This document shows positions 1-64,000 of a stretch of DNA of 64,000 nucleotides, in pieces. Source of the DNA: Pseudomonadota bacterium. GTDB taxonomy: Bacteria > Pseudomonadota > Gammaproteobacteria > Competibacterales > Competibacteraceae. Where the stretch lies: assembly GCA_018240295.1 (NCBI GenBank), contig JAFEGB010000326.1, positions 94-64,093 on the forward strand. The letters are read 5' to 3'. The translations under genes were made by a program, and so were the position numbers. Under the pieces are notes generated by a model, which was given only the letters and a program-made list of their open reading frames with translations, had not been told where the DNA came from and ran no database searches. Positions within the stretch are counted from its first letter, which is position 1; each line of letters starts with the position of its first letter.

Positions 1-44
1 TGCGCTGACGGAGTTCGTGCGCCGGCAACTCTGAGCGCCCGCCC

Positions 45-1550
45 TCAGACCGGTTCGGTGGCCAGTTGCCGGCGGGCGCGGCGGGCGGTCGGGCTCAGCG
101 CGCCGAGGATCAGCGCCAGCGCCGCCAGCAGCAGCGCGAGCGACAGCGGCCGCTGCAGGAACACGCTCGCGTCGCCGCGTGCGAGCAGCAGCGCGCGGCG
201 CAGGTGCTCCTCGAACAGCGGGCCGAGCACGAAGCCGAGCAGCAGCGGCACGGTCTCGCAGCCGGATTTCTGCAGCAGATAGCCGAGCAGCCCGAACAGC
301 GCGGCCAGGTACAGATCGCCCGTGCGGTTGGCCAGCGCGTACAGGCCGAGGCAGCAGAACAGCAGGATCGCCGGATACAGCAGCCGGTACGGGGTGGCCA
401 GCAGCCGCACCCACAGCCCGATCAGCGGCAGGTTCAGCACCAGCAGCATCGCGTTGCCGATCCACATGCTCGCGACCAGCCCCCAGAACAGCACCGGATC
501 GTGGACGATGACCTGCGGACCGGGCTGGATGTCGTGCAGCGTCAGCGCACCGATCATCAGCGCCATGATGGCGTTCGACGGGATGCCGAGCGTCAGCATC
601 GGGATGAAGGCGGTCTGCGCGGCGGCGTTGTTCGCCGATTCCGGTCCGGCGACGCCCTCGATCGCGCCCTGGCCGAAGCGGGCAGGGTCGCGCGCGCAGG
701 CCTTTTCGAGCGCGTAGGACGCGAAGGCCGGCAGCAGCGCCCCGGCGCCCGGCAGCAGCCCGAGCAGCGTGCCGAGCGCGGTGCCGCGCAGCACCGCCGG
801 CACGGCACGCCGGGTGTCGGCCCGATCCGGCCACAGCCGGCCGCAGGGGCGCATCGCCGGCGTGCGCCGGCAGGCGTGCTCCAGTCCGTGCAGCAGCTCG
901 GCGAAGCCGAACACGCCGACGGCGAGCACGGTCGTGCCGACGCCGTCATCGAGTTCGCGCAGCCCGAAGGTGTAGCGCGCGACGCCGGAGTTCGCGTCGG
1001 TGCCGATCAGCCCGAGCAGCAGCCCGAGCACGACCATGGCCAGCGACTTCAGCAGCGAGCGGCTGGCGATCGCGACGGCGCCGCTCAGGCCGAACAGCAT
1101 CAGCGAACAGTATTCGGCCGGTCCGAAGTCGAGCGCGAAGCGCATCAGCAGCGGCGCGCAGGCGGCAAGGAACAGCGTGCCGACGCAGCCGGCGAAGAAG
1201 GAGCCGAGCGCGGCGACCGCCAGTGCCGTCCCGGCCCGGCCCTGCTTCGCCAGCGGATGACCGTCCCGGCAGGTGACGACCGAGCTGGCCTCGCCGGGCA
1301 GGTTGAGCAGGATCGACGTGGTCGAGCCGCCGTACTGCGCGCCGTAATAGATGCCGGCCAGCATGATCAGCGCCGTCAGCGGCGGCAGGCCGTAGGTCAG
1401 CGGCAGCAGCAGCGCGATGGTCGCGACCGGGCCGAGGCCCGGCAGCACGCCGATCAGCGTGCCGAGCAAAGCACCGGTGAAGCAGGCGAGCAGGTTCTGC
1501 GCCCCGGCGGCGGCGGCGAAGCCGAGCTGCAGGTGCCCGATCAGTTCCAC
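45..1550 (-). CDS. tctA: Tripartite tricarboxylate transporter large permease TctA
   Basis: Track ORF 45..1931(-). Its first ~127 codons are Arg/Ala-rich read-through. GTG at 1550 gives (M)ELIGHLQLGFAAAAG, a TctA-like N-terminus, and overlaps the tctB stop at 1541-1543. Polytopic hydrophobic protein with GVLPGLGP and GIYYGAQYGGSTTSILLN motifs. Confidence 0.9.
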   Translation of the reverse strand: MELIGHLQLGFAAAAGAQNLLACFTGALLGTLIGVLPGLGPVATIALLLPLTYGLPPLTALIMLAGIYYGAQYGGSTTSILLNLPGEASSVVTCRDGHPLAKQGRAGTALAVAALGSFFAGCVGTLFLAACAPLLMRFALDFGPAEYCSLMLFGLSGAVAIASRSLLKSLAMVVLGLLLGLIGTDANSGVARYTFGLRELDDGVGTTVLAVGVFGFAELLHGLEHACRRTPAMRPCGRLWPDRADTRRAVPAVLRGTALGTLLGLLPGAGALLPAFASYALEKACARDPARFGQGAIEGVAGPESANNAAAQTAFIPMLTLGIPSNAIMALMIGALTLHDIQPGPQVIVHDPVLFWGLVASMWIGNAMLLVLNLPLIGLWVRLLATPYRLLYPAILLFCCLGLYALANRTGDLYLAALFGLLGYLLQKSGCETVPLLLGFVLGPLFEEHLRRALLLARGDASVFLQRPLSLALLLAALALILGALSPTARRARRQLATEPV

Positions 1551-2035
1551 GGCAGCCCCGCAGGCCAGACCGGCAGCCGCAGGCCGAGGCCGTGCACGAA
1601 CACGGCGACGGCCAGCACCCCGAGCACGACGGCCTCGATCAGTGCCACCCGCCAGCCGGCGCCGCGCAGGCCGGCGCTCGCGAGCAGCACCAGCGCGCTG
1701 CTCGCCACCAGCAGCCCGGCACTGCGCAGCAGCAGCCCGAACAGCACGACGCCGCCGAGCACGGCGAGCAGCGGCCGCAGCTGCAGCACCGGGAACGGAG
1801 TGCGCGGGCCGCGGCAGGCGCCGGCGGCCATCAGCAGGCCGAGCAGCAGCAGCAAGGCCCCGAGTATGCCCGGCAGGAAGCCGGGTCCGAGGTCGGCGGC
1901 CGTGCCGGCCGGATAGCGCCGGGCGATCCACAGCGCCCCGGCGCCGGTGGCGGCGAGGGCCAGTCCGACCAGTCCGTCGCGAGGGTCATGAAACACGGGA
2001 AAGGGGCTCCGCGGGCCGCCGGGGCGTCCGCTCAC
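1541..2035 (-). CDS. tctB: Tripartite tricarboxylate transporter small subunit TctB
   Basis: 164-aa hydrophobic 4-TM-like ORF between tctC and tctA. Its GTG start at 2035 overlaps the tctC stop (GTGA at 2032-2035), which suggests translational coupling. Confidence 0.8.
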   Translation of the reverse strand: MSGRPGGPRSPFPVFHDPRDGLVGLALAATGAGALWIARRYPAGTAADLGPGFLPGILGALLLLLGLLMAAGACRGPRTPFPVLQLRPLLAVLGGVVLFGLLLRSAGLLVASSALVLLASAGLRGAGWRVALIEAVVLGVLAVAVFVHGLGLRLPVWPAGLPWN

Positions 2036-3009
2036 GGCTGGCGGGCCGCGGCGGTGGCGGCGAAATGACGCTGCCAGAGCGCGTCATCGGCCTCGATGCG
2101 CTGCGCCAGCGCCGCCGGCGGCAGCAGCTCGATCTGCAGCAGCAGCTTCGTCAGGCGCTCGCGCACCGGGGCGGTTTCCAGCGCCGCGGCAGTCGCCGAG
2201 GCCAGCTGATCGAGGATCGCCGGCGGCGTGCCGGCCGGGGCCAGCATCGCCTGCCACGAAGGCACCGTCACGCCCCGGATGCCGGCTTCCTCCAGCGTCG
2301 CGGTGTCGGGCAGCGCCGGCAGGCGCTTCGGCGTCAGCACCGCGAGCGCGTTCAGCAGCCCCTCGCGCACGTGCGGCAGGCCGGTGGCCACCGGGCCGAA
2401 GGTCAGCTGCACGCGGCCGGCCAGCAGGTCGGGCAGGGCTTGCGACGAGCCCTTGTACGGCACGCGCGTCAGCGGCACGCCGGTGGCCTGCATGAAGGCG
2501 GTTGCGGCCAGCGCCTCGCCGGGCGTGCTCGCGGAGTAGAACAGCGGTTCGGGACGGCTGCGCGCGTATTCGATGAATTCCGCGACGTTCGCCGCCGGCA
2601 CCGAGGGATGCACGAACAGCGCGAACGGATAGCTGCCGATCGCGGCGACCGGCGCCAGATCGCGCAGGGCATCGAAGGGCGGCGGCGACTGCAGGTGCGG
2701 CAGCGCGACCAGCGAGCCGACGCTGAACAGCAGCGTGTAGCCGTCGGGGGCCGCCTCGACGACCGCGCGCGCGCCGATCGCGCCATCGGCGCCCGGGCGG
2801 TTCTCGACGACGAAGGGCTGGCCGAGCGCCTGCGACAGCGCCGTCGCCAGCGTGCGCGCCGCGGCATCGGTCGGTCCGCCGGCCGGCAGCGTCACGATCA
2901 GCGTCACCGGCCGCTGCGGGTACTCGCCCGCCTGCGCGCCGGCGGGCACCGGCACGAGCGTCGTCAACATCATCAGCATCATCGACAAGGCTGTCAGCCT
3001 GCGGAACAT
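2032..3009 (-). CDS. tctC: Bug/TctC-family periplasmic tricarboxylate-binding protein
   Basis: 325 aa. Signal peptide MFRRLTALSMMLMMLTTLVPVPAGAQA. Bug-family core (YPQRPVTLIVTLPAGGPTD, VVENRPGADG). GGGAGG Shine-Dalgarno upstream of the ATG at 3009. Confidence 0.9.
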   Translation of the reverse strand: MFRRLTALSMMLMMLTTLVPVPAGAQAGEYPQRPVTLIVTLPAGGPTDAAARTLATALSQALGQPFVVENRPGADGAIGARAVVEAAPDGYTLLFSVGSLVALPHLQSPPPFDALRDLAPVAAIGSYPFALFVHPSVPAANVAEFIEYARSRPEPLFYSASTPGEALAATAFMQATGVPLTRVPYKGSSQALPDLLAGRVQLTFGPVATGLPHVREGLLNALAVLTPKRLPALPDTATLEEAGIRGVTVPSWQAMLAPAGTPPAILDQLASATAAALETAPVRERLTKLLLQIELLPPAALAQRIEADDALWQRHFAATAAARQP

Positions 3010-3194
3010 GGCGCCTCCCGTGGAATGGCCGTCAGGGCGGGCACCGGCCGGGCCGGCGGCGGACCGGCACTGCGGCGAGCGCCGTCGACACAGGCTAGGC
3101 AGCGACCGGCCAGGTCCGTGAGAGCCGCTTTGGCATGCATGGCCTTAACCGCTGGTTTAGGCTGAGCCCCGGTTTCCGGCCGGAAAGATGCTTC

Positions 3195-4205
3195 GTGGAC
3201 AAGCTGCGCGCCATCCAGTATTTCGTCGCCGCCGTGCGCGAGGGCAGCCTGAGCGCTGCCGCGCGCCGGCTTGAAGTCAGCGTGCCGGCGGTCGCCAAGC
3301 TGGTCGCGGCGCTGGAGCGCGAGCTTGGTGCGAGCCTGCTGGATCGCAGTCCGCGCGGACTGGCGCTGACCGCCGACGGCGAGCGCTATCTCGCGGTCTG
3401 CGAAGGCGTGCTGCAGCAACTCGCCGGCATCGAGCGCCAGCTCGGCCGCCAGGGGGCAGGCCTGCGCGGCAGCGTCGTCGTCGAACTGCCGCCGCTGCTC
3501 GCACGCTTCTGGATCCTGCCGGCGCTGCCCGAACTGCACCGGCAGTACCCGGAGGTGCAGATCGAGCTGCGCCTGATCGACCGCTCGACGATCACCGATG
3601 CCGATGCCGGCGGCTGCGATGTCTGCATCGTGCTCGGCTGGCCGGAGGCGCTCGATCGCGTCGTGCGCCAGGTCGCGCGCATGCGCCTGCTGGTGTGCGC
3701 GACGCCTGCCTACTGGGCGCGGCACGGCCAGCCGCAGCGCCCGCGCGATCTGGCGCGCCACGTCGCCTGTCTGGTGCGCAATCCCAAGGGCGTGCTGCTC
3801 GATTACTGGCGCTACCGCCGGGGCGAGGAGGAGGAGGCCGTGAAGCTCTCCGGCTGGCTGGTCAGCGATCACCGCGACGCCGTGCTCGATGCCGTGCTCG
3901 CCGGCGAGGGCATCGGGCGTTTCGCCGACCTGTCGGTCCAGCACCTGCTGCGCACCGGGGAACTCGTGCCGGTGCTGCTCGACTGGGAGACGCCCGACGA
4001 TCCGCCGGTCAACCTGCTGCACCGGCCGCTGGCGCAGGGCCCGAGCGCGCTGCGCGTCGTCGTCGAATTCCTCGATGCCCGCATCCGCCAGCTCGAAGCC
4101 GGCCGCGGCGCCCCGCATGCGGACGCGGAACCCGACGCCCGGCCGCTCTGGTACCGCCGCGCCTACGGGCGGGCGTCAGCGGTCGGCGGGGCAGCCACGG
4201 ATTGA
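3195..4205 (+). CDS. LysR-family transcriptional regulator, divergent from tctCBA
   Basis: Track ORF 3135..4205(+). The in-frame GTG at 3195 gives (M)DKLRAIQYFVAAVREGSLSAAARRLEVSVPAVAKLV, a canonical LysR N-terminal HTH. The 20 codons upstream look non-native. Confidence 0.85.
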   Translation: MDKLRAIQYFVAAVREGSLSAAARRLEVSVPAVAKLVAALERELGASLLDRSPRGLALTADGERYLAVCEGVLQQLAGIERQLGRQGAGLRGSVVVELPPLLARFWILPALPELHRQYPEVQIELRLIDRSTITDADAGGCDVCIVLGWPEALDRVVRQVARMRLLVCATPAYWARHGQPQRPRDLARHVACLVRNPKGVLLDYWRYRRGEEEEAVKLSGWLVSDHRDAVLDAVLAGEGIGRFADLSVQHLLRTGELVPVLLDWETPDDPPVNLLHRPLAQGPSALRVVVEFLDARIRQLEAGRGAPHADAEPDARPLWYRRAYGRASAVGGAATD

Positions 4206-4251
4206 GGGGCGGGGCGGTTCAGCTCACCTGATCCGCCTGCGGGTGCACTCT

Positions 4252-4327
4252 TGCGCGCCATCTGCGCGCCCATGCGCGTCATCGGCACTTCCCTGCGCGT
4301 TATGGGCGCTTCCCTGCGCGCCATGCA
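4252..4327. repeat. Degenerate short repeats (TGCGCGYYAT x5, including a 19-21 bp direct repeat cttccctgcgcgYYatg at 4288 and 4309)
   Basis: Read directly in the 265-bp spacer between the convergent LysR (end 4205) and spuC (end 4470). ATGCGCAT palindromes follow at about 4365-4375. Confidence 0.5.
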
Positions 4328-4469
4328 CGAAGCTTTACCCGGCAAGCCGGTTGGATGCGGATTCATGCGCATGCGTGATGGCCGATGGCACGGGACATCG
4401 CATTTGCATCCGGGGCGCATACGCCCGCATCTGACCCTGAGCCTGCCGTCGTCCAGCGGCGCGTGCCGG

Positions 4470-5840
4470 TCAGTTGCGCAGCGCCTGCGCCGTCAGATCC
4501 AGACACTTCCACGCCTTCTCGACCAGTTCGTCGATGCCGTCGCGATCGAGGATCAGCGGCGGGGCGACGATCATCGTGTCGCCGACGGCGCGCATGACCA
4601 GGCCGTTGTCGAAGCAGAACTCGCGGCAGCGCAGGCCGGCGGATTTTTCCTCGGGGAAGCGTTCGCGGCTCGCCTTGTCCTTCACCAGTTCGATCGCGCC
4701 GAAGAAGCCGAGGCCCCGCGCCTCGCCGACCAGCGGGTGTTCGGCGAGCGTGCGCCAGCGCTGCTGCAGATAGGGGCCGGTGTCCTCGCGCACGCGCTCG
4801 ATGATGCGTTCGCGTTCGAGCACGCGCAGCACTTCGAGCGCGACCGATGCCGCGACCGGGTGGCCGGAATAGGTGAAGCCGTGGAAGAACTCGCCGCCGC
4901 CGCTGGCGAGTGCCGCGCCGACGCGCGCGCCGAGCAGCACTGCGCCCATCGGCACGTAGCCGGAGGTCAGGCCCTTGGCGACCGTCATCAGGTCGGGTTT
5001 GACGCCGAAGTACTCGGCACCGAAGCGCCGGCCGGTGCGGCCGAAGCCGCAGATGACTTCGTCGGTGACCAGCAGGATGCCGTAGTGCCGGCAGATGCGT
5101 TCGATCTCCGGCCAGTAGGTATCGGGCGGAATGATGACGCCGCCGGCGCCCTGGATCGGTTCGGCGAAGAAGGCGGCGACCTTGTCCGGGCCGACTTCCT
5201 CGATCTTCTGCGCGAGCTGGCGCGCGCGTTCCAGCCCGAATTCGGCCGGATCGAGGCCGGCGCCCTCGCCGAAGGCATAGGGCTGGTCGATGTGTACGAA
5301 GCCGGGCAGCGGGTGGGCGAGCTGCGCGTGCACGGCCTTCATGCCGCCGAGGCTGGCACCGGCGATGGTCGAGCCGTGGTAGCCGTTGCGCCGGCCGATG
5401 ATGACGTTGCGCTGCGCCTGCCCCTGCAGTTGCCAGTAGCGCCAGATCATGCGGATCGCGGTATCGACCGACTCGGAGCCGGAGCCGGTGAAGAACACGC
5501 GCGTGTAGTCGGGCGCGGCGAACTCGGCGATCCGGTGCGCGAGTTCGATCGCCGGCGGGTGGGCGGTCTGGAAGAAGTTGTTGTAGTACGGCAGCTCCAG
5601 CATCTGGCGCTGCGCGGCCTCGGCGAGCTCGCGCCGGCCGTAGCCGAGGTTCACGCACCAGAGCCCGGACATGCCGTCGAGGATGGTGCGGCCATCGGCG
5701 TCATGCAGATGGGCGCCTTCGGCCCAGCTGATGATGCGCGCGCCTTTCGCGGCCAGGTCGGCGTAGTCGGTGAACGGGTGCAGGTGATGGGCGGCGTCGA
5801 GGGCCTGCCAGTCCTGCTTGCTGCGGATCGGGATGGGCAT
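4470..5840 (-). CDS. spuC: Putrescine--pyruvate aminotransferase (class III PLP aminotransferase, SpuC-like)
   Basis: 456 aa, collinear with the SpuC sequence as I remember it: WQALDAAHHLHPFTDY, GLWCVNLGYGR, FFTGSGSES, GYHGST, DEVICGFGRTG, KGLTSGY, GFTYSGHP. Confidence 0.9.
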   Translation of the reverse strand: MPIPIRSKQDWQALDAAHHLHPFTDYADLAAKGARIISWAEGAHLHDADGRTILDGMSGLWCVNLGYGRRELAEAAQRQMLELPYYNNFFQTAHPPAIELAHRIAEFAAPDYTRVFFTGSGSESVDTAIRMIWRYWQLQGQAQRNVIIGRRNGYHGSTIAGASLGGMKAVHAQLAHPLPGFVHIDQPYAFGEGAGLDPAEFGLERARQLAQKIEEVGPDKVAAFFAEPIQGAGGVIIPPDTYWPEIERICRHYGILLVTDEVICGFGRTGRRFGAEYFGVKPDLMTVAKGLTSGYVPMGAVLLGARVGAALASGGGEFFHGFTYSGHPVAASVALEVLRVLERERIIERVREDTGPYLQQRWRTLAEHPLVGEARGLGFFGAIELVKDKASRERFPEEKSAGLRCREFCFDNGLVMRAVGDTMIVAPPLILDRDGIDELVEKAWKCLDLTAQALRN

Positions 5841-5859
5841 CTTGCCGGGACCTTCGTGA

Positions 5860-5891
5860 GTGCGAGGGAATGCTTGGGTGCGAGGGAATGC
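5860..5891. repeat. 14-bp direct repeat gtgcgagggaatgc x2 (period 18) upstream of spuC
   Basis: Copies at 5860-5873 and 5878-5891, inside the 134-bp spacer between the puuC stop (5975) and the spuC start (5840). Confidence 0.6.
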
Positions 5892-5974
5892 GGAGGGACA
5901 GGGCGGGCGATGGGCTCCGTGGCTGACCGGCGGACGTGCCGCAAATTCCGTCCGCGCCGGCGGCGTGCGGGCGC

Positions 5975-7477
5975 TCAGTCGCCGATGCGCATCCAGATCG
6001 TCTTCAGCTCCGTGTACTTGTCGAAGGCGTGCAGGGACTTGTCGCGGCCGTTGCCGGACTGGCGGTAGCCGCCGAAGGGCGTGGTGATGTCATCGGCATC
6101 GAAGCAGTTGACCCAGACCAGCCCGGCGCGCAGCTGCCGCGAAACCCGGTGCGCGGTGGCGAGATCGCGCGTCCAGACCGCGGCGGCAAGCCCGTACATG
6201 GTGTCGTTGGCGATGCGCACGGCCTGTTCGGCGCCGTCGACGGCGAGCACCGACAGCACCGGGCCGAAGATTTCCTCCTGCGCGATGCGCATGGCGTTGT
6301 TGACGCCGTCGAACACGGTCGGCTCGATGTAGAAGCCGCCGGTCGCACCGCGCGTCGCCGCACCGCCGAGCGCCAGCGTCGCGCCCTGCGCGCGGCCGAT
6401 GTCGATGTAATCGAGCACGCGCTGCCATTGTTCCTTGCTGACGATGGCGCCGATCTGCGTGGCCGGATCGAGCGGATCGCCGGGGGCGAGCGTGCGCCCG
6501 ACCGCGACGATGCGCTCCAGCACCTGGTCCTTGATGCGGCGATCGACGAGCAGCCGCGAGCCGGCCGTGCACATCTCGCCCTGGTTGAAGAAGATGCCCC
6601 AGGCGGCGGCGGTCGCGGCGGCGTCGAGGTCCGGGCAGTCGGCGAGGATGATGTGCGGGGTCTTGCCGCCGCATTCGAGCCAGACGCGCTTGAGGTTCGA
6701 CTGGCCGGCGTACTGCAGGAACAGCTTGCCGACCTCGGTCGAGCCGGTGAAGCCGACGGCGTCGACATCCTCGTGCAGGCCGAGCGCGCGCCCGGCGCTA
6801 TGGCCGTAGCCGGTGACGACGTTCAGCACGCCCGGCGGCAGCCCGGCTTCGAGCGCGAGTTCAGCGAGCTTCAGCGCCGACAGCGGCGACTGCTCGGCGG
6901 GCTTGAGCACCACCGAGTTGCCGGCCGCGAGCGCCGGGCCGAGCTTCCAGGCGCTCATGATCAGCGGGAAGTTCCACGGCACGACCACGCCGACCACGCC
7001 GACCGGCTCGCGCCGGATCAGCGCCAGCGACTGCTCGGCGGTCGGGGCGATCTCGTCGTAGAGCTTGTCGATCGCCTCGCCGTACCAGCGCAGGCAGCGC
7101 GCGGTGGCCGGCACGTCGATGGCGAGCGCGTCGCGGATCGGCTTGCCGACGTTCAGGGTTTCGAGCAGCGCCAGTTCGTCGCGATGCGCCTCGACCAGCT
7201 CGGCCCAGCGCTGGAGCACGCGCTTGCGCGCTGCCGGTGCCTGTCCGGCCCAGCGCCGGTCCTCGAAGGCCGCGCGCGCCGCGCGCACGGCGCGGTCGAT
7301 GTCGGCGCCGCTGCCGGCGGCGACCGAGGTCCACGTCTGGCCGCTGGCCGGGTTCACGCAGGGCAGCGTCGCGCCGTCGGCGGCGTCCTGCCAGCGGCCG
7401 TCGATCAGCAGCTGCTTCAGCGGTTGCAGCGCGGCGGCACGGGCGTGCCAGTCGGCGAGGGTCGGAGGGGTGGACAT
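5975..7477 (-). CDS. puuC: Gamma-glutamyl-gamma-aminobutyraldehyde / aminobutyraldehyde dehydrogenase (PuuC/PauC/KauB-like NAD-dependent ALDH)
   Basis: Track ORF 5975..7531(-). The ATG at 7477 is preceded by GGAG and gives MSTPPTLADWHARAAAL. ALDH hallmarks present: VPWNFPL, GNSVVLKPAE, FTGSTEVG, ECGGKTP, NQGEMCTAGSR, EEIFGPV. The C-terminus GNGRDKSLHAFDKYTELKTIW is as in PauC. Confidence 0.9.
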   Translation of the reverse strand: MSTPPTLADWHARAAALQPLKQLLIDGRWQDAADGATLPCVNPASGQTWTSVAAGSGADIDRAVRAARAAFEDRRWAGQAPAARKRVLQRWAELVEAHRDELALLETLNVGKPIRDALAIDVPATARCLRWYGEAIDKLYDEIAPTAEQSLALIRREPVGVVGVVVPWNFPLIMSAWKLGPALAAGNSVVLKPAEQSPLSALKLAELALEAGLPPGVLNVVTGYGHSAGRALGLHEDVDAVGFTGSTEVGKLFLQYAGQSNLKRVWLECGGKTPHIILADCPDLDAAATAAAWGIFFNQGEMCTAGSRLLVDRRIKDQVLERIVAVGRTLAPGDPLDPATQIGAIVSKEQWQRVLDYIDIGRAQGATLALGGAATRGATGGFYIEPTVFDGVNNAMRIAQEEIFGPVLSVLAVDGAEQAVRIANDTMYGLAAAVWTRDLATAHRVSRQLRAGLVWVNCFDADDITTPFGGYRQSGNGRDKSLHAFDKYTELKTIWMRIGD

Positions 7478-7521
7478 GACGACTCCAGCGGGCTTGCGGG
7501 GGCGGGACGACGGGCCGGAAA

Positions 7522-7533
7522 ATGTGATCACAT
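7522..7533. promoter_or_regulatory. Perfect 12-bp palindrome ATGTGATCACAT in the puuC/puuD divergent spacer (candidate GntR/FCD operator)
   Basis: Read directly. A near-identical copy, ATGTGATCACAa, lies at 12230-12241 in the gntR/puuA divergent spacer. It fits the t.GT...AC.a layout typical of FadR/GntR-type operators. Confidence 0.55.
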
Positions 7534-7589
7534 CCTAGAAGCCAGCGGCAAGCCCCTGTCGCCAGTGCCGCTTACCGGAGATTGCGCCG

Positions 7590-8417
7590 TTGGCCACCCC
7601 GAATCCCGCCCCGAATCCTGCCCGGAATCCCGCCCCGGCCCGCCTGCCGCTGATCGGCATCGCCTGCGACGTGCGCCAGCTCGGCGCGCACCCGTTCCAC
7701 ATCGCCGGCGAGAAGTACATCGACGCGGTCGCGCACGGTGCCGGCGCGCTGCCGCTGCTGGTGCCGGCCTTCGGCGCCGGCACCGACCTGCACGCCCTCG
7801 ATGCGGTGTTCACGCCCGAAGCCCTGCTCGACCGGCTCGACGGCCTGTTCCTGCCCGGCAGCGTCTCGAACGTCGAGCCGCATCACTACGGCGGCCCGCC
7901 GCCGCTGCCGGACACGCCGGCCGATCCGCAGCGCGACGCGACCACGCTCGCGCTGATCCGGCTGGCGGTGGCGCGTGGCGTGCCGCTGTTCGCGGTCTGC
8001 CGCGGCTTCCAGGAGATGAACGTCGCGCTCGGCGGCACGCTGCATCCGCGCCTGCACGAACTGCCGGGGCGCATGGACCACCGCGAGCCGCCGGAGCAGC
8101 CGCGCGAGGTGCAGTACGGCCCGGCGCATCCGGTGCGCCTGACCCCGGGCGGGCGGATCGCGACGCTGCTCGGCAGCGACTCGGCGGTCGTCAACTCGCT
8201 GCACTGGCAGGGAGTCGAGCGGCTGGCCCCGGGCCTGACGGTCGAGGCCGAGGCCCCGGACGGCCAGATCGAGGCCGCGAGCGTCACGGACGCCCCGGCC
8301 TTCGCGCTCGGCGTGCAGTGGCACCCGGAGTGGCGCTGGCGCGAGCACGCGCTGTCCCGGGTGCTGTTCGCGGGCTTCGGCGATGCAGCGCGGGCGCGGG
8401 CGGCGCAGCGGGGCTGA
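7590..8417 (+). CDS. puuD: Gamma-glutamyl-gamma-aminobutyrate hydrolase (peptidase C26 / class-I glutamine amidotransferase-like)
   Basis: 275 aa. Motifs: LIGIACD, GLFLPGSVSNVEP, AVCRGFQEMNVALGG (nucleophile Cys), SLHWQGV, GVQWHPEW. The start is uncertain: TTG 7590 is the most upstream in-frame start and no ATG or GTG precedes the conserved core. Confidence 0.85.
   Translation: MATPNPAPNPARNPAPARLPLIGIACDVRQLGAHPFHIAGEKYIDAVAHGAGALPLLVPAFGAGTDLHALDAVFTPEALLDRLDGLFLPGSVSNVEPHHYGGPPPLPDTPADPQRDATTLALIRLAVARGVPLFAVCRGFQEMNVALGGTLHPRLHELPGRMDHREPPEQPREVQYGPAHPVRLTPGGRIATLLGSDSAVVNSLHWQGVERLAPGLTVEAEAPDGQIEAASVTDAPAFALGVQWHPEWRWREHALSRVLFAGFGDAARARAAQRG
7597..7632 (+). repeat. 12-bp tandem repeat x3 (ccccgaatcccg / ccccgaatcctg / cccggaatcccg)
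   Basis: GAATCC occurs at 7601, 7613 and 7625 (period 12), immediately after the only available in-frame start of puuD (TTG 7590). If translated it encodes NPAPNPARNPAP. Confidence 0.7.
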
Positions 8418-8422
8418 TCGCC

Positions 8423-9325
8423 TCAGCGCACGCTTTCTCCATCCCCGCCCCGGCGTTCCGCCGCCCGGTACTGCGCGACGAAGTCATCGAGCCCCGGGCG
8501 GTCGATGTCCGATACCGCGACGTGCGCCATGCCGGCGTGCTGCCAGCGCAGCACGCCGTAGCCATCGACCGTCGACAGCTCCGGCGAGCTTTCCTCGCGC
8601 GTGCCGACCGGGATCAGGCTCAGGCTGATCAGGTGTTCGCGGTGGCCGTAGACCAGCGTCGGCGCCGGGCGGCCGTCGACGATCTCGATGCGCGCACCGA
8701 GCAGCGGATAGCCGCCGGCGGCGAGGTCGATGACGGTCGGGGCCAGCGCCAGCCGGCTGCCGAGCCAGGGCTTGACCGTGTGCCGGTCGCTGCTCGCGAC
8801 ATCGACCGGGTGCTGCGCGAGCAGCGCGCGGCGGTGGCCGGCGACGGTGGCCGCGATCTGCGCCTGCTGCGCATCGGGCGCGAAGTACAGCGCGGCGCTG
8901 CCGTACACGAGGCCGGCGCTCAGCAGGCAGCTCGCGGCCAGCGCCCGCCAGTCGCTGTGCCAGCCGCGGCGGCGGGTTCGGGTCCGGGCGGCAGGGAGCG
9001 GGGTGACGGGCGCGGTCACGGGGCTGGTCACGGGCACATCGGCGGCGGCCTGCGCCCACGGCTGCGCGAGCCGGGCACGCAGCGCCGCGGACGGGCCATG
9101 TTCGGTCGAGATGCGCGACAAGGCCCGGTGCAGCGCGGCGATCCGTTCGGCCTCGGCGGCGAACGCCGGGTCGGTGGCGCGGCGGCGGGCGAGGGCGAGG
9201 CTCGCGGCCGGGTCGAGTTCGCCGTCGAGATCGGCGTGCAGCAGCAGGCGCTCCGGATCGTCCGGGGCCGGCGGCAGCGCGGCGTCGGGATCGGGGTGGC
9301 CGGCGGGTTCGTGGCGGTCGTTCAT
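8423..9325 (-). CDS. Membrane-anchored anti-sigma factor (no Zn-binding cysteines)
   Basis: 300 aa. Its ATG overlaps the sigma-factor stop (ATGA at 9322-9325). N-terminal anti-sigma domain motif LLLHADLDGELD without an HxxxCxxC. One TM segment (WRALAASCLLSAGLVYGSAALYF). Periplasmic C-terminal domain. Confidence 0.8.
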   Translation of the reverse strand: MNDRHEPAGHPDPDAALPPAPDDPERLLLHADLDGELDPAASLALARRRATDPAFAAEAERIAALHRALSRISTEHGPSAALRARLAQPWAQAAADVPVTSPVTAPVTPLPAARTRTRRRGWHSDWRALAASCLLSAGLVYGSAALYFAPDAQQAQIAATVAGHRRALLAQHPVDVASSDRHTVKPWLGSRLALAPTVIDLAAGGYPLLGARIEIVDGRPAPTLVYGHREHLISLSLIPVGTREESSPELSTVDGYGVLRWQHAGMAHVAVSDIDRPGLDDFVAQYRAAERRGGDGESVR

Positions 9326-9903
9326 GCCGGGCTCCCGCCGAGATCGGCGATCAGGCGGCTGCGGGCGCGGGCGAGGCGCGACATGACCGTGCCGACCGGC
9401 ACGCCGGTCAGTTCGGCGATCTCGCGGTAGCCGAGCGCGTGGAATTCGCGCAGCACCAGGGTTTCGCGGAACACCGGCGGCAGCGCCGCGACTGCGGCGG
9501 CGAGGCGCTCGCGGTCGGCCTGCTCGATCGCCAGCGCCTCGGGCGGTACGGGAGGCTGCGGCGCGTAGCCGGGCAGCTCGATGCCGCGCTCGGCTTCGGT
9601 GGCAGCCGGATCGTCGGTGTATTCGAGCGCGTGCGGGCGGTTGCGCGCGAGCCAGGTGTACGCGCAGTTGCGCACGATCGCGAGGAACCAGGCACGCGCA
9701 CTGCCGCCGGCGTAGCTGCCGAGCGCGGCCCAGGCGCGGGCGCAGGCGTCCTGCAGCACGTCCTCGGCGTCGGTGGCATTGCCGGTCAGCCAGCGCGCCA
9801 GCGCATAGCCACCATCGATCCAGGGCATGACCACCTCCGCGTAGCGCTGCTGCGCCCGGGTTCTGTCAGCGATGTCGGTCGTCACGGTGCGAACCGTCTC
9901 CAT
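9322..9903 (-). CDS. ECF-family RNA polymerase sigma-70 factor
   Basis: 193 aa. Region 2 (DAEDVLQDACARAW, AWFLAIVRNCAYTWL) and region 4 (FRETLVLREFHALGYREIAELTGVPVGTVMSRLARAR). Confidence 0.9.
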   Translation of the reverse strand: METVRTVTTDIADRTRAQQRYAEVVMPWIDGGYALARWLTGNATDAEDVLQDACARAWAALGSYAGGSARAWFLAIVRNCAYTWLARNRPHALEYTDDPAATEAERGIELPGYAPQPPVPPEALAIEQADRERLAAAVAALPPVFRETLVLREFHALGYREIAELTGVPVGTVMSRLARARSRLIADLGGSPA

Positions 9904-9942
9904 AAGCCGCCATGCCCGGCCGCGGCCGGCCGGGCAGCGGGT

Positions 9943-10305
9943 TCATTGCGCAGCGCGCACGCTGATGTGGCCCTGCATGTGCGGATGCAGGCCGCAGACG
10001 TAGTCGATCTCGCCCGGCGCATCGAGCTGCGTCTCCCAGCTGTCGTCCTGATCGAGCGCCGGCGAGCGCAGCGCGGCCGCGCTGCCGAGGCCGACGACGT
10101 TGTGCGGTACGTCATCGGCGTTCTTCCAGAGGATGCGCGTGCCGGGCGCGACGACGAGCGTGCGCGGTTCGAAAGCGTATCCGTGGATCGTGACCGTGAC
10201 CGCTGCGGGGGCGGCGCGGGCCGGGGACAGCACGAGCAGGGCGAGCAGCACCGGCAGGGCGGCGGCAAGGAGCGGGCGGGGCGGGAGGGTGCAGGCGAAG
10301 GACAT
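9943..10305 (-). CDS. Secreted type-1 copper cupredoxin (amicyanin/pseudoazurin-like)
   Basis: Track ORF 9943..10710(-) trimmed to the ATG at 10305 (MSFACTLPPRPLLAAALPVLLALLVLSPARA signal peptide). Ligand set: DDVPHNV ... YVCGLHPHM (His, then Cys-x2-His-x2-Met). Confidence 0.8.
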   Translation of the reverse strand: MSFACTLPPRPLLAAALPVLLALLVLSPARAAPAAVTVTIHGYAFEPRTLVVAPGTRILWKNADDVPHNVVGLGSAAALRSPALDQDDSWETQLDAPGEIDYVCGLHPHMQGHISVRAAQ

Positions 10306-10400
10306 GGCAGGGATTCCGGAGGTCGGGCGGCGATGGACGCGGGGCCGGGCGGCTCGAAAGCGCCGGTGCTCGGCGTCGGGGCAGAAGGCGCGGGCCGGCG

Positions 10401-11399
10401 TCAGGCCAGCGGGTAGTCGGTCAGCTGCGCACCGGGTGCGGTGCGGGTCAGTTGCAGGCTGCGCACGCCGAGCACGTGCCGGAGCTGTTCGGCCGGCACC
10501 ACCAGCGGGCCGGGCGAGGCCGCGGTGCCGGGGGCCGGCTGCGGGTAGGCGGTCGAGTAGGCGGTGTGGAAGCTGACGTTGCCCTCGACCTTCTGCAGCG
10601 TCTGGTGGATGTGGCCGTTCAGCACCGTCACCGAGCCGAAGCGCTTCAGCAGCGCGAGCGCCTGCGCGGCATCGTCGGTGCCCCAGCCCCAGTCGGCGTA
10701 CACGGTCCACAGCGGGATGTGCGCGAACACCACGACCGGCGTCGAGTCGCCGACGGCCTTCAGGTCATCGGCGAGCCACGCAAGCTGCGCGGCCCCGAGC
10801 CGGCCGAGGCCGCCGGGCTTGAAGTCGAGCACGTTGACCAGGCCGACGAAATGCACGCCGTGGTCGTCGAAGCTGTACCAGCCGGCGCCCTGCGTGTCCT
10901 TGCCGTAGCGATCGAGCCAGGCCCGCCCGGCGCCTTCGTCGATCACGTCGTGCTCGCCCGGCACGTAGAAGGTCGGCAGCCCGAGTCCGCCGATCAACTG
11001 CGCGGCGGTGTCGAACTCGGCCGGCTTCGACAGGTGCGTGACATCGCCGGTGTGCAGCATCAGCGCCGGACGCTCGGGCAGCGCGCGCACCTTGTCGAGC
11101 GCGAGGTTCAGCGTCAGCAGCGGATCGGGGTTCGCGGCCTTGTTGAAGCCGATGTGGCTGTCGCTGATCTGCACGAAGCGGAAGGCACCGGCATCGGTCT
11201 TGGCCTCGGCCGCATTCGCGTCACCGATCGCACCGAGCCAGCGCGGCACGCCGCCGTGCATTGCCCACAGCGCGCCGGTGCCGGCCCAGAACAGGCAGCC
11301 GAGCGCCTGCCGGCGCGTGAGGCCGGCGGATGGCGGCTGTCCGGATGCGATGGAGGGGGCGGCGGGTGAAGCGCTGCGGTCGGAACGGGATGAGGACAT
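10401..11399 (-). CDS. Tat-exported metallophosphoesterase (calcineurin-like)
   Basis: 332 aa. Twin-arginine motif TRRQALGCL. Phosphoesterase motifs: QISDSHIG, HTGDVTH, VPGEHD, FAHIPL, LNGHIH. Confidence 0.85.
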   Translation of the reverse strand: MSSSRSDRSASPAAPSIASGQPPSAGLTRRQALGCLFWAGTGALWAMHGGVPRWLGAIGDANAAEAKTDAGAFRFVQISDSHIGFNKAANPDPLLTLNLALDKVRALPERPALMLHTGDVTHLSKPAEFDTAAQLIGGLGLPTFYVPGEHDVIDEGAGRAWLDRYGKDTQGAGWYSFDDHGVHFVGLVNVLDFKPGGLGRLGAAQLAWLADDLKAVGDSTPVVVFAHIPLWTVYADWGWGTDDAAQALALLKRFGSVTVLNGHIHQTLQKVEGNVSFHTAYSTAYPQPAPGTAASPGPLVVPAEQLRHVLGVRSLQLTRTAPGAQLTDYPLA

Positions 11400-11469
11400 G
11401 GGGGCGGTCTCCGCTGCTGCGGCCCCGGAAGCGGGACCGTTGCACGGGAGACGCGCCGGGCCGGGTGGT

Positions 11470-12231
11470 TTATTCCCGGGCGGATGCAGATCGCTCTGCC
11501 GGTGCCGCAGCGTCCCGGTACAGGCGCAGCAGTTCCTCGTGGCTCAGCGAGCCCATGCCGTCGCGGATGTCGCTCTCGATCGCCAGGCGCAGCGCCAGCG
11601 GATCGCGCCGTTCGAGCGCGGCCAGCGCCTCGACGTGGCGATCGAGCACGTAGCTCGCGCCGATGCGGCCGATGGTCGCGCGCATGAACGGCCCGAACTG
11701 CAGCCACAGGCTCTCGATCAGCGGGATCAGCACCTGCGGCTCGCCGGCGCGGTACAGCGTCAGGTGAAAGAGCTGGTTGAGCTGCAGGTAGCGCTCGACC
11801 TCGCCGGCGGCGAGCGCGGCGTCGATGCCGGCGTCGATCTGCCGGAGTTCCGCGAGCCGCGTGCCGTCGACGTGCGGCAGCGCCCGTACCGCGGCCAGCG
11901 GCTCCAGCGCGAGGCGCGCGGCGCAGAGCTCATCGAGCCGCGCCGGCGTCATGTGCGGCACGCTGACGCGGCGGTTGGCGAGCAGCTCCAGCGCGCGTTC
12001 GGCGACCAGCCGGCGCAGCGCCTCGCGCACCGGCATCAGGCTGGTGCCGAGCATCGCCGCGACGCCACGGATGGTCAGCGCCCGCCCCGGCACGAAGCGC
12101 CCGCACATGATCGCGCCGCGCAGCGACTGGTAGACCTGTTCGTGCAGGGTGGCGCCGGCGGTGCGCTCGGCGGCGGGCAGCGTCACGGGCATCGGGGTGG
12201 GAGGCGGTGGACTCGACAGCTCCGGAAACAT
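11470..12231 (-). CDS. GntR-family (FCD domain) transcriptional regulator
   Basis: Track ORF 11470..12363(-). wHTH LHEQVYQSLRGAIMCGRFVPGRALTIRGVAAMLGTSLMPVREALRRLVAE followed by an FCD-like helical domain. Start is ambiguous: ATG 12231 overlaps the palindrome, and ATG 12192 is the alternative. Confidence 0.8.
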   Translation of the reverse strand: MFPELSSPPPPTPMPVTLPAAERTAGATLHEQVYQSLRGAIMCGRFVPGRALTIRGVAAMLGTSLMPVREALRRLVAERALELLANRRVSVPHMTPARLDELCAARLALEPLAAVRALPHVDGTRLAELRQIDAGIDAALAAGEVERYLQLNQLFHLTLYRAGEPQVLIPLIESLWLQFGPFMRATIGRIGASYVLDRHVEALAALERRDPLALRLAIESDIRDGMGSLSHEELLRLYRDAAAPAERSASARE

Positions 12232-12241
12232 GTGATCACAA
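12230..12241. promoter_or_regulatory. Second copy of the ATGTGATCACA palindrome (gntR/puuA divergent spacer)
   Basis: 11 of 12 identical to the 7522-7533 palindrome. Lies 38 nt upstream of the alternative GntR start and 69 nt upstream of the puuA ATG at 12310. Confidence 0.55.
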
Positions 12242-12309
12242 TCGGCCGGCAGTCTTCGCGAACACCCGAACGGCGTCAAGCGATGCCCCTGCCCCCGAGG
12301 AATCCTCCG

Positions 12310-13686
12310 ATGAGTCCCGCCAACGTCGCGCACGACGAGGTCGGCCGCTTCCTGGCCGCGCATCCCGAAGTCGAAGTCTTCGAGCTGCTGATCCCGGACA
12401 CCAACGGCGTGCTGCGCGGCAAGTGGGTGCCGCGCAGTGCGGTCGAGAAGGTCTACAGCGCCGGCATCCGCCTGCCTTCGTCGGTGTTCGCGCTCGACAT
12501 CTGGGGCAACGACGTGCTCGCCAGCGGCCTGGTGATCGAGACCGGCGACCGCGACGGCCTCTGCAAGCCGGTCGCCGGTTCGCTGACGCTGGTGCCGTGG
12601 CTCAAGCGCCCGACCGCGCAGGTGCTGATGGCGATGTACGACCCGGACAGCGTCCAGCCCTTCTTCGGCGATCCGCGCCAGGTGCTCGCGCAGGTGCTGG
12701 CCGGCTACACGGCGCTCGGGCTGACGCCGGTCGTGGCGCTGGAGCTGGAGTTCTACCTGCTCGATCGCGAGCCCTCGCCGGATGGCTCGCCGCAGCCGCC
12801 GCTGTCACCCGGCACCGGCCGCCGGCAGTGGAGTTCGCAGGTCTACGGCATCGACGAGCTGCACGAGTTCGAGGACTTCTTCGACGGCGTCGCCCGCGCC
12901 TGCGTGCTGCAGCGCCTGCCGGTAGACACCACGGTCGCCGAACAGGCGCCGAACCAGTACGAGATCAACCTCAAGCACGTCGACGATGCCATCCTCGCCG
13001 CCGACAACGCCGTGCTGCTCAAGCGCGTGATCAAGGGCGTCGCGCAGCAGCACCAGATGGCCGCGACCTTCATGGCCAAGCCCTACGGCGAACTCGCCGG
13101 CAATGGCATGCACATCCACTTCAGCCTGATCGACGAGCGCGGCTTCAACGTCTTCGATGACGGCAGCGCCGAGGGCAGCGCGCTGCTCAAGCACGCGATC
13201 GCCGGCATGGTCACGACCATGCGCGAGACGATGGCGCTCTACGCCCCGAACACCAATTCCTACCGCCGCTTCCAGCCCGGCAGCCACGCGCCTGTGTCGG
13301 CGAACTGGGGCTACGACAACCGCGCCGCGGCGCTGCGCATTCCGTCCGGCGAGCGGCAGGCGATGCGCATCGAACACCGCCTCGCCGGCGCCGACGCCAA
13401 TCCGTATCTGGCGCTGGCGGCGATGCTGGCCGGGGGCCTGCGCGGCATCCGCGAGAAGCTCGATCCCGGCGAGCCCAGTCGCGGCCACGTCGGCAACGGC
13501 CAGGCGCCGGTGCTGCCGGCCTCGCTGAAGCACGCGCTGGAAATCTTCGACAAGTCCCCGTTCCCGCGCGAAGCCTTCGGCGATTCCTACCCGCGCCTCT
13601 ACAGCGCCTGTCGCTGGCAGGAACTGGAGAAGTTCGGCAAGCAGGTCACGCCGCTGGAATACGACTCGTATCTGCGGACCGTGTGA
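12310..13686 (+). CDS. puuA: Gamma-glutamylputrescine (gamma-glutamylpolyamine) synthetase, glutamine synthetase family
   Basis: C-terminal 458 codons of track ORF 11008..13686(+). The ATG at 12310 follows GAGGAA; ATG 12283 is the alternative. Type III GS-like motifs: ELEFYL, NQYEINL, FMAKPY, GNGMHIHFSL, NSYRR, WGYDNRAAALRIP, EHRLAGADANPYL. Confidence 0.9.
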   Translation: MSPANVAHDEVGRFLAAHPEVEVFELLIPDTNGVLRGKWVPRSAVEKVYSAGIRLPSSVFALDIWGNDVLASGLVIETGDRDGLCKPVAGSLTLVPWLKRPTAQVLMAMYDPDSVQPFFGDPRQVLAQVLAGYTALGLTPVVALELEFYLLDREPSPDGSPQPPLSPGTGRRQWSSQVYGIDELHEFEDFFDGVARACVLQRLPVDTTVAEQAPNQYEINLKHVDDAILAADNAVLLKRVIKGVAQQHQMAATFMAKPYGELAGNGMHIHFSLIDERGFNVFDDGSAEGSALLKHAIAGMVTTMRETMALYAPNTNSYRRFQPGSHAPVSANWGYDNRAAALRIPSGERQAMRIEHRLAGADANPYLALAAMLAGGLRGIREKLDPGEPSRGHVGNGQAPVLPASLKHALEIFDKSPFPREAFGDSYPRLYSACRWQELEKFGKQVTPLEYDSYLRTV

Positions 13687-13896
13687 ATCGGCCTCCGGCC
13701 TCCGGCCAGCGGTCGGTCTCGTGAAGTCCTGCAGCCATGAAGATCTGAGCGTCCGCACCTCGATGGCCGTATCCGGGCCATTCGCGATGATCTGTCCTGC
13801 GATGTTGACGAATCAGTTTTTCTTGCCCGCGCATCAGCCGGATTTGTTGATGCAGATCATGAAAATCCGGTAATGATCATGACACCGTGAGTCCGT

Positions 13897-13929
13897 CCGG
13901 CCCGCAGCAAAAGATTTTCTGCGGGCCGG
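13897..13929. other. Strong 11-bp-stem hairpin (ccggcccgcag / ctgcgggccgg) in the puuA-GNAT spacer
   Basis: Read directly. Loop is caaaagatttt and no U-tract follows, so it is not a canonical intrinsic terminator. It sits in a locally AT-richer spacer. Confidence 0.4.
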
Positions 13930-14012
13930 CACAGGCCGACAGGTGTCCGTCACGGCTGCACAGGCCGGCGGAGTGCTGCCGATTCATCGCAGCCAGTCAT
14001 GCCGCCCCGCCG

Positions 14013-14633
14013 ATGAGTACCGATTCCGCCCTGCCTCCCCGGCCGGCTGAAACCGGGCAGGATTTCGAAACTTCAGCCCCTGAACCCCATGCCGCGGGCA
14101 CTGCGCTGGCCGTGCGCGATGCGCTTGCGATCGACCTGCTCGCGATCTGCGAGATCTACACGCCCTACGTGCTCTACGGCGCCCAGACCTTCGAGGAAGT
14201 GCCGCCGTCGCTGGCGGCGATGACCGAGCGCCGTGCGCAGGTGCTGGCGCACGGCCTGCCGTTCCTGGTCGCTGAACGCGGGGCACGCGTGCTCGGCTAC
14301 TGCTATGCCACGCCGTACCGGTCACGGCCGGCCTACCGCTACACCGTGGAAGACTCGATCTACATCGCCCACGACTGCACCGCCGGCGGCGTCGGCACGG
14401 CGCTGCTCGAAGCCCTGATCCGGCGCTGCGAGCGCGGGCCGTGGCGGCAGATGATTTCGGTGATCGGCGACAGCGACAACGCCGCGTCGATCCGGCTGCA
14501 CACCCGCCACGGCTTCGAGCCGATCGGCATCTGCCGGGCGGTCGGCTTCAAGCACGGGCGCTGGATCGACACGGTGCTGATGCAGCGCGCACTCGGGGCC
14601 GGCGACCGGAGCCTGCCATCGGGCCGGGCCTGA
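14013..14633 (+). CDS. GNAT N-acetyltransferase, phosphinothricin/methionine-sulfoximine acetyltransferase-like
   Basis: Track ORF 13887..14633(+) trimmed to the ATG at 14013. An in-frame GTG at 14112 would give a more typical ~173-aa protein. PAT-like motifs: ICEIYTPYV, TFEEVPPS, GYCYATPYRSRPAYRYTVEDSIYI, GVGTALLEALI, SIRLHTRHGFE, GFKHGRWIDTVLMQ. Confidence 0.8.
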   Translation: MSTDSALPPRPAETGQDFETSAPEPHAAGTALAVRDALAIDLLAICEIYTPYVLYGAQTFEEVPPSLAAMTERRAQVLAHGLPFLVAERGARVLGYCYATPYRSRPAYRYTVEDSIYIAHDCTAGGVGTALLEALIRRCERGPWRQMISVIGDSDNAASIRLHTRHGFEPIGICRAVGFKHGRWIDTVLMQRALGAGDRSLPSGRA

Positions 14634-14722
14634 AGCCGCGACATCCTGCCGCATGCCGGGCGCGCTACCGGCCGGCTAGACTGCGCCCCCCTGCGCCGGC
14701 GACGGCGCGACCGGATCCCTAA

Positions 14723-15991
14723 ATGCCGATGCTGTTCTCCCCGGTCCCCCCGACGGCCGCCGAGGCCGCGCGCCTGCATCGCTACCGGCTGCTGCTGATC
14801 GCGCTGGTGGCCGGGGCGCATGCGCTCGCCGATGCCGTACTCGGGCTCGACCTGCCGTGGGCGATGCTGGCGCTGGTGCTGGGCGGCTGGCTGCTGCTCG
14901 GGCAGGCGGCACGCGCGCTGCGGCTGGCGACGCTGCTGCAGTTCGGACTCGACCTCGTGCTGCTCACTGTCGTGTTCGCCACCACCGGCGGCTTCGGCAA
15001 CCCGCTGGTGTCGCTGTACCTGCTGCCGCTCGCACTCGGCGCGACGCTGTTGCGCCGCCGGCTGGCCTGGATGCTGACCGGGCTGGCCATCGGCATGGCG
15101 ACGCTGCTGATCGTGGTCTGGACGCCGGCGGCGGTCGGCCTGCACACGGCGCACGCCGCCCAGCACCCGCACGCGCTGTCCGGCGGGCTCGGCTATGCCT
15201 CGCATCTGGTCGGCATGTGGCTGAGCTTCGTCGCCGCCGCCGGGCTGCTCGTGCATTTCACCGGCGCGATGGCCGTGGTGCTGCGCCGGCGCGAACGCGA
15301 ACTCGCCGCTGCCCGCGAACAGACGCTGCGCGACCGTCAGGTACTGGCCCTCGGTGCGCTCGCCGCCGGGGCCGCGCACGAACTCGGCACGCCGCTCGCG
15401 ACCATCGCCGTGCTGGCGCGCGAGCTCGAACTCGATCACGCCGGCGATGCCGCGCTCGCGGCCGATCTCGCAACGCTGCGCACACAGGTCGAGCACTGCA
15501 AGCACGCGATCAGCAGCCTGCTCGCCGCCGCCGGTCAGGCGCGCGTCGAGGCCGCCGGCACGCAGGCGCTCGATGTCTGGCTCGAAACCCTGCTGGCGCG
15601 CTGGCAGACGCTGCGACCGGCAGTGCCGGTGCAACTGCAGCTGGCCGCCGGCGCGTCGCCGTCGATCCTGACCGACGACACCCTCGCCCAGAGCCTGGTC
15701 AGCCTGCTCAACAACGCCGCCGATGTCTCGCCGGCCGGCATCGGCCTGCGCGCCGACTGGGAGGGCGGCGGCCTGCGCCTGGCCGTGCTCGACGACGGCC
15801 CCGGCCTGCCGGCACGGGCCGGCGAACCGCACTGGACCGGCAAGCTGCACGGGCGCGGACTCGGCATCTTCCTCGCGCGGGCCGCGATCGAGCGCCTCGG
15901 TGGTGAACTGCGCTACACGCTCCGCCCCGAAGGCGGCACCTGCGCCGAAATCCGGCTGCCAAACGCGGCGCTGGCGGTGAACCCGACATGA
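14723..15991 (+). CDS. regB: Redox-responsive sensor histidine kinase RegB/PrrB/ActS
   Basis: 422 aa. Multi-TM N-terminus containing GGFGNPL (RegB GGxxNPF quinone box). H-box AAHELGTPLATI. HATPase N and G boxes. Confidence 0.85.
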   Translation: MPMLFSPVPPTAAEAARLHRYRLLLIALVAGAHALADAVLGLDLPWAMLALVLGGWLLLGQAARALRLATLLQFGLDLVLLTVVFATTGGFGNPLVSLYLLPLALGATLLRRRLAWMLTGLAIGMATLLIVVWTPAAVGLHTAHAAQHPHALSGGLGYASHLVGMWLSFVAAAGLLVHFTGAMAVVLRRRERELAAAREQTLRDRQVLALGALAAGAAHELGTPLATIAVLARELELDHAGDAALAADLATLRTQVEHCKHAISSLLAAAGQARVEAAGTQALDVWLETLLARWQTLRPAVPVQLQLAAGASPSILTDDTLAQSLVSLLNNAADVSPAGIGLRADWEGGGLRLAVLDDGPGLPARAGEPHWTGKLHGRGLGIFLARAAIERLGGELRYTLRPEGGTCAEIRLPNAALAVNPT

Positions 15992-16536
15992 GCGACGCTG
16001 CCGCCGACCGGCCGACGCTGCTGCTGGCCGATGACGACGACACCTTCCGCAGCGTGCTCGCCCGCGCACTGACCCGGCGTGGTTATGCGGTGCGCCCCGC
16101 CGCCGATGTGGCCGAAGCGCGCAGGCTGGCCGCCATCGAACCGCCGGAGTTCGCGGTCGTCGATCTGAAGATGCCGGGCGAATCGGGACTGGCGCTGGTC
16201 GAGGCGCTGGTCGCGCTCGACGCCGGCACGCGCATCATCGTGCTGACCGGCTACGCGAGCATCACGACTGCGGTCGAGGCCATCAAGCTCGGTGCCGTGC
16301 ATTACCTCGCCAAGCCCGCCGATGCCGACCAGATCGTCGCCGCCTTCGGCCGCCTCGACGGCAATGCCCGCGTGCCGGTCAGCGACACGCCGATGTCGGT
16401 CGATCGCCTGGAATGGGAGCACATCCAGCGCGTGCTCGCCGAACACGGCGGCAACGTCTCGGCGACCGCCCGCGCGCTGCACATGCACCGGCGCACGCTG
16501 CAGCGCAAGCTCGGCAAGCGGCCGGTGCGGGAGTGA
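15988..16536 (+). CDS. regA: Response regulator RegA/PrrA/ActR
   Basis: 182 aa. Its ATG overlaps the regB stop (ATGA). REC domain (LLLADDDD ... VVDLKMPG ... KP) and a C-terminal HTH, GNVSATARALHMHRRTLQRKL, characteristic of RegA. Confidence 0.9.
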   Translation: MSDAAADRPTLLLADDDDTFRSVLARALTRRGYAVRPAADVAEARRLAAIEPPEFAVVDLKMPGESGLALVEALVALDAGTRIIVLTGYASITTAVEAIKLGAVHYLAKPADADQIVAAFGRLDGNARVPVSDTPMSVDRLEWEHIQRVLAEHGGNVSATARALHMHRRTLQRKLGKRPVRE

Positions 16537-16567
16537 TACCGACCACATCAGAACGCTGCGCTTTTCA

Positions 16568-16607
16568 GCCTCTCGCCCCTCGCGGGAGGGGTTGGGGAGC
16601 GGGGGAG
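16568..16607. repeat. Short GC-rich palindromic intergenic element (REP-like)
   Basis: gcctctcgcccctcgcgggaggggttggggagcgggggag contains a 6-bp stem (cccctc/gagggg). It resembles the proline/glycine-coding intergenic repeats common in beta/gamma-proteobacteria. Only one copy is present in this window. Confidence 0.3.
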
Positions 16608-16657
16608 AAAAACCATGCGTTTACGTGTGATCGGTATGAGGCAGGTCCGGAACGCCG

Positions 16658-18703
16658 TCAAAACCGGTAATCCACCCCCGCATACACCGATCGCCCGTCG
16701 CCCGGCAGGAACTGCGCCGAGTCGCGACCGCGGGCGTCGGCGATGACGCCGGTGGTGGCGGCGTAGGTGGTGTTCGAGAGATTTCTGGCTTCGATGAACA
16801 GCGACAGCCCGGCGTTGCGGCCGCGCTTCGGCTGCCAGCCAGCCTTGAAACCCCAGATCGCATAATCGTCGGCATACAGCGTGTTGGCGAGATCGACCGG
16901 GTAGCGGTCCGGCGACCATTCGGCGGTCGGGCCGGCGTAGAAACCAGCGGCGGTTTCCCACAGCAGTTCGGTGCGCAATAACTGGCGCGGAATGCCGGCG
17001 AGGCGCTTATTGCCGTAGACCGGATCGCCATCGAAGCGGAAGTCGTTCAGCAGATAACTCGCACGCAGGTGCAAATCGGCACCGGGACGCAGTTCCAGCC
17101 CGAGTTCGAGGCCCTGGTGGATCGTGCGCCCGGCGTTGATCGTGCCGAGCGGGTTGCCGTTGCCGTCATTGAGGCCGAGCAGTTCGCCGTCGATGCGGGC
17201 GCGGTACAGCGAGACATCCCAGTTCGCCGGGCCGGCTTCGCCGCGGCTGCCGATCTCGAGCGTCCAGCCGGTCTGGGCATCAAGTTCCGGCGCGCCGGTG
17301 CCGCCGCGCAGTTCGCCGAAGCTCGGCGGTTCGACGCTGCGGCTGAGGTTCGTATAGAACTGCACGCCCGGCGTCGCCTGCCAGCGCAGGCCGAGCTTCG
17401 GGTTCAGTGAGCGCCAGGAATCGTCGTAGCTCTGGTCGCCATCACTGGGGAAGCGGTCGTCGATGCGGCGGCTGGCGATCGCGCCCTGCAGACCGGTGAC
17501 CAGCCACAGCCGGTCGATGACTTCGTGCTGGTTCTCGACGAAGGCTTCGAGATTCCAGGCCGTGCCTTCGTTGTGCGCGGTCGGGTTGCCGGTATGGCCG
17601 GCGAGGTTCACCCAGCGGTGATCGTCGAGCCGACCCCGGCTCGCCAGCACGCCGGCCGTCAGGCGGTTCGCCCGCCCGGCGAGTGGCGCTTCGAGCATGT
17701 GGATCAGGCTCAGGCCGGCGTCCTGCGATACCTGATGCAGCACCTGGAAGATCGGGTGGTGCAGGTCCTTGTGGACGAAATACGCGGCGAAGTCGGTGCG
17801 CGCGCCGTCCTTGACCAGCGTCAGCTGGTCGGCGATGCGGAACAGGTCGAAGTTGCGCTGCTGGTCGAGCGCGACGTTGCCGGCGGCGGCGGCCGTCGGG
17901 TCGCGGCGCATCTGCGCTTTGGTGAGGTTGCCCGGCAGTTCCGAGTTGCTGTTGACGGCGCCGATCCAGACGCGGTTCTCGACGCCGGCACCGAGCCGTT
18001 CGCCCCAGTTGCCGGACAGCCGCCAGGTTTCCTGTTCGGCGTGCTCGCGGAAGCCTTCCTGCGCGAAGCCCGAAATCGCCAGATAGCCGTCGCGCTGGCT
18101 GTCGGCGGCGCCGTAGCTCGCGAACGGCCGCAGATACCCATGGCTGCCGGCCTCGAAGTGCAGCCGGCTGCCGGCCCCGGCCGGGCTGCGAGCGGTGGGG
18201 CTGATGAAATTGACCGCGCCGCCGAGCGTCGCGGCACCGAAGCGCAGTGCGTTGGCGCCGCGCCAGACCTCGGTGTATTCGAGCGCCAGCGGGTCGAGCA
18301 CCTGGAAGTCGCCGCCGCCGTCGGCCTGGTTGACCGGTACGCCGTCCTGCAGCAGGCGGATGCCGCGCAGGTGGAAGGTGCGCTGCACGCCGGAGCCGCG
18401 GATCGACAGCCGGGATTCCTCGGCGCCGAAGCGCGGCTGCACGAACACGCCGGTTGCGAAGCCGAGGCTGTCCTGCAGCGTCGAACTGCGCCCGCGCTGC
18501 TCGTCGGCGGCCTCGACCACGCCGGCGCCGCCGGGCACGGTGGCGAGTTCGGCGCGGGCGGCGTCGATGTCGGGCACGGTCAGCGAGGCCGGGGCGCGGC
18601 CGGTGACGATGACCTCCAGCAGCGGGGTGTCGCCATCGGCGGCCAGCACGGGCAGGGTCAGCGTGGCGGCGGCGAGGCCGAGGCAGGGCAGGGGGCAGCG
18701 CAT
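16658..18703 (-). CDS. TonB-dependent outer-membrane receptor (substrate unknown; copper context)
   Basis: Track ORF 16658..19837(-) trimmed to the ATG at 18703 (MRCPLPCLGLAAATLTLPVLA signal). Plug domain motifs (LEVIVTG, RGSGVQRTFHLRGI, YTEVWRGANALRFG). Barrel ends in ...YAGVDYRF with a terminal Phe. Confidence 0.9.
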   Translation of the reverse strand: MRCPLPCLGLAAATLTLPVLAADGDTPLLEVIVTGRAPASLTVPDIDAARAELATVPGGAGVVEAADEQRGRSSTLQDSLGFATGVFVQPRFGAEESRLSIRGSGVQRTFHLRGIRLLQDGVPVNQADGGGDFQVLDPLALEYTEVWRGANALRFGAATLGGAVNFISPTARSPAGAGSRLHFEAGSHGYLRPFASYGAADSQRDGYLAISGFAQEGFREHAEQETWRLSGNWGERLGAGVENRVWIGAVNSNSELPGNLTKAQMRRDPTAAAAGNVALDQQRNFDLFRIADQLTLVKDGARTDFAAYFVHKDLHHPIFQVLHQVSQDAGLSLIHMLEAPLAGRANRLTAGVLASRGRLDDHRWVNLAGHTGNPTAHNEGTAWNLEAFVENQHEVIDRLWLVTGLQGAIASRRIDDRFPSDGDQSYDDSWRSLNPKLGLRWQATPGVQFYTNLSRSVEPPSFGELRGGTGAPELDAQTGWTLEIGSRGEAGPANWDVSLYRARIDGELLGLNDGNGNPLGTINAGRTIHQGLELGLELRPGADLHLRASYLLNDFRFDGDPVYGNKRLAGIPRQLLRTELLWETAAGFYAGPTAEWSPDRYPVDLANTLYADDYAIWGFKAGWQPKRGRNAGLSLFIEARNLSNTTYAATTGVIADARGRDSAQFLPGDGRSVYAGVDYRF

Positions 18704-19002
18704 GGGGAGGGTCCGTTCGGGCAGCGGCGGAGGCCCGGCATGCTCGTGCCGCCTGCGGGGAGCCGTCGCGTGACATGGTGTCGCAGGCGAGGCGTGCGCA
18801 GGCTTGCCGCGGGGTGGCCGATGCACAATCCGCGGTGCCGCAAAACCCTTGCACCGGCCGCTACTTGTCCGCAATCCGGCCGCATGGCTGCCGGCGATTG
18901 GTCCTTGCCGTCCGTCGCCTGCGACCGATGGTCGCAGGCGCTGCCGGCGGGCAGTGGGCGATGCCGACAATGGCGGTTCCCTCGTCTGCCGGAGTCGCGC
19001 CG

Positions 19003-19584
19003 ATGTCCCTGCCGAAGTCCTCGTCCCCTCGTAGCCTCCGTGCCGATCTCGCGCAGCGCCCGGCGAAATGGCGGTCGGCCTGCATGGCAGGCTGCGCGGC
19101 ATGGCTGATGTCCTTCGGTGCCTCGGCGCATGTGACGCTGGAGCGACTCGAAGCGCCGGCCGGCAGCCATTACAAGGCGGTGCTGCGCGTGCCGCACGGC
19201 TGCAGCGGCGCGGCAACCACCGGCGTGCGCGTGCGCATCCCGGACGGCGTGGTGTCGGTGAAGCCGCAGCCGAAACCGGGCTGGACGCTGGAGACCGAAC
19301 GCGGTCCGCTCGCCGAAGCCTACGAGAGCCACGGCCAGACCATCCGCGACGGCGTGCGCGAGGTACGCTGGCATGGCGGCGTCCTGCCCGATGAGCAGTT
19401 CGACGAATTCGCGATCCTGATGAAACTGCCGGCCGGGGCGGGACGCACGCTGGCGTTTGCGACCGTGCAGGATTGCATTGGCGGAGCCGTCGAACGCTGG
19501 ATCGGGTTGCCTGCTGCCGGCCAGTCCGCGCACGATCTGCCCCGGCCGGCGCCGCTGCTGCGCCTGACCGATCCCGTTCCCTGA
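19003..19584 (+). CDS. ycnI: YcnI-family (DUF1775) periplasmic copper-binding protein
   Basis: Track ORF 18775..19584(+) trimmed to the ATG at 19003 (GGAG 8 nt upstream); ATG 19084 is the alternative. The mature N-terminus HVTLE... followed by LRVPHGC is typical of YcnI. Confidence 0.8.
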   Translation: MSLPKSSSPRSLRADLAQRPAKWRSACMAGCAAWLMSFGASAHVTLERLEAPAGSHYKAVLRVPHGCSGAATTGVRVRIPDGVVSVKPQPKPGWTLETERGPLAEAYESHGQTIRDGVREVRWHGGVLPDEQFDEFAILMKLPAGAGRTLAFATVQDCIGGAVERWIGLPAAGQSAHDLPRPAPLLRLTDPVP

Positions 19585-19616
19585 CGGATGTTCCGTTTGC
19601 CTCCTGCCAGAAGCGC

Positions 19617-21248
19617 ATGCCCGATCGCCTGAAACCCGCCCTGCCGTTCCTGTATGCCCTGTGTCTTTGTGCCCTGCTGAGTCTCGTCGTGGCGGGGCGT
19701 GCCGAAGCGCATGCGGCGCTGCTCGCCAGCGATCCGCTCGACGGGGCGCAGCTGAGTCTCCAGCCGGCGGCGGTCGAACTGCGCTTCAACGAGCCGGTGC
19801 GGCCGCTGATGCTGCGCGTGCTCGATCGCAAGGGCACGACGATCGCGAGTCTTGCCGCCGGTGCCCCGGTTACGCAGAGCCTGCGCGTGACGCTGCCGGC
19901 CGGGGGCGATGGCGTCTATCTCGCGAGCTGGCGCGTGGCTTCGGCCGACGATCATCCGGTCGCCGGCAGCCTGAGCTGGCGGGTCGGCACGGCCGGGGCC
20001 GATACCGGTGCGCCGGTGGCGATCGCGGCAGGCGCGGTGTCGCCGCCGCTGGTGCTGCGGCTGCTGGCCGAGCTGACATTGCTGATCGCCGCCGGCGGCG
20101 CGCTGGCGCTGCCGTGGCTGCGGCCCGAAGGCAAGGCGCGGCTGCGCAGCGTGCGCGTCGTGCGCGTGGCGGCGCGCCTCGGGCTGGCGCTGCTGCTGCC
20201 GCGCCTGCTCGCCGAAGGCGCGGCGCTGGCCGGCACCTCCGACTGGTTCGAGGATGAAACCTATGCAGCCCTCGCCCACACCGCCTATCCGCTGGCCGCG
20301 GCGCTGGCGCTGCCCGGGCTGCTGGTGCTCGCCTGCCTGCCGAAAACCGGCGAATGGAAGCGGGGCTGGCTGCTCGCCGGTGCCGTGCCGGCGCTGCTGA
20401 GCTTCGGCGTCGGCGGCCATGCCGTGCACGCGCTCACCGGCGGCTGGCTGGCGCCGGTGCTGGTCGTGCATGCGGCGGCTGCGGCGATCTGGCTCGGCGC
20501 GCTGTGGCCGACCGAATACGCGCTGCGCAGCGTTGACCCGAAGATCGACGACCAGCGGCCGGCGCTGGCCGTGCTCGGGCGCTTCGCGCATCGCGGGCGC
20601 GAACTGCTCGGCGCACTGGCCGTGAGCGGCCTGCTGATCGCCTGCGTGCAGCTCGGTCCGCCGTCGCCGGCCTGGGGCAACACCTACGCCCGGCTGTTCA
20701 TGGCCAAGCTCGGACTCGCCCTCCTGCTGTTCGCGCTCGGCGCGCTGAACCGCTGGTGCTGGTTGCCGGCGCTCGCCCGCGGCCGGCGCCGGGCGGCGAG
20801 CCGGCTGCGGCTGAGCGTGCGCCTCTGCCGCGGCCTGCTGGTGGCGGTGGTCGCGCTCAGCGTCGCGCTCGGCACGACGATGCCGCCGCGGGCCGGGGCC
20901 GGAGCCGTGGCTCCACCGCCGGCAGCCCTCGTCGAGCGGCACTGGCCGAGCGCCTACGGACCCCGGCTCGGGCTGAACGTCGCGATGCAGGCCGGCCGGC
21001 CGGCGGCGACGCTGAGCGTCACCGGCCCCGACGATCAGCCGTTCACGATCCGCGAGGCCGTGCTGGTGCTCGAACGGCCCGAAGCCGGCATCGAGCCGCT
21101 GCGCCGGCGGCTGGACGAGCGGGCGCCGGGCCGGTACGGCAACGACGACCTGCTGCTGCCGATCGCCGGCCCCTGGCAGGGTTACGTCGAAATCTGGATC
21201 GACGACTTCTCGCTCGAACGCCAGCCGCTCGCCTTCACGCTGCCGTGA
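19617..21248 (+). CDS. CopC-CopD fusion protein (YcnJ-like copper transport/resistance)
   Basis: Track ORF 19473..21248(+) trimmed to the ATG at 19617. Signal peptide, then mature HAALLASDP (CopC N-terminal His). CopC fold motifs (VELRFNEPV, YLASWRVASADDHPVAG). About 8 CopD-type TM helices and a C-terminal periplasmic domain. Confidence 0.85.
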   Translation: MPDRLKPALPFLYALCLCALLSLVVAGRAEAHAALLASDPLDGAQLSLQPAAVELRFNEPVRPLMLRVLDRKGTTIASLAAGAPVTQSLRVTLPAGGDGVYLASWRVASADDHPVAGSLSWRVGTAGADTGAPVAIAAGAVSPPLVLRLLAELTLLIAAGGALALPWLRPEGKARLRSVRVVRVAARLGLALLLPRLLAEGAALAGTSDWFEDETYAALAHTAYPLAAALALPGLLVLACLPKTGEWKRGWLLAGAVPALLSFGVGGHAVHALTGGWLAPVLVVHAAAAAIWLGALWPTEYALRSVDPKIDDQRPALAVLGRFAHRGRELLGALAVSGLLIACVQLGPPSPAWGNTYARLFMAKLGLALLLFALGALNRWCWLPALARGRRRAASRLRLSVRLCRGLLVAVVALSVALGTTMPPRAGAGAVAPPPAALVERHWPSAYGPRLGLNVAMQAGRPAATLSVTGPDDQPFTIREAVLVLERPEAGIEPLRRRLDERAPGRYGNDDLLLPIAGPWQGYVEIWIDDFSLERQPLAFTLP

Positions 21249-21357
21249 GCATGGCACTGCGCGTTGCCCGCATTCCGGCCATGCCGTATTGCGGCTTGCC
21301 GGCGCCCGGACCGAGGTCCGACGATGCGCCCGATCCCGCCCGCCGCGAGCCGCCGCC

Positions 21358-22023
21358 ATGACGCAGCCGACCGATGCCCCTGCCTTGCCGACGCTGGACT
21401 GGTACTTCGATTACCTGTCGCCGTTCGCGTACTTCCAGCTCGAACGCTTCACGGCCGAACCGCCGCCGGGCGTGGTCCTGAGGCCGCAGCCGGTGCTGCT
21501 CGGCGCCTTGCTCGGGGCCTGCGGCGCGCGCGGCCCGGCCGAGATTCCGCTGATGCGCACGCTGACCTACCGCCACTGCCTGTGGCAGGCGCGTCGCGCC
21601 GGCCTGCCGTACCGGATGCCGCCGGCCCATCCCTTCAATCCGCTGCCGGCGCTGCGGCTGACGGTCGCGCTCGGTGCCGGCCCCGACACCGTGCGCACGG
21701 TGTTCCGGCATCTGTGGGCCGAGGGCCGGACGCTGGAGGGCGAGGACTGGCAGGCGCTGTGTGCGCGGCTCGGGCTGTCGGTGGCCGAGGCCGGGGCGCT
21801 GGCCGCGAGTCCGGCCGCGAAGGACGGCCTGCGCGAGCGCACCGAAGCGGCGATCGCGCGCGGCGTGTTCGGCGTGCCGTGCTCGATCGTCCACGGCGAA
21901 CTGTTCTGGGGCAACGACACCACCGGCATGCTGCTCGACTTCCTGGCCGATCCGGCGCTGTTCCGTGATGCGGAGATGCAGCGCGTCAGCACGCTGCCGG
22001 CCGCCATCCAGCGCAGGGCCTGA
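21358..22023 (+). CDS. 2-hydroxychromene-2-carboxylate isomerase family protein (DsbA-like thioredoxin fold)
   Basis: Track ORF 21289..22023(+) trimmed to the ATG at 21358. Motifs: LDWYFDYLSPFAYF, GVFGVPCSIVHGELFWGND. Confidence 0.75.
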   Translation: MTQPTDAPALPTLDWYFDYLSPFAYFQLERFTAEPPPGVVLRPQPVLLGALLGACGARGPAEIPLMRTLTYRHCLWQARRAGLPYRMPPAHPFNPLPALRLTVALGAGPDTVRTVFRHLWAEGRTLEGEDWQALCARLGLSVAEAGALAASPAAKDGLRERTEAAIARGVFGVPCSIVHGELFWGNDTTGMLLDFLADPALFRDAEMQRVSTLPAAIQRRA

Positions 22024-22025
22024 GC

Positions 22026-22463
22026 ATGGCGCGCATCGCACACGCCGAATTCGAGGAACTCTGCCGCGAGCACGTCCCCTTCGTCGGCTCGCTCGGCATC
22101 CGCGTCGAAACCCTGGACGCCGGCCGCTGCGTGCTGCGCGTGCCGTTTCGCGACGACTTCCTGCGCCCCGGCGGCACCGTGTCCGGTCCGATCCAGATGG
22201 CGCTTGCCGACATCGTCATGTACGGCGTCGTGCTGTCGCTGCTCGGACGCGTCGATCTGGCGGTGACCACCAACCTGACCTGCAACTTCCTGCGCCGCCC
22301 GAAGCCGGTCGACCTGATCGGCGATGGCCGCATCCTCAAGCTCGGCAAGCGCCTGGCGGTCGGCGAGGTGCTGCTGTATTCCGACGGCGAGACGGAACCG
22401 GTCGCACACGTGACCTGCACGTATTCGATTCCGCCGGGGGCCGGACAGCCCATCGCGAATTAG
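22026..22463 (+). CDS. PaaI-family hotdog-fold thioesterase
   Basis: 145 aa, starting 2 nt after the previous stop. Motifs: FVGSLGIRVETLDAGRCVLRVPF, PGGTVSGPIQMALAD, RILKLGKRLAVGEV. Confidence 0.8.
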   Translation: MARIAHAEFEELCREHVPFVGSLGIRVETLDAGRCVLRVPFRDDFLRPGGTVSGPIQMALADIVMYGVVLSLLGRVDLAVTTNLTCNFLRRPKPVDLIGDGRILKLGKRLAVGEVLLYSDGETEPVAHVTCTYSIPPGAGQPIAN

Positions 22464-22691
22464 CCCGCAAGCGTTGTTGCGTGCTCTTCAGGCTGACCGG
22501 TGTGTGCGTGAATGCCGGCGCGCGCAGGAATATCTCCGGCGCGGCCGGCGGGACGACGAAAGGCCGTACGCCGGGCATGCCGGACATCATGCAAATAATG
22601 CAGAAACCCTGCGCTCCGGGCCGTCGGTGACGGTGGATCGCAGGGTTCCGGCAGGAATCCTGAGTCGTTAAAAACTGCAGGATCAAATAGT

Positions 22692-22765
22692 TGGAGGCTA
22701 GGGTCGGAATCGAACCGGCGTCCACGGCTTTGCAGGCCGCTGCATGACCACTCTGCCACCTAGCC
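22692..22765 (-). tRNA. tRNA-Cys (GCA)
   Basis: Reverse complement GGCTAGGTGGCAGAGTGGTCATGCAGCGGCCTGCAAAGCCGTGGACGCCGGTTCGATTCCGACCCTAGCCTCCA. It shows a 7-bp acceptor stem, anticodon loop CTGCAAA, GTTCGATTC T-loop, U73 discriminator and an encoded CCA. Confidence 0.95.
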
Positions 22766-22854
22766 TTCGGCAATCAGGTAAGGGCTGCATTGCCATTACC
22801 GACTGATCCGAAAATCAAAAGGCCCCGAAGGAATCGAGGCCTCTGATCGAGAAC

Positions 22855-22930
<76 letters not shown>

Positions 22931-22982
22931 TCGACGTGGGGGCGCATTATAGGCCGCGAATCCGGATCGTCAAGCGCCGGAT

Positions 22983-23537
22983 TCATTTATTCAGCACGCG
23001 CCAGGCGGCGGCCAGATACACCAGCATCGACCACAGCGTCAGCACCGCCGCGATCACCAGCGCAACGATGCCGAGCGTGCGCGTCGGCAGCCCCCACAGC
23101 GGTTCGTGGTACAGCAGCAGCAGCAGTGCCAGCATCTGCAGCGCCGTCTTGACCTTGCCGACCGCCGACACCGCCACCGTCGCGCGACTGCCGATCTGCG
23201 CCATCCACTCGCGCAGCGCCGAGATCGCGATCTCGCGGCCGATGATGACCACGGCCGGCACGCCGATCCACGGCGTCGGATCGGCCTCGACCAGCAGCAC
23301 CAGCGCCGCGGCCACCATCAGCTTGTCGGCGACCGGATCGAGGAAGGCGCCGAAGTCCGAGATCTGGCCGAGGCGGCGCGCAAGCCAGCCGTCGAGCCAG
23401 TCGGTGATGGCGGCGGCGGCAAACAGCGCCGTGCAGATCACGTTCGCCGATTCGACCGGCAGGAAGAAGGCGGCGACGAACACCGGGACCATCGCGATGC
23501 GGGCGAGGGTCAGCCAGGTCGGCAGGGTCAGGTGCAT
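22983..23537 (-). CDS. pgsA: CDP-diacylglycerol--glycerol-3-phosphate 3-phosphatidyltransferase
   Basis: C-terminal 184 codons of track ORF 22983..24914(-), starting at the ATG at 23537 (MHLTLPTWLTLARI). CDP-alcohol phosphatidyltransferase motif DWLDGWLARRLGQISDFGAFLDPVADK. Confidence 0.95.
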   Translation of the reverse strand: MHLTLPTWLTLARIAMVPVFVAAFFLPVESANVICTALFAAAAITDWLDGWLARRLGQISDFGAFLDPVADKLMVAAALVLLVEADPTPWIGVPAVVIIGREIAISALREWMAQIGSRATVAVSAVGKVKTALQMLALLLLLYHEPLWGLPTRTLGIVALVIAAVLTLWSMLVYLAAAWRVLNK

Positions 23538-23551
23538 GGGGATCCTGGGAT

Positions 23552-25387
23552 TCAGCCGTCCGGGTGGAAGGCGTCGTAGATGCGCTGGGCGAGCGCCTTG
23601 CTGATGCCGGCGACGCCGGCGATGTCCTCGACGCCGGCACGGGCGAGCTGCTGCAGACCGCCGAACTGCTTGAGCAGCAGCTGACGCCGGCGCGGACCGA
23701 TGCCGGGGATCGCTTCGAGGGTCGAGGTCCGGCGCGCCTGCGCCCGGCGCTGCCGGTGGCCGGTGATCGCGAAGCGATGCGCTTCGTCGCGGATCTGCTG
23801 CACGAGGTGCAGCGCGGCGGATTCGGCCGGCAGTGTAAGAGGGCGGTCCTGACCGGACAAGTGAAGCACCTCCAGCCCCGGCCGGCGGTCCGGACCCTTG
23901 GCGATGCCGATGAGGTGCACGCCGTCGATGCCGAGTTCGGCCAGCACCTGCTCGGCCTGCGCGAGCTGGCCGCGGCCGCCGTCGATGAACAGGAGATCGG
24001 GCAGCGGCGCATCCTCGTCGCGCAGGCGCGTGTAGCGGCGGGTCAGCGCCTGATGCATCGCCGCGTAGTCGTCGCCGGGCGTGATGCCCTCGATGTTGTA
24101 GCGCCGGTAGTCGGACTTGCGCGGGCCTTCGCCATCGAACACCACGCAGGAGGCGACGGTCGCCTCGCCCTGGGTGTGGCTGATGTCGAAGCACTCCATG
24201 CGCTCGATCGCGGCATCGAGGCCGAGCGCATCCTGCAGCGCCTCGAAGCGCCGGCGCACGCCGGCGCGGCTGGCGATGTCGGCGGCGAGCGCGAGGGCCG
24301 CGTTGCGGTTTGCCATCTCCAGCCAGCGCGCGCGCTCGCCGCGCACGCGCATCGACAGCTGCACCTTGCGCCCGGCACGCTCGCCGAGCGCCTCGGCGAC
24401 GACGGCGGCCTCGTCCGGTTCGTGCGACAGCAGGATCTCGGCCGGCGGCGGATGGTTCAGGTAGTACTGCACGAGGAAGGCCGACAGCACCTGTCCCGGC
24501 GTCTGTTCCTCGGGCATGCGCGGGTAGAACGGCTTGTTGCCGAGGCTGCGGCCCTCGCGGAAGAAGAACACCTGCACGCAGGCCGCGCCGCCCTCGATCG
24601 CGACCGCGACCACGTCGAGATCGCCGCCTTCGGCCGCCGACACGTACTGGCGCTCCTGCACCTGACGCAGCATCGCGATGCGATCGCGAAGCTGCGCGGC
24701 TTCCTCGTAGCGCCAGTGCCCGGCCGCGACCTCCATGCGCGCGACCAACGCATCGATCAGCTCGCCGCTGCGGCCTTCGAGGAAGGCCACCACGTCGGCG
24801 ACATCGGCGGCGTATTCGGCGCGGCCGATCATTTCGGTGCACGGGCCGGAGCAGCGCCGGATCTGGTACTGCAGGCACGGGCGGCTGCGGTGCGCGAAGA
24901 AGCCGTCCTCGCACTGGCGCAGCCGGAACACACGCTGCAGCAGCGTCAGCGTCTCGCGCACCGCGGTCGCCGACGGATACGGCCCGAAGTAGCGCCCGGC
25001 CGCGCGCCGCGGACCGCGGTGGATCAGCAGCCGCGGATACGGGTGTGCGGTGAGCAGCAGGTACGGATAGCTCTTGTCGTCGCGCAGCAGGATGTTGTAG
25101 CGCGGCCGGAAGCGCTGGATCAGCGTGTGTTCGAGCAGCAGCGCCTCGGCTTCCGTGTGCGTGACCGTGACCTCGACGCCGGCGATCTGCGCGACCAGCG
25201 CGCGGGTCTTGGCCGAGTCGACGGTCTTGCGGAAGTAGCTCGCCACGCGGCGCTTCAGGTTGCGCGCCTTGCCGACGTACAGCACCTGACCCTCGACATC
25301 GAGCATGCGGTAGACGCCGGGCAGCGGGGTCAGCGTGCGCAGGAAGGCGCGGGCATCGAACGGAGCGGGGGCGGAGGGCTGGGTCAC
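23552..25387 (-). CDS. uvrC: Excinuclease ABC subunit C
   Basis: 611 aa with a GTG start. GIY-YIG domain (GVYRMLDVEGQVLYVGKARNLKRRV), UVR domain, endonuclease V-like domain, and a C-terminal (HhH)2 (IPGIGPRRRQLLLKQFG). Confidence 0.95.
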   Translation of the reverse strand: MTQPSAPAPFDARAFLRTLTPLPGVYRMLDVEGQVLYVGKARNLKRRVASYFRKTVDSAKTRALVAQIAGVEVTVTHTEAEALLLEHTLIQRFRPRYNILLRDDKSYPYLLLTAHPYPRLLIHRGPRRAAGRYFGPYPSATAVRETLTLLQRVFRLRQCEDGFFAHRSRPCLQYQIRRCSGPCTEMIGRAEYAADVADVVAFLEGRSGELIDALVARMEVAAGHWRYEEAAQLRDRIAMLRQVQERQYVSAAEGGDLDVVAVAIEGGAACVQVFFFREGRSLGNKPFYPRMPEEQTPGQVLSAFLVQYYLNHPPPAEILLSHEPDEAAVVAEALGERAGRKVQLSMRVRGERARWLEMANRNAALALAADIASRAGVRRRFEALQDALGLDAAIERMECFDISHTQGEATVASCVVFDGEGPRKSDYRRYNIEGITPGDDYAAMHQALTRRYTRLRDEDAPLPDLLFIDGGRGQLAQAEQVLAELGIDGVHLIGIAKGPDRRPGLEVLHLSGQDRPLTLPAESAALHLVQQIRDEAHRFAITGHRQRRAQARRTSTLEAIPGIGPRRRQLLLKQFGGLQQLARAGVEDIAGVAGISKALAQRIYDAFHPDG

Positions 25388-25445
25388 GGCGTCAGGGCTT
25401 TTTACACGGAATTATGGCAAATCGTGACAAATGTCTCATAACTAC

Positions 25446-25461
25446 AGGCACAACAAATGCT
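25446..25461 (+). promoter_or_regulatory. Candidate sigma-54 promoter (aGGCAC-N5-aTGCT) upstream of the PEP-CTERM gene
   Basis: AGGCACAACAAATGCT has the canonical GG-to-GC spacing (12 nt). It lies about 235 nt upstream of the ATG at 25695. Confidence 0.4.
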
Positions 25462-25694
25462 TAACATGATTGGCCTGTGATGTGCATGTAGGTGCTGGTC
25501 AGCCAGACAAGACAGGTTGGTCGGGTAGTCGCAGCCCGCCGGCCAGTGCCGCGGCGCAGAAGCCGGTCGGTCGAACAAGGATTCACACGGAAGCGACGAT
25601 GTTTTGAGGGGATGCGTTCCCTCACCATGATGGTACCCGTCCCTTTCTGCCCCGCCGCCCACGTTCTGCACGAACTTCGCGGAGGGGTTTCATC

Positions 25695-26492
25695 ATGATT
25701 TTCAAAGACCTGCGGTCCAGCGGGCCCTTGCTTGCGGGGGCGTTCGCGGTACTGCTCGGCCTGAGTGCGCCGGCTGCGGATGCGTCGGTCAGCTATTCGT
25801 TCACGACCACGACCGGCAATGCCGCGGCTCAGTCCTACCTCGCGCCCGGGGGGACTCCGGTGACCTTGTCGGCCTGGTCAAACGGTGGTGCCGGCGGCAC
25901 GATGGTACAGGGCAGCCTGTCCTTCTGGGGAAGTTCCGGTGTCGGTGTCAACAATGGCTTTGGCAGCAGCACCGATCCGAGTGAAGGCGTCAGCCCCGAG
26001 CACGCGATCGACAACAATGGTCTGACGGACGGTGTGCTGCTCAACTTCGGTGTCGGTAACCTGTTCAAGATGAACAGTTTTTCGATCGGCTGGTTCGATA
26101 GCGATGCCGACATCGTGGTTCTGGCCTACACCGGTGCCGGGACGCCTGCGCTGGGCAGTTCGACCCTGAGCGGCCTGCTGAGCAGCGGCTGGAGCGGCAA
26201 GAAATACAGCGATGTCAATAGCCTCGGCACCAATGTGGCTGTCAACACGGCGTTGTCGCTCAGTTCCCAGTACTGGCTGGTGCTGGCCTACAACTCTGCT
26301 TTCGCTGGTCTGAGTTCTGGGCTGGGATCCTCGTACGGGGCCGGAAATGACGCCTTCAAATTCAATGGGGTCACCGGTAATCTGACCAGCACATCCAGCA
26401 ACATCAGCGTACCGCTGCCGGCGACAACCGCGCTGCTCGGGGTTGGCGCGCTGGCCTTCTGGCGGCGACGTTATCAAAGGCAGAACAGCTGA
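25695..26492 (+). CDS. PEP-CTERM-anchored secreted protein (exosortase substrate, XDP-like)
   Basis: 265 aa. GGAGGGG Shine-Dalgarno. Signal peptide ...LSAPAADA. Gly/Ser/Thr/Asn-rich body. C-terminal sorting signal VPLPATTALLGVGALAFWRRR. Noticeably lower GC than its neighbours. Confidence 0.85.
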   Translation: MIFKDLRSSGPLLAGAFAVLLGLSAPAADASVSYSFTTTTGNAAAQSYLAPGGTPVTLSAWSNGGAGGTMVQGSLSFWGSSGVGVNNGFGSSTDPSEGVSPEHAIDNNGLTDGVLLNFGVGNLFKMNSFSIGWFDSDADIVVLAYTGAGTPALGSSTLSGLLSSGWSGKKYSDVNSLGTNVAVNTALSLSSQYWLVLAYNSAFAGLSSGLGSSYGAGNDAFKFNGVTGNLTSTSSNISVPLPATTALLGVGALAFWRRRYQRQNS

Positions 26493-26578
26493 TACGGATC
26501 CAGCGGCCCGCAAGCGATATCGGCTGGCGTTTGGGTACGGCACGAAGAAGGCTGGATTGCAGTCGATGTTTGCCAGAC

Positions 26579-26602
26579 ACCGCCCTTCGGGGCGGTTTTT
26601 TT
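26579..26602 (+). terminator. Rho-independent terminator
   Basis: accgccc-ttcg-gggcggt stem-loop followed by 7 T, about 90 nt after the PEP-CTERM gene stop. Confidence 0.85.
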
Positions 26603-26645
26603 ATGGGGCCCGGTTCCGGAGTTCAAGGGCGGCGCATTCGCAAAA

Positions 26646-26670
26646 TGCAAATCCTGACGGGGAATTTGCA
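26646..26670. promoter_or_regulatory. Inverted repeat TGCAAAT-N11-ATTTGCA
   Basis: Read directly. It is embedded in a cluster of AATGCA hexamers at 26644, 26672, 26694, 26700 and 26801, in the 615-bp spacer between convergent genes. Confidence 0.35.
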
Positions 26671-27107
26671 GAATGCACGTCAGTGGAAGCCGAAATGCAA
26701 ATGCAGCAAAGGTCGATGCCCATTTTTGTCCGGAAGCCGGTGTGTAAAATAATCTGACTGTCCCGCCTGGCGTAATGGATGTCCGGCATGCGCAATCGCG
26801 AATGCAATATCCGGGTGGCCGACGTGATGCTGGCGAATGTCCGGCAGCCGTCATTCCCGGCCGTGAATAACGGCGGGCCGGATTCGCCGCCACCGCAAGA
26901 GGCGGCGTGTCAGAAAATTGAACACCGCCGCCGGTGACCGGAACAGGAAAGCTTGCGGTTTGCAGATGGCCGCCGGCGGACCGCAGGGTCCATGGGGCCG
27001 GGCGCCGGGTCACCGGCGAGGGACGGCGGGCATGCGCCGGGCTGCGCCCGCACCGGCTTCGAACGCCGGCTGCTTGCGCAGCGCGGGATCGAAGCCGGCG
27101 GGCAGCG

Positions 27108-29906
27108 TCAGCGGGGCAGGGCGGTGAGCAGTTGCCGGGCTTCCCGGGCGCCGTCGAAGCCGGTGCCGGTCGCCAGCGCCTGTTCGAGCGGCCGGCGCGC
27201 TTCGGCCGGGCGGCCGAGGCGGTGCAGCGTATAGCCGAGGTGCCAGAGCAGTTCCGGGTTGAGCGGGTCGCGCGCCAGCGCCGCCTGCAACTGCTGCAGA
27301 CCCTCCGCCACCTGACCCTGCTGCACCAGAATCCAGCCCAGCGTATCGAGCACGGCCGGGTGACCGGGGGCGGCGGCCAGCGCGCGCCGGGCCGTGGCCA
27401 GCGCGCGGACATCGCGGGTGCGCAGGTACAGCAGCGCGAGGTTGTTGAGGATCATCGCGTCGCCGGGGCGGGCGGCGGCGAGGGCTTCGTACAGGCCGAG
27501 CGCCTTCTGCCACTCGCCGGCCTGCGGCCAGGCGATCGCCAGTGCCGCACGCGCGTCCGGATCGGCCGGATGCTGCCCTGCCCAGGCTTCGAGCGCCGGC
27601 AGGCCGCGGGCCGGCGCGCCGGCGGCGGCGTGGGCACGCCAGATCGCGACTGCATAGGCGCTGCGCGGATGGCGGGCATGGCCGGCCTCGTAGACGCCGG
27701 CCGCCTCGCCCGCCTGTCCGCGTGCCATCAGGATCTCGCCGAGCAGTCCCCAGGCATCGGCCGGCGGTTCGGGCTGCGCGAGCAGGGTGCGGGCCGTGGC
27801 TTCGGCCGCGGCCACCTGCCCGGCCGAGACCTGGGCTTCGGCCAGCGCCTTCAGCGTGTCCGGCTGTCCGGGGTCGATGCGCCGCGCGCGTTCGAGCGTG
27901 TCAACGGCATCCTGCGCCGCACCGGACAGCAGTTGGTGGCGGGCGGCGCGCAGCAGCCGCGGCAGGTTCTCGCCGGCGGCCTCGCCGAGCTGGCGGAAGC
28001 TCTGGCGGGCCGCCGCAGTCTGCTGCAGCGCGAGCTGGCTCATGCCGAGGGCGGCGAGCGCATCGAAACTGCCGGGGTCGATCGCGACCGCTTCGCTCGC
28101 GACCGTCTGGGCGAGCAGCGGCTCGCGGTGCTCCAGCCGGTAGCCGGCCAGGGCCAGGCGCGGCTCCAGCCGGCGCGGATCGAGCGTGCGCGCCTGTTCC
28201 CAGGCGCGCACGGCCTCGTCCGTGCGACCGATGCCGAGCAGCAGCCGGCCGAGATCGGTGCGCAGGCCGGCGTCGCGCGGATTGGCGCTGATCAGCTGTT
28301 CGAGGCGGCGGATGCCGTCGGCCGGGCGGCCCTCGACAGCGTCGAGCCGGGCGAGATTGACCGCGGCCATGAGCAGCCCCGGCGCGAGCTGCAACGCGCG
28401 TTCGAAGTCGGCCCGGGCCCCGGCGGTATCGCCGAGCGCGAGTCTTGCGCCGCCGCGCAGGTGCAGCACGACGGCATGATCCGGGGCGCGCACCGCGACG
28501 GCATCGAGCGTGCGCAGCGCCTCGGCCGGCCGGCCGGCGCCGAGCTGCAGGCTGGCGAGCAGCAGGCCGTCGCGGGCTTCGCCGGATTGCGCCCAGGCTG
28601 CGGACAGCGCGGCGAGTGCCGCATCGCCCTGACCGCTCTGCAGGCGGGCCTGGCCGAGCTGCGCGAACAGGGCCGGCTGCTGGCCGCCGAGTTCGATCAG
28701 CCGCTCCAGCAGCGCGGCCGCTGTCGCATGCTGTCCGAGCTGGGTATGGGCATCGGCGAGCAGGGTCAGCAGGCGTACGTCACTGACGGCATGCGGATCG
28801 TCCGGCAGCGGCTGCAGCAGTTCCAGCGCCTGGCGGGGATCGCCGAGGCGCAGCAGCACCGCGGCGAGCAGCCGGCGTGCAGTCTCGTCACCCGGCATGC
28901 GCTCCAGATACTGCGTCAGGTCGCCGCGGGCCTTTTCGGACAGGCCGAGCGCCTCGTGCACGGTGCCGGACAATTTCAGCAGCGAGGGCGAGCGCAGCAG
29001 CGTCTCGCGCGGGATGGCCTTCAGCAGCAGCGAGGCATCGGTCAGGCGTGCGCGTGCCGTTTCCGGGTCCTGGCGCGCGCGGGCCAGTTCGGCGGCGAGC
29101 AGCAGCGTGCGCACATCGGCCGGATTCTGCCGGCGCAGGCGATCGAGCACCGGCTGCGCCTCGTCGGCACGCCCGAGCGCGATCAGGGCGCTGACGCGCG
29201 CGGCGCGCGCCGGCAGGCAGAGTTCATCCAGTTTCAGGGCGGTGTCGGCGGCGGCGAGGGCCTCGGTGGCATGCCCGGCAGCGAGTTCGGCGGCGGCGAG
29301 CGCGGTCCAGGCTTCGGTCGAGCGCGGATCGAGGCCGGTGGCGCGCTGGGCGGCGCTGCGCGCGAGCGCGGCATCCTGCTGCTGCAGGGCCAGCATCGAC
29401 AGGCCGATGTCACCGTCCGGCGCCTGCGGTGCGGCCTCGCGGGCAGCGGTGAACGACAGGGCAGCCTCTTCCATCAGGCCGAGTTCGAGTCGCGCCTCAC
29501 CGCGCAGGCGCAGCATGCGCGCGCGCGCGGCGCCGGTATGGCGGTACGGATCGAAGCCGTCGAGGACGGCCTGGAACTCTCCCTGGCGCAGCTTCAGGTA
29601 CATGCGCAGCGGATCGATGTCGGCGCGCTCGGCTCCGAGGCGCAGCGCCCCCTGCAGGGTGCTTTCCGCGAGTTCGAACCGCCCCTGGCGCAGATAGGTG
29701 TGACCGAGCGCAACCTGGGCCGGAGCGAGGTCCGGGCGCTGCTGCAAGGCATTCTTCAGATGGATTTCGGCCCCGGCGTAATCGTTGCGGTCGAGGCTCT
29801 GCAGGCCGGCGTGCAGTTCTTCGGTGGCGGTGCCGGCGACGGCCGGCGGACCGCCCAAGGCGAAGACCAGCGCCAGCGCCAGCGGCTGGAGGCGGGAGCG
29901 GTTCAT
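27108..29906 (-). CDS. prsT: Large TPR-repeat protein, PrsT-like (PEP-CTERM system associated)
   Basis: Track ORF 27108..29939(-) trimmed to the ATG at 29906 (AGGAAA Shine-Dalgarno). Signal peptide MNRSRLQPLALALVFALGGPPAVAG. About 930 aa of consecutive TPR-like A/L/G-rich repeats. Flanked by PEP-CTERM genes. Confidence 0.7.
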   Translation of the reverse strand: MNRSRLQPLALALVFALGGPPAVAGTATEELHAGLQSLDRNDYAGAEIHLKNALQQRPDLAPAQVALGHTYLRQGRFELAESTLQGALRLGAERADIDPLRMYLKLRQGEFQAVLDGFDPYRHTGAARARMLRLRGEARLELGLMEEAALSFTAAREAAPQAPDGDIGLSMLALQQQDAALARSAAQRATGLDPRSTEAWTALAAAELAAGHATEALAAADTALKLDELCLPARAARVSALIALGRADEAQPVLDRLRRQNPADVRTLLLAAELARARQDPETARARLTDASLLLKAIPRETLLRSPSLLKLSGTVHEALGLSEKARGDLTQYLERMPGDETARRLLAAVLLRLGDPRQALELLQPLPDDPHAVSDVRLLTLLADAHTQLGQHATAAALLERLIELGGQQPALFAQLGQARLQSGQGDAALAALSAAWAQSGEARDGLLLASLQLGAGRPAEALRTLDAVAVRAPDHAVVLHLRGGARLALGDTAGARADFERALQLAPGLLMAAVNLARLDAVEGRPADGIRRLEQLISANPRDAGLRTDLGRLLLGIGRTDEAVRAWEQARTLDPRRLEPRLALAGYRLEHREPLLAQTVASEAVAIDPGSFDALAALGMSQLALQQTAAARQSFRQLGEAAGENLPRLLRAARHQLLSGAAQDAVDTLERARRIDPGQPDTLKALAEAQVSAGQVAAAEATARTLLAQPEPPADAWGLLGEILMARGQAGEAAGVYEAGHARHPRSAYAVAIWRAHAAAGAPARGLPALEAWAGQHPADPDARAALAIAWPQAGEWQKALGLYEALAAARPGDAMILNNLALLYLRTRDVRALATARRALAAAPGHPAVLDTLGWILVQQGQVAEGLQQLQAALARDPLNPELLWHLGYTLHRLGRPAEARRPLEQALATGTGFDGAREARQLLTALPR

Positions 29907-29996
29907 CGGCAGTTTCCTGGCACGGATGGCAGCGGACACCCCCTGGCCCGCAAGGCGGGCGAGGGGGGCGGGCAGCGACGGGGAGCGCGCAGGCGC

Positions 29997-31082
29997 TCAG
30001 CGACGCCGGCGGCGCATCAGCCAGGGCAGCGTCAGTCCGAGCAGCGCGAGGCTGGCCGGTTCCGGGACGGAGGTCACGCTGTTGGAGCTGGCGATGAAGA
30101 TCTGCTCGTAACCGTTGTTCAGGGCCGACATGCGGAAGTCGAACTGCATCACGTCGTAGAGACCATTGGCGATCGCGGTGTTGAGTTCGGGCGAATACAG
30201 CATGTAGGCGGCCTGGTTGGCGCCGAGGTTGTGGTTGAAGGTCTGGTCGGCATCGGGCACGCAGCCCGGGATCTGGTAGCCGAAGATGCTGCGGCAGGTG
30301 TCGGAACTCGGGATCGTGACCTGACCGCCGGAGAGGATGTAGTAGAAGTCGGTCGTGGTGATGCTGGCCGGAGCGGCGTTGAGGGCCGGGGTGTCCCCGG
30401 CGCCGTGCGTGTAGCCCAGCGTCTCGGCGCCGGTCAGCGAAGGATTGCCGCCGGCACCGCGGTTGTTGGTCAGGTCGAAGACCAGATCCGGCGCGACGCC
30501 GGCATCGTCCTTCAGCGTGAACTGACCCCAGGCCATCAGGTTCTGGTTGGTGGCCGCGCCGGAATTGACCTGGTTGTTGTTGAAGAAGAACAGCAGGTCA
30601 CCGCCGTTCAGGAAGCTGGTCAGCGCCGAGACGCGCGCATCCCAGGTGTTTTCGCCGTCACCGACGAACTCGGTGGTGTGATTCGCCGGATTGCCGTTGT
30701 CACCCGGGTCATCGACACCGCCCGGAGCCGAGGTCGTGGTCTGGAACTGGTCAACGCCGGTGTTGTTCGGCGTCTGGTAGGCATTGTCGACGCCGCTGTA
30801 ATTCGTATTGACCGGCTGGCCGTTCGCGCCGGTGCCGATGACGGTCAGATCGGAAATCTGTCCGGGGCCGGAGGCGATGTAGAACGGATTGCCGGGGCCG
30901 ACGCCACCTCCGAATTCGCGCGCATAACGATATGCGAGGATCGGCAGCGAGTACGAATAGAAGTCGCCGTACTGGAAGGCGTTGAACTGCGGGGTCGGCA
31001 GGAAGAAGGCGGCCTGGGTCGTCGGAACGCCGCCGATCAGACAGGCCGCTCCGATTGAGGCTGCCAGCATGCGCTGGTTCAT
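29997..31082 (-). CDS. PEP-CTERM-anchored secreted protein (exosortase substrate)
   Basis: Track ORF 29997..31091(-). The ATG at 31082 follows GAGGTGA; GTG 31091 is the alternative. Signal peptide MNQRMLAASIGAACLIGGVPTTQA. C-terminal VPEPASLALLGLTLPWLMRRRRR. Confidence 0.85.
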   Translation of the reverse strand: MNQRMLAASIGAACLIGGVPTTQAAFFLPTPQFNAFQYGDFYSYSLPILAYRYAREFGGGVGPGNPFYIASGPGQISDLTVIGTGANGQPVNTNYSGVDNAYQTPNNTGVDQFQTTTSAPGGVDDPGDNGNPANHTTEFVGDGENTWDARVSALTSFLNGGDLLFFFNNNQVNSGAATNQNLMAWGQFTLKDDAGVAPDLVFDLTNNRGAGGNPSLTGAETLGYTHGAGDTPALNAAPASITTTDFYYILSGGQVTIPSSDTCRSIFGYQIPGCVPDADQTFNHNLGANQAAYMLYSPELNTAIANGLYDVMQFDFRMSALNNGYEQIFIASSNSVTSVPEPASLALLGLTLPWLMRRRRR

Positions 31083-31231
31083 GTTGCTCACCTCATGTGC
31101 ATGGGTTTTGCGCAGATTTCTTATGTGCTGCGATACATGGCTTTCACCTCCGGTGTGTGAATCGGCTGGCCGGCCCTGACCTGGCGCACGCGGGTTCTCG
31201 TGCTGCGCCAGTGATCCCGAATGTTAAATAC

Positions 31232-31247
31232 AGCAAGTTATGTGCCG
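31232..31247 (-). promoter_or_regulatory. Candidate sigma-54 promoter (cGGCAC-N5-TTGCT) upstream of the second PEP-CTERM gene
   Basis: The minus strand reads CGGCACATAACTTGCT with canonical -24/-12 spacing, about 150 nt upstream of the ATG at 31082. Confidence 0.5.
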
Positions 31248-31411
31248 TAAGCTTGCTTACATGAAAAAACAATGGGTTTGGTCTGACCGGTGGGCAAATT
31301 CGGTCGCACATCTGATAAAAATCCTGACAGACCCCGGTCCACGACCACGGTCGGGGGCGGCGGCACCTTGCTTATACTGATCGGCCCCGAGCTGCCGACG
31401 TGCCGACCGCC

Positions 31412-32428
31412 ATGCCCTATCGCCTGCTGCGCCCGCTGCTGTTCCGGCTCGATGCCGAACGTGCCCACGACCTGACACTGGCCGCGCTCGGGCGCATCGG
31501 GCCGGCGGCGGGACTGATGACACGCGCGGTGCCGCGCCGGCCGCGCGTGGTCATGGGCATCGAGTTTCCGAATCCGGTCGGTCTGGCTGCCGGCCTCGAC
31601 AAGGACGGCTCGGCGATCCGCGGGCTGGCGGCCCTCGGGTTCGGCTGCCTGGAGATCGGTACGGTCACGCCGCGCCCGCAGGCCGGCAATCCGCGCCCGC
31701 GGCTGTTCCGGCTGCCCGAGGCGCAGGCGCTGATCAACCGCTACGGCTTCAACAACGGCGGCGTCACGGCGCTGGTCAACCGGGTCATGGCGGCACGCGC
31801 GGCCGGCTTTCGCGGCGTGCTCGGCATCAACATCGGCAAGAACAAGGACACGCCGAACGAGCGCGCCAGCGACGACTACCTGCTCTGCCTGCAGCAGGTC
31901 TACGCGCACGCCGATTACGTGGCCGTCAACATTTCCTCGCCGAACACGCCGGGCCTGCGCGACCTGCAGTACGGCGAGGCGCTCGACCGGCTGCTCGACG
32001 AACTCAAGGAGGCGCAGACCCGCCTCGCCGACCATCACGGCCGCTATGTGCCGCTGGCGCTGAAGATCGCGCCGGATGTGGCGGATGCCGACCTGCCGGT
32101 GATCGCTGCGGCGCTGGTGCGGGCACGTCTGGATGCGGTGATCGCGACCAACACGACCTTCTCGCGTGCCGGCGTCGAGCACCTGCGCCACGCCGGCGAG
32201 ACCGGCGGGCTGTCAGGGGCGCCGCTGCGCGAGCGTTCGACGGCGGTGATCGCCGGCCTGGCGAAGGCGCTCGATGGCGCGCTGCCGGTCATCGGCGTCG
32301 GCGGCATCCTGAGCGGCGATGACGCCCGGGCCAAGATCGAGGCCGGGGCCAGTCTGGTGCAGCTGTACTCGGGCTTCATCTACCGCGGACCGGCGCTGAT
32401 CCGCGAGGCGGTCGAGGCGATCGGCTGA
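31412..32428 (+). CDS. pyrD: Quinone-dependent dihydroorotate dehydrogenase (class 2)
   Basis: Track ORF 31400..32428(+); the ATG at 31412 gives [19 protein letters not shown]. Motifs: [39 protein letters not shown]. Confidence 0.95.
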
Positions 32429-32459
32429 CGCCCGCGCCTGAGCCTGGGGCTGCCCGGGC

Positions 32460-33104
32460 TCAGGGATCGTCGGCGCTCGGCACCCAGCCGCCGAGATCCT
32501 TCCAGCGGTTGACGATGTTGCAGAAGAGTTCCGCCGTGCGCTCGGCGTCGTAGACGGCCGAGTGCGCCTCGCGCGCATCCCAGGCGATGCCGGCGGCCTG
32601 CGCGGCACGGGCGAGCACGGTCTGGCCGTAGGCGAGACCGGCGAGCGTCACGGTGTCGAAGGTCGAGAACGGGTGGAAGGGATTGCGCTTCACGTCGCAG
32701 CGCTCGGCCGCCGCGTTCAGGAAGCCGAGATCGAACGCGGGGTTGTGCGCGACCATGATCGCGCGCGTGCAGCCGGTCTCGCGCACCTCGCGGCGCACCT
32801 CGCGCAGCACGTTGCCGAGTGCTTCGGCCTCGGGCAGCGCCAGCCGGAACGGGTGGAAGGGGTCGATGCCGTTGACCTTCAGCGAGGCCGGATCGAGGTT
32901 GGCGCCCGCAAACGGCTCGACGTGATGCGCGATCGTGCGTGCCGGATACAGGCGGCCGTCGCTGCCGAGGCGCAGCAGCACCGCGGCGATTTCGAGCAGC
33001 GCATCGGTGCGGGCATTGAAGCCGCCGGTCTCGATATCGACGACGACGGGCAGAAAACCACGGAAGCGGAAGGCGATCGGGGACTTGCGGACGGAATCGT
33101 TCAT
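32460..33104 (-). CDS. rnt: Ribonuclease T
   Basis: C-terminal 214 codons of track ORF 32460..38183(-), from the ATG at 33104 ([30 protein letters not shown]). DEDDh exonuclease motifs (DIETGG, AHNPAFD, HSAVYDA). Confidence 0.9.
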
Positions 33105-33305
33105 GGCCCGAGCATACCCGAGGCGCCTGCGCTTGGGCATCGCGCCCGCCGCGGTGCGCCGCCGGTCACAAGGCGCTACAGTCGCGCCTGCCTTCCCGTC
33201 CCAGACCCCGCACCGAACGGAGTGTTGCCGATGCCGTACGCGTCCGCCGAACAGGATGTCCTGCCGCTGCGTCCGGCCGACGGCAGCGGCAGCGGGGCCT
33301 GAGCG

Positions 33306-36300
33306 ATGCTGCGCCGCCGCTTTTTCCGCAATCCCGTCTTCGCGAATCTGGCCCTGCTGCTCGCGCTGCTCGCCGGTGTGCTGTCCTGGTGGCAGATGCC
33401 GCGCGAGCAGACCGCACGACCGTCCGCGGCGGCCGTCGAGATCGTCACGGCCGCACCGGGACTCGCGACCGCCGAGATCGAGACCCGCGTCACCGCGGTG
33501 CTCGAAGCCGCGATCAAGCCGATCGCCGATCTCGACTTCATCGCCAGCACCAGCCGCGTCGGCGAATCGCGCCTGACCGTGCGCCTGCGGGCGGTCAGCG
33601 AGGCGACCTTCGAGCGCCGGCTGAACGAGCTGCGCTGGATCGTGCAGCACGTCGAGCGACAGCTGCCGTCGCTGGCCGGCCGTCCGGAGATCGCGAGCGT
33701 GCATGGCGCCGGCGTGCTGCCGAGCGCCGACGTGCTGGTGCTGGCCCGGGCCCCCGATGCGCCGGCGCCGTACGCGGCGGCCGAGCGGCTGGCGCAGTCC
33801 TTCGAGCGGCTGATGGATGTCGAGCGCGTCGAGCGCTACGGCACGCGCGCCACGCGCGTCGAGATCCGCTTCGATCCGGAGCGTGTCGCCCGTCACGGCC
33901 TGACGCCGGCGCGGCTGGCCGAACTGGTCGGGGCGCAGCTGCGCGAGCAGGCGGTCGGTCGCGTCGACTTCGACGAGCGGCCGATGCAGCTGCTGGTCGA
34001 AGGCGCCGACCTGCAGCCCGAGCGCCTCGCGCAGCTGCCGGTTCCGGGTGTCCGCGGCCTGCAGCCGCTCGCGGCGCTGGCCGACATCGAGCGCGGCCCC
34101 GAACCGGCGACGCGCGCGGTGCTGGCCGACGGCCGGCCGGCGGTGCTGCTGTCGGTGTACCGCAAGTCCGACGCCAACGCGCTCGACTTGTCGGCGGCAC
34201 TCGGCGAGCAGGCGGCGCGCTTCGCGGACAGCGATGCCGAGGCCGCCGCGATCGAGCTGCGCGTGCTCGATGCGCGCAGCACCGACACCCGTCGCGCGCT
34301 GCAGGCTTACGAGCGCGGCGCGCTGCCGGCGCTCGCCGCCGCGCTGCTGGTGTTCGCGATCGCCTTCGGCTGGCGCCTGGCGATGCTCGTCGCCTGCGTG
34401 GTGCCGGCGGCCGTCGGTCTGGCGCTGGCGCCGTGGGGATTCTCGGGCGGCGTGCTGACGCCGGTGATGCTGACTGGCGTGCTCGCCGGTTTCGTGCTGC
34501 TGATCGATGCGGCAGTCGCAGTCGGCGAGCGCCTGCAGCACCGGCTGCTGCGCGGTGCCGCGGCGCTCGATGCCGCCTACGGTGCCTGGCGCGAGGCCGG
34601 ACTGCCGCTGATGGTCGCGACGCTGGTGTTCCTGCTGGCGATGCTGCTGCCGATGTGGCTGCCGGAAGGCAGCGGGCCGGCCGGCGCGCTGGCGGCGCGG
34701 GTCATGACCGGCATGCTGGTCGCCGGCATCGCCTACGCGGTGCTGCTGCTGCCCTCGCACGCGGTGGTCACGCGCATCCGCCTGCCGCGCCGCCATCCGG
34801 TGCAGGCCCGGCGCGAATGGCTGGCCTGGCGGCTGCGCCACGCCTACCGGCGGCTGCTGAACTGGACGCTGCGCCGGCCGCTGGTGCCGGGGCTGGTGCT
34901 GGTGCTGCTGCTGCTCGGCGCGCTGGTCGCCCTCGGCAGCGGCCGCGTCGGCGTCGAGTTCGCCGAACGCGGGCAGCTGCGCTCCTTCTACGTGAACCTC
35001 GAACTGTCGCCGGGTGCGAAGCTGGAGGACACCCTCGCCGCCGGGCGTGAGGTCGAGCGCATCGTGCGCGAGCAGCTGCCGGCCGATGCGCTGGCCGAGG
35101 TCGTGATCAGCGCCGGCCTGCGCCGCAGCGAGCGCGAACTGCTGACCGGCGAGCGCCACGGTCAGGTGCTGGTCGGCCTGCGCAGCGGCGACCGCATCCG
35201 CGACGCGCTGACCGTCGAGCAGGGGATCACGCGCGTCAAGCCGCGACTCGCCTTCGTCGGCGGCGTCGACAACCTGAGCGTGCAGGCCGTCGACGACGGC
35301 CGGCCGGTGGCGCGGCCGCTCAGCGTCACCGTGCGCGGCGATGATCCGGCCGAGGTGCGCCGCGCTGCCGACCGCGTCGTCGACATCCTGCGCAGCCTGA
35401 TCGGCGTCACCGATGTGGTCGACGACGAGGATCAGGCCGAGGCCGCGGAGCTGCGCCTGGTGCTGAAACCGGGCGCGCTGCTGCGCGCCGGGCTGTCGGC
35501 GCCGCAGCTGCTGCGCGAGCTGCGCCTGCTCGGCGAGGGCGAGACCATCGCGCAGCTGCGCGAGCAGGGCCGCAACGTCGACGTGCTGCTGCGCGGCAAG
35601 GCTGCGCCCGAACCGTTCTTCGACATCGAGGAATTCCTGGCGCGGCCGGTGCGCCTGCCCGATGGCCGCAGCGCCCCGCTCGGCGAGTTCGCCAGCGCCG
35701 AGCCGGCCAGCGGCCGCAGCGTCGTGCGCCACCAGAACCTGCGCCGTGCGATCAGCATCGAGGCCGACGTCGATCAGGCGCGCGTCAACACCTTCGCGCT
35801 GAACCGCGTGGTCGTCGCCGAATGGGAGCGCACGGCCGCTGCCGGTCTGCCCGGCGTCGAGCTGGTCATCGGCGGCGCCTTCGGCAGCGTCGCCGGTCAC
35901 CTCGGTGCGCTGGTCAGCCTGTTCGCGCTCGGCAGCGGACTCGGTTATCTGGTGCTCGCGACGCGCGCGCACAGCTACCGCCAGCCGCTGGTGATCTTCG
36001 CGGCCGTGCCGTTCGCGGCGCTGGCCTTCGTCGTCGGGCTGGCCGTCAGCGGCCAGCCGGTCGGTCCGTACACCGGCTTTGCCGGCACGGCGCTGCTCGG
36101 CCTGTCGGTGCAGTCGACGCTGCTGCTGGTGTCGGCCGTGCAGCGGCTGCTGCCGATCGAGGGCTCGGTCGCCAGAGCCGTGGCGCTCGCCGCGGCCGAC
36201 CGGGCGCTGCCGGTGCTGGTCTCGGCCCTGGCAAGCGTCGCCGGCCTCGCGGTATTCGCGCTCGGCGTGCCGGTGGCGGCCCCGGCGTGGATGGCGCTCG

Positions 36301-38162
36301 CCGGGGCGCTGATCGGCGGCATTCCGGTCATCGCGCTGTGCGTGCTGCTGGTGCTGCCGGCGATCTGCCTGTACGTGCTGCGCGCGCCGGTGTCGGCGGT
36401 CACGGCGATCAACGTCGTCGACGCCGAACCGGGCGGCGGCGGCTGGCGCGAGCGCATGCGCCGCGGCCGGCGGCATGCGGCGATCGTCGCGCTGAACGAA
36501 TCCGAGCTGAACAGCGCCGAGCCCGAGCTGCGCGCCCGCCACGAGGCCGGTCTCGACGCGCTGAAGGTCGGCGAGTGGCTGCAGGCGCTGCGCCTGTTCG
36601 AGGACGCCGCCAAGCGTCACCCCGAGGCCGTGCAGCTGCAGTTCGGCGCCACGCAGGCGCTGCTGCAGTACCTGTTCGAGAACGAATGGGACGAGGGCTA
36701 TCACGCCCGTGCCGGCCGGCATCTGGCGCGCGCGCGCCAGCTCGCTTCCGGCGATCCGCGCCTGCGTCCGCTGGAACGGGCGCTGGCCGAACTCGAAGCC
36801 CGGCATGTGCCGGTGGCCGGGGAGGGCACAAGCAGCCAGCCCAGGGTCGGCATGCTGCGGCTGTCGGGCACGGTCGGCCGGCCGTGGCGGCCGGCGAGCG
36901 TGGCGCGCGGGCAGCGGGCGCCCGATCGCGGCACCGACCTGCCGGCCGGCCTGCATGATCTGGCGCTGGCGCTGCGCAACCTCGTGCGCCAGCGCAAGCG
37001 CACGGCCGCCGCGCTCGGCGCGATCGGCTTCGGCGCCGTGGCGCTGATCCTCGCCGGCGGCTTCATCGAATGGGTGCTGTGGGCGACGCGCGAATCGGCC
37101 GTCTACGGGCAGCTCGGCCATGTGCAGGTCGTGCGCCAGGATTTCTTCGTGCGCGGCACGGCCGATCCGCGCGGCTTCCTGATTCCGGGCGATGCGCCGC
37201 CGGCCGGCCTGCGCGAGCTGCCGCACGTGCGCGCCGTGACGCCGCGGCTGAGCTTCAGCGGTCTGGCGAGCACCGGCGAGACCACGGTGCCGTACCTCGG
37301 TCAGGGCGTGGTGCCCGAGGACGAGGCGCCGATCAGCATCGATTACCGCATCGTCAGCGGCAAGGGCCTGACCACCAGCGACGCGCGCGAGGTCATCGTC
37401 GGCACCGGACTCGCGGCGACGCTCGGCGTCAAGCCCGGCCAGAAGCTGATCCTGATGAGCAACTCCGGCAGCGGCGCGTTCACGCCGGTCGAGCTGAAGG
37501 TGCGCGGGCTGTTCTCGACCTCGAACAAGGCGCTGAACGATGTCGCCCTGCGCGTGCCGCTGAAGACCGCACAGGACCTGCTGCAGGTCGATGGCGTGCA
37601 CATCTGGGTGGTGCTGCTCGATCGCACCGAATCGACGGCCGCCGTGCTGCCGCAGCTGCGCGCCCTGCTGCCGGCTGGCCTGCAGGCGGTGCCGTGGTCG
37701 GACCTCGCCGACTTCTACAACAAGACCAGCGAGCTGTTCCAGCGCCAGATGTTCGTGCTGCGGCTGATGATCGCGGTGATCATCCTGCTCAGCATCTCGA
37801 ACTCGCTGATGATGAACGTCATGGAGCGCACCGGCGAGATCGGCACGCTGTGCGCGCTCGGCACGCGCCGGCGCTCGATCCTGAAGATCTTCAGCCTCGA
37901 AGCCCTCGCGCTCGGCCTGCTCGGCGCGGCGACCGGAACGGCGCTCGGCGTGACCATCGCCTCGGTGGCCTCGGCGGTCGGCATCCCGATGCCGCCGGCC
38001 CCGGGCATGGACAAGGGCTTCGTCGCCGAGATCCTGGTCACGCCGGCGCTGGCGGGCTCGACCTTCGGGCTGGCCGTCATCGCGACCTTCGTCTCCGGCC
38101 TGTATCCGGCCTGGAAGGCCTCGCGGCTCGTCATCGTCGACGCGCTGCGGCACAACCGCTGA
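33306..38162 (+). CDS. Fusion protein: AcrB-type RND permease (about aa 1-1022) + about 190-aa helical linker + MacB/LolC-type FtsX ABC permease (about aa 1215-1618)
   Basis: Single uninterrupted 1618-codon ORF. The N-terminus [24 protein letters not shown] and a 12-TM two-lobe layout are typical of the AcrB family. The C-terminal module starts [31 protein letters not shown] (FtsX TM1). It continues with a ~230-aa periplasmic domain and then three TMs with [20 protein letters not shown] and [11 protein letters not shown] at third codon positions is maintained through the linker. Confidence 0.75.
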
Positions 38163-38175
38163 AGCGGAGCGCGCC

Positions 38176-39387
38176 ATGCTCAAGTTCGCCTACCGCAACC
38201 TGACCCGCCACCGCGGCCGCACGCTGCTGACGCTCGGGGCGATCGCCTTCGGGGTCGTGAGCCTGGTGCTGTCGGCCGGCTTCGTCGACGACATCTTCGT
38301 GCGCCTGCGCGAGAACACCGTGCAGAGCGGCCTCGGCCACCTGCAGGTCGCGCGCGAGCACTACTTCGACCTGCGCAACCGCCAGCCCTATGCCTACATG
38401 ATCGAAAACCCCGGAGCCGTCGTCGCCGCCGCGAAGAAGCTGCCGACGGTGCGCGAGGCGATGATGCGCGTGAACCTCACCGGCACGCTCAGCAACGGCA
38501 GCGGCGAGCTGCCGGTGGTCGCCGAGGGCGGCGAGCCGGAAAAGGAGGTGGCGGTCGGCGGCTTCGTGACGCTGGTCGACGGCCGGCGCCTCACCGGCGG
38601 CGATCAGAACGTCGTCGAGCTCGGCGAGGGGCTGGCGCGGGCGCTCGGCGTTGCGCCGGGGGCGTTCGTGACGCTGCTGACCGCCACGCCCGAGGGCGCG
38701 ATCAACACCGTCGAGCTGAAGGTGGTCGGCATCTTCCGCAGCGTGTCGATCGACTACGACGCGCGTGCCGCACGCCTGCCGCTCGCGACGGCGCAGACGC
38801 TGCTGAACACGAAGTCCGTGCATACCGTCGTTGTCGCGCTCGAGAACACCGCCTTCACGCAGACCGCCGCCGGGCAGCTGCGCAAGGCCCTCGATGGCCA
38901 GCCGCTCGCCGTGTACACCTGGGACGAACTCGCCGATTTCTACCGCAAGGCGGTGGATCTGTACCGCACGCAGTTCGGCGTGCTGCAGGCGATCATCCTG
39001 ATCATGGTGGCGCTGTCGGTGTCGAACAGCATCAACATCTCGATCTTCGAGCGCACGGCCGAGGTCGGCACGCTGCTCGCGCTCGGCAACCGCCGCCGGC
39101 AGGTGCTGCAGTTGCTGGTGATGGAGAGCGCGATCTCGGGACTGGTCGGGGGGCTGGCCGGCGCGGCGCTCGGCATCGGGCTGGCGCTCGGCATCAGCTC
39201 GATCGGCATTCCGATGCCACCGCCACCGAACTCCAGCCAGGGCTATCTCGCGGTCGTGCGCATCGTGCCGGAGCAGGTGGCGGTGGCGCTGGTCATCGGC
39301 GTCGTTGCGACCGTGCTGGCCTCGGTGCTGCCGGCGTGGCGGGTGTCGCGGCTGCCGGTCGTCGAAGCGCTGCGCCGGGCGCAATGA
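38176..39387 (+). CDS. MacB/LolE-type FtsX-family ABC transporter permease
   Basis: 403 aa, 13 nt after the fusion ORF, with a GGAG Shine-Dalgarno. [32 protein letters not shown] (TM1), a periplasmic domain, and three C-terminal TMs with [19 protein letters not shown] and LPAWRVSRL. Paralogous to the C-terminal module of the fusion. Confidence 0.9.
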
Positions 39388-39422
39388 GCCCGGTGCGGCC
39401 GCAGGGTCCGGACCCGCGGGCT

Positions 39423-40202
39423 TCAGTCGATGCCCTGCGTGACGCGCGTCAGGTAGTCCGGGTGGAACAGCTTGTTCGGCAGCTCGCGCGGCTTCATCGC
39501 GGAGTAATCGAGCACGGAGCGGTCACCGCGCTTGACCGCATCCTCCATGACCAGCTGGGTCGGACGCACGGTGTTGTCGAGCTTTGCGTAGTTCAGGTAC
39601 TGGGCGGTCTTCAGCAGCCGGCCGGACAGCGCGTAGAACTCGGCCTTCAGCGGCTGGTTGCCGCTGCGCTCGACCCACAGCAGCACGCGGTTGTAGGTGA
39701 CGCTGCCGTCGATGGCGGTCAGCTCCAGCACTGCGTACTTGCGCTTCTGGATGGTCTCGTCGCGCAGCACGCGGGCGTTGTAGTCGCCCGAGAAGTTCGC
39801 GCGTGCCAGATCGCCGTTGGCGACCTGGCCGGTCAGGCGCTGCGACAGCGGCAGGCGCACCGGCTGCGACAGGCGCGGCGAGTACACCCACAGGTCGCGC
39901 CCGCGCATCAGCAGCACCTGGCCGCGCTCCGAGGCCGGGGCGGTAGTGATGACGAGGGTGTTTTCGTTACCCTTCGACAGGATCTGGTAATCGCGGACCT
40001 CGGTTTCGCCTCCGGGCGTGGTCGAGCTGATCCGCACGTTCACCTCGAAGTCGCTGCGCGGAAACCGGACCTGATCGGCGGCCTCCAGCATCGCGAGGGC
40101 TTCGAGGTCCACTTCCTGTGCCCGCGCCGCCGGCATCGCCAGGGTGGCGGCGCACAGCAGCAGCAGGGAAGGCAGACGCAGTACGGTCGCACGCATCGGC
40201 AT
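39423..40202 (-). CDS. Periplasmic LolA-like outer-membrane lipoprotein-sorting family protein
   Basis: Track ORF 39423..40307(-) trimmed to ATG 40202 (or 40196). Signal peptide MPMRATVLRLPSLLLLCAATLAMPAARA|QE with no canonical lipobox. The body resembles LolA-like/DUF4367-type half-barrels (DFEVNVRISS, LLMRGRDLWVYSP, GDLARANFSGDY, YNRVLLWVE). Confidence 0.7.
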   Translation of the reverse strand: MPMRATVLRLPSLLLLCAATLAMPAARAQEVDLEALAMLEAADQVRFPRSDFEVNVRISSTTPGGETEVRDYQILSKGNENTLVITTAPASERGQVLLMRGRDLWVYSPRLSQPVRLPLSQRLTGQVANGDLARANFSGDYNARVLRDETIQKRKYAVLELTAIDGSVTYNRVLLWVERSGNQPLKAEFYALSGRLLKTAQYLNYAKLDNTVRPTQLVMEDAVKRGDRSVLDYSAMKPRELPNKLFHPDYLTRVTQGID

Positions 40203-40290
40203 ACTCTCCAGGCATCGGGTACACAACGGGTACGCCCGGTCGCAGGGCCGGGCAGGGACACGGCGCGAGCCGCGGGATGAAGAACGGGTC

Positions 40291-40977
40291 ATGAGCATAG
40301 TACGCATCGAAAACGTCTCGAAACGCTACCGCCTCGGCGAGCAGGACGTGACGGCGCTGCACGGCGTCAGCCTGCGCGTCGAGCCGGGCGAGTTCGTGGC
40401 GCTGGCCGGACCCTCCGGCAGCGGCAAGACGACGCTGCTGAACATGATCGGCTGCATCGACACGCCGAGTTCCGGGCGCGTCATCGTCGATGGCCATGAC
40501 GTGACCGGCCGCGATCCGGACCAGCTCGCCGAACTGCGCGCCCGCACGCTCGGCTTCATCTTCCAGACCTTCAACCTGCTGCCGGTGCTGTCGGCCGAGG
40601 AAAACGTCGAGTACCCGCTGATCAACATCCAGCACATCCCCCGGGCCGAGCGCCGCCAGCGCGTCGCGTACTTCCTCGACATGGTCGGACTCGCGCGGTT
40701 CGCACGCCATCGCCCGAACCAGCTTTCGGGCGGCCAGCGCCAGCGCGTCGCGATCGCCCGGGCGCTGGCGACCAAGCCGAAGATCGTGCTTGCCGACGAG
40801 CCGACCGCGAACCTCGATCACCAGAGCGGCGACGGTATCCTGCAGCTGATGAAGCACATCAACGAGCAGTCCGGCACCACCTTCATCTTTTCGACGCACG
40901 ACGCCCGCGTGATGGCGATGGCCAGCCGGCTCGTGCGCATCAGTGACGGCGCCATCGTCGGCGAGGAGACCCGATGA
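40291..40977 (+). CDS. ABC transporter ATP-binding protein (LolD/MacB type)
   Basis: Track ORF 40144..40977(+) trimmed to the ATG at 40291 (MSIVRIENVSKRY). Walker A GPSGSGKTT, Q-loop FQTFNLLP, signature LSGGQRQR, Walker B IVLADEPT, H-loop STHD. Confidence 0.95.
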   Translation: MSIVRIENVSKRYRLGEQDVTALHGVSLRVEPGEFVALAGPSGSGKTTLLNMIGCIDTPSSGRVIVDGHDVTGRDPDQLAELRARTLGFIFQTFNLLPVLSAEENVEYPLINIQHIPRAERRQRVAYFLDMVGLARFARHRPNQLSGGQRQRVAIARALATKPKIVLADEPTANLDHQSGDGILQLMKHINEQSGTTFIFSTHDARVMAMASRLVRISDGAIVGEETR

Positions 40978-42275
40978 CGAACCATCCGAACCGGTCCGGC
41001 CGCATCGCCCTGGGCATCGCACTGCTGGCGGTCACGCCGGCGGCTGCCGCGCAGCAGGACGTGAAGCTCAGCGGCTACCTGTCGAACGAGACCGCGTACA
41101 CCTTCGGCGGCGAGAATCACTGGTCGAAGTCCCGCAACACGCTGAACCTGGCCGCCACCGGCAGCTTCAGCGAGTCGATCTCGTGGAAGGCGAGCGGCTG
41201 GCTGCGCTGGGACCCGGTTGTCCAGCACTCGGATTTCTATCCGGACAAGGTGCAGGACGACCGCGGTTTCGAGGGGCTGGTGCGCGAGACCTTCCTCGAT
41301 GTGAGCCTCGGGGACTGGGACCTGCGCCTCGGGCGCCAGAACATCGTCTGGGGCGAGATGGTCGGCCTGTTCTTCGCCGACGTGGTTTCGGCGCGCGACA
41401 TGCGCGAGTTCGTGCTCGCCGACTTCGAGCAGCTGCGCATCCCGCAGTGGGCGGCGCGCGCCGAGTACTTCAAGGACGACTTCCACGCCGAGCTCGTGTG
41501 GATCCCGTACCTGACCTACGACAACATCGGCGAGCCCGGCGACGACTTCTACCCGTATCCGCCGGCCTTCCCGGGGCTTGGCTACCGCATCCTCGATGAA
41601 AAGAAACCGCGCGGCGGTGACAGCGACGATGCCGCCGGCGTGCGCCTCGGCTGGATCGTCGATGGCTGGGACATCAACGGTTACTACTACCGCAGCACCG
41701 ACGTGCAGCCGGCCTTCCAGCGCAGCTTCGGCCTGGTCGGCGGCGTGCCGACGCTGACCTACACGCCGACGCACAACCGCATCCAGCAGTGGGGCCTGAC
41801 CGTCGGCAAGGACATCGGCGACGGGCTGGTGTTCAAGGCCGAGGCGATCTACACGATGGGCCGGCGCTACGACGTGCTGCGCCTGAGCGATGCCGACGGT
41901 CTGGTGCGCAAGGACACGCTCGATTACGTGCTCGGTCTCGACTGGACGCCGGACGCCAGCAACCGCCTGAACCTGCAGTTCTTCCAGCGCTTCTATCAGG
42001 ACCACGACCCGGACATGGTGCCGGAGAGCGTCGAGAGCGGTGTCAGCCTGTTCTATTCGACCAAGGTCTGGGGCGACCGGCTGGAGCCGGAAATCACCTT
42101 GATCGAGAGCCTCAACCGCGGCGACTGGCTGCTGCGGCCGCGGCTGACCTGGAACGTCAGCGCCGACCTGAAGGCCAGCTTCGGCGCCGACATCCTGAAC
42201 GGCCCGCCGGATGCGCTGTTCGGCCGCTTCACCAACGGCGACCGCGTCTACGCCGAGGTCCGCTACGACTTCTGA
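40974..42275 (+). CDS. DUF1302-family predicted outer-membrane beta-barrel protein
   Basis: 433 aa. Its ATG overlaps the ATPase stop (ATGA). Signal peptide ...AVTPAAAA|QQ. DUF1302-like N-terminal region (KLSGYLSNETAYTF, DLRLGRQNIVWGE, LRIPQWAARAEYF). Ends ...YAEVRYDF, a terminal Phe typical of OMPs. Confidence 0.75.
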   Translation: MTNHPNRSGRIALGIALLAVTPAAAAQQDVKLSGYLSNETAYTFGGENHWSKSRNTLNLAATGSFSESISWKASGWLRWDPVVQHSDFYPDKVQDDRGFEGLVRETFLDVSLGDWDLRLGRQNIVWGEMVGLFFADVVSARDMREFVLADFEQLRIPQWAARAEYFKDDFHAELVWIPYLTYDNIGEPGDDFYPYPPAFPGLGYRILDEKKPRGGDSDDAAGVRLGWIVDGWDINGYYYRSTDVQPAFQRSFGLVGGVPTLTYTPTHNRIQQWGLTVGKDIGDGLVFKAEAIYTMGRRYDVLRLSDADGLVRKDTLDYVLGLDWTPDASNRLNLQFFQRFYQDHDPDMVPESVESGVSLFYSTKVWGDRLEPEITLIESLNRGDWLLRPRLTWNVSADLKASFGADILNGPPDALFGRFTNGDRVYAEVRYDF

Positions 42276-44296
42276 GGGCTGGCGTCCGGGCTGCCGCCGC
42301 CGGTCATCAGCCGCGCGAGCGGCAGGCGCGTCGAGCGCGATACCGGCACCGGGCCGTAGCCGAGGCGGCCGAAGTACACGGCGCGCGCTGCGGTGTCGGC
42401 CCCGACCAGCGCATCGAGCTGGCGGGCGAGCGTGCGGGCGTTGTCGATTGAAGCCTGCTTTTTCGTGAACTCGATGCCGTCACGGATGTAGCCGGAGAAG
42501 ATCAGCGGCGTCATCTCCGGCTGGAACTGCAGGCCGAGGCGGGTCGCGGTCAGCCAGAAGCGCTGCATTGCGGCGCCGGCGGCGAGATAGTCGGCGAGCG
42601 TCTGCGGTGCCTGTTCGGCAATGATCAGGAAATGTGCGGCGCAGCCGAGCGCCGGTGCGAAGTCGAGCTGCAGCCGCGGCAGCCAGGTGCCGGCGAACCA
42701 GCGGTTCAGGAAGTCGACGCGCTCCCAGCTCTTCATCGCCCAGCGCATCAGCGCGAGCCCGACCGGATCGAGCCCGACCGCGGCCCCGGGCAGCCGGTCC
42801 TCGCTGTACTGCACGCCGAACTCGATGATGTCGCGGTGCGTCGGGTAGGCCTCGGGCGTCGTCAGCCGGATGTGGGCGTTGCGAAACAGCAGCTTCGCGA
42901 CATCGAGGCGCTGATCCCCTTCCAGCCAGCGCAGCGAGTAACCGGGACCGAGCGCCTGCAGGAAGGCCGCCTTCACGGCGTCCGTGAGCGGCCGGCGCGA
43001 CAGCGGCCGGCGCTGCGTGCAGCGTGCGCGGATCGCGGTTTCCAGCGGATGGCGCACGGCCGCCGCTGCCGGCGTGAACTGCAGGCGGAACATCGGCGCA
43101 AACGCCGGCGTCGTGTCCCCGACCCCGGGCAGCGTTTCGATGTCGAGCGCAAGCCCCGCGCCCGGGGCGGCGATGCGCGCGGTTTCCAGCAGCGCACCGA
43201 GAGCGAGCTGGCTCGGCCGGCCGCGCAGGTCGTAGATCACGTGATCGCGCGTGTCGCAGCCGTGCACGATCACGGTCAGCGGGTCGACGGCCTCGAAGCG
43301 CCACGGCTGGGTGTTGTCGCCGCTCGGGGCCCAGCTCGCCAGTTCGAGCACGCGTGCGACGCGCGGGTCCAGCCCGGCCGGTGCCGCAGGCGCGGCACGC
43401 GCCGGGGCCGGCAGGCTGCGGGCGCGGCGCAGCAGCGTGCGCATGATCGCCAGCGTCAGGCGGTTCAGCGGGTGGCGGTTGCCGCCCGGGCGCCAGGTGC
43501 GCGACAGCCGGTTGCGGTAGGCATCGAAGTGCAGGCCCCACGGCGCGGCGCGCACCGGGCCGCGGCCGAGCAGCAGCTTCAGCGATTCGGTCACGAGCAC
43601 GCCGGCGGCGAGTTCGCAGGCCATCGGCGTCGACGGTCCGCGCTTCTCGACGAAGTTGATCGCCGAGCGATCGACCAGATAGCCCTGCTGCAGCATCGTC
43701 GGCGACAGCCCGACCAGGAAGCGCGCGTACTGTTCCTCCTCGGGTTGGCCCTCGACCTGGAAGTAGTCCTCGAAGCTCATGCGCCCGGGCAGGAAGGTCA
43801 GCACCGCCGTGCCCATGCCGAGCGGCGCGGCCGTGATCGCCGGGATGCCGCGGGCGTGGGCGGCTGCGAACACCTTGCGCCGCACCGGCAGCACGAAGAA
43901 ATCCAGCGCATCGACGTACAGGTCGACGCCGTCGAAGAAGGCATCGAGGTTGTCGTCGGTGACGCCGTCCGCAAAGCGCCGGATATCGAGTTCCGGATTG
44001 ATCGCGAGGGCGGCCTCGGCCATCACGTCGAGCTTCGGCCGATCGAGCGTCGCCATCGTCGCGCCGGCCTGACGGTTGAAGTTGTGCAGCTCGAAGCGGT
44101 CGAAGTCGGCGAGGTGGAAGGCGCCGACGCCGAGCCGCGCCAGCGTCAGCAGATGCACGCCGCCGACGCCGCCGAGTCCGGCGACAGCCAGCCGCCGGCC
44201 GCGCAGCCAGGCCTGCTCGGTCGGTGTCAGCCAGCCGATGTTGCGGCTGAAGGCAGTGGCGTAATCGAAGGACTGCGAGACGTGCTGCGGGGACAT
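42263..44296 (-). CDS. ThiF/E1-like adenylyltransferase fused to a nitroreductase-like domain (Rv1355c/MoeY-type architecture)
   Basis: Track ORF 42263..44317(-) trimmed to the ATG at 44296 (AAGGAGA Shine-Dalgarno). N-terminal Rossmann motif VAGLGGVGGV and FDRFELHNFNRQ (ThiF/MoeB-like). The C-terminal half contains ASWAPSGDNTQPWRF (nitroreductase fold). No CxxC zinc motifs and no rhodanese domain. Confidence 0.8.
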   Translation of the reverse strand: MSPQHVSQSFDYATAFSRNIGWLTPTEQAWLRGRRLAVAGLGGVGGVHLLTLARLGVGAFHLADFDRFELHNFNRQAGATMATLDRPKLDVMAEAALAINPELDIRRFADGVTDDNLDAFFDGVDLYVDALDFFVLPVRRKVFAAAHARGIPAITAAPLGMGTAVLTFLPGRMSFEDYFQVEGQPEEEQYARFLVGLSPTMLQQGYLVDRSAINFVEKRGPSTPMACELAAGVLVTESLKLLLGRGPVRAAPWGLHFDAYRNRLSRTWRPGGNRHPLNRLTLAIMRTLLRRARSLPAPARAAPAAPAGLDPRVARVLELASWAPSGDNTQPWRFEAVDPLTVIVHGCDTRDHVIYDLRGRPSQLALGALLETARIAAPGAGLALDIETLPGVGDTTPAFAPMFRLQFTPAAAAVRHPLETAIRARCTQRRPLSRRPLTDAVKAAFLQALGPGYSLRWLEGDQRLDVAKLLFRNAHIRLTTPEAYPTHRDIIEFGVQYSEDRLPGAAVGLDPVGLALMRWAMKSWERVDFLNRWFAGTWLPRLQLDFAPALGCAAHFLIIAEQAPQTLADYLAAGAAMQRFWLTATRLGLQFQPEMTPLIFSGYIRDGIEFTKKQASIDNARTLARQLDALVGADTAARAVYFGRLGYGPVPVSRSTRLPLARLMTGGGSPDASPQKS

Positions 44297-44364
44297 CGGC
44301 TCTCCTTGCGGCGGCACGGGGGTGGCCGCCGGCGGTGTCCGGGCGGGGGGAAGGCCCTGCAGGC

Positions 44365-44811
44365 TCAGCCGGTCGTGTTCTTCGCGACCCAGCGGCTGCC
44401 GTCGGGCAGGGTTTCGTGCTTCCAGAACGGCGCGCGCGACTTCAGCGCCTCCATGATCCAGCGACAGGCGTCGAAGGCCGCGCCGCGGTGGGCGCTCCAG
44501 ACCGCGACCAGCACGATCGGATCATTCGGCAGCAGCTCGCCGACGCGGTGGATCACCAGCGCATCGAGCAGCGACCAGCGCTCGACCGCCTCTTCGGCCA
44601 GACGCGCGAGTTCCCGCTCGGTCATGCCCGGATAGTGCTCCAGACGCATGCCGCGCACGTCATCGCCTTCGTTGTGATCGCGCATCGTGCCGATGAAGCT
44701 CGCCGTCGCGCCGTAGCGACCGGCGAGCCGCGCATCGAGCGCCTGCTGGTGGGCGGCGAGTTCGGCCAGCGGTTCGAAGCCGTGTTCGCGGATCTCGATG
44801 CGCACGGCCAT
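44365..44811 (-). CDS. moaE: Molybdopterin synthase catalytic subunit
   Basis: 148 aa. Motifs: FIGTMRDHNEG, VIHRVGEL, IVLVAVWSAHRGAAF, EALKSRAPFWKHE. Confidence 0.9.
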   Translation of the reverse strand: MAVRIEIREHGFEPLAELAAHQQALDARLAGRYGATASFIGTMRDHNEGDDVRGMRLEHYPGMTERELARLAEEAVERWSLLDALVIHRVGELLPNDPIVLVAVWSAHRGAAFDACRWIMEALKSRAPFWKHETLPDGSRWVAKNTTG

Positions 44812-44813
44812 GC

Positions 44814-45050
44814 TCAGCCTCCGGTCACCGGCGGAAAGAACGCCAGTTCGTCGCCGCCACGCACCGGCGCGCCGAGGTCGACGTACTCGTGGTTGATCGC
44901 CGCCAGCGTGTTCGGCGGCAGCGGCAGCGCCGGGTTCAGGCGCGACCAGGCTTCGGCGACGGTCAGCGGATCGTCCCCGGGCAGCTCGGCACTGGCACGT
45001 CCGACCCGCTCGCGCAGGCTGGCGAAATACAGGATGCGGATCGCAGGCAT
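44814..45050 (-). CDS. moaD: Molybdopterin synthase sulfur-carrier subunit
   Basis: Track ORF 44814..45059(-); the ATG at 45050 gives MPAIRILYFASLRERVG. Ends ...ELAFFPPVTGG (C-terminal Gly-Gly). 2 nt upstream of moaE. Confidence 0.9.
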   Translation of the reverse strand: MPAIRILYFASLRERVGRASAELPGDDPLTVAEAWSRLNPALPLPPNTLAAINHEYVDLGAPVRGGDELAFFPPVTGG

Positions 45051-45070
45051 CGGCAGCACCTCGACGGGGC

Positions 45071-45652
45071 TCAGGGCTGACTGTCCGGGGCGGCGCTGAG
45101 CTTCAGGTACATCAGCGCCGTCAGCACCGCGTGCGCAAGCGGCGAGCCGCTTTCGAGCGCCGGCAGTTCGAGGTCGCGACGGAGGGTCTCGAAGCGCAGG
45201 TCCAGCGGCCGGTGCGGTGCACGCGGCTGGCGGCGGATGCGCGCATGGTACAGCGCCGAGACCTCGACGGTCGCATTCGGCAGCGGGCAGCCGAGCAGGC
45301 GCTCGATCTGCGGCTCCAGCAGTTCGAGGTCGAAATCGAGCCAGTAGCCGACCACCGGCCGCGGGCCGATGAAGCGCAGCAGCTTCTGCACGGCTTCGAG
45401 CGCACTCAGGCCCTGGCCGTCGCCGTGCTCGGGCCCGGCGATGTCGAGTTGCAGCGCCGAGGAGGTCAGCACGCGGTTGCCGCGGATGCGCACGGCCGCG
45501 AGCGACAGCAGCCTTGCACTGCGCAGGTCGAGCGAGGTCGCCGCGCAGTCGAGGCAGACCAGCTCGCCGGCGGTCCCGCCGGCTTCCTGCATGAAATCGA
45601 ACGCCTCGGGCGGCGCGGCGTGACGGAACGGACGGGCGAGGGCGGCGAGCAT
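45071..45652 (-). CDS. DEDD 3'-5' exonuclease (DNA polymerase III epsilon-like), partner of the DUF294 protein
   Basis: C-terminal 193 codons of track ORF 45071..47143(-). Its ATG at 45652 overlaps the DUF294 stop (TGATG). Motifs: VCLDCAATSLD, VVGYWLDFD, SPLAHAVLTA. Confidence 0.75.
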   Translation of the reverse strand: MLAALARPFRHAAPPEAFDFMQEAGGTAGELVCLDCAATSLDLRSARLLSLAAVRIRGNRVLTSSALQLDIAGPEHGDGQGLSALEAVQKLLRFIGPRPVVGYWLDFDLELLEPQIERLLGCPLPNATVEVSALYHARIRRQPRAPHRPLDLRFETLRRDLELPALESGSPLAHAVLTALMYLKLSAAPDSQP

Positions 45653-47475
45653 CAGGTGACCAGATTCAGCTTGAAGTGGAAGGTGATGAATTTCTTGAAT
45701 TCGTTGACGATCTTGAACGAATCGCGCAGCAGCTCGCGTTCGAGCTTGTTCAGCTCGTTCGGGTTCACGAAGTTGTCCTGCGGCAGGCCGGCCTTCAGCT
45801 TGCGCAGGCCCGTGGTCAGGCGCAGCGTCGACATCATCGTCAGCGCCTCGGTCAGCTCGGCCGCCCGCGCCGGTGTCAGCACGCCCTTGGCTTCCAGCGC
45901 CTCGATGCGCTCCAGCGTGTTGGTCGGCTCCAGGCGGTGTTCGAGCGCGAGGCTGCGCACGCCGTGCGTCAGCGGGAAGATGCCGCCCTTCTTGAGGTCG
46001 AGCTCGTCGCGATGCTGGCCGTCCTTGCCGGTCACGAAGTTCTGGAAGAAGCCGAGCGGGGTCTCGAAGCTGACGGTCGCGCGCGCGAAATGCGCGAAGA
46101 AGCCGGAGTTGCTCTGCAGCTGCTGGTGCAGGTAGCGCTTGGCCTCGTCGAGCAGGGCGGTGTCGCCGGCGACCGGCATCGCGTCGAAGAAGATCGCGAA
46201 GTGCATGAAGCCGTCTTCGCTCGGGCGCTTGATCCAGTTGAAGATCTCGTCCTTGAACGCACCGAGCGGCTTCGTCCAGTACGGGTTCGAGACCATGATG
46301 TTGCCGGGGCAGGGCGGATAGCCGAAGGCCACGAGGGCCTCGGTGAAGGCCTGCGTGATCGCATCGAGCCCGGGATGCGTGTAGCCGTCGCGCAGCAGCA
46401 GCGCGTTGTCCTGATCGGTCTTGAGGATCTGCTCCTCGCGGCCCTCGCTGCCCATGACCACCAGACAGGCGTTGTCGATCAGCTCGGGCGGCGCGATCAG
46501 CGTGAACAGCTTGCCGAGCAGCTTCTTGTTCAGCTCCGACAGCAACTGGCCGATGTAGCGCAGCTTCACGCCCTTGCCGTGCAGCGCCTCGATCACGCGC
46601 GTCAGCTCGTGGCTGGCCTTGGCCAGTTCCTCGCGGCTGCCGGCGCGCTCGATCTGCACGGCGATCAGGTGCGAGTGGTTCGAGAGATAAGACAGCAGGT
46701 CGACCTGTTCGAGCACGCCGCGGATCGCGCCGTCGTGGCGGATCACGACGCGGCTGATGCTGTGGCGGGTCATGGTCAGCAGCGCGTTGAACAGGAAGTC
46801 GTCTTCTTCCAGCGACACCAGACCGTAGGAGGCGATGTCGCCGACCGGCGCATCCGGCGAGCGGCGTTCGATGACGACGGCGTTGCGCAGGTCCGTGCCC
46901 GAGCAGATGCCGATCTCGCCGTCCTCGCGCACGACCAGCAGCGAGGTCGCGCGGTTGTCGCGCATCGCGCGCGCAGCGTCGTGGATCGAGCTTGCGGCCG
47001 TCACCTGCAGCGGCGGGTGGACGTAGGCATCGCCGATCTTGGCGATCATGAAGCCGGCCAGCTCGCCGTGCGTGTCGACCGGGCGGCTGCCGGCGGTGCG
47101 TCCGGCGAGTTCCGCGAACAGCGGATCGGCGAATTCCGGGCATTCGGCGAGCAGGTACAGGAATTCGGCGCGCGGCAGCGCCAGGCAGACCGTGTCCTCG
47201 CGCGCGACGATGCGTCCGGGGCTGCGCCGGCGCAGCAGCGCTTCGAGATCGAAGCAGTCCTCGGGGCCGTAGCGCGCGATGACCTCGCCACCGGCGAGCA
47301 CCTGCACCGAGCCCTGGGTCAGCACATACAGCGAATCGGGCGCTTCCTGCTCGGTCAGCACCGTCTGGTCGCGGCGGAAGAACAGCACATCGACCGCTTC
47401 GGCGACGCGTGCGAGCGTCTCGGCGGGCAGACGATCGAAGGGCGGGATGCGGCTCAGCTGCGGACGCGGTTCCAT
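45652..47475 (-). CDS. Cyclic-nucleotide-binding / tandem-CBS / DUF294 putative nucleotidyltransferase
   Basis: 607 aa. N-terminal cNMP-binding-like domain, two CBS modules, then a DUF294 nucleotidyltransferase core (MGSEGREEQILKTDQDNALL) and a DUF294_C-like tail. Confidence 0.85.
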   Translation of the reverse strand: MEPRPQLSRIPPFDRLPAETLARVAEAVDVLFFRRDQTVLTEQEAPDSLYVLTQGSVQVLAGGEVIARYGPEDCFDLEALLRRRSPGRIVAREDTVCLALPRAEFLYLLAECPEFADPLFAELAGRTAGSRPVDTHGELAGFMIAKIGDAYVHPPLQVTAASSIHDAARAMRDNRATSLLVVREDGEIGICSGTDLRNAVVIERRSPDAPVGDIASYGLVSLEEDDFLFNALLTMTRHSISRVVIRHDGAIRGVLEQVDLLSYLSNHSHLIAVQIERAGSREELAKASHELTRVIEALHGKGVKLRYIGQLLSELNKKLLGKLFTLIAPPELIDNACLVVMGSEGREEQILKTDQDNALLLRDGYTHPGLDAITQAFTEALVAFGYPPCPGNIMVSNPYWTKPLGAFKDEIFNWIKRPSEDGFMHFAIFFDAMPVAGDTALLDEAKRYLHQQLQSNSGFFAHFARATVSFETPLGFFQNFVTGKDGQHRDELDLKKGGIFPLTHGVRSLALEHRLEPTNTLERIEALEAKGVLTPARAAELTEALTMMSTLRLTTGLRKLKAGLPQDNFVNPNELNKLERELLRDSFKIVNEFKKFITFHFKLNLVT

Positions 47476-47490
47476 GACATTTCCGTAATG

Positions 47491-47523
47491 AAAAACCCCG
47501 CCAGTCTAAAAGAGCCGGCGGGG
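47491..47523 (-). terminator. Rho-independent terminator downstream of actP
   Basis: The minus strand reads ccccgcc-(14 nt loop)-ggcgggg followed by TTTTT, 56 nt after the actP stop. Confidence 0.6.
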
Positions 47524-47578
47524 TCCTGGGGAGCGTTCCGGAGCCTTTCGGCCCCGGATGGCTTGACTTGGATCAGGC

Positions 47579-49276
47579 TCAGTGGCCGGAAGCGCCTTCG
47601 GCACCGATGCCGGTCTGGCAGCGCACGTCCTGGGCCTCGAAGCCGAGCAGGTCCTGTTCGGCGCGCTTGCTCTTGTCGGTGACCGAGAACAGCCAGATCG
47701 CGATGAACGCCGACGGGATCGAGATGATCGCCGGGTTGTTCAGCGTGATCAGCGGTGCAGCATTGCCGATGACATCGACCCAGATGGCCTTGGAGATGAC
47801 GGTCAGCACCACCGCGACGGTCAGGCCGATCCAGCCGCCGATCATCGCGCCGCGCGTCGTCATCTTCGACCAGAACACCGACATGATCAGCACCGGGAAG
47901 TTGGCGCTGGCCGCGATCGCGAAGGCCAGACCGACCATGAACGCGACGTTCTGCTTCTCGAAGATGATGCCGAGGACGACGGCGATGACGCCGAGCGTGA
48001 TGGTCGCGCCACGCGAGACCTTCATTTCGGTGACTTCGTCGGAGCGGCCCTTGGCGATGACGCTCGCGTACAGGTCGTGCGAGATCGCCGAGGCACCGGC
48101 CAGCGTCAGGCCCGAGACCACCGCGAGGATGGTCGCGAACGCGACGGCCGAGATGAAGCCGAGGAAGATGTTGCCGCCGACGGCGTTGGCGAGGTGGATC
48201 GCGACCATGTTGGTGCCGCCGTTGAGGCCGCTGATCAGCTTGGCCTTGTCGACGGCGCCGTTGACCAGCGCGTCAGCCTTGTAGAACTCGGGGTGCTGGA
48301 CGAGCAGCACGATCGCCGAGAAGCCGATGATGAAGGTCAGGATGTAGAAGTAGCCGATGAAGCCGGTCGCGTAGAACACCGACTTGCGGGCTTCCTTGGC
48401 GTTCGGCACCGTGAAGAAGCGCATCAGGATGTGCGGCAGGCCGGCGGTGCCGAACATCAGCGCGAGACCCAGCGAGATCGCGTTGATCGGATCGGTGACC
48501 AGACCGCCCGGGCCCATGATCTTGTCGCCCTTCGGGTGACCGGCGACCGCCTGCTTGAACATTTCTTCCGGCGAGAAGCCGAAGTGCGACAGGGCTGCCA
48601 GCGCCATGAACGTGGCACCGGAGAGCAGCAGCACGGCCTTGATGATCTGCACCCAGGTGGTTGCGGTCATGCCGCCGAACACCACGTAGATCAGCATCAG
48701 CACGCCGACGCCGACGACGGCGAGGTTGTAATCGAGACCGAACAGGATCTGGATCAGCTTGCCGGCACCGACCATCTGCGCGATCAGGTAGAACGCGACG
48801 ACGACCAGCGACGAGAAAGCGGCCATCGTGCGGATTTCGGTCTGGCCGAAACGGTACGAGGCCACGTCCGCGAACGTGAACTTGCCGAGATTGCGCAGCT
48901 GTTCGGCCATCACGAACATGATGATCGGCCAGCCGACGAGGAAGCCGATCGAATAGATCAGGCCGTCATAGCCGGACGAGAACACCAGACCCGAAATACC
49001 GAGGAACGAGGCCGCCGACATGTAATCGCCGGCAATCGCGAGGCCGTTCTGGAAACCGGTGATGCCGCCGCCGCCGGTGTAGAAGTCCTTGGCGGTCTTG
49101 GTGCGCGAGGCCGCCCAGTAGGTGATGCCCATCGTCGCGGCCACGAAGGCCAGGAACATCACGATGGCGGTGACGTTGATCGCCTGTTTCTCGACCGGGC
49201 CCTTGACGGCATCGGCAAAGGCGGGCAGTGCGAGGAACAGCGAGGCGAACAGGCTGGCAGGGAGGAGCTTCTTCAT
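47579..49276 (-). CDS. actP: Cation/acetate symporter ActP (SSS family)
   Basis: Track ORF 47579..49279(-). The ATG at 49276 overlaps the yjcH stop. Near-collinear with E. coli ActP as I remember it: [65 protein letters not shown]. Confidence 0.95.
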
Positions 49277-49584
49277 CACTTGACCGCCTCGACGATTTCG
49301 TGGGTCAGACGGTCGAACTCGGAGTTCGCGCGCGCGACGTAGATACCGGTCAGCAGGAACGCCGAGACGATGATCGCAACGCCGAGCGGCATGCCGATGC
49401 TCATCGTGGCACCGGCACCGACTTTCGCAGCGAGCGAGGTCGGTGAATAGGCGATCACGAGAATGAAGCCGTAGTAGATGACCAGCATCACGACCGCAAG
49501 CGTCCAGCCAAATGCGGAGCGCTTGGCGACGAGATCGTGATATTTCGGATTGCTCTTAACCTGTCGGACGACATCGGGTTGCAT
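49276..49584 (-). CDS. yjcH: DUF485 inner-membrane protein (YjcH-like)
   Basis: 102 aa with two TM helices. Motif [20 protein letters not shown]. Immediately upstream of actP, as in enterobacteria. Confidence 0.85.
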
Positions 49585-49802
49585 GGCGCATTCCTTATTT
49601 ATGGCTCTGATTCAGAAAGTCGCTCTCCGGCCCGTCCGCACCGTTTCGCATCCGACCTCCTGGATGCGGCGGCACTCATCTTCCTGATTTTCGTTGCAGA
49701 TCAGGATAGTGAGATGACGGTCTGGGCCGCCGCGGAGTTTGACCGAACGCAGGGGGGGAAGTAAAGGCCGGTGACGTTTACGTCAACTTGCGGTCGGGCC
49801 GC

Positions 49803-53216
<3,414 letters not shown>

Positions 53217-53340
53217 GTTCGTCCGTGTCCCCGGGCAGTCGGGCGCGGCTGCGTCCGGCCCCGTGGCCGGCACCGCGCGCCCGGCGGTCGATGCATCTTA
53301 GCGTCGCCGCCCGCGGCCTGCCCGCGGGCGGACCGGCACT

Positions 53341-56166
53341 TCAGGCGCCCGGGCGCAGCACGACGCGCAGCGCGTCGAAGCGCGGGCGGGCGGCGGCGAG
53401 GTGCGTGTACAGCTCGGCGACGCGCGTTTCGGCGAATTCGATCTCGGCGGCGCGCACGCTCGGGTTGACGGCGGCGAGCGCGCGCAGGCGCTCGACCTCG
53501 GGCGTCAGCGTCGCCTGCATGCGGGCCTGCGCGGCCTTGATCGTCTGCTCGGCGAGCCGGCCGACCGCGACGGCGGCGGCATCGAGCATGCGCCGCAGCC
53601 GCCGGTCGGCGAGGCGCTCGCGCACGGCCGCGGCCGGCACATCGGTACAGCCGCTGCCGATGACGGCGGCCGGCCAGTGCTCGCCCGCGTCGCGCAGGTG
53701 CGGATCGATGACCACGCGCAGCGGCAGCGGCGGCAGGAAGCGGTCGGCCTGCAGCGCCGGCGGCGCCACGCATTCGAGCACGTACACGGCTTCGAGCAGC
53801 AGCTCCGGGGCTTCGTCCGGCGGCTCGCGCCAGGCGACCAGCGCGCAGTTGCCGTCGACGGCGCCGGCGAGCAGGTCGAGCGCGCCGACGACCAGCGGAT
53901 GATCCGGGCTCAGGAAGTCGACATCCTCGCGCGCGAGCGCCAGCCCCCGCTCGAAGGTGACCGCCAGCCCTTCCTCGGGCAGGGTCGGGAACTGCGCGGT
54001 CAGCATCTGCTCGCCGGTGCGCAGCACCAGCGTGCCGTCCTCGTGTGCCTCGGCATCGACGCCGTAGTGATCGAACAGCCGTTCGAGCAGCGCCGGCAGC
54101 GCCGGGTCGGCATCCTGGGCGCGGATGCGTTCGACCAGTTCGAGTGCCGGGCCCTCGCGAAACGACGACAGCTCCAGCAGCCGGTCGCGACCGCGTTCGA
54201 GTTCGCTGCCGAGTTCGGCATTGAGCCGGGCGCTGTGCGCGATCAGCGCTTCGGCATCGCCGTGGCCGGCGAGCGCGGCCTCGAGTTCGGGGCGCACGCG
54301 CCGGTACACGGCCTCGGCGGCGCGGGCGTGACGGGCGAAGGCATCGAGGCCTTCGGCGTACCAGCGGTACAGGATTTCCTGCGCCGTGGCGCGCAGCCAG
54401 GGCAGGTGGATGCGGATGTCCTCGGTCTGGCCGATGCGGTCGAGCCGGCCGATGCGCTGTTCGAGCAGGTCGGGGTTCTCGGGCAGGTCGAACAGGAACA
54501 GGTGGTGCGCGAACTGGAAGTTGCGGCCTTCGCTGCCGATCTCCGAGCAGAGCAGCACGCGCGCACCGGCCGGATCGGCGAACCAGGCGGCGGCGCGATC
54601 GCGCGCGAGCAGCGGCATGTCCTCGTGAAACAGCGCCGCCGGCACGCCGCTCTTCACGCGCAGCGCCTCGTCGAGTTCGAGCACGGTCGCCTTGTGCGCG
54701 CAGATCAGCAGCACCTTGTCGCCGGCTGCGAGCAGCTCGATCAGCGCATCGACGCGCGGATCGAAACGCCACCAGGCCGGCGCATCGGCCCCGGGTCGGT
54801 ACGCCCGCTCGGGGGCAAGCCCGACTCCGTCACCGTCACCGTCGCGGTAGGCGGGCGGGCAGTCGAGCGCGAGCGGCAGCGGCACGCGGCGCGGGAAGTT
54901 CGGCATCGCCGCGCGCGTGTTGCGAAACAGCACGCGGCCGGTGCCGTGGCGATCGAGCAGCTCGACGATCAGCCGCGCGCGTGCGGCGTCGCCGTCGGTC
55001 CCGGGCAGCGACAGGCGTTCGAGCATCAGGTCGCCGGTCTCGGGCCCGAGACAGGCGCCGAGTTCATCGAGATCGGCCTGGTCGAGCGGCCGGTAGGCGA
55101 GCAGGTCATCGACGATGCGCGCGACCTTGCGGTAGGCGAGTGCCTCGTGCCGGAAGCGGTCGAGGTCCGGGAAGCGCTCGGGGTCGAGCAGGCGCAGGCG
55201 CGCGTAGTGGCCGTTCGGACCGAGCTGCTCGGGGGTGGCGGTCAGCAGCAGCAGGCCTTGTGCATGTGCGGCGAGGCGTTCGATCGCCGTGTACTCGGGG
55301 CTCGGGGCGCCCGGTTCCCAGGCGAGGTGATGCGCCTCGTCGACGATCAGCAGGTCCCAGCCGGCTTCGAGTGCCTGCGTCTGACGGCGCTCGCGCCCGA
55401 CCAGCCAGTCGCGGCCGCAGAGCACCAGCTGTTCGGCCAGGAAGGGGTTGTCGAGGCCCTCGCGTTCGAGTTCGAGGCAGCGCTCCTCGTCGTAGACCGC
55501 GCAGCCGAGCTGGAAGCGCCGGCGCAGTTCGAGGAACCACTGGTGGATCAGCGGTTCGGGCACGACGATCAGCGCCCGGCCGGCGCGCCCGGTCACGAGC
55601 TGGCGGTGCAGGATCAGGCCGGCCTCGACGGTCTTGCCGAGGCCGACCTCGTCGGCGAGCAGCACGCGCGGTGCGTAGCGGCCGGCGACCTCGTGCGCGA
55701 TCCAGAGCTGGTGCGCGAGCAGGTCGATGCGCGCACCGGCGAGGCCGCGCAGTTCCGAGGCGCGCGCCTGCGCGGCCCAGGCCAGCGCGTCGCAGCGCAG
55801 CGTGAACAGGCGCTGGGCGTCGGTCTGGTTGGCGAACAGCCGCTCCTGCGGCTTGCTGAAGCTGATGAAGTTCGACAGCCCGGTCTCGGGCAGCACGCGG
55901 CCGTCGCGCCCGACGTAGGCGAACAGCCCGCGCTCTTCGAGCACCTCCTCGACCTGCAGCGTCCAGCCCTCGTGGCTCTGCACCGTATCCCCGGGCTGGA
56001 AGCGCACGCGCGTCAGCGGCGCGCCCTGGCGCGCGTAGACGCGGGTTTCGCCGCTGCCGTGGAACAGCAGCGTCACGCGCCGGGCATCGCCCGACAGCAC
56101 CATGCCCAGGCCCAGTTCCGGTTCGGTTTCGCTGATCCAGCGGCTGCCGCCGACGAAGTCGTTCAA
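53341..56166 (-). CDS. rapA: RNA polymerase-associated SWI2/SNF2 ATPase RapA (HepA)
   Basis: 941 aa. Apparent TTG start preceded by AGGAGTGA. RWISETEPELGLGMVL N-terminus as in RapA. Helicase motifs: LLADEVGLGKT, DEAHHL, LLLTATP, and a C-terminal helicase block. Confidence 0.9.
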   Translation of the reverse strand: MNDFVGGSRWISETEPELGLGMVLSGDARRVTLLFHGSGETRVYARQGAPLTRVRFQPGDTVQSHEGWTLQVEEVLEERGLFAYVGRDGRVLPETGLSNFISFSKPQERLFANQTDAQRLFTLRCDALAWAAQARASELRGLAGARIDLLAHQLWIAHEVAGRYAPRVLLADEVGLGKTVEAGLILHRQLVTGRAGRALIVVPEPLIHQWFLELRRRFQLGCAVYDEERCLELEREGLDNPFLAEQLVLCGRDWLVGRERRQTQALEAGWDLLIVDEAHHLAWEPGAPSPEYTAIERLAAHAQGLLLLTATPEQLGPNGHYARLRLLDPERFPDLDRFRHEALAYRKVARIVDDLLAYRPLDQADLDELGACLGPETGDLMLERLSLPGTDGDAARARLIVELLDRHGTGRVLFRNTRAAMPNFPRRVPLPLALDCPPAYRDGDGDGVGLAPERAYRPGADAPAWWRFDPRVDALIELLAAGDKVLLICAHKATVLELDEALRVKSGVPAALFHEDMPLLARDRAAAWFADPAGARVLLCSEIGSEGRNFQFAHHLFLFDLPENPDLLEQRIGRLDRIGQTEDIRIHLPWLRATAQEILYRWYAEGLDAFARHARAAEAVYRRVRPELEAALAGHGDAEALIAHSARLNAELGSELERGRDRLLELSSFREGPALELVERIRAQDADPALPALLERLFDHYGVDAEAHEDGTLVLRTGEQMLTAQFPTLPEEGLAVTFERGLALAREDVDFLSPDHPLVVGALDLLAGAVDGNCALVAWREPPDEAPELLLEAVYVLECVAPPALQADRFLPPLPLRVVIDPHLRDAGEHWPAAVIGSGCTDVPAAAVRERLADRRLRRMLDAAAVAVGRLAEQTIKAAQARMQATLTPEVERLRALAAVNPSVRAAEIEFAETRVAELYTHLAAARPRFDALRVVLRPGA

Positions 56167-56315
56167 GTCCGCTCACTCCTGGCGCATGAAAAGGCGGCGG
56201 ATGATAACGCCGTGCCGCCCGTGACTCGACCGCCGGCCGGTTAGCGACTACATCAGAGGGCTTGCCCAGCCGCAGCATTGCGCCACCCCGCCTGCCGCAT
56301 GCCGGAGTCCGTCCG

Positions 56316-57224
56316 ATGCGCCTGACCCTCGATGCCCTCGCCGTGCTCGATGCCATCGCCCGCCGCGGCAGCTTCGCGGCCGCTGCCGATGAGCTGCACC
56401 GCGTGCCCTCGGCGATCACCTACACCGTGCACAAGCTCGAACAGGATCTCGACGTGCAGGTGTTCGACCGCAGCGGCCACCGCGCGCGCCTGACCCCGGT
56501 CGGCGAAACCCTGCTCGCCGAGGGGCGTCATCTGCTGCGCGCCGCCGGCGAGCTCGAATGCCTGGTGCGGCGCGTCGCCACCGGCTGGGAGGCGGAGCTG
56601 TCGATCGCGCTCAGCGCGCTGCTGCCGCTCACGCCGCTGCTGCCGCTGGTCGAGGCCTTCGATCGCGAGACCCCCGGCACGCGCCTGCGTCTGGGCACCG
56701 AGGTGCTCGGCGGCGTCTGGGATGCGCTGGTCACCGGCCGCGCCGATCTGGCGATCGGCGCAAGCGGCGACGGGCCGGTCGGCGGTGGCTACGCGAGCCG
56801 TGCCCTCGGCACGATCGGCTTCGTGTTCGTGTGCGCGCCGCAGCATCCGCTGGCCCGCAGCGAGGTGCCGCTCGGCGAGGAGACCATCCTGGCCAGCCGC
56901 GCGATCGCCGTCGCCGACAGCTCGCGGGTGCTGGCCCCGCGCACGGCGGCGCTGCTCAGCGGCCAGCCGGTGCTGACCGTGCCGAGCATGGAGGCCAAGA
57001 TCGACGCGCATCGCGCCGGGCTCGGCGTCGGCTACGTGCCGCGCGCCTGGGTGCGCGAGGACCTCGCCGCCGGCCGGCTGTGCGAGTGTGCGGTCGAGCA
57101 TCCGCTGCCGCCGGCACCGCTGTATCTCGCCTGGCGCACCGGCAACGGCGGGCGCGGCCTGAAGTGGTTCCTGCGGGCGCTGGAGGAACTCGCGCCGTGG
57201 CGCGACTGGCTCGATGCCGAATGA
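56316..57224 (+). CDS. LysR-family transcriptional regulator
   Basis: Track ORF 56262..57224(+) trimmed to the ATG at 56316 (GGAG Shine-Dalgarno). MRLTLDALAVLDAIARRGSFAAAADELHRVPSAITYTVHKLE. Confidence 0.85.
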   Translation: MRLTLDALAVLDAIARRGSFAAAADELHRVPSAITYTVHKLEQDLDVQVFDRSGHRARLTPVGETLLAEGRHLLRAAGELECLVRRVATGWEAELSIALSALLPLTPLLPLVEAFDRETPGTRLRLGTEVLGGVWDALVTGRADLAIGASGDGPVGGGYASRALGTIGFVFVCAPQHPLARSEVPLGEETILASRAIAVADSSRVLAPRTAALLSGQPVLTVPSMEAKIDAHRAGLGVGYVPRAWVREDLAAGRLCECAVEHPLPPAPLYLAWRTGNGGRGLKWFLRALEELAPWRDWLDAE

Positions 57225-57275
57225 TGGTCGTGGCCGGACGCGCTAACCTCAAGCTCCCGTCCGCCCCTTCATGCT

Positions 57276-58748
<1,473 letters not shown>

Positions 58749-58800
58749 ATCCGCGGCGGCGGCTGCGCCAAAGCGGGGCGACGCAAGGAATTTGCACGTT

Positions 58801-58823
58801 ACCGTTCCAATCACCGTTCCAAT
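58801..58823 (+). repeat. Tandem direct repeat accgttccaat x2 (period 12) abutting the -24 element
   Basis: Copies at 58801-58811 and 58813-58823. The last T is the first base of TGGCGT. Confidence 0.7.
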
Positions 58824-58838
58824 GGCGTGCGTCTTGCT
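58823..58838 (+). promoter_or_regulatory. Sigma-54 promoter (TGGCGT-N5-TTGCT) upstream of the reductase gene
   Basis: TGGCGTGCGTCTTGCT has exact -24 GG / -12 GC spacing. It lies 75 nt after the activator gene and 171 nt before the ATG at 59009. Confidence 0.65.
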
Positions 58839-59008
58839 CCAGCATACGCGCCTTCCCGCCGGTGGCCGCGCATCTGCTTGTAAATGCGGCCCTGACGGGG
58901 GATCGGGCGCCACGATGGTGCGACGCAGCACCATTGTGGTGACACTTCGTCCCGCGGTGACCGGCCCCCGCTGGTACACCGCATCATGAACAGTCTACGG
59001 GGGATGCA

Positions 59009-59749
59009 ATGGGCAAGGTGGCAATCGTTACGGGCGGCATCGGTGGCCTGGGAACCGCGATGTGCAAGGCGCTGTGCGCCCAGGGCCGTACCGTCGTGGC
59101 GGCCTACTACCCCGCCGAGGCCGACAAGGCTGCGGAATGGCAGAAGGCCCGCAAGGAAGAAGGTCTGGACATCGCCGTCTATCCGGTGGACGTGAGCGAC
59201 CTCGAAAGCTGCGCGCAGCTCGTCGCCAAGGTCGAGGCCGACCTCGGTCCGGTCGAGATCCTGGTCAACAACGCCGGCATCACGCGCGATTCCGTGTTCA
59301 AGCGCATGACCGACGCCCAGTGGCTGGCCGTCATCAACACGAACCTGAACAGCCTGTTCAACATGACCAAGCCGGTGTTCGAGAAGATGACCTCGCGCGG
59401 CTGGGGCCGGATCATCAACATCTCGTCGGTCAACGGCCAGAAGGGCCAGTTCGGCCAGGCCAACTACTCGGCCGCCAAGGCCGGTGCGCACGGCTTCACG
59501 ATGGCGCTGGCGCAGGAAGGCGCCAAGGCCGGCGTGACTGTCAACACCATCTCGCCGGGCTACATCGGCACCGACATGGTCATGGCCATCGCCGAGGAAG
59601 TCCGCAACAAGATCATCGCGACGATCCCGGTCGGCCGTCTCGGCACGCCGGAAGACATCGCGCGCACGGTCGCCTTCCTGGCCGATGACGAAGCCGGCTT
59701 CATCACCGGCGCCGACATGTACGTCAACGGCGGTCTGTACATCCACTGA
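59009..59749 (+). CDS. phaB: Acetoacetyl-CoA reductase (SDR family, PhaB/PhbB-like)
   Basis: 246 aa, collinear with PhaB as I remember it: VTGGIGGLGTA, NNAGITRD, GRIINISSVNGQKGQFGQANYSAAKAG, VNTISPGYIGTDMV, NGGLYIH. Confidence 0.9.
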   Translation: MGKVAIVTGGIGGLGTAMCKALCAQGRTVVAAYYPAEADKAAEWQKARKEEGLDIAVYPVDVSDLESCAQLVAKVEADLGPVEILVNNAGITRDSVFKRMTDAQWLAVINTNLNSLFNMTKPVFEKMTSRGWGRIINISSVNGQKGQFGQANYSAAKAGAHGFTMALAQEGAKAGVTVNTISPGYIGTDMVMAIAEEVRNKIIATIPVGRLGTPEDIARTVAFLADDEAGFITGADMYVNGGLYIH

Positions 59750-59793
59750 TCGTCCGACCGGCCGGCGCCGCAGCGCCGCAAGCGTCAGACCCC

Positions 59794-59828
59794 GACACCG
59801 TCCGGATTCCCGGACGGTGTCTTTTTTT
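59794..59828 (+). terminator. Rho-independent terminator after the reductase gene
   Basis: gacaccgtccgg-attc-ccggacggtgtc (12-bp stem) followed by 7 T. Confidence 0.9.
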
Positions 59829-59912
59829 CCGGACGGCGCCGGCACGCCCGCGGAAATTCAAAAAAATTCAGCCGCGCCCGCACAAATCCAAGCCGATACG
59901 GCTGCCGCCGTA

Positions 59913-59936
59913 CCGGACGTGTCCGGAAATCCGGAC
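59913..59936. promoter_or_regulatory. Candidate enhancer (UAS): overlapping palindromes CCGGAC-gt-GTCCGG and GTCCGGA-aa-TCCGGAC
   Basis: Read directly, 76-99 nt upstream of the -24 element at 60012. Separated from it by a ~42-nt stretch with only 6 G/C by my count (about 59963-60005), the usual position of an IHF bend. Confidence 0.5.
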
Positions 59937-60011
59937 GGAGGGCTGGCGGCAAGCATGCAGGTCTGTTCTTTAATTCATTAAAAAACAATAAGTTGTATTT
60001 TAATTGCCGGC

Positions 60012-60026
60012 TGGCACGGTGCTTGG
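60012..60026 (+). promoter_or_regulatory. Sigma-54 promoter (TGGCAC-N5-TTGG) upstream of the gntP-usp-CoA-transferase genes
   Basis: TGGCACGGTGCTTGG has a perfect -24 box. The -12 box is TTGG instead of TTGC. It lies 62 nt upstream of the GTG at 60088. Confidence 0.6.
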
Positions 60027-60087
60027 CTCATGGAAGTCAGCCCCCGGGTGCAAAGGGGGCATTCGTCCACCACCGAAGGAGCCCACC

Positions 60088-61473
60088 GTGCTCGGCATAC
60101 TTGGCATCGTGCTGTCCCTGGCCTTGCTGATCTTTCTCGCGTACCGCGGCTGGAACGTCATCTTCATCGCGCCGTTCTGTGCCACCGTGGCGCTGCTGTT
60201 CAACTGGGGTGACGCGCCGCTGCTCGCGACCTACACCCAGACCTTCATGCCGGCGCTCGGCAACTACTTCGCCAAGTTCTTCCCGCTGTTCCTGCTCGGC
60301 GCGGTGTTCGGCAAGCTGATGGATGATTCGGGCTCGGCCCGCGCGATCGCGCACAAGATCGTGCAGCTGGTCGGGCGCGAGCGCTCGATGCTCGCGGTGG
60401 TGCTGGCCTGCGCGATCCTGACCTACGGCGGCGTGTCGCTGTTCGTCGTCGCCTTCTCGGTGTATCCGATCGCGGTGTCGCTGTTCCGGGAGTCCGGCAT
60501 TCCCAAGCGCCTGATCCCGGCGGCGATCGGCCTCGGCTCGTTCACGTTCACGATGACGGCGCTGCCCGGCACGCCGGCGATCCAGAACGCCATCCCGATG
60601 CCGTTCTTCGGCACCAACACCTTCGCCGCGCCCGGCCTCGGCATCATCGCCGGCGTGTTCATGTTCGCGTTCGGCCAGTTCTGGCTGAACCGCCGCGTCG
60701 CCCAGGCCCGCGCCCGCGGCGAAGGCTACGGCAACCACGAGGATGCGCTGAGTCAGGCTGCCGAGCAGGGCATGCCGCCGTTCTGGCTGGCGCTGCTGCC
60801 GATCGTCGTCGTCATCGTGCTGAACTACATCGCCACCAGCTATGTGATCCCGGCGATGGACACCGCGTATCTGGCGACCGACAAGTTCAAGAAGACGCCG
60901 CTGTCGGCCGTGCTCGGCATCTGGTCGATCATCCTCGCGATGCTGGTGGCGATCACCCTGGTGGCCGTGCTCAACCGCAAGCGCATCGCCAACCTGCTCG
61001 ACACCTTCAACAAGGGCACGATGGGTTCGCTGCTGCCGATGGCCAACGTCGCCTCGGAAGTCGCCTACGGCGCGGTGATCGCGAGCCTGGCCGCGTTCGC
61101 GATCGTGCGCGAGGGCCTGAAGTCGGTCGCCTCCGATCCGGTGACCTCGCTGTTCATCGTGGTCACGGTGCTCGCCGGCATGACCGGTTCGGCCTCCGGC
61201 GGCATGAGTCTCGCGCTCGGGGCGATGGGTGAGTACTACGCTCATGCGGCACAGGCGGCCGGCATCAACCCCGAGATCATGCACCGCATCGCGGCCCTGG
61301 GCTCGGCGGCGATGGACATCCTGCCGCACAACGGCGCCGTCATCACGCTGCTCGCCATCTGCTCGCTGACGCACCGGGAGTCGTACCTCGACCTGTTCAT
61401 GGTCGGATCGCTGTCGGCGCTGCTGTCGAGCGTGCTGGTGCTCGGGCTGAACGCCGTGTTCGGCACCTTCTGA
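60088..61473 (+). CDS. GntP-family anion:H+ permease (candidate hydroxy-acid/3-hydroxybutyrate transporter)
   Basis: Track ORF 60004..61473(+) trimmed to the GTG at 60088 (GAAGGAG Shine-Dalgarno 7 nt upstream). Starts (M)LGILGIVLSLALLIFLAYRGWNVIFIAP. About 12-13 TM helices, GntP-like. Confidence 0.8.
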   Translation: MLGILGIVLSLALLIFLAYRGWNVIFIAPFCATVALLFNWGDAPLLATYTQTFMPALGNYFAKFFPLFLLGAVFGKLMDDSGSARAIAHKIVQLVGRERSMLAVVLACAILTYGGVSLFVVAFSVYPIAVSLFRESGIPKRLIPAAIGLGSFTFTMTALPGTPAIQNAIPMPFFGTNTFAAPGLGIIAGVFMFAFGQFWLNRRVAQARARGEGYGNHEDALSQAAEQGMPPFWLALLPIVVVIVLNYIATSYVIPAMDTAYLATDKFKKTPLSAVLGIWSIILAMLVAITLVAVLNRKRIANLLDTFNKGTMGSLLPMANVASEVAYGAVIASLAAFAIVREGLKSVASDPVTSLFIVVTVLAGMTGSASGGMSLALGAMGEYYAHAAQAAGINPEIMHRIAALGSAAMDILPHNGAVITLLAICSLTHRESYLDLFMVGSLSALLSSVLVLGLNAVFGTF

Positions 61474-61496
61474 GGCGGACGGAGGCGGAGACAGCC

Positions 61497-61994
61497 ATGA
61501 CCTACCGACATGTCCTGCTTGCGGCGGAATTCGATGCGGTCGGCCCGCGGATGCTGGCGCGGGTCAGCGAACTGCTGCGCTACGGCGCCCCGCGCCTGAC
61601 CCTGCTGCACGTCGTCGACGAGCGCAGCGAAGGCGGCAGTGAGCTGCTGCCGACGGTGGCCGGCACGCCCGAGCCGCACCGGCTGGTCGTGCCCCAGGGC
61701 ACCGAGGAAAACCTGCCGCTGGAATCCGACACCGAGACCCGGCTCGACGAGGCCGCCGCACGCTTCCTGCAGTCGCTGGCGCAGCGCCTCGGCGTGCCGG
61801 GTGCGCAGCTGCGGGTCGTGGCCTCGACCTCGGTCAGCACGGCGATCATCGCCGAGGCGCGTGCCGCGGGCGTCGACCTGATCATCGTCGGCCATCACGA
61901 CCGCCACTGGCTGGACTGGCTGGTTGCCGGCACGGCCGAACGGGTGGTCGGTGCGGCGGTCTGCGACGTGCTGGTCCTGCATACGGCCGACTGA
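61497..61994 (+). CDS. Universal stress protein (UspA family)
   Basis: 165 aa. Motifs: [31 protein letters not shown], and the C-terminal VLVL motif. Confidence 0.8.
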
Positions 61995-62100
61995 GGTCCG
62001 GCGACGGCCTCCACTGACTGCGGAGCGGCATCCGGCCGCTCCACATCCAATACATTGCCGCACCAGCCGGCATCATTCCAAAGGGAAGGAGAGGGCATCC

Positions 62101-64000
62101 ATGGGTCCACATCCGCATCCGCTGCTCGCCGGCCAGCCGCTGGCCCCGAAGGGCAAGGTGGTCACCGCCGCCGAGGCCGTGCGCCTGATCCGCGACGGCG
62201 ACACGCTCGGCACCGGCGGCTTCGTCGGCATCGGCTTTGCCGAAGGCCTCGCCTGTGCGCTGGAACGGCGCTTTCTCGAAACCGGCGAGCCGCGCAACTT
62301 GCGGCTCGTGTACGCGGCCGGGCAGGGCGACGGCGCCGAGCGCGGCCTGAATCATCTCGGCCACGAGGGGCTGGTCGACTCCGTGGTCGGCGGGCACTGG
62401 GGGCTGGTGCCGAAGCTGCAGAAGCTCGCGATCGACGGTCGCATCAGCGCCTGGAACCTGCCGCAGGGCGTGATCACGCACCTGTTCCGCGACATCGCCG
62501 CCGGCAAGCCCGGCACGCTGACCCGCGTCGGGCTCGGCACCTTCGTCGACCCCGAGTTCGGCGGCGGCAAGCTGAACGAGCGCACCACCGAGGAGCTGGT
62601 CCGGCGCCTGCCGATCGACGGCGAGGACTACCTGTTCTACAAGGCCTTCCCGATCAACGCCTGCTTCCTGCGCGGCACGACCGGTGACCCGGACGGCAAC
62701 ATCACGATGGAGCGCGAGGCGCTGACGCTCGAAGCGCTGGCGCTCGCGACCGCGACGCGCAACAGCGGCGGCATCGTCATCGTGCAGGTCGAGCGCATCG
62801 CCGAGCGCGGTTCGCTGTCGGCACGCCAGGTCAAGATTCCGGGCATCCTCGTCGACTGCGTGGTGGTCGCCGAGGCGCGCGAGCACCAGCAGACCTTCGC
62901 CGAGCCCTACAGCCCGGCGTTCTCGGGCGAGATCCGCGTGCCGGTGACCGGCATCGCGCCACTCGCGCTCAACGAGCGCAAGCTGATCGCGCGCCGTGCC
63001 GCCTTCGAGCTGCGACCGAACGCCGTCGTCAACCTCGGCATCGGCATGCCCGAGGGCATCGCCGGCGTCGCCAACGAGGAGCAGGTGCTCGAACTGCTGA
63101 CGCTGACCACCGAGCCCGGCGTGATCGGCGGCCTGCCGGCCTCGGGCCTGAACTTCGGGGCGGCGGTCAACACCCAGGCGATCATCGACCAGCCCTCGCA
63201 GTTCGACTTCTACGACGGCGGCGGGCTCGACATCGCCTTCCTTGGCCTCGCGCAGGCCGATGCCGAGGGCAACCTGAACGTCAGCAAGTTCGGACCGCGC
63301 CTGGCCGGGGCCGGCGGCTTCATCAACATCAGCCAGAACGCCAAGCGCGTGGTGTTCGTCGGCACCTTCACGGCCGGCGGCCTCAGGCTCGCGATCGGGA
63401 ACGGGCAGCTGCACATCGAGCAGGAAGGCCGCGAGCGCAAGTTCGTGCGCGCCGTCGAGCACCGCACCTACAGCGGTCCGGTCGCCGCCGCGCGCGGGCA
63501 GAAGGCGCTGTACGTGACCGAGCGCTGCGTGTTCGAGCTGAGCGCGGGCGGGCTGGTGCTGACCGAGGTCGCCCCCGGCATCGACATCGAGCGCGACATC
63601 CTCGCGCACATGGACTTCGCGCCGCTGATCCCGCAGCCGCCGCGACTGATGGATGCGCGCATCTTCCTGCCGGCGACGATGGGCCTGCGCGCCGGGCTGC
63701 TGGAGCTGCCGCTGGAACAACGCTTCACGTACGATGCCGCGCAGAATCTGTTCTTCATAGATTTCGGCGGCTACCATGTCGCCCGCCCCGAACAGATCGA
63801 AGCGATCCGCGGGGTGGTCGAGACGCGGCTGGGACACCTCGACAAACGCGTCGACACCATCGTCAACTACGACGACTTCAGCATCGCCCCGGAACTGCTT
63901 GACGCCTATATCGAAATGGTCAGGGACGTGGTCGGGCGCTTCTATTCGGGCGTCACCCGTTACACGACCAATGCCTTCCTGCGCATGAAACTCGGCCGCG
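62101..64000 (+). CDS. Family-I acyl-CoA:acetate/3-ketoacid CoA-transferase (YdiF-like fused alpha/beta) with extra C-terminal domain; 3' end outside the window
   Basis: Not in the ORF track because no stop is reached. I translated 62101-64000 codon by codon and found no stop. AGGAGAG Shine-Dalgarno. [43 protein letters not shown]; the catalytic-Glu region [12 protein letters not shown]; [13 protein letters not shown]. Continues past about codon 535 into [21 protein letters not shown]...[15 protein letters not shown]. Confidence 0.8.

Follow-up and report, generated by a model that had tools for sequence, protein, structure and literature searches.

A conserved gene fusion of an AcrB-fold RND module to a LolC/E-like ABC permease in Plasticicumulans/Competibacteraceae

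The locus described here lies in a 64-kb window (the whole stretch of DNA that was analysed) and centers on a gene whose frame runs from an ATG at 33306 to a stop codon at 38160-38162, uninterrupted over 1618 codons as a preliminary description of this DNA had stated. Its product begins with an AcrB-fold RND protein and ends with a LolC/E-like FtsX permease; between the two lie, in this order, a disordered spacer, a helical tail of TPR-like character and a second disordered stretch, the joint (Table 1). A domain scan of the 1618-residue translation, proposed in the preliminary description, bears out both of the complete modules that had been read from it: Pfam ACR_tran matches residues 6-1021 (E 5e-84), Pfam FtsX matches residues 1487-1608 (E 6e-17), and NCBIfam lolCE matches residues 1302-1616. 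Hydropathy is consistent with 12 + 4 TM segments separated by a soluble 193-residue linker, in keeping with the earlier view that such a fusion is topologically permitted. Upstream, the neighboring gene encodes a divergent RNase_T.

Table 1. Features of the fusion locus, with positions in the window
Feature	Position	Strand	Evidence or character
PrsT, XrtA/PEP-CTERM TPR-repeat protein (context marker outside the operon)	27108..29939	-	TIGR02917 484 bits vs cutoff 312
Fusion gene, RND-spacer-tail-joint-FtsX1	33306..38162	+	1618 codons plus stop; ORF and profile matches, fused orthologues
RND module, residues 1-1025	33306..36380	+	AcrB-type fold, 12 TM, degraded proton relay
Arg-rich cytoplasmic spacer, residues ~1026-1070	36381..36515	+	predicted disordered
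TPR-like helical tail, residues ~1071-1168	36516..36809	+	C-terminal domain of RND subfamily
Joint, residues ~1169-1215 (about 45)	36810..36950	+	disordered, fast-evolving
FtsX1 module, residues 1216-1618	36951..38162	+	LolC/E-like type VII ABC permease, 4 TM, periplasmic domain
FtsX2, 403 aa, presumed heterodimer partner	38176..39387	+	MacB_PCD + FtsX (Pfam)
Periplasmic LolA_like protein	39423..40202	-	PF17131 E 3e-46; Sec signal peptide MRATVLRLPSLLLLCAATLAMPAARA/QE, without lipobox
ABC ATPase, 228 aa, LolD/DevA/MacB-NBD-like	40291..40977	+	ABC_tran E 1e-35
DUF1302/porin-like outer-membrane beta-barrel	40974..42275	+	DUF1302 E 4.5e-11, Porin_4, signal peptide
ThiF-family adenylyltransferase + nitroreductase-like domain, one protein	42263..44317	-	ThiF + Nitroreductase; PRK08223 444 bits

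FtsX2 starts 13 nt past the fusion stop, with a GGAG Shine-Dalgarno sequence 9 nt upstream, and its alignment with fused residues ~1219-1617 shows 40% identity across 401 residues, which confirms the paralogy claimed before. FtsX1 has the makings of a type VII permease, namely a C-terminal FtsX domain, four TM segments and, after the first of these, a large periplasmic domain, and a cognate ATPase gene accompanies it here and in all related loci, where FtsX2 is also kept. Its predicted model (pLDDT > 90) matches LolE, LolC and MacB; LolE/LolC are the closest structures (E 3e-24, Foldseek), MacB is the second-best, and the sequence matches LolC at 9e-16 (phmmer). For the permease formerly labelled MacB/LolC-type, LolE/LolC thus rank ahead of MacB as nearest relatives. 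Neither permease attains the LolC/LolE equivalog level (101.6 bits for FtsX1 and 103.1 for FtsX2 vs a cutoff of 362, NCBIfam TIGR02212). The dN/dS of FtsX1 is 0.36. The ATPase, which starts at MSIVRIENV, gives E values near 4e-65 with the models of LolD (4.5e-65) and DevA. Identity to relatives amounts to 67-96% for the ATPase, 53-73% for the LolA_like protein and 45-63% for the DUF1302-like barrel. The wider LolA-like/DUF1302-like/ThiF system to which the operon belongs had gone unnoticed in the preliminary description.

GC3 in the ORF frame stays at 0.78-0.97 across the junction. The third-position G/C bias reported earlier is thus present. At this GC content, 10% of dinucleotide shuffles give a stop-free 193-codon linker by chance, and long shadow ORFs are common, one of 1907 codons lying on the antisense strand. 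The open frame in the window is thus weak evidence when taken alone, and the case for a fusion is made by comparison among sequences. The same unbroken architecture was found in five or more diverged lineages of Plasticicumulans/Competibacteraceae (fused orthologues L001, L002, L003, L005, L006, L007 and L033). Two of the genomes are those of cultured type strains, namely P. acidivorans DSM 23606 and P. lactativorans DSM 25287. Overall identities of the full-length fused proteins are 80%, 52% and about 45%. At least four separate MAG assemblies encode products of 1618-1619 aa with identity of at least 90%, and in one Competibacteraceae MAG the frame is open through TM12, tail, joint and FtsX1. 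In the RND part (about 1025 codons), no stops and no frameshifts were found across five lineages. Judged from these sequences, 33306-38162 is a genuine gene fusion, predicted to encode one 16-TM inner-membrane polypeptide, and appears restricted to Plasticicumulans/Competibacteraceae. As the preliminary description had supposed, no published account of an RND-FtsX fusion was found in the searchable literature.

The linker is no blank connector. It is mostly the C-terminal tail of the RND protein itself, a feature of the RND subfamily that had been missed. Next to the spacer (pLDDT < 50 over residues 1028-1070 in the AF2 model; dN/dS 0.20 vs L002) lies a conserved TPR-like domain of 5-6 predicted helices (pLDDT 83-95; dN/dS 0.34), which in a profile search was confined to the C-terminal ends of RND proteins. 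The joint that follows (pLDDT < 50) evolves nearly neutrally, with a dN/dS of 0.81, and contains a conserved LRLxxTVxRPWRxPA motif.

Two readings would deny the single polypeptide. That adjacent genes of a GC-rich metagenome contig were joined by an assembly error, a frameshift or a missed stop is suggested by the shuffle rate and the shadow ORFs, and yet the fusion recurs, at 45-100% identity, in the genomes of two isolates, in several independent MAGs and in Logan assemblies, while the linker is conserved as protein and all its indels among the fused orthologues compared are whole codons; we regard this reading as ruled out for practical purposes. A greater, although still small, likelihood attaches to the idea that FtsX1 arises as a protein of its own, either translated from an internal start or cut off by proteolysis at the joint, so that ordinary separate subunits result. 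No position-conserved in-frame start and none with a Shine-Dalgarno sequence was found in the joint in the four lineages compared, whereas FtsX2 has its clear GGAG; moreover, as there is no stop codon, the long product would be synthesised in any case, and frame and continuity have been maintained over about 50% divergence. What speaks for separate subunits is the disorder and near neutrality of the joint, its RPWR-containing motif as a possible processing site, and an alternative, conflicting RefSeq gene model in P. lactativorans, which comprises 416 aa of FtsX only.

The RND module has full-length ACR_tran homology and, by its predicted model and hydropathy, the 12-TM fold with two large loops of RND proteins. 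The AF2 fold is confident and complete, and superposes on AcrD, OqxB and AcrB with TM-scores of 0.84-0.86 over about 1070 columns. The proton relay of AcrB consists of D407/D408 in TM4, K940 (and N941) in TM10, and R971/T978 in TM11 (AcrB numbering). We compared these positions in four full-length fused lineages and the closest unfused relatives. In the fused lineages, positions 407/408 read D-A, D-A, D-A and G-A, positions 940/941 read Q-S, Q-S, H-G and H-A, and position 978 reads S, S, L and G; D408, K940/N941 and T978 are thus missing from all four, the canonical relay is not preserved, and P. lactativorans is left without a TM4 aspartate at 407/408. D407 is retained in three of the four, and R971 and an acidic residue at 414 in each. 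The closest unfused RND relatives retain TM4 D-D and T978, and among the lineages compared the degradation of the relay is seen in fused ones only. Invariant positions make up 18-24% of TM4/TM10, vs 48% of periplasmic residues 701-750, a conserved patch of the module, and 42-94% of FtsX1; conservation of the RND TM core does not exceed that of the periplasmic portions. Within the operon, conservation is lowest in the RND module (identity of 42-47% vs 69-73% for FtsX1; dN vs P. acidivorans 0.51 and 0.22, respectively), and its dN/dS of 0.31 indicates purifying selection, equal to that on FtsX1 at short evolutionary distance. Searches by tblastn with the MFPs of two unfused relatives (L034 and L035) found no MFP homologue in the window, L002, L005 or L006, and no MFP or OMF genes were found near the fusion gene. 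The loss of relay residues, the absence of an MFP gene and the lack of preferential conservation of the TM core together suggest that the RND half is probably not an autonomous proton-driven pump. Of the "two engines in one polypeptide" proposed earlier, the translated fusion of complete modules stands, but the coupling of a proton engine to an ATP engine is not supported in that form.

Both halves of the system are found unfused elsewhere. Unfused RND-tail pumps (L035, L034 and L030) share the tail and about 33% RND identity with the fused protein; they differ in that they end right after the tail, keep their own TM4 D-D and T978, and have an MFP gene immediately upstream. They adjoin PrsT, a TIGR03694 acyltransferase and ThiF-nitroreductase. 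Conversely, RND-less sets of orthologous FtsX1, FtsX2, ATPase, LolA-like protein and DUF1302-like barrel (45-70% identity) are present in Betaproteobacteria, namely in Dechloromonas, Azonexus and Accumulibacter relatives and in the Rubrivivax psc1 locus RGS1_10387-10392. These have no RND within 10 kb, and their FtsX1 begins at the RNL helix or bears an N-terminal zinc-ribbon instead. A published table of the Rubrivivax PEP-CTERM EPS locus includes such a set (PMC3684757). Both unfused forms sit in XrtA/PEP-CTERM polysaccharide loci, with PrsT, TIGR03694, PepA-like and Wza/Wzz genes as neighbors, and ThiF-nitroreductase homologues adjoin both. The PEP-CTERM link of the fused lineage itself is weak. 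PrsT, 3.4 kb upstream of the fusion gene, is the sole XrtA/PEP-CTERM marker in the window, no exosortase was found in these 64 kb, and the flanking sequence retrieved from the P. acidivorans and P. lactativorans type strains contains no PrsT. The nearby PrsT and the surroundings of the relatives speak for a link of the fused system to an exosortase system; the missing exosortase and the flanks that lack PrsT speak against it.

We favor, with a probability of about 0.6, the view that the fusion of Plasticicumulans/Competibacteraceae forms a LolCDE-like ATP machine carrying a demoted RND module. The N-terminal part would stem from an AcrB-fold RND subfamily with a cytoplasmic TPR-like tail that in other bacteria, judging by its gene neighborhoods, works with its own MFP in XrtA/PEP-CTERM exopolysaccharide loci, and the disordered joint is predicted to tether this tail to FtsX1 at its cytoplasmic N-terminal helix. 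FtsX1 belongs, as one of two LolC/E-like permeases, to a type VII ABC transporter resembling LolCDE; by homology, it would assemble with FtsX2 and with the LolD-like ATPase in two copies. ATP-driven mechanotransmission through the periplasmic domains would then pull a lipid-like or membrane-anchored cargo off the outer face of the inner membrane and pass it to the periplasmic LolA-like protein and on to the DUF1302-like outer-membrane barrel. After the fusion, the RND module would have lost its MFP partner and most of its canonical proton relay while being kept by purifying selection, most likely as an accessory cargo-capturing or scaffolding module under the ATP engine rather than as a second independent motor. 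Several points count against this view. AcrB-type RND proteins are homotrimers, whereas a LolCDE-type complex has one copy of each permease. The retained D407, R971 and acidic residue 414 also count against it, since a non-canonical proton path may persist, as does the N-D that the unfused RND-tail subfamily already has at TM10, where AcrB has K-N.

How the RND module is powered, if at all, is where the other readings diverge. A dual-energy machine, in which proton-motive RND pumping is coupled to ATP-driven mechanotransmission with both halves active, would suit a complete AcrB fold under purifying selection and the residues retained in TM4 and at 971 and 414. However, the residues lost from every fused lineage, including the TM4 aspartates of P. 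lactativorans, the D-D and T978 of the nearest unfused proteins, the unremarkable TM core and the missing MFP gene make such a machine improbable. At the other extreme, the RND could be a decaying, functionless remnant on the N-terminus of a working FtsX permease. Its low conservation, higher dN and degraded relay point that way, but a stop-free frame in five lineages, a dN/dS matching that of FtsX1, a confidently predicted complete fold and the periplasmic patch render decay very unlikely, more so than dual energy. A further reading, also of low probability, is that the RND module, having lost its own relay and adaptor, has turned into an ATP-powered device: the covalent tether of tail and joint would transmit the cycle of the LolD-like ATPase to the RND TM bundle or porter domains, and three ABC units might be brought together in one super-complex by an RND trimer.

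Several known systems resemble the fused one in part. LolCDE of E. coli (LolC/LolE/LolD with LolA) likewise has a pair of paralogous FtsX permeases, each with 4 TM segments and a periplasmic domain, as well as a separate ATPase and a LolA-fold partner, encoded alongside here, and provides the best structural and sequence match of FtsX1. Its housekeeping substrates are triacylated lipoproteins, which are passed to LolA. The present system is not the housekeeping Lol, given lolCE scores of about 102 bits vs 362; its carrier is PF17131 LolA_like rather than LolA, a DUF1302-like barrel stands in place of LolB, and a whole RND pump sits on the N-terminus of one permease. With the HAE RND pumps AcrB, AcrD, OqxB and MexK, the fused RND shares a full-length ACR_tran domain, 12 TM segments and the predicted fold. 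Unlike them, it has not conserved the relay residues named above, has no MFP or OMF genes nearby, scores 230 vs 1250 bits against the NCBIfam RND cutoffs, and bears a TPR-like tail and a covalent ABC permease. MacAB-TolC shares the type VII ABC fold and mechanotransmission logic, but MacB is a homodimer with a fused NBD that requires the MacA adaptor and TolC, none of which is seen here. For the barrel, the LolA-superfamily carrier and an inner-membrane engine in one layout, the DUF1302/DUF1329/RND systems are a precedent (bioRxiv 10.1101/072470, PMC6394551). In the DUF1302/DUF1329/BNR/RND (COG1033) module and Castellaniella AmeABCD, these three act together; there, however, a stand-alone RND of MMPL/HpnN type serves as the engine and a DUF1329 protein as the carrier, without an ABC transporter and without a fusion.

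RefSeq names the fused proteins only as "efflux RND transporter permease subunit", which leaves an annotation gap of proteins labelled as RND permeases alone, with conflicting gene models in one genome. As the fusion is present in cultured P. acidivorans, a subject of work on polyhydroxyalkanoate production, and in P. lactativorans, it is open to experimental testing. Substrates at the inner membrane's outer face are handled mainly by two kinds of machine, RND pumps and type VII ABC transporters, which are regarded as distinct families that draw on distinct energy sources. That nature has fused them, and has conserved the fusion, indicates that they can function within one assembly. It also hints at a functional link between the RND-tail pump and the ABC/LolA-like/DUF1302-like/ThiF system, both of which recur in exosortase/exopolysaccharide loci, and it offers a natural test case of an AcrB fold that is selected while the canonical proton relay is shed. 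Should the RND module be powered by ATP, it would be the first RND to run on ATP instead of the proton-motive force, and would directly link the two main periplasm-facing export mechanisms in nature.

The 1618-codon frame read by the preliminary description as an AcrB-type RND permease continuing into an FtsX permease does encode both modules. In the Pfam scan ACR_tran spans residues 6-1021 (E 5e-84) and FtsX spans 1487-1608 (E 6e-17), the NCBIfam lolCE model matches residues 1302-1616, and hydropathy shows RND-type TM segments to ~1024, a soluble stretch of 193 residues and then four FtsX TM segments. The stand-alone permease encoded 13 nt downstream (FtsX2) is, as proposed, a paralogue of the fused one (FtsX1), with 40% identity to fused residues ~1219-1617 over 401 residues. 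The third-position G/C bias said to persist through the junction is also there, GC3 in the ORF frame being 0.78-0.97 in each 120-nt window spanning it. Since the DNA is ~73% GC, a shadow ORF runs antisense to the fusion gene and the linker stays free of stops in 10% of its dinucleotide shuffles, an open frame in one window is weak evidence taken alone.

Whether orthologues are fused or split is answered by other genomes. A search of 5.8 billion proteins returned two full-length relatives with both Pfam domains, P0002 (1619 aa, 80% identity) and P0003 (1623 aa, 52%), and P0126 (1602 aa) came from a profile search against 1.84 billion representatives. When one genome per species was scanned, two cultured strains proved to carry the uninterrupted ORF, Plasticicumulans acidivorans (DSM 23606) and P. 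lactativorans (DSM 25287), and a contig from a Competibacteraceae MAG (L007) carries RND TM12, tail, joint and FtsX1 in one frame to the stop. The 90% cluster of the window protein has 57 members, at least four of which come from separate MAG assemblies and are 1618-1619 aa long; this places the window in a Plasticicumulans species (Gammaproteobacteria, Candidatus Competibacteraceae). Because the fusion occurs in isolates and in independent assemblies, a sequencing or assembly artefact is excluded. Substitutions and indels of whole codons account for all differences between lineages at the junction, and dN/dS against the 80% relative is 0.31 for the RND module, 0.20 for the spacer, 0.34 for the tail, 0.81 for the joint and 0.36 for FtsX1.

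Within the reach of our searches, the fusion is confined to one small clade, Plasticicumulans/Competibacteraceae. That reach is finite, one homologue search being word-prefiltered and the other using a tail-specific profile, which leaves room for independent RND-FtsX fusions elsewhere; a third search, with the P. lactativorans-type protein as query and a word-based prefilter, matched nothing but the query itself. RefSeq names the fused proteins "efflux RND transporter permease subunit" or "AcrB", that is, as RND permeases only, and for the P. lactativorans locus it holds two incompatible models, WP_132538311.1 (1603 aa, fused) and WP_243662527.1 (416 aa, FtsX only). The search of 5.8 billion proteins also returned RND fusions of a different unusual class, metagenome proteins of 1439-1593 aa (P0006, P0008, P0028 and P0016, the last named 'AcrB/TolC' by JGI) in which ACR_tran is combined with PF02321, the outer-membrane-factor domain. 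A 2298-aa protein joining helicase and transcription-repair-type domains to an RND (P0012) is apparently a merged gene call.

The linker is not a featureless connection. Pfam reports no family over threshold on the linker of the window protein. A profile built from residues 1046-1200 found 33 proteins, and in all long matches the C-terminal part of an RND protein is followed by the tail domain and then a stop; on these unfused RND-tail relatives Pfam gives weak TPR matches. AlphaFold2 models fold residues ~1071-1168 as a bundle of 5-6 helices (pLDDT 83-95), flanked by predicted disorder in an Arg-rich spacer (1028-1070) and in the joint (~1168-1213). Together, profile and models indicate the order RND, its own cytoplasmic TPR-like tail, joint, FtsX1. 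The joint is ~45 residues long and leads into the conserved N-terminal helix of FtsX1 (12 residues, not shown). Within this fast-evolving, predicted-disordered segment lies one conserved motif, LRLxxTVxRPWRxPA (residues ~1180-1198), with equivalents in L002, L001 and L005, three other fused loci; it may mark a site of docking or of processing.

Such a joint raises the alternative that FtsX1 is made as a separate protein, either translated from an internal start or released by proteolysis. We keep it as a rival, but across the four lineages compared none of the in-frame start codons in the joint keeps its position or follows a Shine-Dalgarno sequence, whereas the FtsX2 start has GGAG 9 nt upstream, and separate initiation is thus unlikely judging from the sequences. 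A second question concerns the proposal that two transport engines are coupled in one polypeptide. The covalent fusion stands; the proton drive of its RND half is doubtful, given altered relay residues and a missing periplasmic adaptor (MFP). In the model the AcrB-type fold is complete, superposing on AcrD, OqxB and AcrB over ~1070 columns with TM-scores of 0.84-0.86. The relay positions, which we take from established knowledge in AcrB numbering, were compared by alignment with 17 other RND proteins, and it is on this alignment that the argument rests.

Residues at relay-associated positions (AcrB numbering)
Position	Typical pumps	Unfused RND-tail	Four full-length fused lineages
TM4 D407-D408	D-D	D-D	D-A, D-A, D-A, G-A
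TM4 414	acidic	acidic	acidic in 4/4
TM10 K940-N941	K-N, N-N or L-N	N-D	Q-S, Q-S, H-G, H-A
TM11 R971	R	R	R in 4/4
TM11 T978	T	T	S, S, L, G

When the four full-length fusions are compared, 18-24% of positions in the TM4 and TM10 regions are invariant, no better than the remaining RND; the best-conserved RND stretch is periplasmic (residues 701-750, 48%), and in FtsX1 the invariant fraction is 42-94%. Neither the window nor the Plasticicumulans loci searched yielded an MFP homologue. Selection maintains the RND half, though probably not in the role of a canonical tripartite pump driven by protons. That ATP hydrolysis by the ABC half instead drives the RND seems to us improbable.

For the ABC half, Foldseek matches the FtsX1 model (pLDDT above 90) best to LolE and LolC of LolCDE (E 3e-24, TM-score 0.67) and next to MacB, and LolC is its best solved relative by sequence (9e-16). 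FtsX1 nevertheless scores far under the LolCE equivalog cutoff; the fused system is a LolCDE-like paralogous system and not the housekeeping LolCDE.

When the operon proteins were mapped by tblastn onto 25 related loci, three architectures emerged. The fused form occurs only in Plasticicumulans/Competibacteraceae, in a constant order: fusion, FtsX2, a divergent LolA_like gene (PF17131; Sec signal peptide without lipobox), a LolD-like ATPase, a DUF1302/porin-like barrel (with signal peptide) and a convergent ThiF-nitroreductase. An RND-less form, in Dechloromonas, Azonexus, Rhodocyclaceae and other Betaproteobacteria, comprises FtsX1 (50% identity), FtsX2, LolA-like protein, ATPase and barrel with ThiF nearby, and the mapping found no RND within 10 kb of it. 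In Dechloromonas the FtsX pair adjoins a PepA-like PEP-CTERM protein and Wza/Wzz/tyrosine-kinase genes, and the table of the Rubrivivax gelatinosus psc1 EPS locus places the RND-less set between PrsT/R/K genes and wza (PMC3684757). The third form encodes unfused RND-tail proteins, ~33% identical to the fused RND module, with an MFP gene directly upstream; their neighbours include a ThiF-nitroreductase (53% identical to the window's), PrsT, a TIGR03694 exosortase-associated acyltransferase, AMP-ligase and patatin.

The ThiF-family adenylyltransferase (PRK08223) is the one gene that accompanies all three architectures; in some loci, the window among them, it is fused to a nitroreductase-like domain, and it may make or modify the cargo. 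Enzymes of lipid handling also turn up around all three. Next to both the RND-less ABC set and the RND-tail genes of the unfused form, the recurring lipid-handling genes include an acyl-AMP ligase, a fatty-acyl-reductase-like protein, Tle1-like and patatin-like lipases and a hexapeptide acyltransferase, which hints at an acylated or lipid cargo. Outside Competibacteraceae, about one third of FtsX1 orthologues have a length of 540-570 aa and bear N-terminal zinc-ribbon domains (PF13717/PF13719; P0173, P0174, P0178, P0184, P0191 and others). With a zinc-ribbon there and an RND-tail here, the FtsX1 N-terminus has evidently accepted different cytoplasmic additions more than once.

Coordinates of features in the window and, where marked L, in homologous loci
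Feature	Location	Strand	Remarks
Fusion ORF	33306 (ATG) to stop 38160-38162	+	1618 codons
Conserved joint motif	36840-36900	+
FtsX2	38176-39387	+	403 aa; MacB_PCD + FtsX
Shadow ORF	32460-38183	-	1907 codons
PrsT	27108-29939	-	484 bits vs cutoff 312
Shadow ORF, high GC	26934-31058	+	1374 codons; overlaps PrsT; no family match
364-aa ORF	29997-31091	-	between PrsT and pyrD; no Pfam/NCBIfam match; GC1 0.58
GC dip	31050-31349		0.54; just past 364-aa ORF
892-aa protein	11008-13686	+
TonB-dependent receptor	16658-19837	-	1058 aa; ~430 extra N-terminal residues
CopC-CopD fusion	19473-21248	+
ThiF-family adenylyltransferase	42263-44317	-	also in L010, L011, L014, L015
ThiF-family, L008	12480-13385
ThiF-family, L035	1691-3679
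Zinc-ribbon FtsX1, L013	9617-11158
Lipid-handling genes, L013	3811-8467, 12810-21692
Lipid-handling genes, L034	4531-5646
Lipid-handling genes, L030	3029-5301

PrsT is the only PEP-CTERM gene found in the 64-kb window, and no exosortase was found there. The PEP-CTERM context suggests, by inference only, that the cargo is part of exosortase-dependent matrix biogenesis; Haft 2006 makes no mention of an ABC, ThiF or RND association, and Geobacter literature matches proved irrelevant. Two downstream minus-strand genes whose size made them candidates for a second, unfused RND-tail gene (1156 and 941 aa) are a PAS histidine kinase and RapA. Elsewhere in the window, the GC1 of the 364-aa ORF is unusually low. 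The 892-aa protein resembles GlnA/gamma-glutamylputrescine synthetase over its C-terminal half (residues ~453-889), preceded by ~450 unassigned N-terminal residues, and the adjacent PuuC-like aldehyde dehydrogenase, PuuD-like hydrolase and aminotransferase suggest a putrescine-utilisation cluster. As called, the TonB-dependent receptor and CopC-CopD ORFs overlap by ~360 nt, so one start is probably wrong.

The layout parallels that of the DUF1302/DUF1329/RND modules recognised from fitness data and of AmeABCD (bioRxiv 10.1101/072470, PMC6394551), with a carrier, a barrel and an engine as the proposed route. By homology, FtsX1, FtsX2 and two ATPase subunits would form a LolCDE-like engine, whose ATP-driven periplasmic movements would extract a lipidic or membrane-anchored cargo and hand it over to the LolA-like carrier, from which it would reach the DUF1302-like barrel. 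The RND module, formerly a free-standing pump that relied on an MFP in these neighbourhoods and now tethered to this engine, would most plausibly capture or position the cargo, or serve as a scaffold. AcrB-type RNDs assemble as trimers, whereas each permease is present once in a LolCDE complex, which makes the assembly geometry of the fusion an interesting question. The literature searched contains no description of a covalent RND-FtsX architecture. The individual parts are of known kinds and function is inferred; their covalent combination appears to be new and would surprise a specialist, and the cultured strains make it testable.

Follow-up and report, generated by a model that had tools for sequence, protein, structure and literature searches.

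Gene content of the locus

The window, by which we mean the whole 64-kb stretch of DNA analysed, holds what its genes indicate to be a real and conserved envelope-transport gene cluster, with housekeeping genes on its flanks (Table 1). A sequence-only reading of this DNA had delimited the cluster as 33306-42275 and listed in it an RND::FtsX fusion, a second FtsX permease, a convergent and secreted LolA-like protein without a lipobox, a divergent LolD/MacB-type ATPase, and a DUF1302 barrel that ends in Phe and is coupled to the ATPase gene by an ATGA overlap. All five open reading frames lie where that reading put them and match the families it named, and the parts and their families are directly established. 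The extent of the cluster, on the other hand, has to be corrected, as its edge should include the neighbouring ThiF-nitroreductase gene.

Table 1. Features of the cluster and its context in the window
Feature	Position	Strand	Evidence or description
PrsT, XrtA exosortase system	27111-29939	-	TIGR02917 483.6 bits (cut-off 312.2); genomic context rather than an assigned part
PEP-CTERM protein	29997-31091	-	ORF ends VPEPASLALLGLTLPWLMRRRRR*; genomic context rather than an assigned part
RND::FtsX fusion	33306-38162	+	1618 aa; Pfam ACR_tran residues 6-1021 (283 bits) and FtsX 1487-1608 (62 bits)
RND module (residues 1-1025 of fusion)	33306..36380	+	HAE1-like, divergent; ACR_tran 283 bits
Cytoplasmic linker (about residues 1026-1215)	36381..36950	+	small all-helical TPR-like domain between disordered tethers
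FtsX1 module of fusion	36951..38162	+	type VII ABC permease; 4 TM helices; periplasmic domain about 228 aa; Pfam FtsX 62 bits
FtsX2 permease (LolE/LolC-like partner)	38176-39387	+	Pfam MacB_PCD 58 bits and FtsX 63 bits
Secreted LolA-like carrier (PF17131/TP_0789-like)	39423-40202	-	LolA_like PF17131 158 bits (cut-off 30)
Divergent intergenic region, LolA-like/ATPase	40203..40290	.	88 bp; presumed promoters
ABC ATPase, LolD/DevA/MacB type	40291-40977	+	Pfam ABC_tran 124 bits
DUF1302-family outer-membrane beta-barrel	40974-42275	+	Pfam DUF1302 42.9 bits (cut-off 23.2) and Porin_4
ThiF (E1-like adenylyltransferase)-nitroreductase fusion gene	42263-44317	-	Pfam ThiF and Nitroreductase

The fused permease, FtsX1, aligns with the NCBIfam lolCE model over residues 1302-1616, and is colinear with and 40% identical to FtsX2, the two being paralogues like LolC and LolE. 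The FtsX2 gene has a GGAG 7 nt 5' of its ATG. For the ATPase, the best NCBIfam matches are DevA (220.6 bits), LolD (220.2 bits) and MacB, the first two being both under cut-off. The LolA-like protein, with 4798 homologs, falls in the ortholog family of N. europaea NE2245 and matches PDB 3BUU ('LolA superfamily protein NE2245') with E = 5.6e-85. Its signal peptide ends in ARA|QE, and no conserved lipobox Cys is present. Orthology to LolA itself is ruled out by the comparison with PDB LolA 2W7Q (E = 0.5). Literature searches on 3BUU and NE2245 gave no functional study, and the papers searched report no experiment for any member of the module. In the intergenic region between this gene and the ATPase gene, neither a sigma-70 nor a sigma-54 consensus was found.

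The barrel gene overlaps the ATPase gene by ATGA at 40974-40977, and its product terminates in ...VRYDF. AF2 predicts with confidence a beta-barrel of about 20 strands (pLDDT 85.4, pTM 0.81), Foldseek gives porin matches (TM 0.45-0.57), and homologs, some of which bear a SPOR peptidoglycan-binding domain, are labelled 'DUF1302 family protein' by NCBI. The sequence-only reading had named, as one result that would refute it, a reassignment of the LolA-like or barrel protein to an unrelated family by profile searches. Profile and structure-sequence searches leave the former in the LolA superfamily, and by Pfam and the AF2 barrel the latter stays DUF1302. The ThiF-nitroreductase matches NCBIfam PRK08223 (444 bits), which is named 'hypothetical'. 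It is encoded within 10 kb of the module in 31 of 80 genome loci and in all Plasticicumulans loci, and in Nitrosospira (L029, L045) directly 3' of the barrel gene in the same direction. This neighbour has no place in the mechanism proposed below, which we count against it.

The RND::FtsX1 fusion

The fusion is genuine, being a single intact ORF across three Plasticicumulans species, with two of the genomes coming from isolates. Intact copies are present in the window, in P0002 (80% identity), in P. acidivorans L085 (1623 aa) and in P. lactativorans L005 (1603 aa), with constant gene order, while a search among 1.84 billion protein clusters gave only two junction-spanning representatives. Hydropathy shows the RND transmembrane set and four FtsX helices (1236-1254, 1483-1501, 1533-1551 and 1576-1594), and all three modules are under purifying selection (dN/dS 0.31-0.41). 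The linker has no TM helices by hydropathy, and in a single-sequence AF2 model it is helical at about fusion residues 1065-1167 (pLDDT 67-79) with disordered flanks. The same type of tail also terminates unfused RND fragments (P0383, P0402, P0406, P0414, P0416 and P0484), with faint TPR matches in P0383.

Among solved structures, the best relatives of the RND module are MexK and TriC (147 bits by phmmer, full length of about 1000 residues). It has in common with them the full-length alignment, the 12-TM architecture, the TM4 Asp (D401) and the TM11 Arg (R966, invariant). It differs in its low identity, in the Gln (Q936) that takes the place of the TM10 Lys/Arg, in the added cytoplasmic helical tail, and in being fused to an ABC permease with no MFP or OMF partner. 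Against the NCBIfam model RND_permease_2 it reaches 230, where the cut-off is 1250, and all pump-specific NCBIfam models are far under their cut-offs. Across the RND subfamily the equivalent of AcrB K940 is Q, H or N and that of D408 is Ala, and in P. lactativorans the TM4 Asp is replaced by Gly. The canonical RND proton relay is incomplete, which we count against the mechanism proposed below.

One rival explanation starts from these losses, with the TM10 Lys missing in all members: the RND part may be an inactive passenger or scaffold, or FtsX1 may also be made from an internal start, and the Plasticicumulans machine would then be the RND-less ABC module. Among the fusions the RND module has diverged about twice as much as FtsX1 (37-47% against 69-73% identity), and because of this far faster divergence it may not pump. 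For P. lactativorans, RefSeq lists an additional FtsX-only model of 416 aa. However, about 1000 codons have stayed open and in frame across species at such low identity, dN/dS of the RND module is 0.31 in the closest pair (the window and its 80% identical relative), the TM11 Arg does not vary, nor do many Gly/Pro positions, and no internal Met/Val start at the junction is conserved. We regard this rival as unlikely.

Conservation of the module and absence of MFP and TolC partners

On the whole, 80 genome loci were analysed, 38 of them with complete flanks of 10 kb. The module without the RND is found again in all 80 loci retrieved, and its two FtsX permeases, LolA-like protein, ATPase and barrel co-occur without an RND in hundreds of genomes, mainly betaproteobacterial. 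The ATPase is found in 77 loci, FtsX2 in 60, and a free-standing FtsX1 gene, with 42-52% identity to the fused one, also in 60. ATPase and barrel genes are adjacent and co-directional in 64 of the 80. Of the 77 loci that have both a LolA-like and an ATPase gene, 71 show the two in divergent orientation. Where the flanks are complete, the ATPase is present in 38 loci, the barrel in 35, the FtsX pair in 32, and an MFP in none. In the Plasticicumulans loci the gene order of the window is kept at 42-81% identity. With this order kept there and the RND-less module found in every one of the 80 loci, the arrangement is far beyond chance, and the co-occurrence check suggested in the sequence-only reading finds the adjacency strongly conserved. 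That reading had also counted the RND among the parts of the cluster; it is present in the window, but it is not core, being a Plasticicumulans-specific addition to a widespread RND-less module.

The claim that the cluster lacks MFP and TolC holds for the window, as neither HlyD/MFP nor OEP/TolC families are matched by any substantial ORF of the 64 kb. Within 10 kb of the module, none of the 80 genome loci encodes an MFP or OMF, nor do the Plasticicumulans loci, and no such family emerges when all neighbour ORFs are clustered; neither is a conserved neighbour. Both findings, the module's conservation and its MFP/TolC-less neighbourhood, are established directly.

Exosortase context and the cargo

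In the window, PrsT and the PEP-CTERM protein are encoded 2-6 kb upstream of the cluster, with a sigma-54-like box at 31232-31247(-) near the PEP-CTERM ORF. Between the cluster and PrsT lie pyrD and rnt, which counts against the reading favoured below. A TIGR03694 N-acyl amino acid synthase (NAS) is encoded within 10 kb in 34 of the 80 loci, and in 23 it is at most 400 bp from the LolA-like gene. A GT1 glycosyltransferase occurs in 15 loci, in 11 of them within 700 bp of FtsX1. Of the 38 full-flank loci, 29 carry one or more markers of the XrtA system (NAS, PrsT, TIGR03027 or TIGR03007). These associations are directly observed, and in relatives the module sits amid slime-layer (exosortase) biogenesis genes. 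The sequence-only reading missed both the XrtA/PEP-CTERM link and the synthase link. [quoted passage not shown] As the most likely cargo we infer some lipid product connected with the XrtA/PEP-CTERM exosortase-EPS system, with long-chain N-acyl amino acids, or a glycosylated form of them, as the leading candidates.

The same neighbours, in the window and in the 29 loci, could also speak for traffic of the exosortase-processed PEP-CTERM proteins themselves. XrtA would cut off the PEP-CTERM anchor, the protein would end up attached to a lipid that may come from an N-acyl amino acid, and a dedicated Lol-type route would carry the C-terminally lipidated protein to the cell surface. Archaeosortase substrates, by analogy, receive a C-terminal lipid modification, and the permeases, ATPase and carrier resemble LolCDE and LolA, whose cargo is lipoproteins. 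However, the literature found demonstrates no case in which a bacterial exosortase attaches a lipid, the carrier is not a LolA ortholog, and a small lipid cargo fits the adjacency of a small-molecule synthase and GT1 at least as well. Traffic of this kind seems to us quite improbable.

Comparison with known systems

One close parallel is LolCDE-LolA-LolB of E. coli, which likewise combines a pair of paralogous FtsX-type permeases with an ATPase that is a protein of its own, a soluble periplasmic carrier of LolA fold and an outer-membrane acceptor that receives the cargo, with no MFP and no TolC. The module genes, however, do not count as the housekeeping orthologs, since lolCE reaches 102-103 bits where the cut-off is 362, and LolD 220 where it is 308. 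The carrier is in PF17131 and not in the LolA family, the acceptor would be a DUF1302 barrel of about 20 strands while LolB is a lipoprotein, and in the window an RND is fused to one permease.

MacAB-TolC and DevBCA-HgdD share the permease fold (FtsX with a MacB-type periplasmic domain) and the ATPase subfamily with the module. DevBCA is a heterocyst glycolipid exporter, showing that the type VII class can export glycolipids. Both systems require an MFP (MacA or DevB) and a TolC-type duct, whereas the module has neither in 80 loci, and its ATPase is a separate protein, unlike that of MacB, which is fused to the permease. Conventional RND and/or MacB-like efflux of drugs, solvents or metabolites, with the MFP and duct encoded elsewhere in the genome, would agree with the HAE1-like RND module and its MexK and TriC relatives, with the MFP genes alongside its nearest unfused relatives (L002, L089), and with its public annotation as 'multidrug efflux pump subunit AcrB'. 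Besides the missing partners and the low scores of the pump-specific models, it is opposed by the lack of an RND in the module everywhere outside one genus and by the fact that a tripartite pump needs no dedicated LolA-like carrier or barrel, so that we judge it very unlikely.

The Borrelia BBJ23-BBJ29 cluster (MacB-like ABC, LolA-like protein and Omp85 barrel), likewise known only from prediction (PMC13078400), differs in its barrel type, in its homodimeric permease, in being plasmid-borne and in having no RND and no exosortase context. In AmeABCD of Castellaniella defragrans and PP_0765-0766 with PP_2018-2019 of P. putida, which are DUF1302/DUF1329(LolA-like)/BNR/HAE3-RND systems (PMC6394551; bioRxiv 10.1101/2020.07.04.188060; PMC13499233), a barrel and a LolA-superfamily periplasmic protein also serve an MFP/TolC-free inner-membrane hydrophobe transporter. 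Differently from these, the engine of the module is a type VII ABC, its carrier is PF17131 and not DUF1329, a BNR/COG4447 protein is missing, and the RND, restricted to one genus, is ACR_tran/HAE1-like and not HAE3. An inward role, previously proposed for DUF1302/DUF1329 proteins in Pseudomonas, in which barrel and LolA-like protein bring in exogenous fatty esters, long-chain acids or hydrocarbons, would be in line with the defects of P. putida DUF1302/DUF1329 mutants on Tween 20 and butyl stearate (bioRxiv 10.1101/2020.07.04.188060) and with the requirement of AmeB for monoterpene growth (PMC6394551). For the module this is highly improbable, as the genes around it serve biosynthesis or EPS and not catabolism, the window flanks are housekeeping, and the type VII class is known only to act outwards.

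A proposed mechanism

Overall, we favour an MFP-independent, Lol-like, ATP-driven trans-envelope shuttle, whose amphiphilic lipid cargo would be tied to exosortase/EPS and to which the RND would be a lineage-specific add-on; we give this reading an even chance. It agrees with the earlier proposal of a Lol-like shuttle for a hydrophobic cargo rather than a classical efflux pump, which comparative genomics supports as the best reading because each refutation test named with that proposal failed to refute it. FtsX1 and FtsX2 would pair as a type VII ABC permease heterodimer which, driven by the LolD-like ATPase in two copies, would pull the lipid-like cargo out of the inner membrane at its periplasmic face and pass it to the soluble LolA-like carrier. 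The carrier would bring it to the DUF1302 barrel for insertion into the outer membrane or passage across it. Transport is probably outward, since MacB and LolCDE are established as such; to our knowledge, type VII ABC transporters (MacB, LolCDE, FtsEX) are known only as outward extruders or mechanotransmitters at the inner membrane. In Plasticicumulans only, the HAE1-like RND with its cytoplasmic helical tail is joined by a flexible tether to the FtsX1 N-terminus, and would probably gather or flip the same cargo at the inner membrane, feeding the ABC extractor. The oligomeric states count against this arrangement, as HAE1 RNDs assemble into trimers but type VII ABC permeases into dimers. The MFP genes beside the nearest unfused RND relatives (L002, L089), which the sequence-only reading did not mention, count against the proposal too. 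For a shuttle in which a DUF1302 barrel and a LolA-like protein would work without MFP or TolC, AmeABCD (PMC6394551) and the cofitness of DUF1302, DUF1329 and RND genes in Pseudomonas (bioRxiv 10.1101/2020.07.04.188060) are the precedents.

Annotation of the window

Based on Pfam and NCBIfam profiles, we find the five ORFs at 33306-42275 exactly where the sequence-only reading had placed them, and with the families it had listed. The ATGA coupling of ATPase and barrel and the C-terminal Phe of the barrel, both claimed by that reading, are seen in the window sequence, as are the FtsX2 Shine-Dalgarno and the signal peptides. Under the profiles the LolA-like protein stays in PF17131 and the barrel in DUF1302, and neither is reassigned. 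As for the extent of the cluster, its parts were right but its edge is extended here to take in the ThiF-nitroreductase gene. The direct neighbours are housekeeping genes, with pyrD and RNase T upstream and the ThiF-nitroreductase and MoaE genes downstream, in a gammaproteobacterial host (genus Plasticicumulans) with a G+C content of about 70%.

Features of the cluster and of its surroundings in the window
Feature	Coordinates	Strand	Annotation
Putrescine-utilisation set	4470-13686		Aminotransferase, PuuC-like aldehyde dehydrogenase, PuuD-like hydrolase, glutamine-synthetase-like gene
Glutamine-synthetase-like ORF of this set	10969-13686		905 codons stop-to-stop; about 460 codons precede the GS-like region
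TonB-dependent receptor and adjoining CopC-CopD fusion gene	16661-21248	- (receptor)	CopC-CopD fusion gene at 19395-21248
tRNA genes (two)	22695-22765; 22858-22930	-	
PrsT, TPR protein	27111-29939	-	943 aa; TIGR02917, 483.6 bits (cut-off 312.2)
PEP-CTERM protein	29997-31091	-	364 aa; no Pfam or NCBIfam match; canonical PEP-CTERM signal VPEPASLALLGLTLPWLMRRRRR* at the C-terminus
Sigma-54-like -24/-12 box CGGCACATAACTTGCT	31232-31247	-	One mismatch to consensus; about 140 bp upstream of the PEP-CTERM ORF
RND::FtsX fusion	33306-38162	+	1618 aa; ACR_tran residues 6-1021 (283 bits) and FtsX residues 1487-1608 (Pfam)
FtsX2 permease	38176-39387	+	MacB_PCD and FtsX (Pfam)
LolA-like carrier	39423-40202	-	LolA_like PF17131, 158 bits (Pfam)
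ABC ATPase	40291-40977	+	Separate 228-aa protein; top NCBIfam matches DevA, LolD, MacB
DUF1302 barrel	40974-42275	+	PF06980, 42.9 bits (cut-off 23.2; Pfam)
ThiF-nitroreductase fusion gene	42263-44317	-	NCBIfam PRK08223/PRK14851, named 'hypothetical'
MoaE gene	beyond ThiF-nitroreductase; the pair spans 42263-44811	-	

The first reading also held that the set has neither an HlyD-type adaptor nor a TolC-type duct, and profile searches indeed find no protein of the HlyD or OEP families in any substantial ORF of the 64-kb window. A 247-codon ORF just upstream of the fusion (32562-33302, plus strand) was considered as a hidden membrane-fusion protein (MFP) and rejected; it has no family match, and the gene actually encoded at this place, on the other strand, is that of RNase T. 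No riboswitch or known regulatory RNA is found in the window, and no sigma-70 promoter, sigma-54 promoter or terminator inside the cluster exceeds the shuffled background, the sole good sigma-54-like box being the one upstream of the PEP-CTERM gene.

A widespread module without RND

Homologs of the LolA-like protein number 4798 at E ≤ 1e-5; the protein matches 3BUU, the crystal structure of 'LolA superfamily protein NE2245' from Nitrosomonas europaea, at E = 5.6e-85, with 55% identity to the N. europaea locus by tblastn. On scanning one genome per species, at least 580 genomes are shown to have a close LolA-like relative; 80 loci were kept with flanks of up to 10 kb per side, including 38 with full 10-kb flanks. 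The 80 loci belong mostly to Betaproteobacteria (Nitrosomonas, Nitrosospira, Sulfuriferula, Dechloromonas, Accumulibacter, Propionivibrio and Burkholderiales), with a few from Gammaproteobacteria. A check of co-occurrence had been proposed by the sequence-only reading: among the 38 full-flank loci, the ATPase is present in all, the DUF1302 barrel in 35 and two FtsX permeases in 32, and an MFP in none. The carrier and ATPase genes are adjacent and divergent in 71 of the 77 loci holding the two, 64 of the 80 loci have the ATPase and barrel genes side by side in the same direction, and clustering of every neighbour ORF of the 80 loci yields no conserved MFP or TolC family. We found no published description of this NE2245-type module in the literature searched.

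The RND::FtsX fusion

The RND, which had been counted as part of the set, is a genuine but lineage-specific fusion and an add-on to the widespread module, present in just one of the 38 full-flank loci, that of P. lactativorans. Only three full-length RND+FtsX proteins are found among 5.8 billion proteins, namely the window's own and relatives with 80% and 52% identity, and the gene order is identical around all three. When 1.84 billion cluster representatives were scanned exhaustively by HMMER with a junction-spanning query, only two proteins were found to span the junction, the window's own and a 46% relative. A sequencing or assembly artefact, or a missed stop, is rejected, since a single ORF encodes the fusion in four diverged genomes, two of them from isolates, P. 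lactativorans DSM 25287 (locus L005, 12006-16817, minus strand, 1603 aa) and P. acidivorans (locus L085, 1623 aa), and since dN/dS is below 1. Between the window and the 80% relative it amounts to 0.31 in the RND module, 0.33-0.41 in the linker and 0.36 in the FtsX1 module, and all three are therefore under purifying selection. Along the protein, the hydropathy profile shows first the RND helices, next a stretch of about 210 non-membrane residues and last four FtsX helices, a topologically consistent layout because the RND module ends, and the FtsX module begins, in the cytoplasm. In public records the fusion is named 'efflux RND transporter permease subunit' or 'AcrB', and the literature searched gave no account of an RND and a MacB/LolC-type ABC permease in one polypeptide. 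The RefSeq records for P. lactativorans are inconsistent, holding both the 1603-aa fusion (WP_132538311.1, 'AcrB') and a 416-aa FtsX-only model (WP_243662527.1), so FtsX1 may also be made separately from an internal start. No conserved start codon is found at the RND/FtsX1 junction.

The RND module has the full-length 12-TM ACR_tran domain of HAE1 RND proteins, and its top solved relatives are the HAE1 pumps MexK and TriC (147 bits, full-length), the MexK alignment spanning residues 15-1020; every NCBIfam RND model scores far under its cut-off. We mapped the proton-relay positions of AcrB, which we take to be D407, D408, K940 and R971, by means of the MexK alignment together with one of five sequences. 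The window RND has D401, A402, Q936 and R966 there, and its relay network is thus incomplete. The TM10 Lys position (K940) is occupied by Q, Q, H, H and N in the five aligned proteins, including an unfused Wenzhouxiangella relative, and the TM4 Asp position (D407) by Gly in P. lactativorans, while the TM11 Arg (R971) is invariant across the aligned RND proteins. Between species, the RND module diverges faster, with 37-47% identity versus 69-73% for FtsX1. These altered residues and the faster divergence make the transport activity of the RND module appear uncertain. The tethered RND of Plasticicumulans may feed the ABC half by collecting or flipping cargo, or it may instead be largely a structural passenger. 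No cognate MFP or OMF gene lies next to any of the Plasticicumulans fusions, and an MFP gene lies upstream of the unfused RND relatives in L002 (Wenzhouxiangella) and in a further locus, L089.

The linker of about 190 residues is modelled as a TPR-like helical domain with a disordered tether on either side, at low confidence (single-sequence AF2, pLDDT 55). Its helical tail is also found at the C-terminus of several unfused RND fragments from metagenomes, so the tail predates the fusion. These unfused genes with a tail lie on short contigs, and as regards FtsX genes beside them only one contig (L087) gives a link, by way of a GT1 glycosyltransferase gene. This gene follows the unfused RND with tail (7-2592), and its product is 50-57% identical to the GT1 beside FtsX1 in module loci (e.g. 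L031 13308-14237; L081 17326-18255).

The predicted outer-membrane barrel

As a DUF1302 protein, the barrel passes the Pfam gathering score and has a signal peptide, a predicted beta-barrel fold and a C-terminal aromatic residue. Its AF2 model, based on 41 homologs, is of high confidence and has about 20 strands (pLDDT 85.4, pTM 0.81). Foldseek yields no close PDB match, and the similarity it does find is to porins in general (TM-scores 0.45-0.57), in line with the published statement that DUF1302 proteins are so far without a solved structure (PMC13499233). The stretch most conserved across the family, RQ.IVWGEMVGLFFADVVSA.DMR.F...RIPQW at barrel residues 118-159, coincides with the sole low-confidence internal region of the model (residues 131-149), and may be a candidate gate, mobile lumen loop or docking site. 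Many barrel homologs (e.g. P0250, P0255 and P0258), with lengths of 540-630 aa, have an N-terminal peptidoglycan-binding SPOR domain (PF05036); the Plasticicumulans barrels, of about 433 aa, are without it.

Comparison with known transport systems

The cluster was first read as mirroring LolCDE-LolA, and in architecture this holds: a pair of paralogous 4-TM permeases goes with an ATPase on a polypeptide of its own and with a soluble carrier, and there is no MFP. FtsX1 and FtsX2 are colinear paralogs (40% identical), as LolC and LolE are paralogous. The ortholog scores are not reached, however. Against the housekeeping LolC/LolE model (TIGR02212, cut-off 362.45), FtsX1 and FtsX2 score 101.6 and 103.1 bits; against LolD (TIGR02211, cut-off 307.75) the ATPase scores 220.2 bits, level with its DevA (220.6) and MacB (218.9) scores. 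The carrier belongs to PF17131 and not to LolA, its single NCBIfam LolA-type match has 15.5 bits against a cut-off of 100, and it matches the solved LolA 2W7Q at E = 0.5. Judged from these comparisons, the cluster would work like LolCDE-LolA yet fails the ortholog tests.

In a wider sense the cluster belongs to the type VII (MacB/FtsX) ABC superfamily, having the FtsX 4-TM C-terminal domain, the large TM1-TM2 periplasmic domain and the ATPase; the assignment is based on Pfam FtsX in both permeases, MacB_PCD in FtsX2, the TM layout and the ATPase subfamily. The class of permease and ATPase is common with MacAB and DevBCA, but their MFP and duct are absent here. Unlike MacAB-TolC, the cluster has neither of the two, in the window or as a conserved neighbour in the 80 loci, and whereas the MacAB-TolC ATPase is fused to the permease N-terminus, here the ATPase is separate and the FtsX1 N-terminus bears the RND module. 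The logic of a barrel plus a LolA-like protein is common with AmeABCD and with the Pseudomonas DUF1302/DUF1329/RND sets (PMC6394551; bioRxiv 10.1101/2020.07.04.188060), but the engine and the LolA-like family differ: instead of the AmeABCD-type DUF1329, BNR/COG4447 and HAE3 RND, the cluster has a PF17131 protein, which matches 4Z48 at only E = 4.2e-7, no BNR protein and an ACR_tran RND. The Borrelia BBJ23-29 cluster, itself predicted, also resembles this one (PMC13078400).

Recurrent neighbours and the exosortase system

A ThiF-nitroreductase gene is found within 10 kb of the module in 31 of the 80 loci, without MoaE there, and all Plasticicumulans loci have one; the Nitrosospira gene comes directly after that of the barrel and shares its strand. 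In P. acidivorans (L085, 5222-7914) a ThiS/MoaD-like gene also accompanies it. A second recurrent neighbour is the N-acyl amino acid synthase (NAS), the TIGR03694 'PEP-CTERM/exosortase system-associated acyltransferase' (291 bits, cut-off 112), which is present within 10 kb in 34 of the 80 loci; 23 loci have it at most 400 bp from the LolA-like gene. The NAS family was tied to exosortase in 2011, according to passages in later citing papers (PMC4897644, PMC11072679). A GT1 glycosyltransferase gene is found in 15 of the 80 loci, in 11 of these within 700 bp of FtsX1. Other neighbours from the XrtA system are PrsT, the TIGR03027 EPS export protein and the TIGR03007 chain-length determinant. On the whole, 29 of the 38 full-flank loci have at least one XrtA marker (NAS, PrsT, TIGR03027 or TIGR03007) within 10 kb; no curated model links the module to XrtA.

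The window matches this pattern in having both PrsT and a PEP-CTERM protein, and neither an NAS nor a GT1 gene is found in it. Since its PrsT scores above the TIGR02917 cut-off, the organism has an exosortase A system. Gene neighbourhoods suggest a link of the module with N-acyl amino acid synthases and with the exosortase system. The sequence-only reading is extended in three respects, the ThiF-nitroreductase edge, the lineage-specific RND and the suggested exosortase/NAS link.

Proposed mechanism and its meaning

The type VII ABC transporters MacB, LolCDE and FtsEX are outward-acting mechanotransmitters, and to our knowledge transporters of this type have no transmembrane substrate channel. 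Together with the LolA-fold carrier, the dedicated barrel and the absence of MFP and TolC, this class makes a Lol-like relay the best-supported model, and the same features support the first suggestion of a shuttle for hydrophobic cargo rather than classical efflux. Amphiphilic cargo would be extracted out of the inner membrane by an ATP-driven step, carried through the periplasm by the LolA-like protein and passed to the DUF1302 barrel. For the overall relay, with the transport direction, the cargo and the RND activity that we infer for it, the case for and against seems to us about evenly balanced. As the cargo, the gene neighbourhood suggests a lipid that is produced by the exosortase/EPS system or for its use, N-acyl amino acids or a glycosylated form of them being the leading candidates.

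A much bolder proposal, which we regard as improbable, has two parts. In the first, the XrtA/PEP-CTERM exosortase pathway would have in the NE2245-type module its missing arm for delivery to the outer membrane, and this module would bring to the cell surface a lipid or lipid-anchored product that depends on the exosortase and is made with the adjacent N-acyl amino acid synthase. In the second, RND::FtsX would be the first envelope transporter to join covalently a proton-motive-force engine and an ATP-driven type VII ABC engine on one cargo.

If both halves of the fusion work, two energy sources are coupled to one transport path, and the protein poses a puzzle of trimer versus dimer assembly. 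In wastewater and soil bacteria the RND-less module is common among nitrifiers, polyphosphate accumulators and floc-formers, and its carrier, crystallised years ago (3BUU), is still without an assigned function. How the products of the PEP-CTERM system reach the outer membrane is a question dating from 2006, and the tight genomic linkage of the module to NAS and exosortase/EPS genes makes it a candidate route for these lipids or exosortase products.
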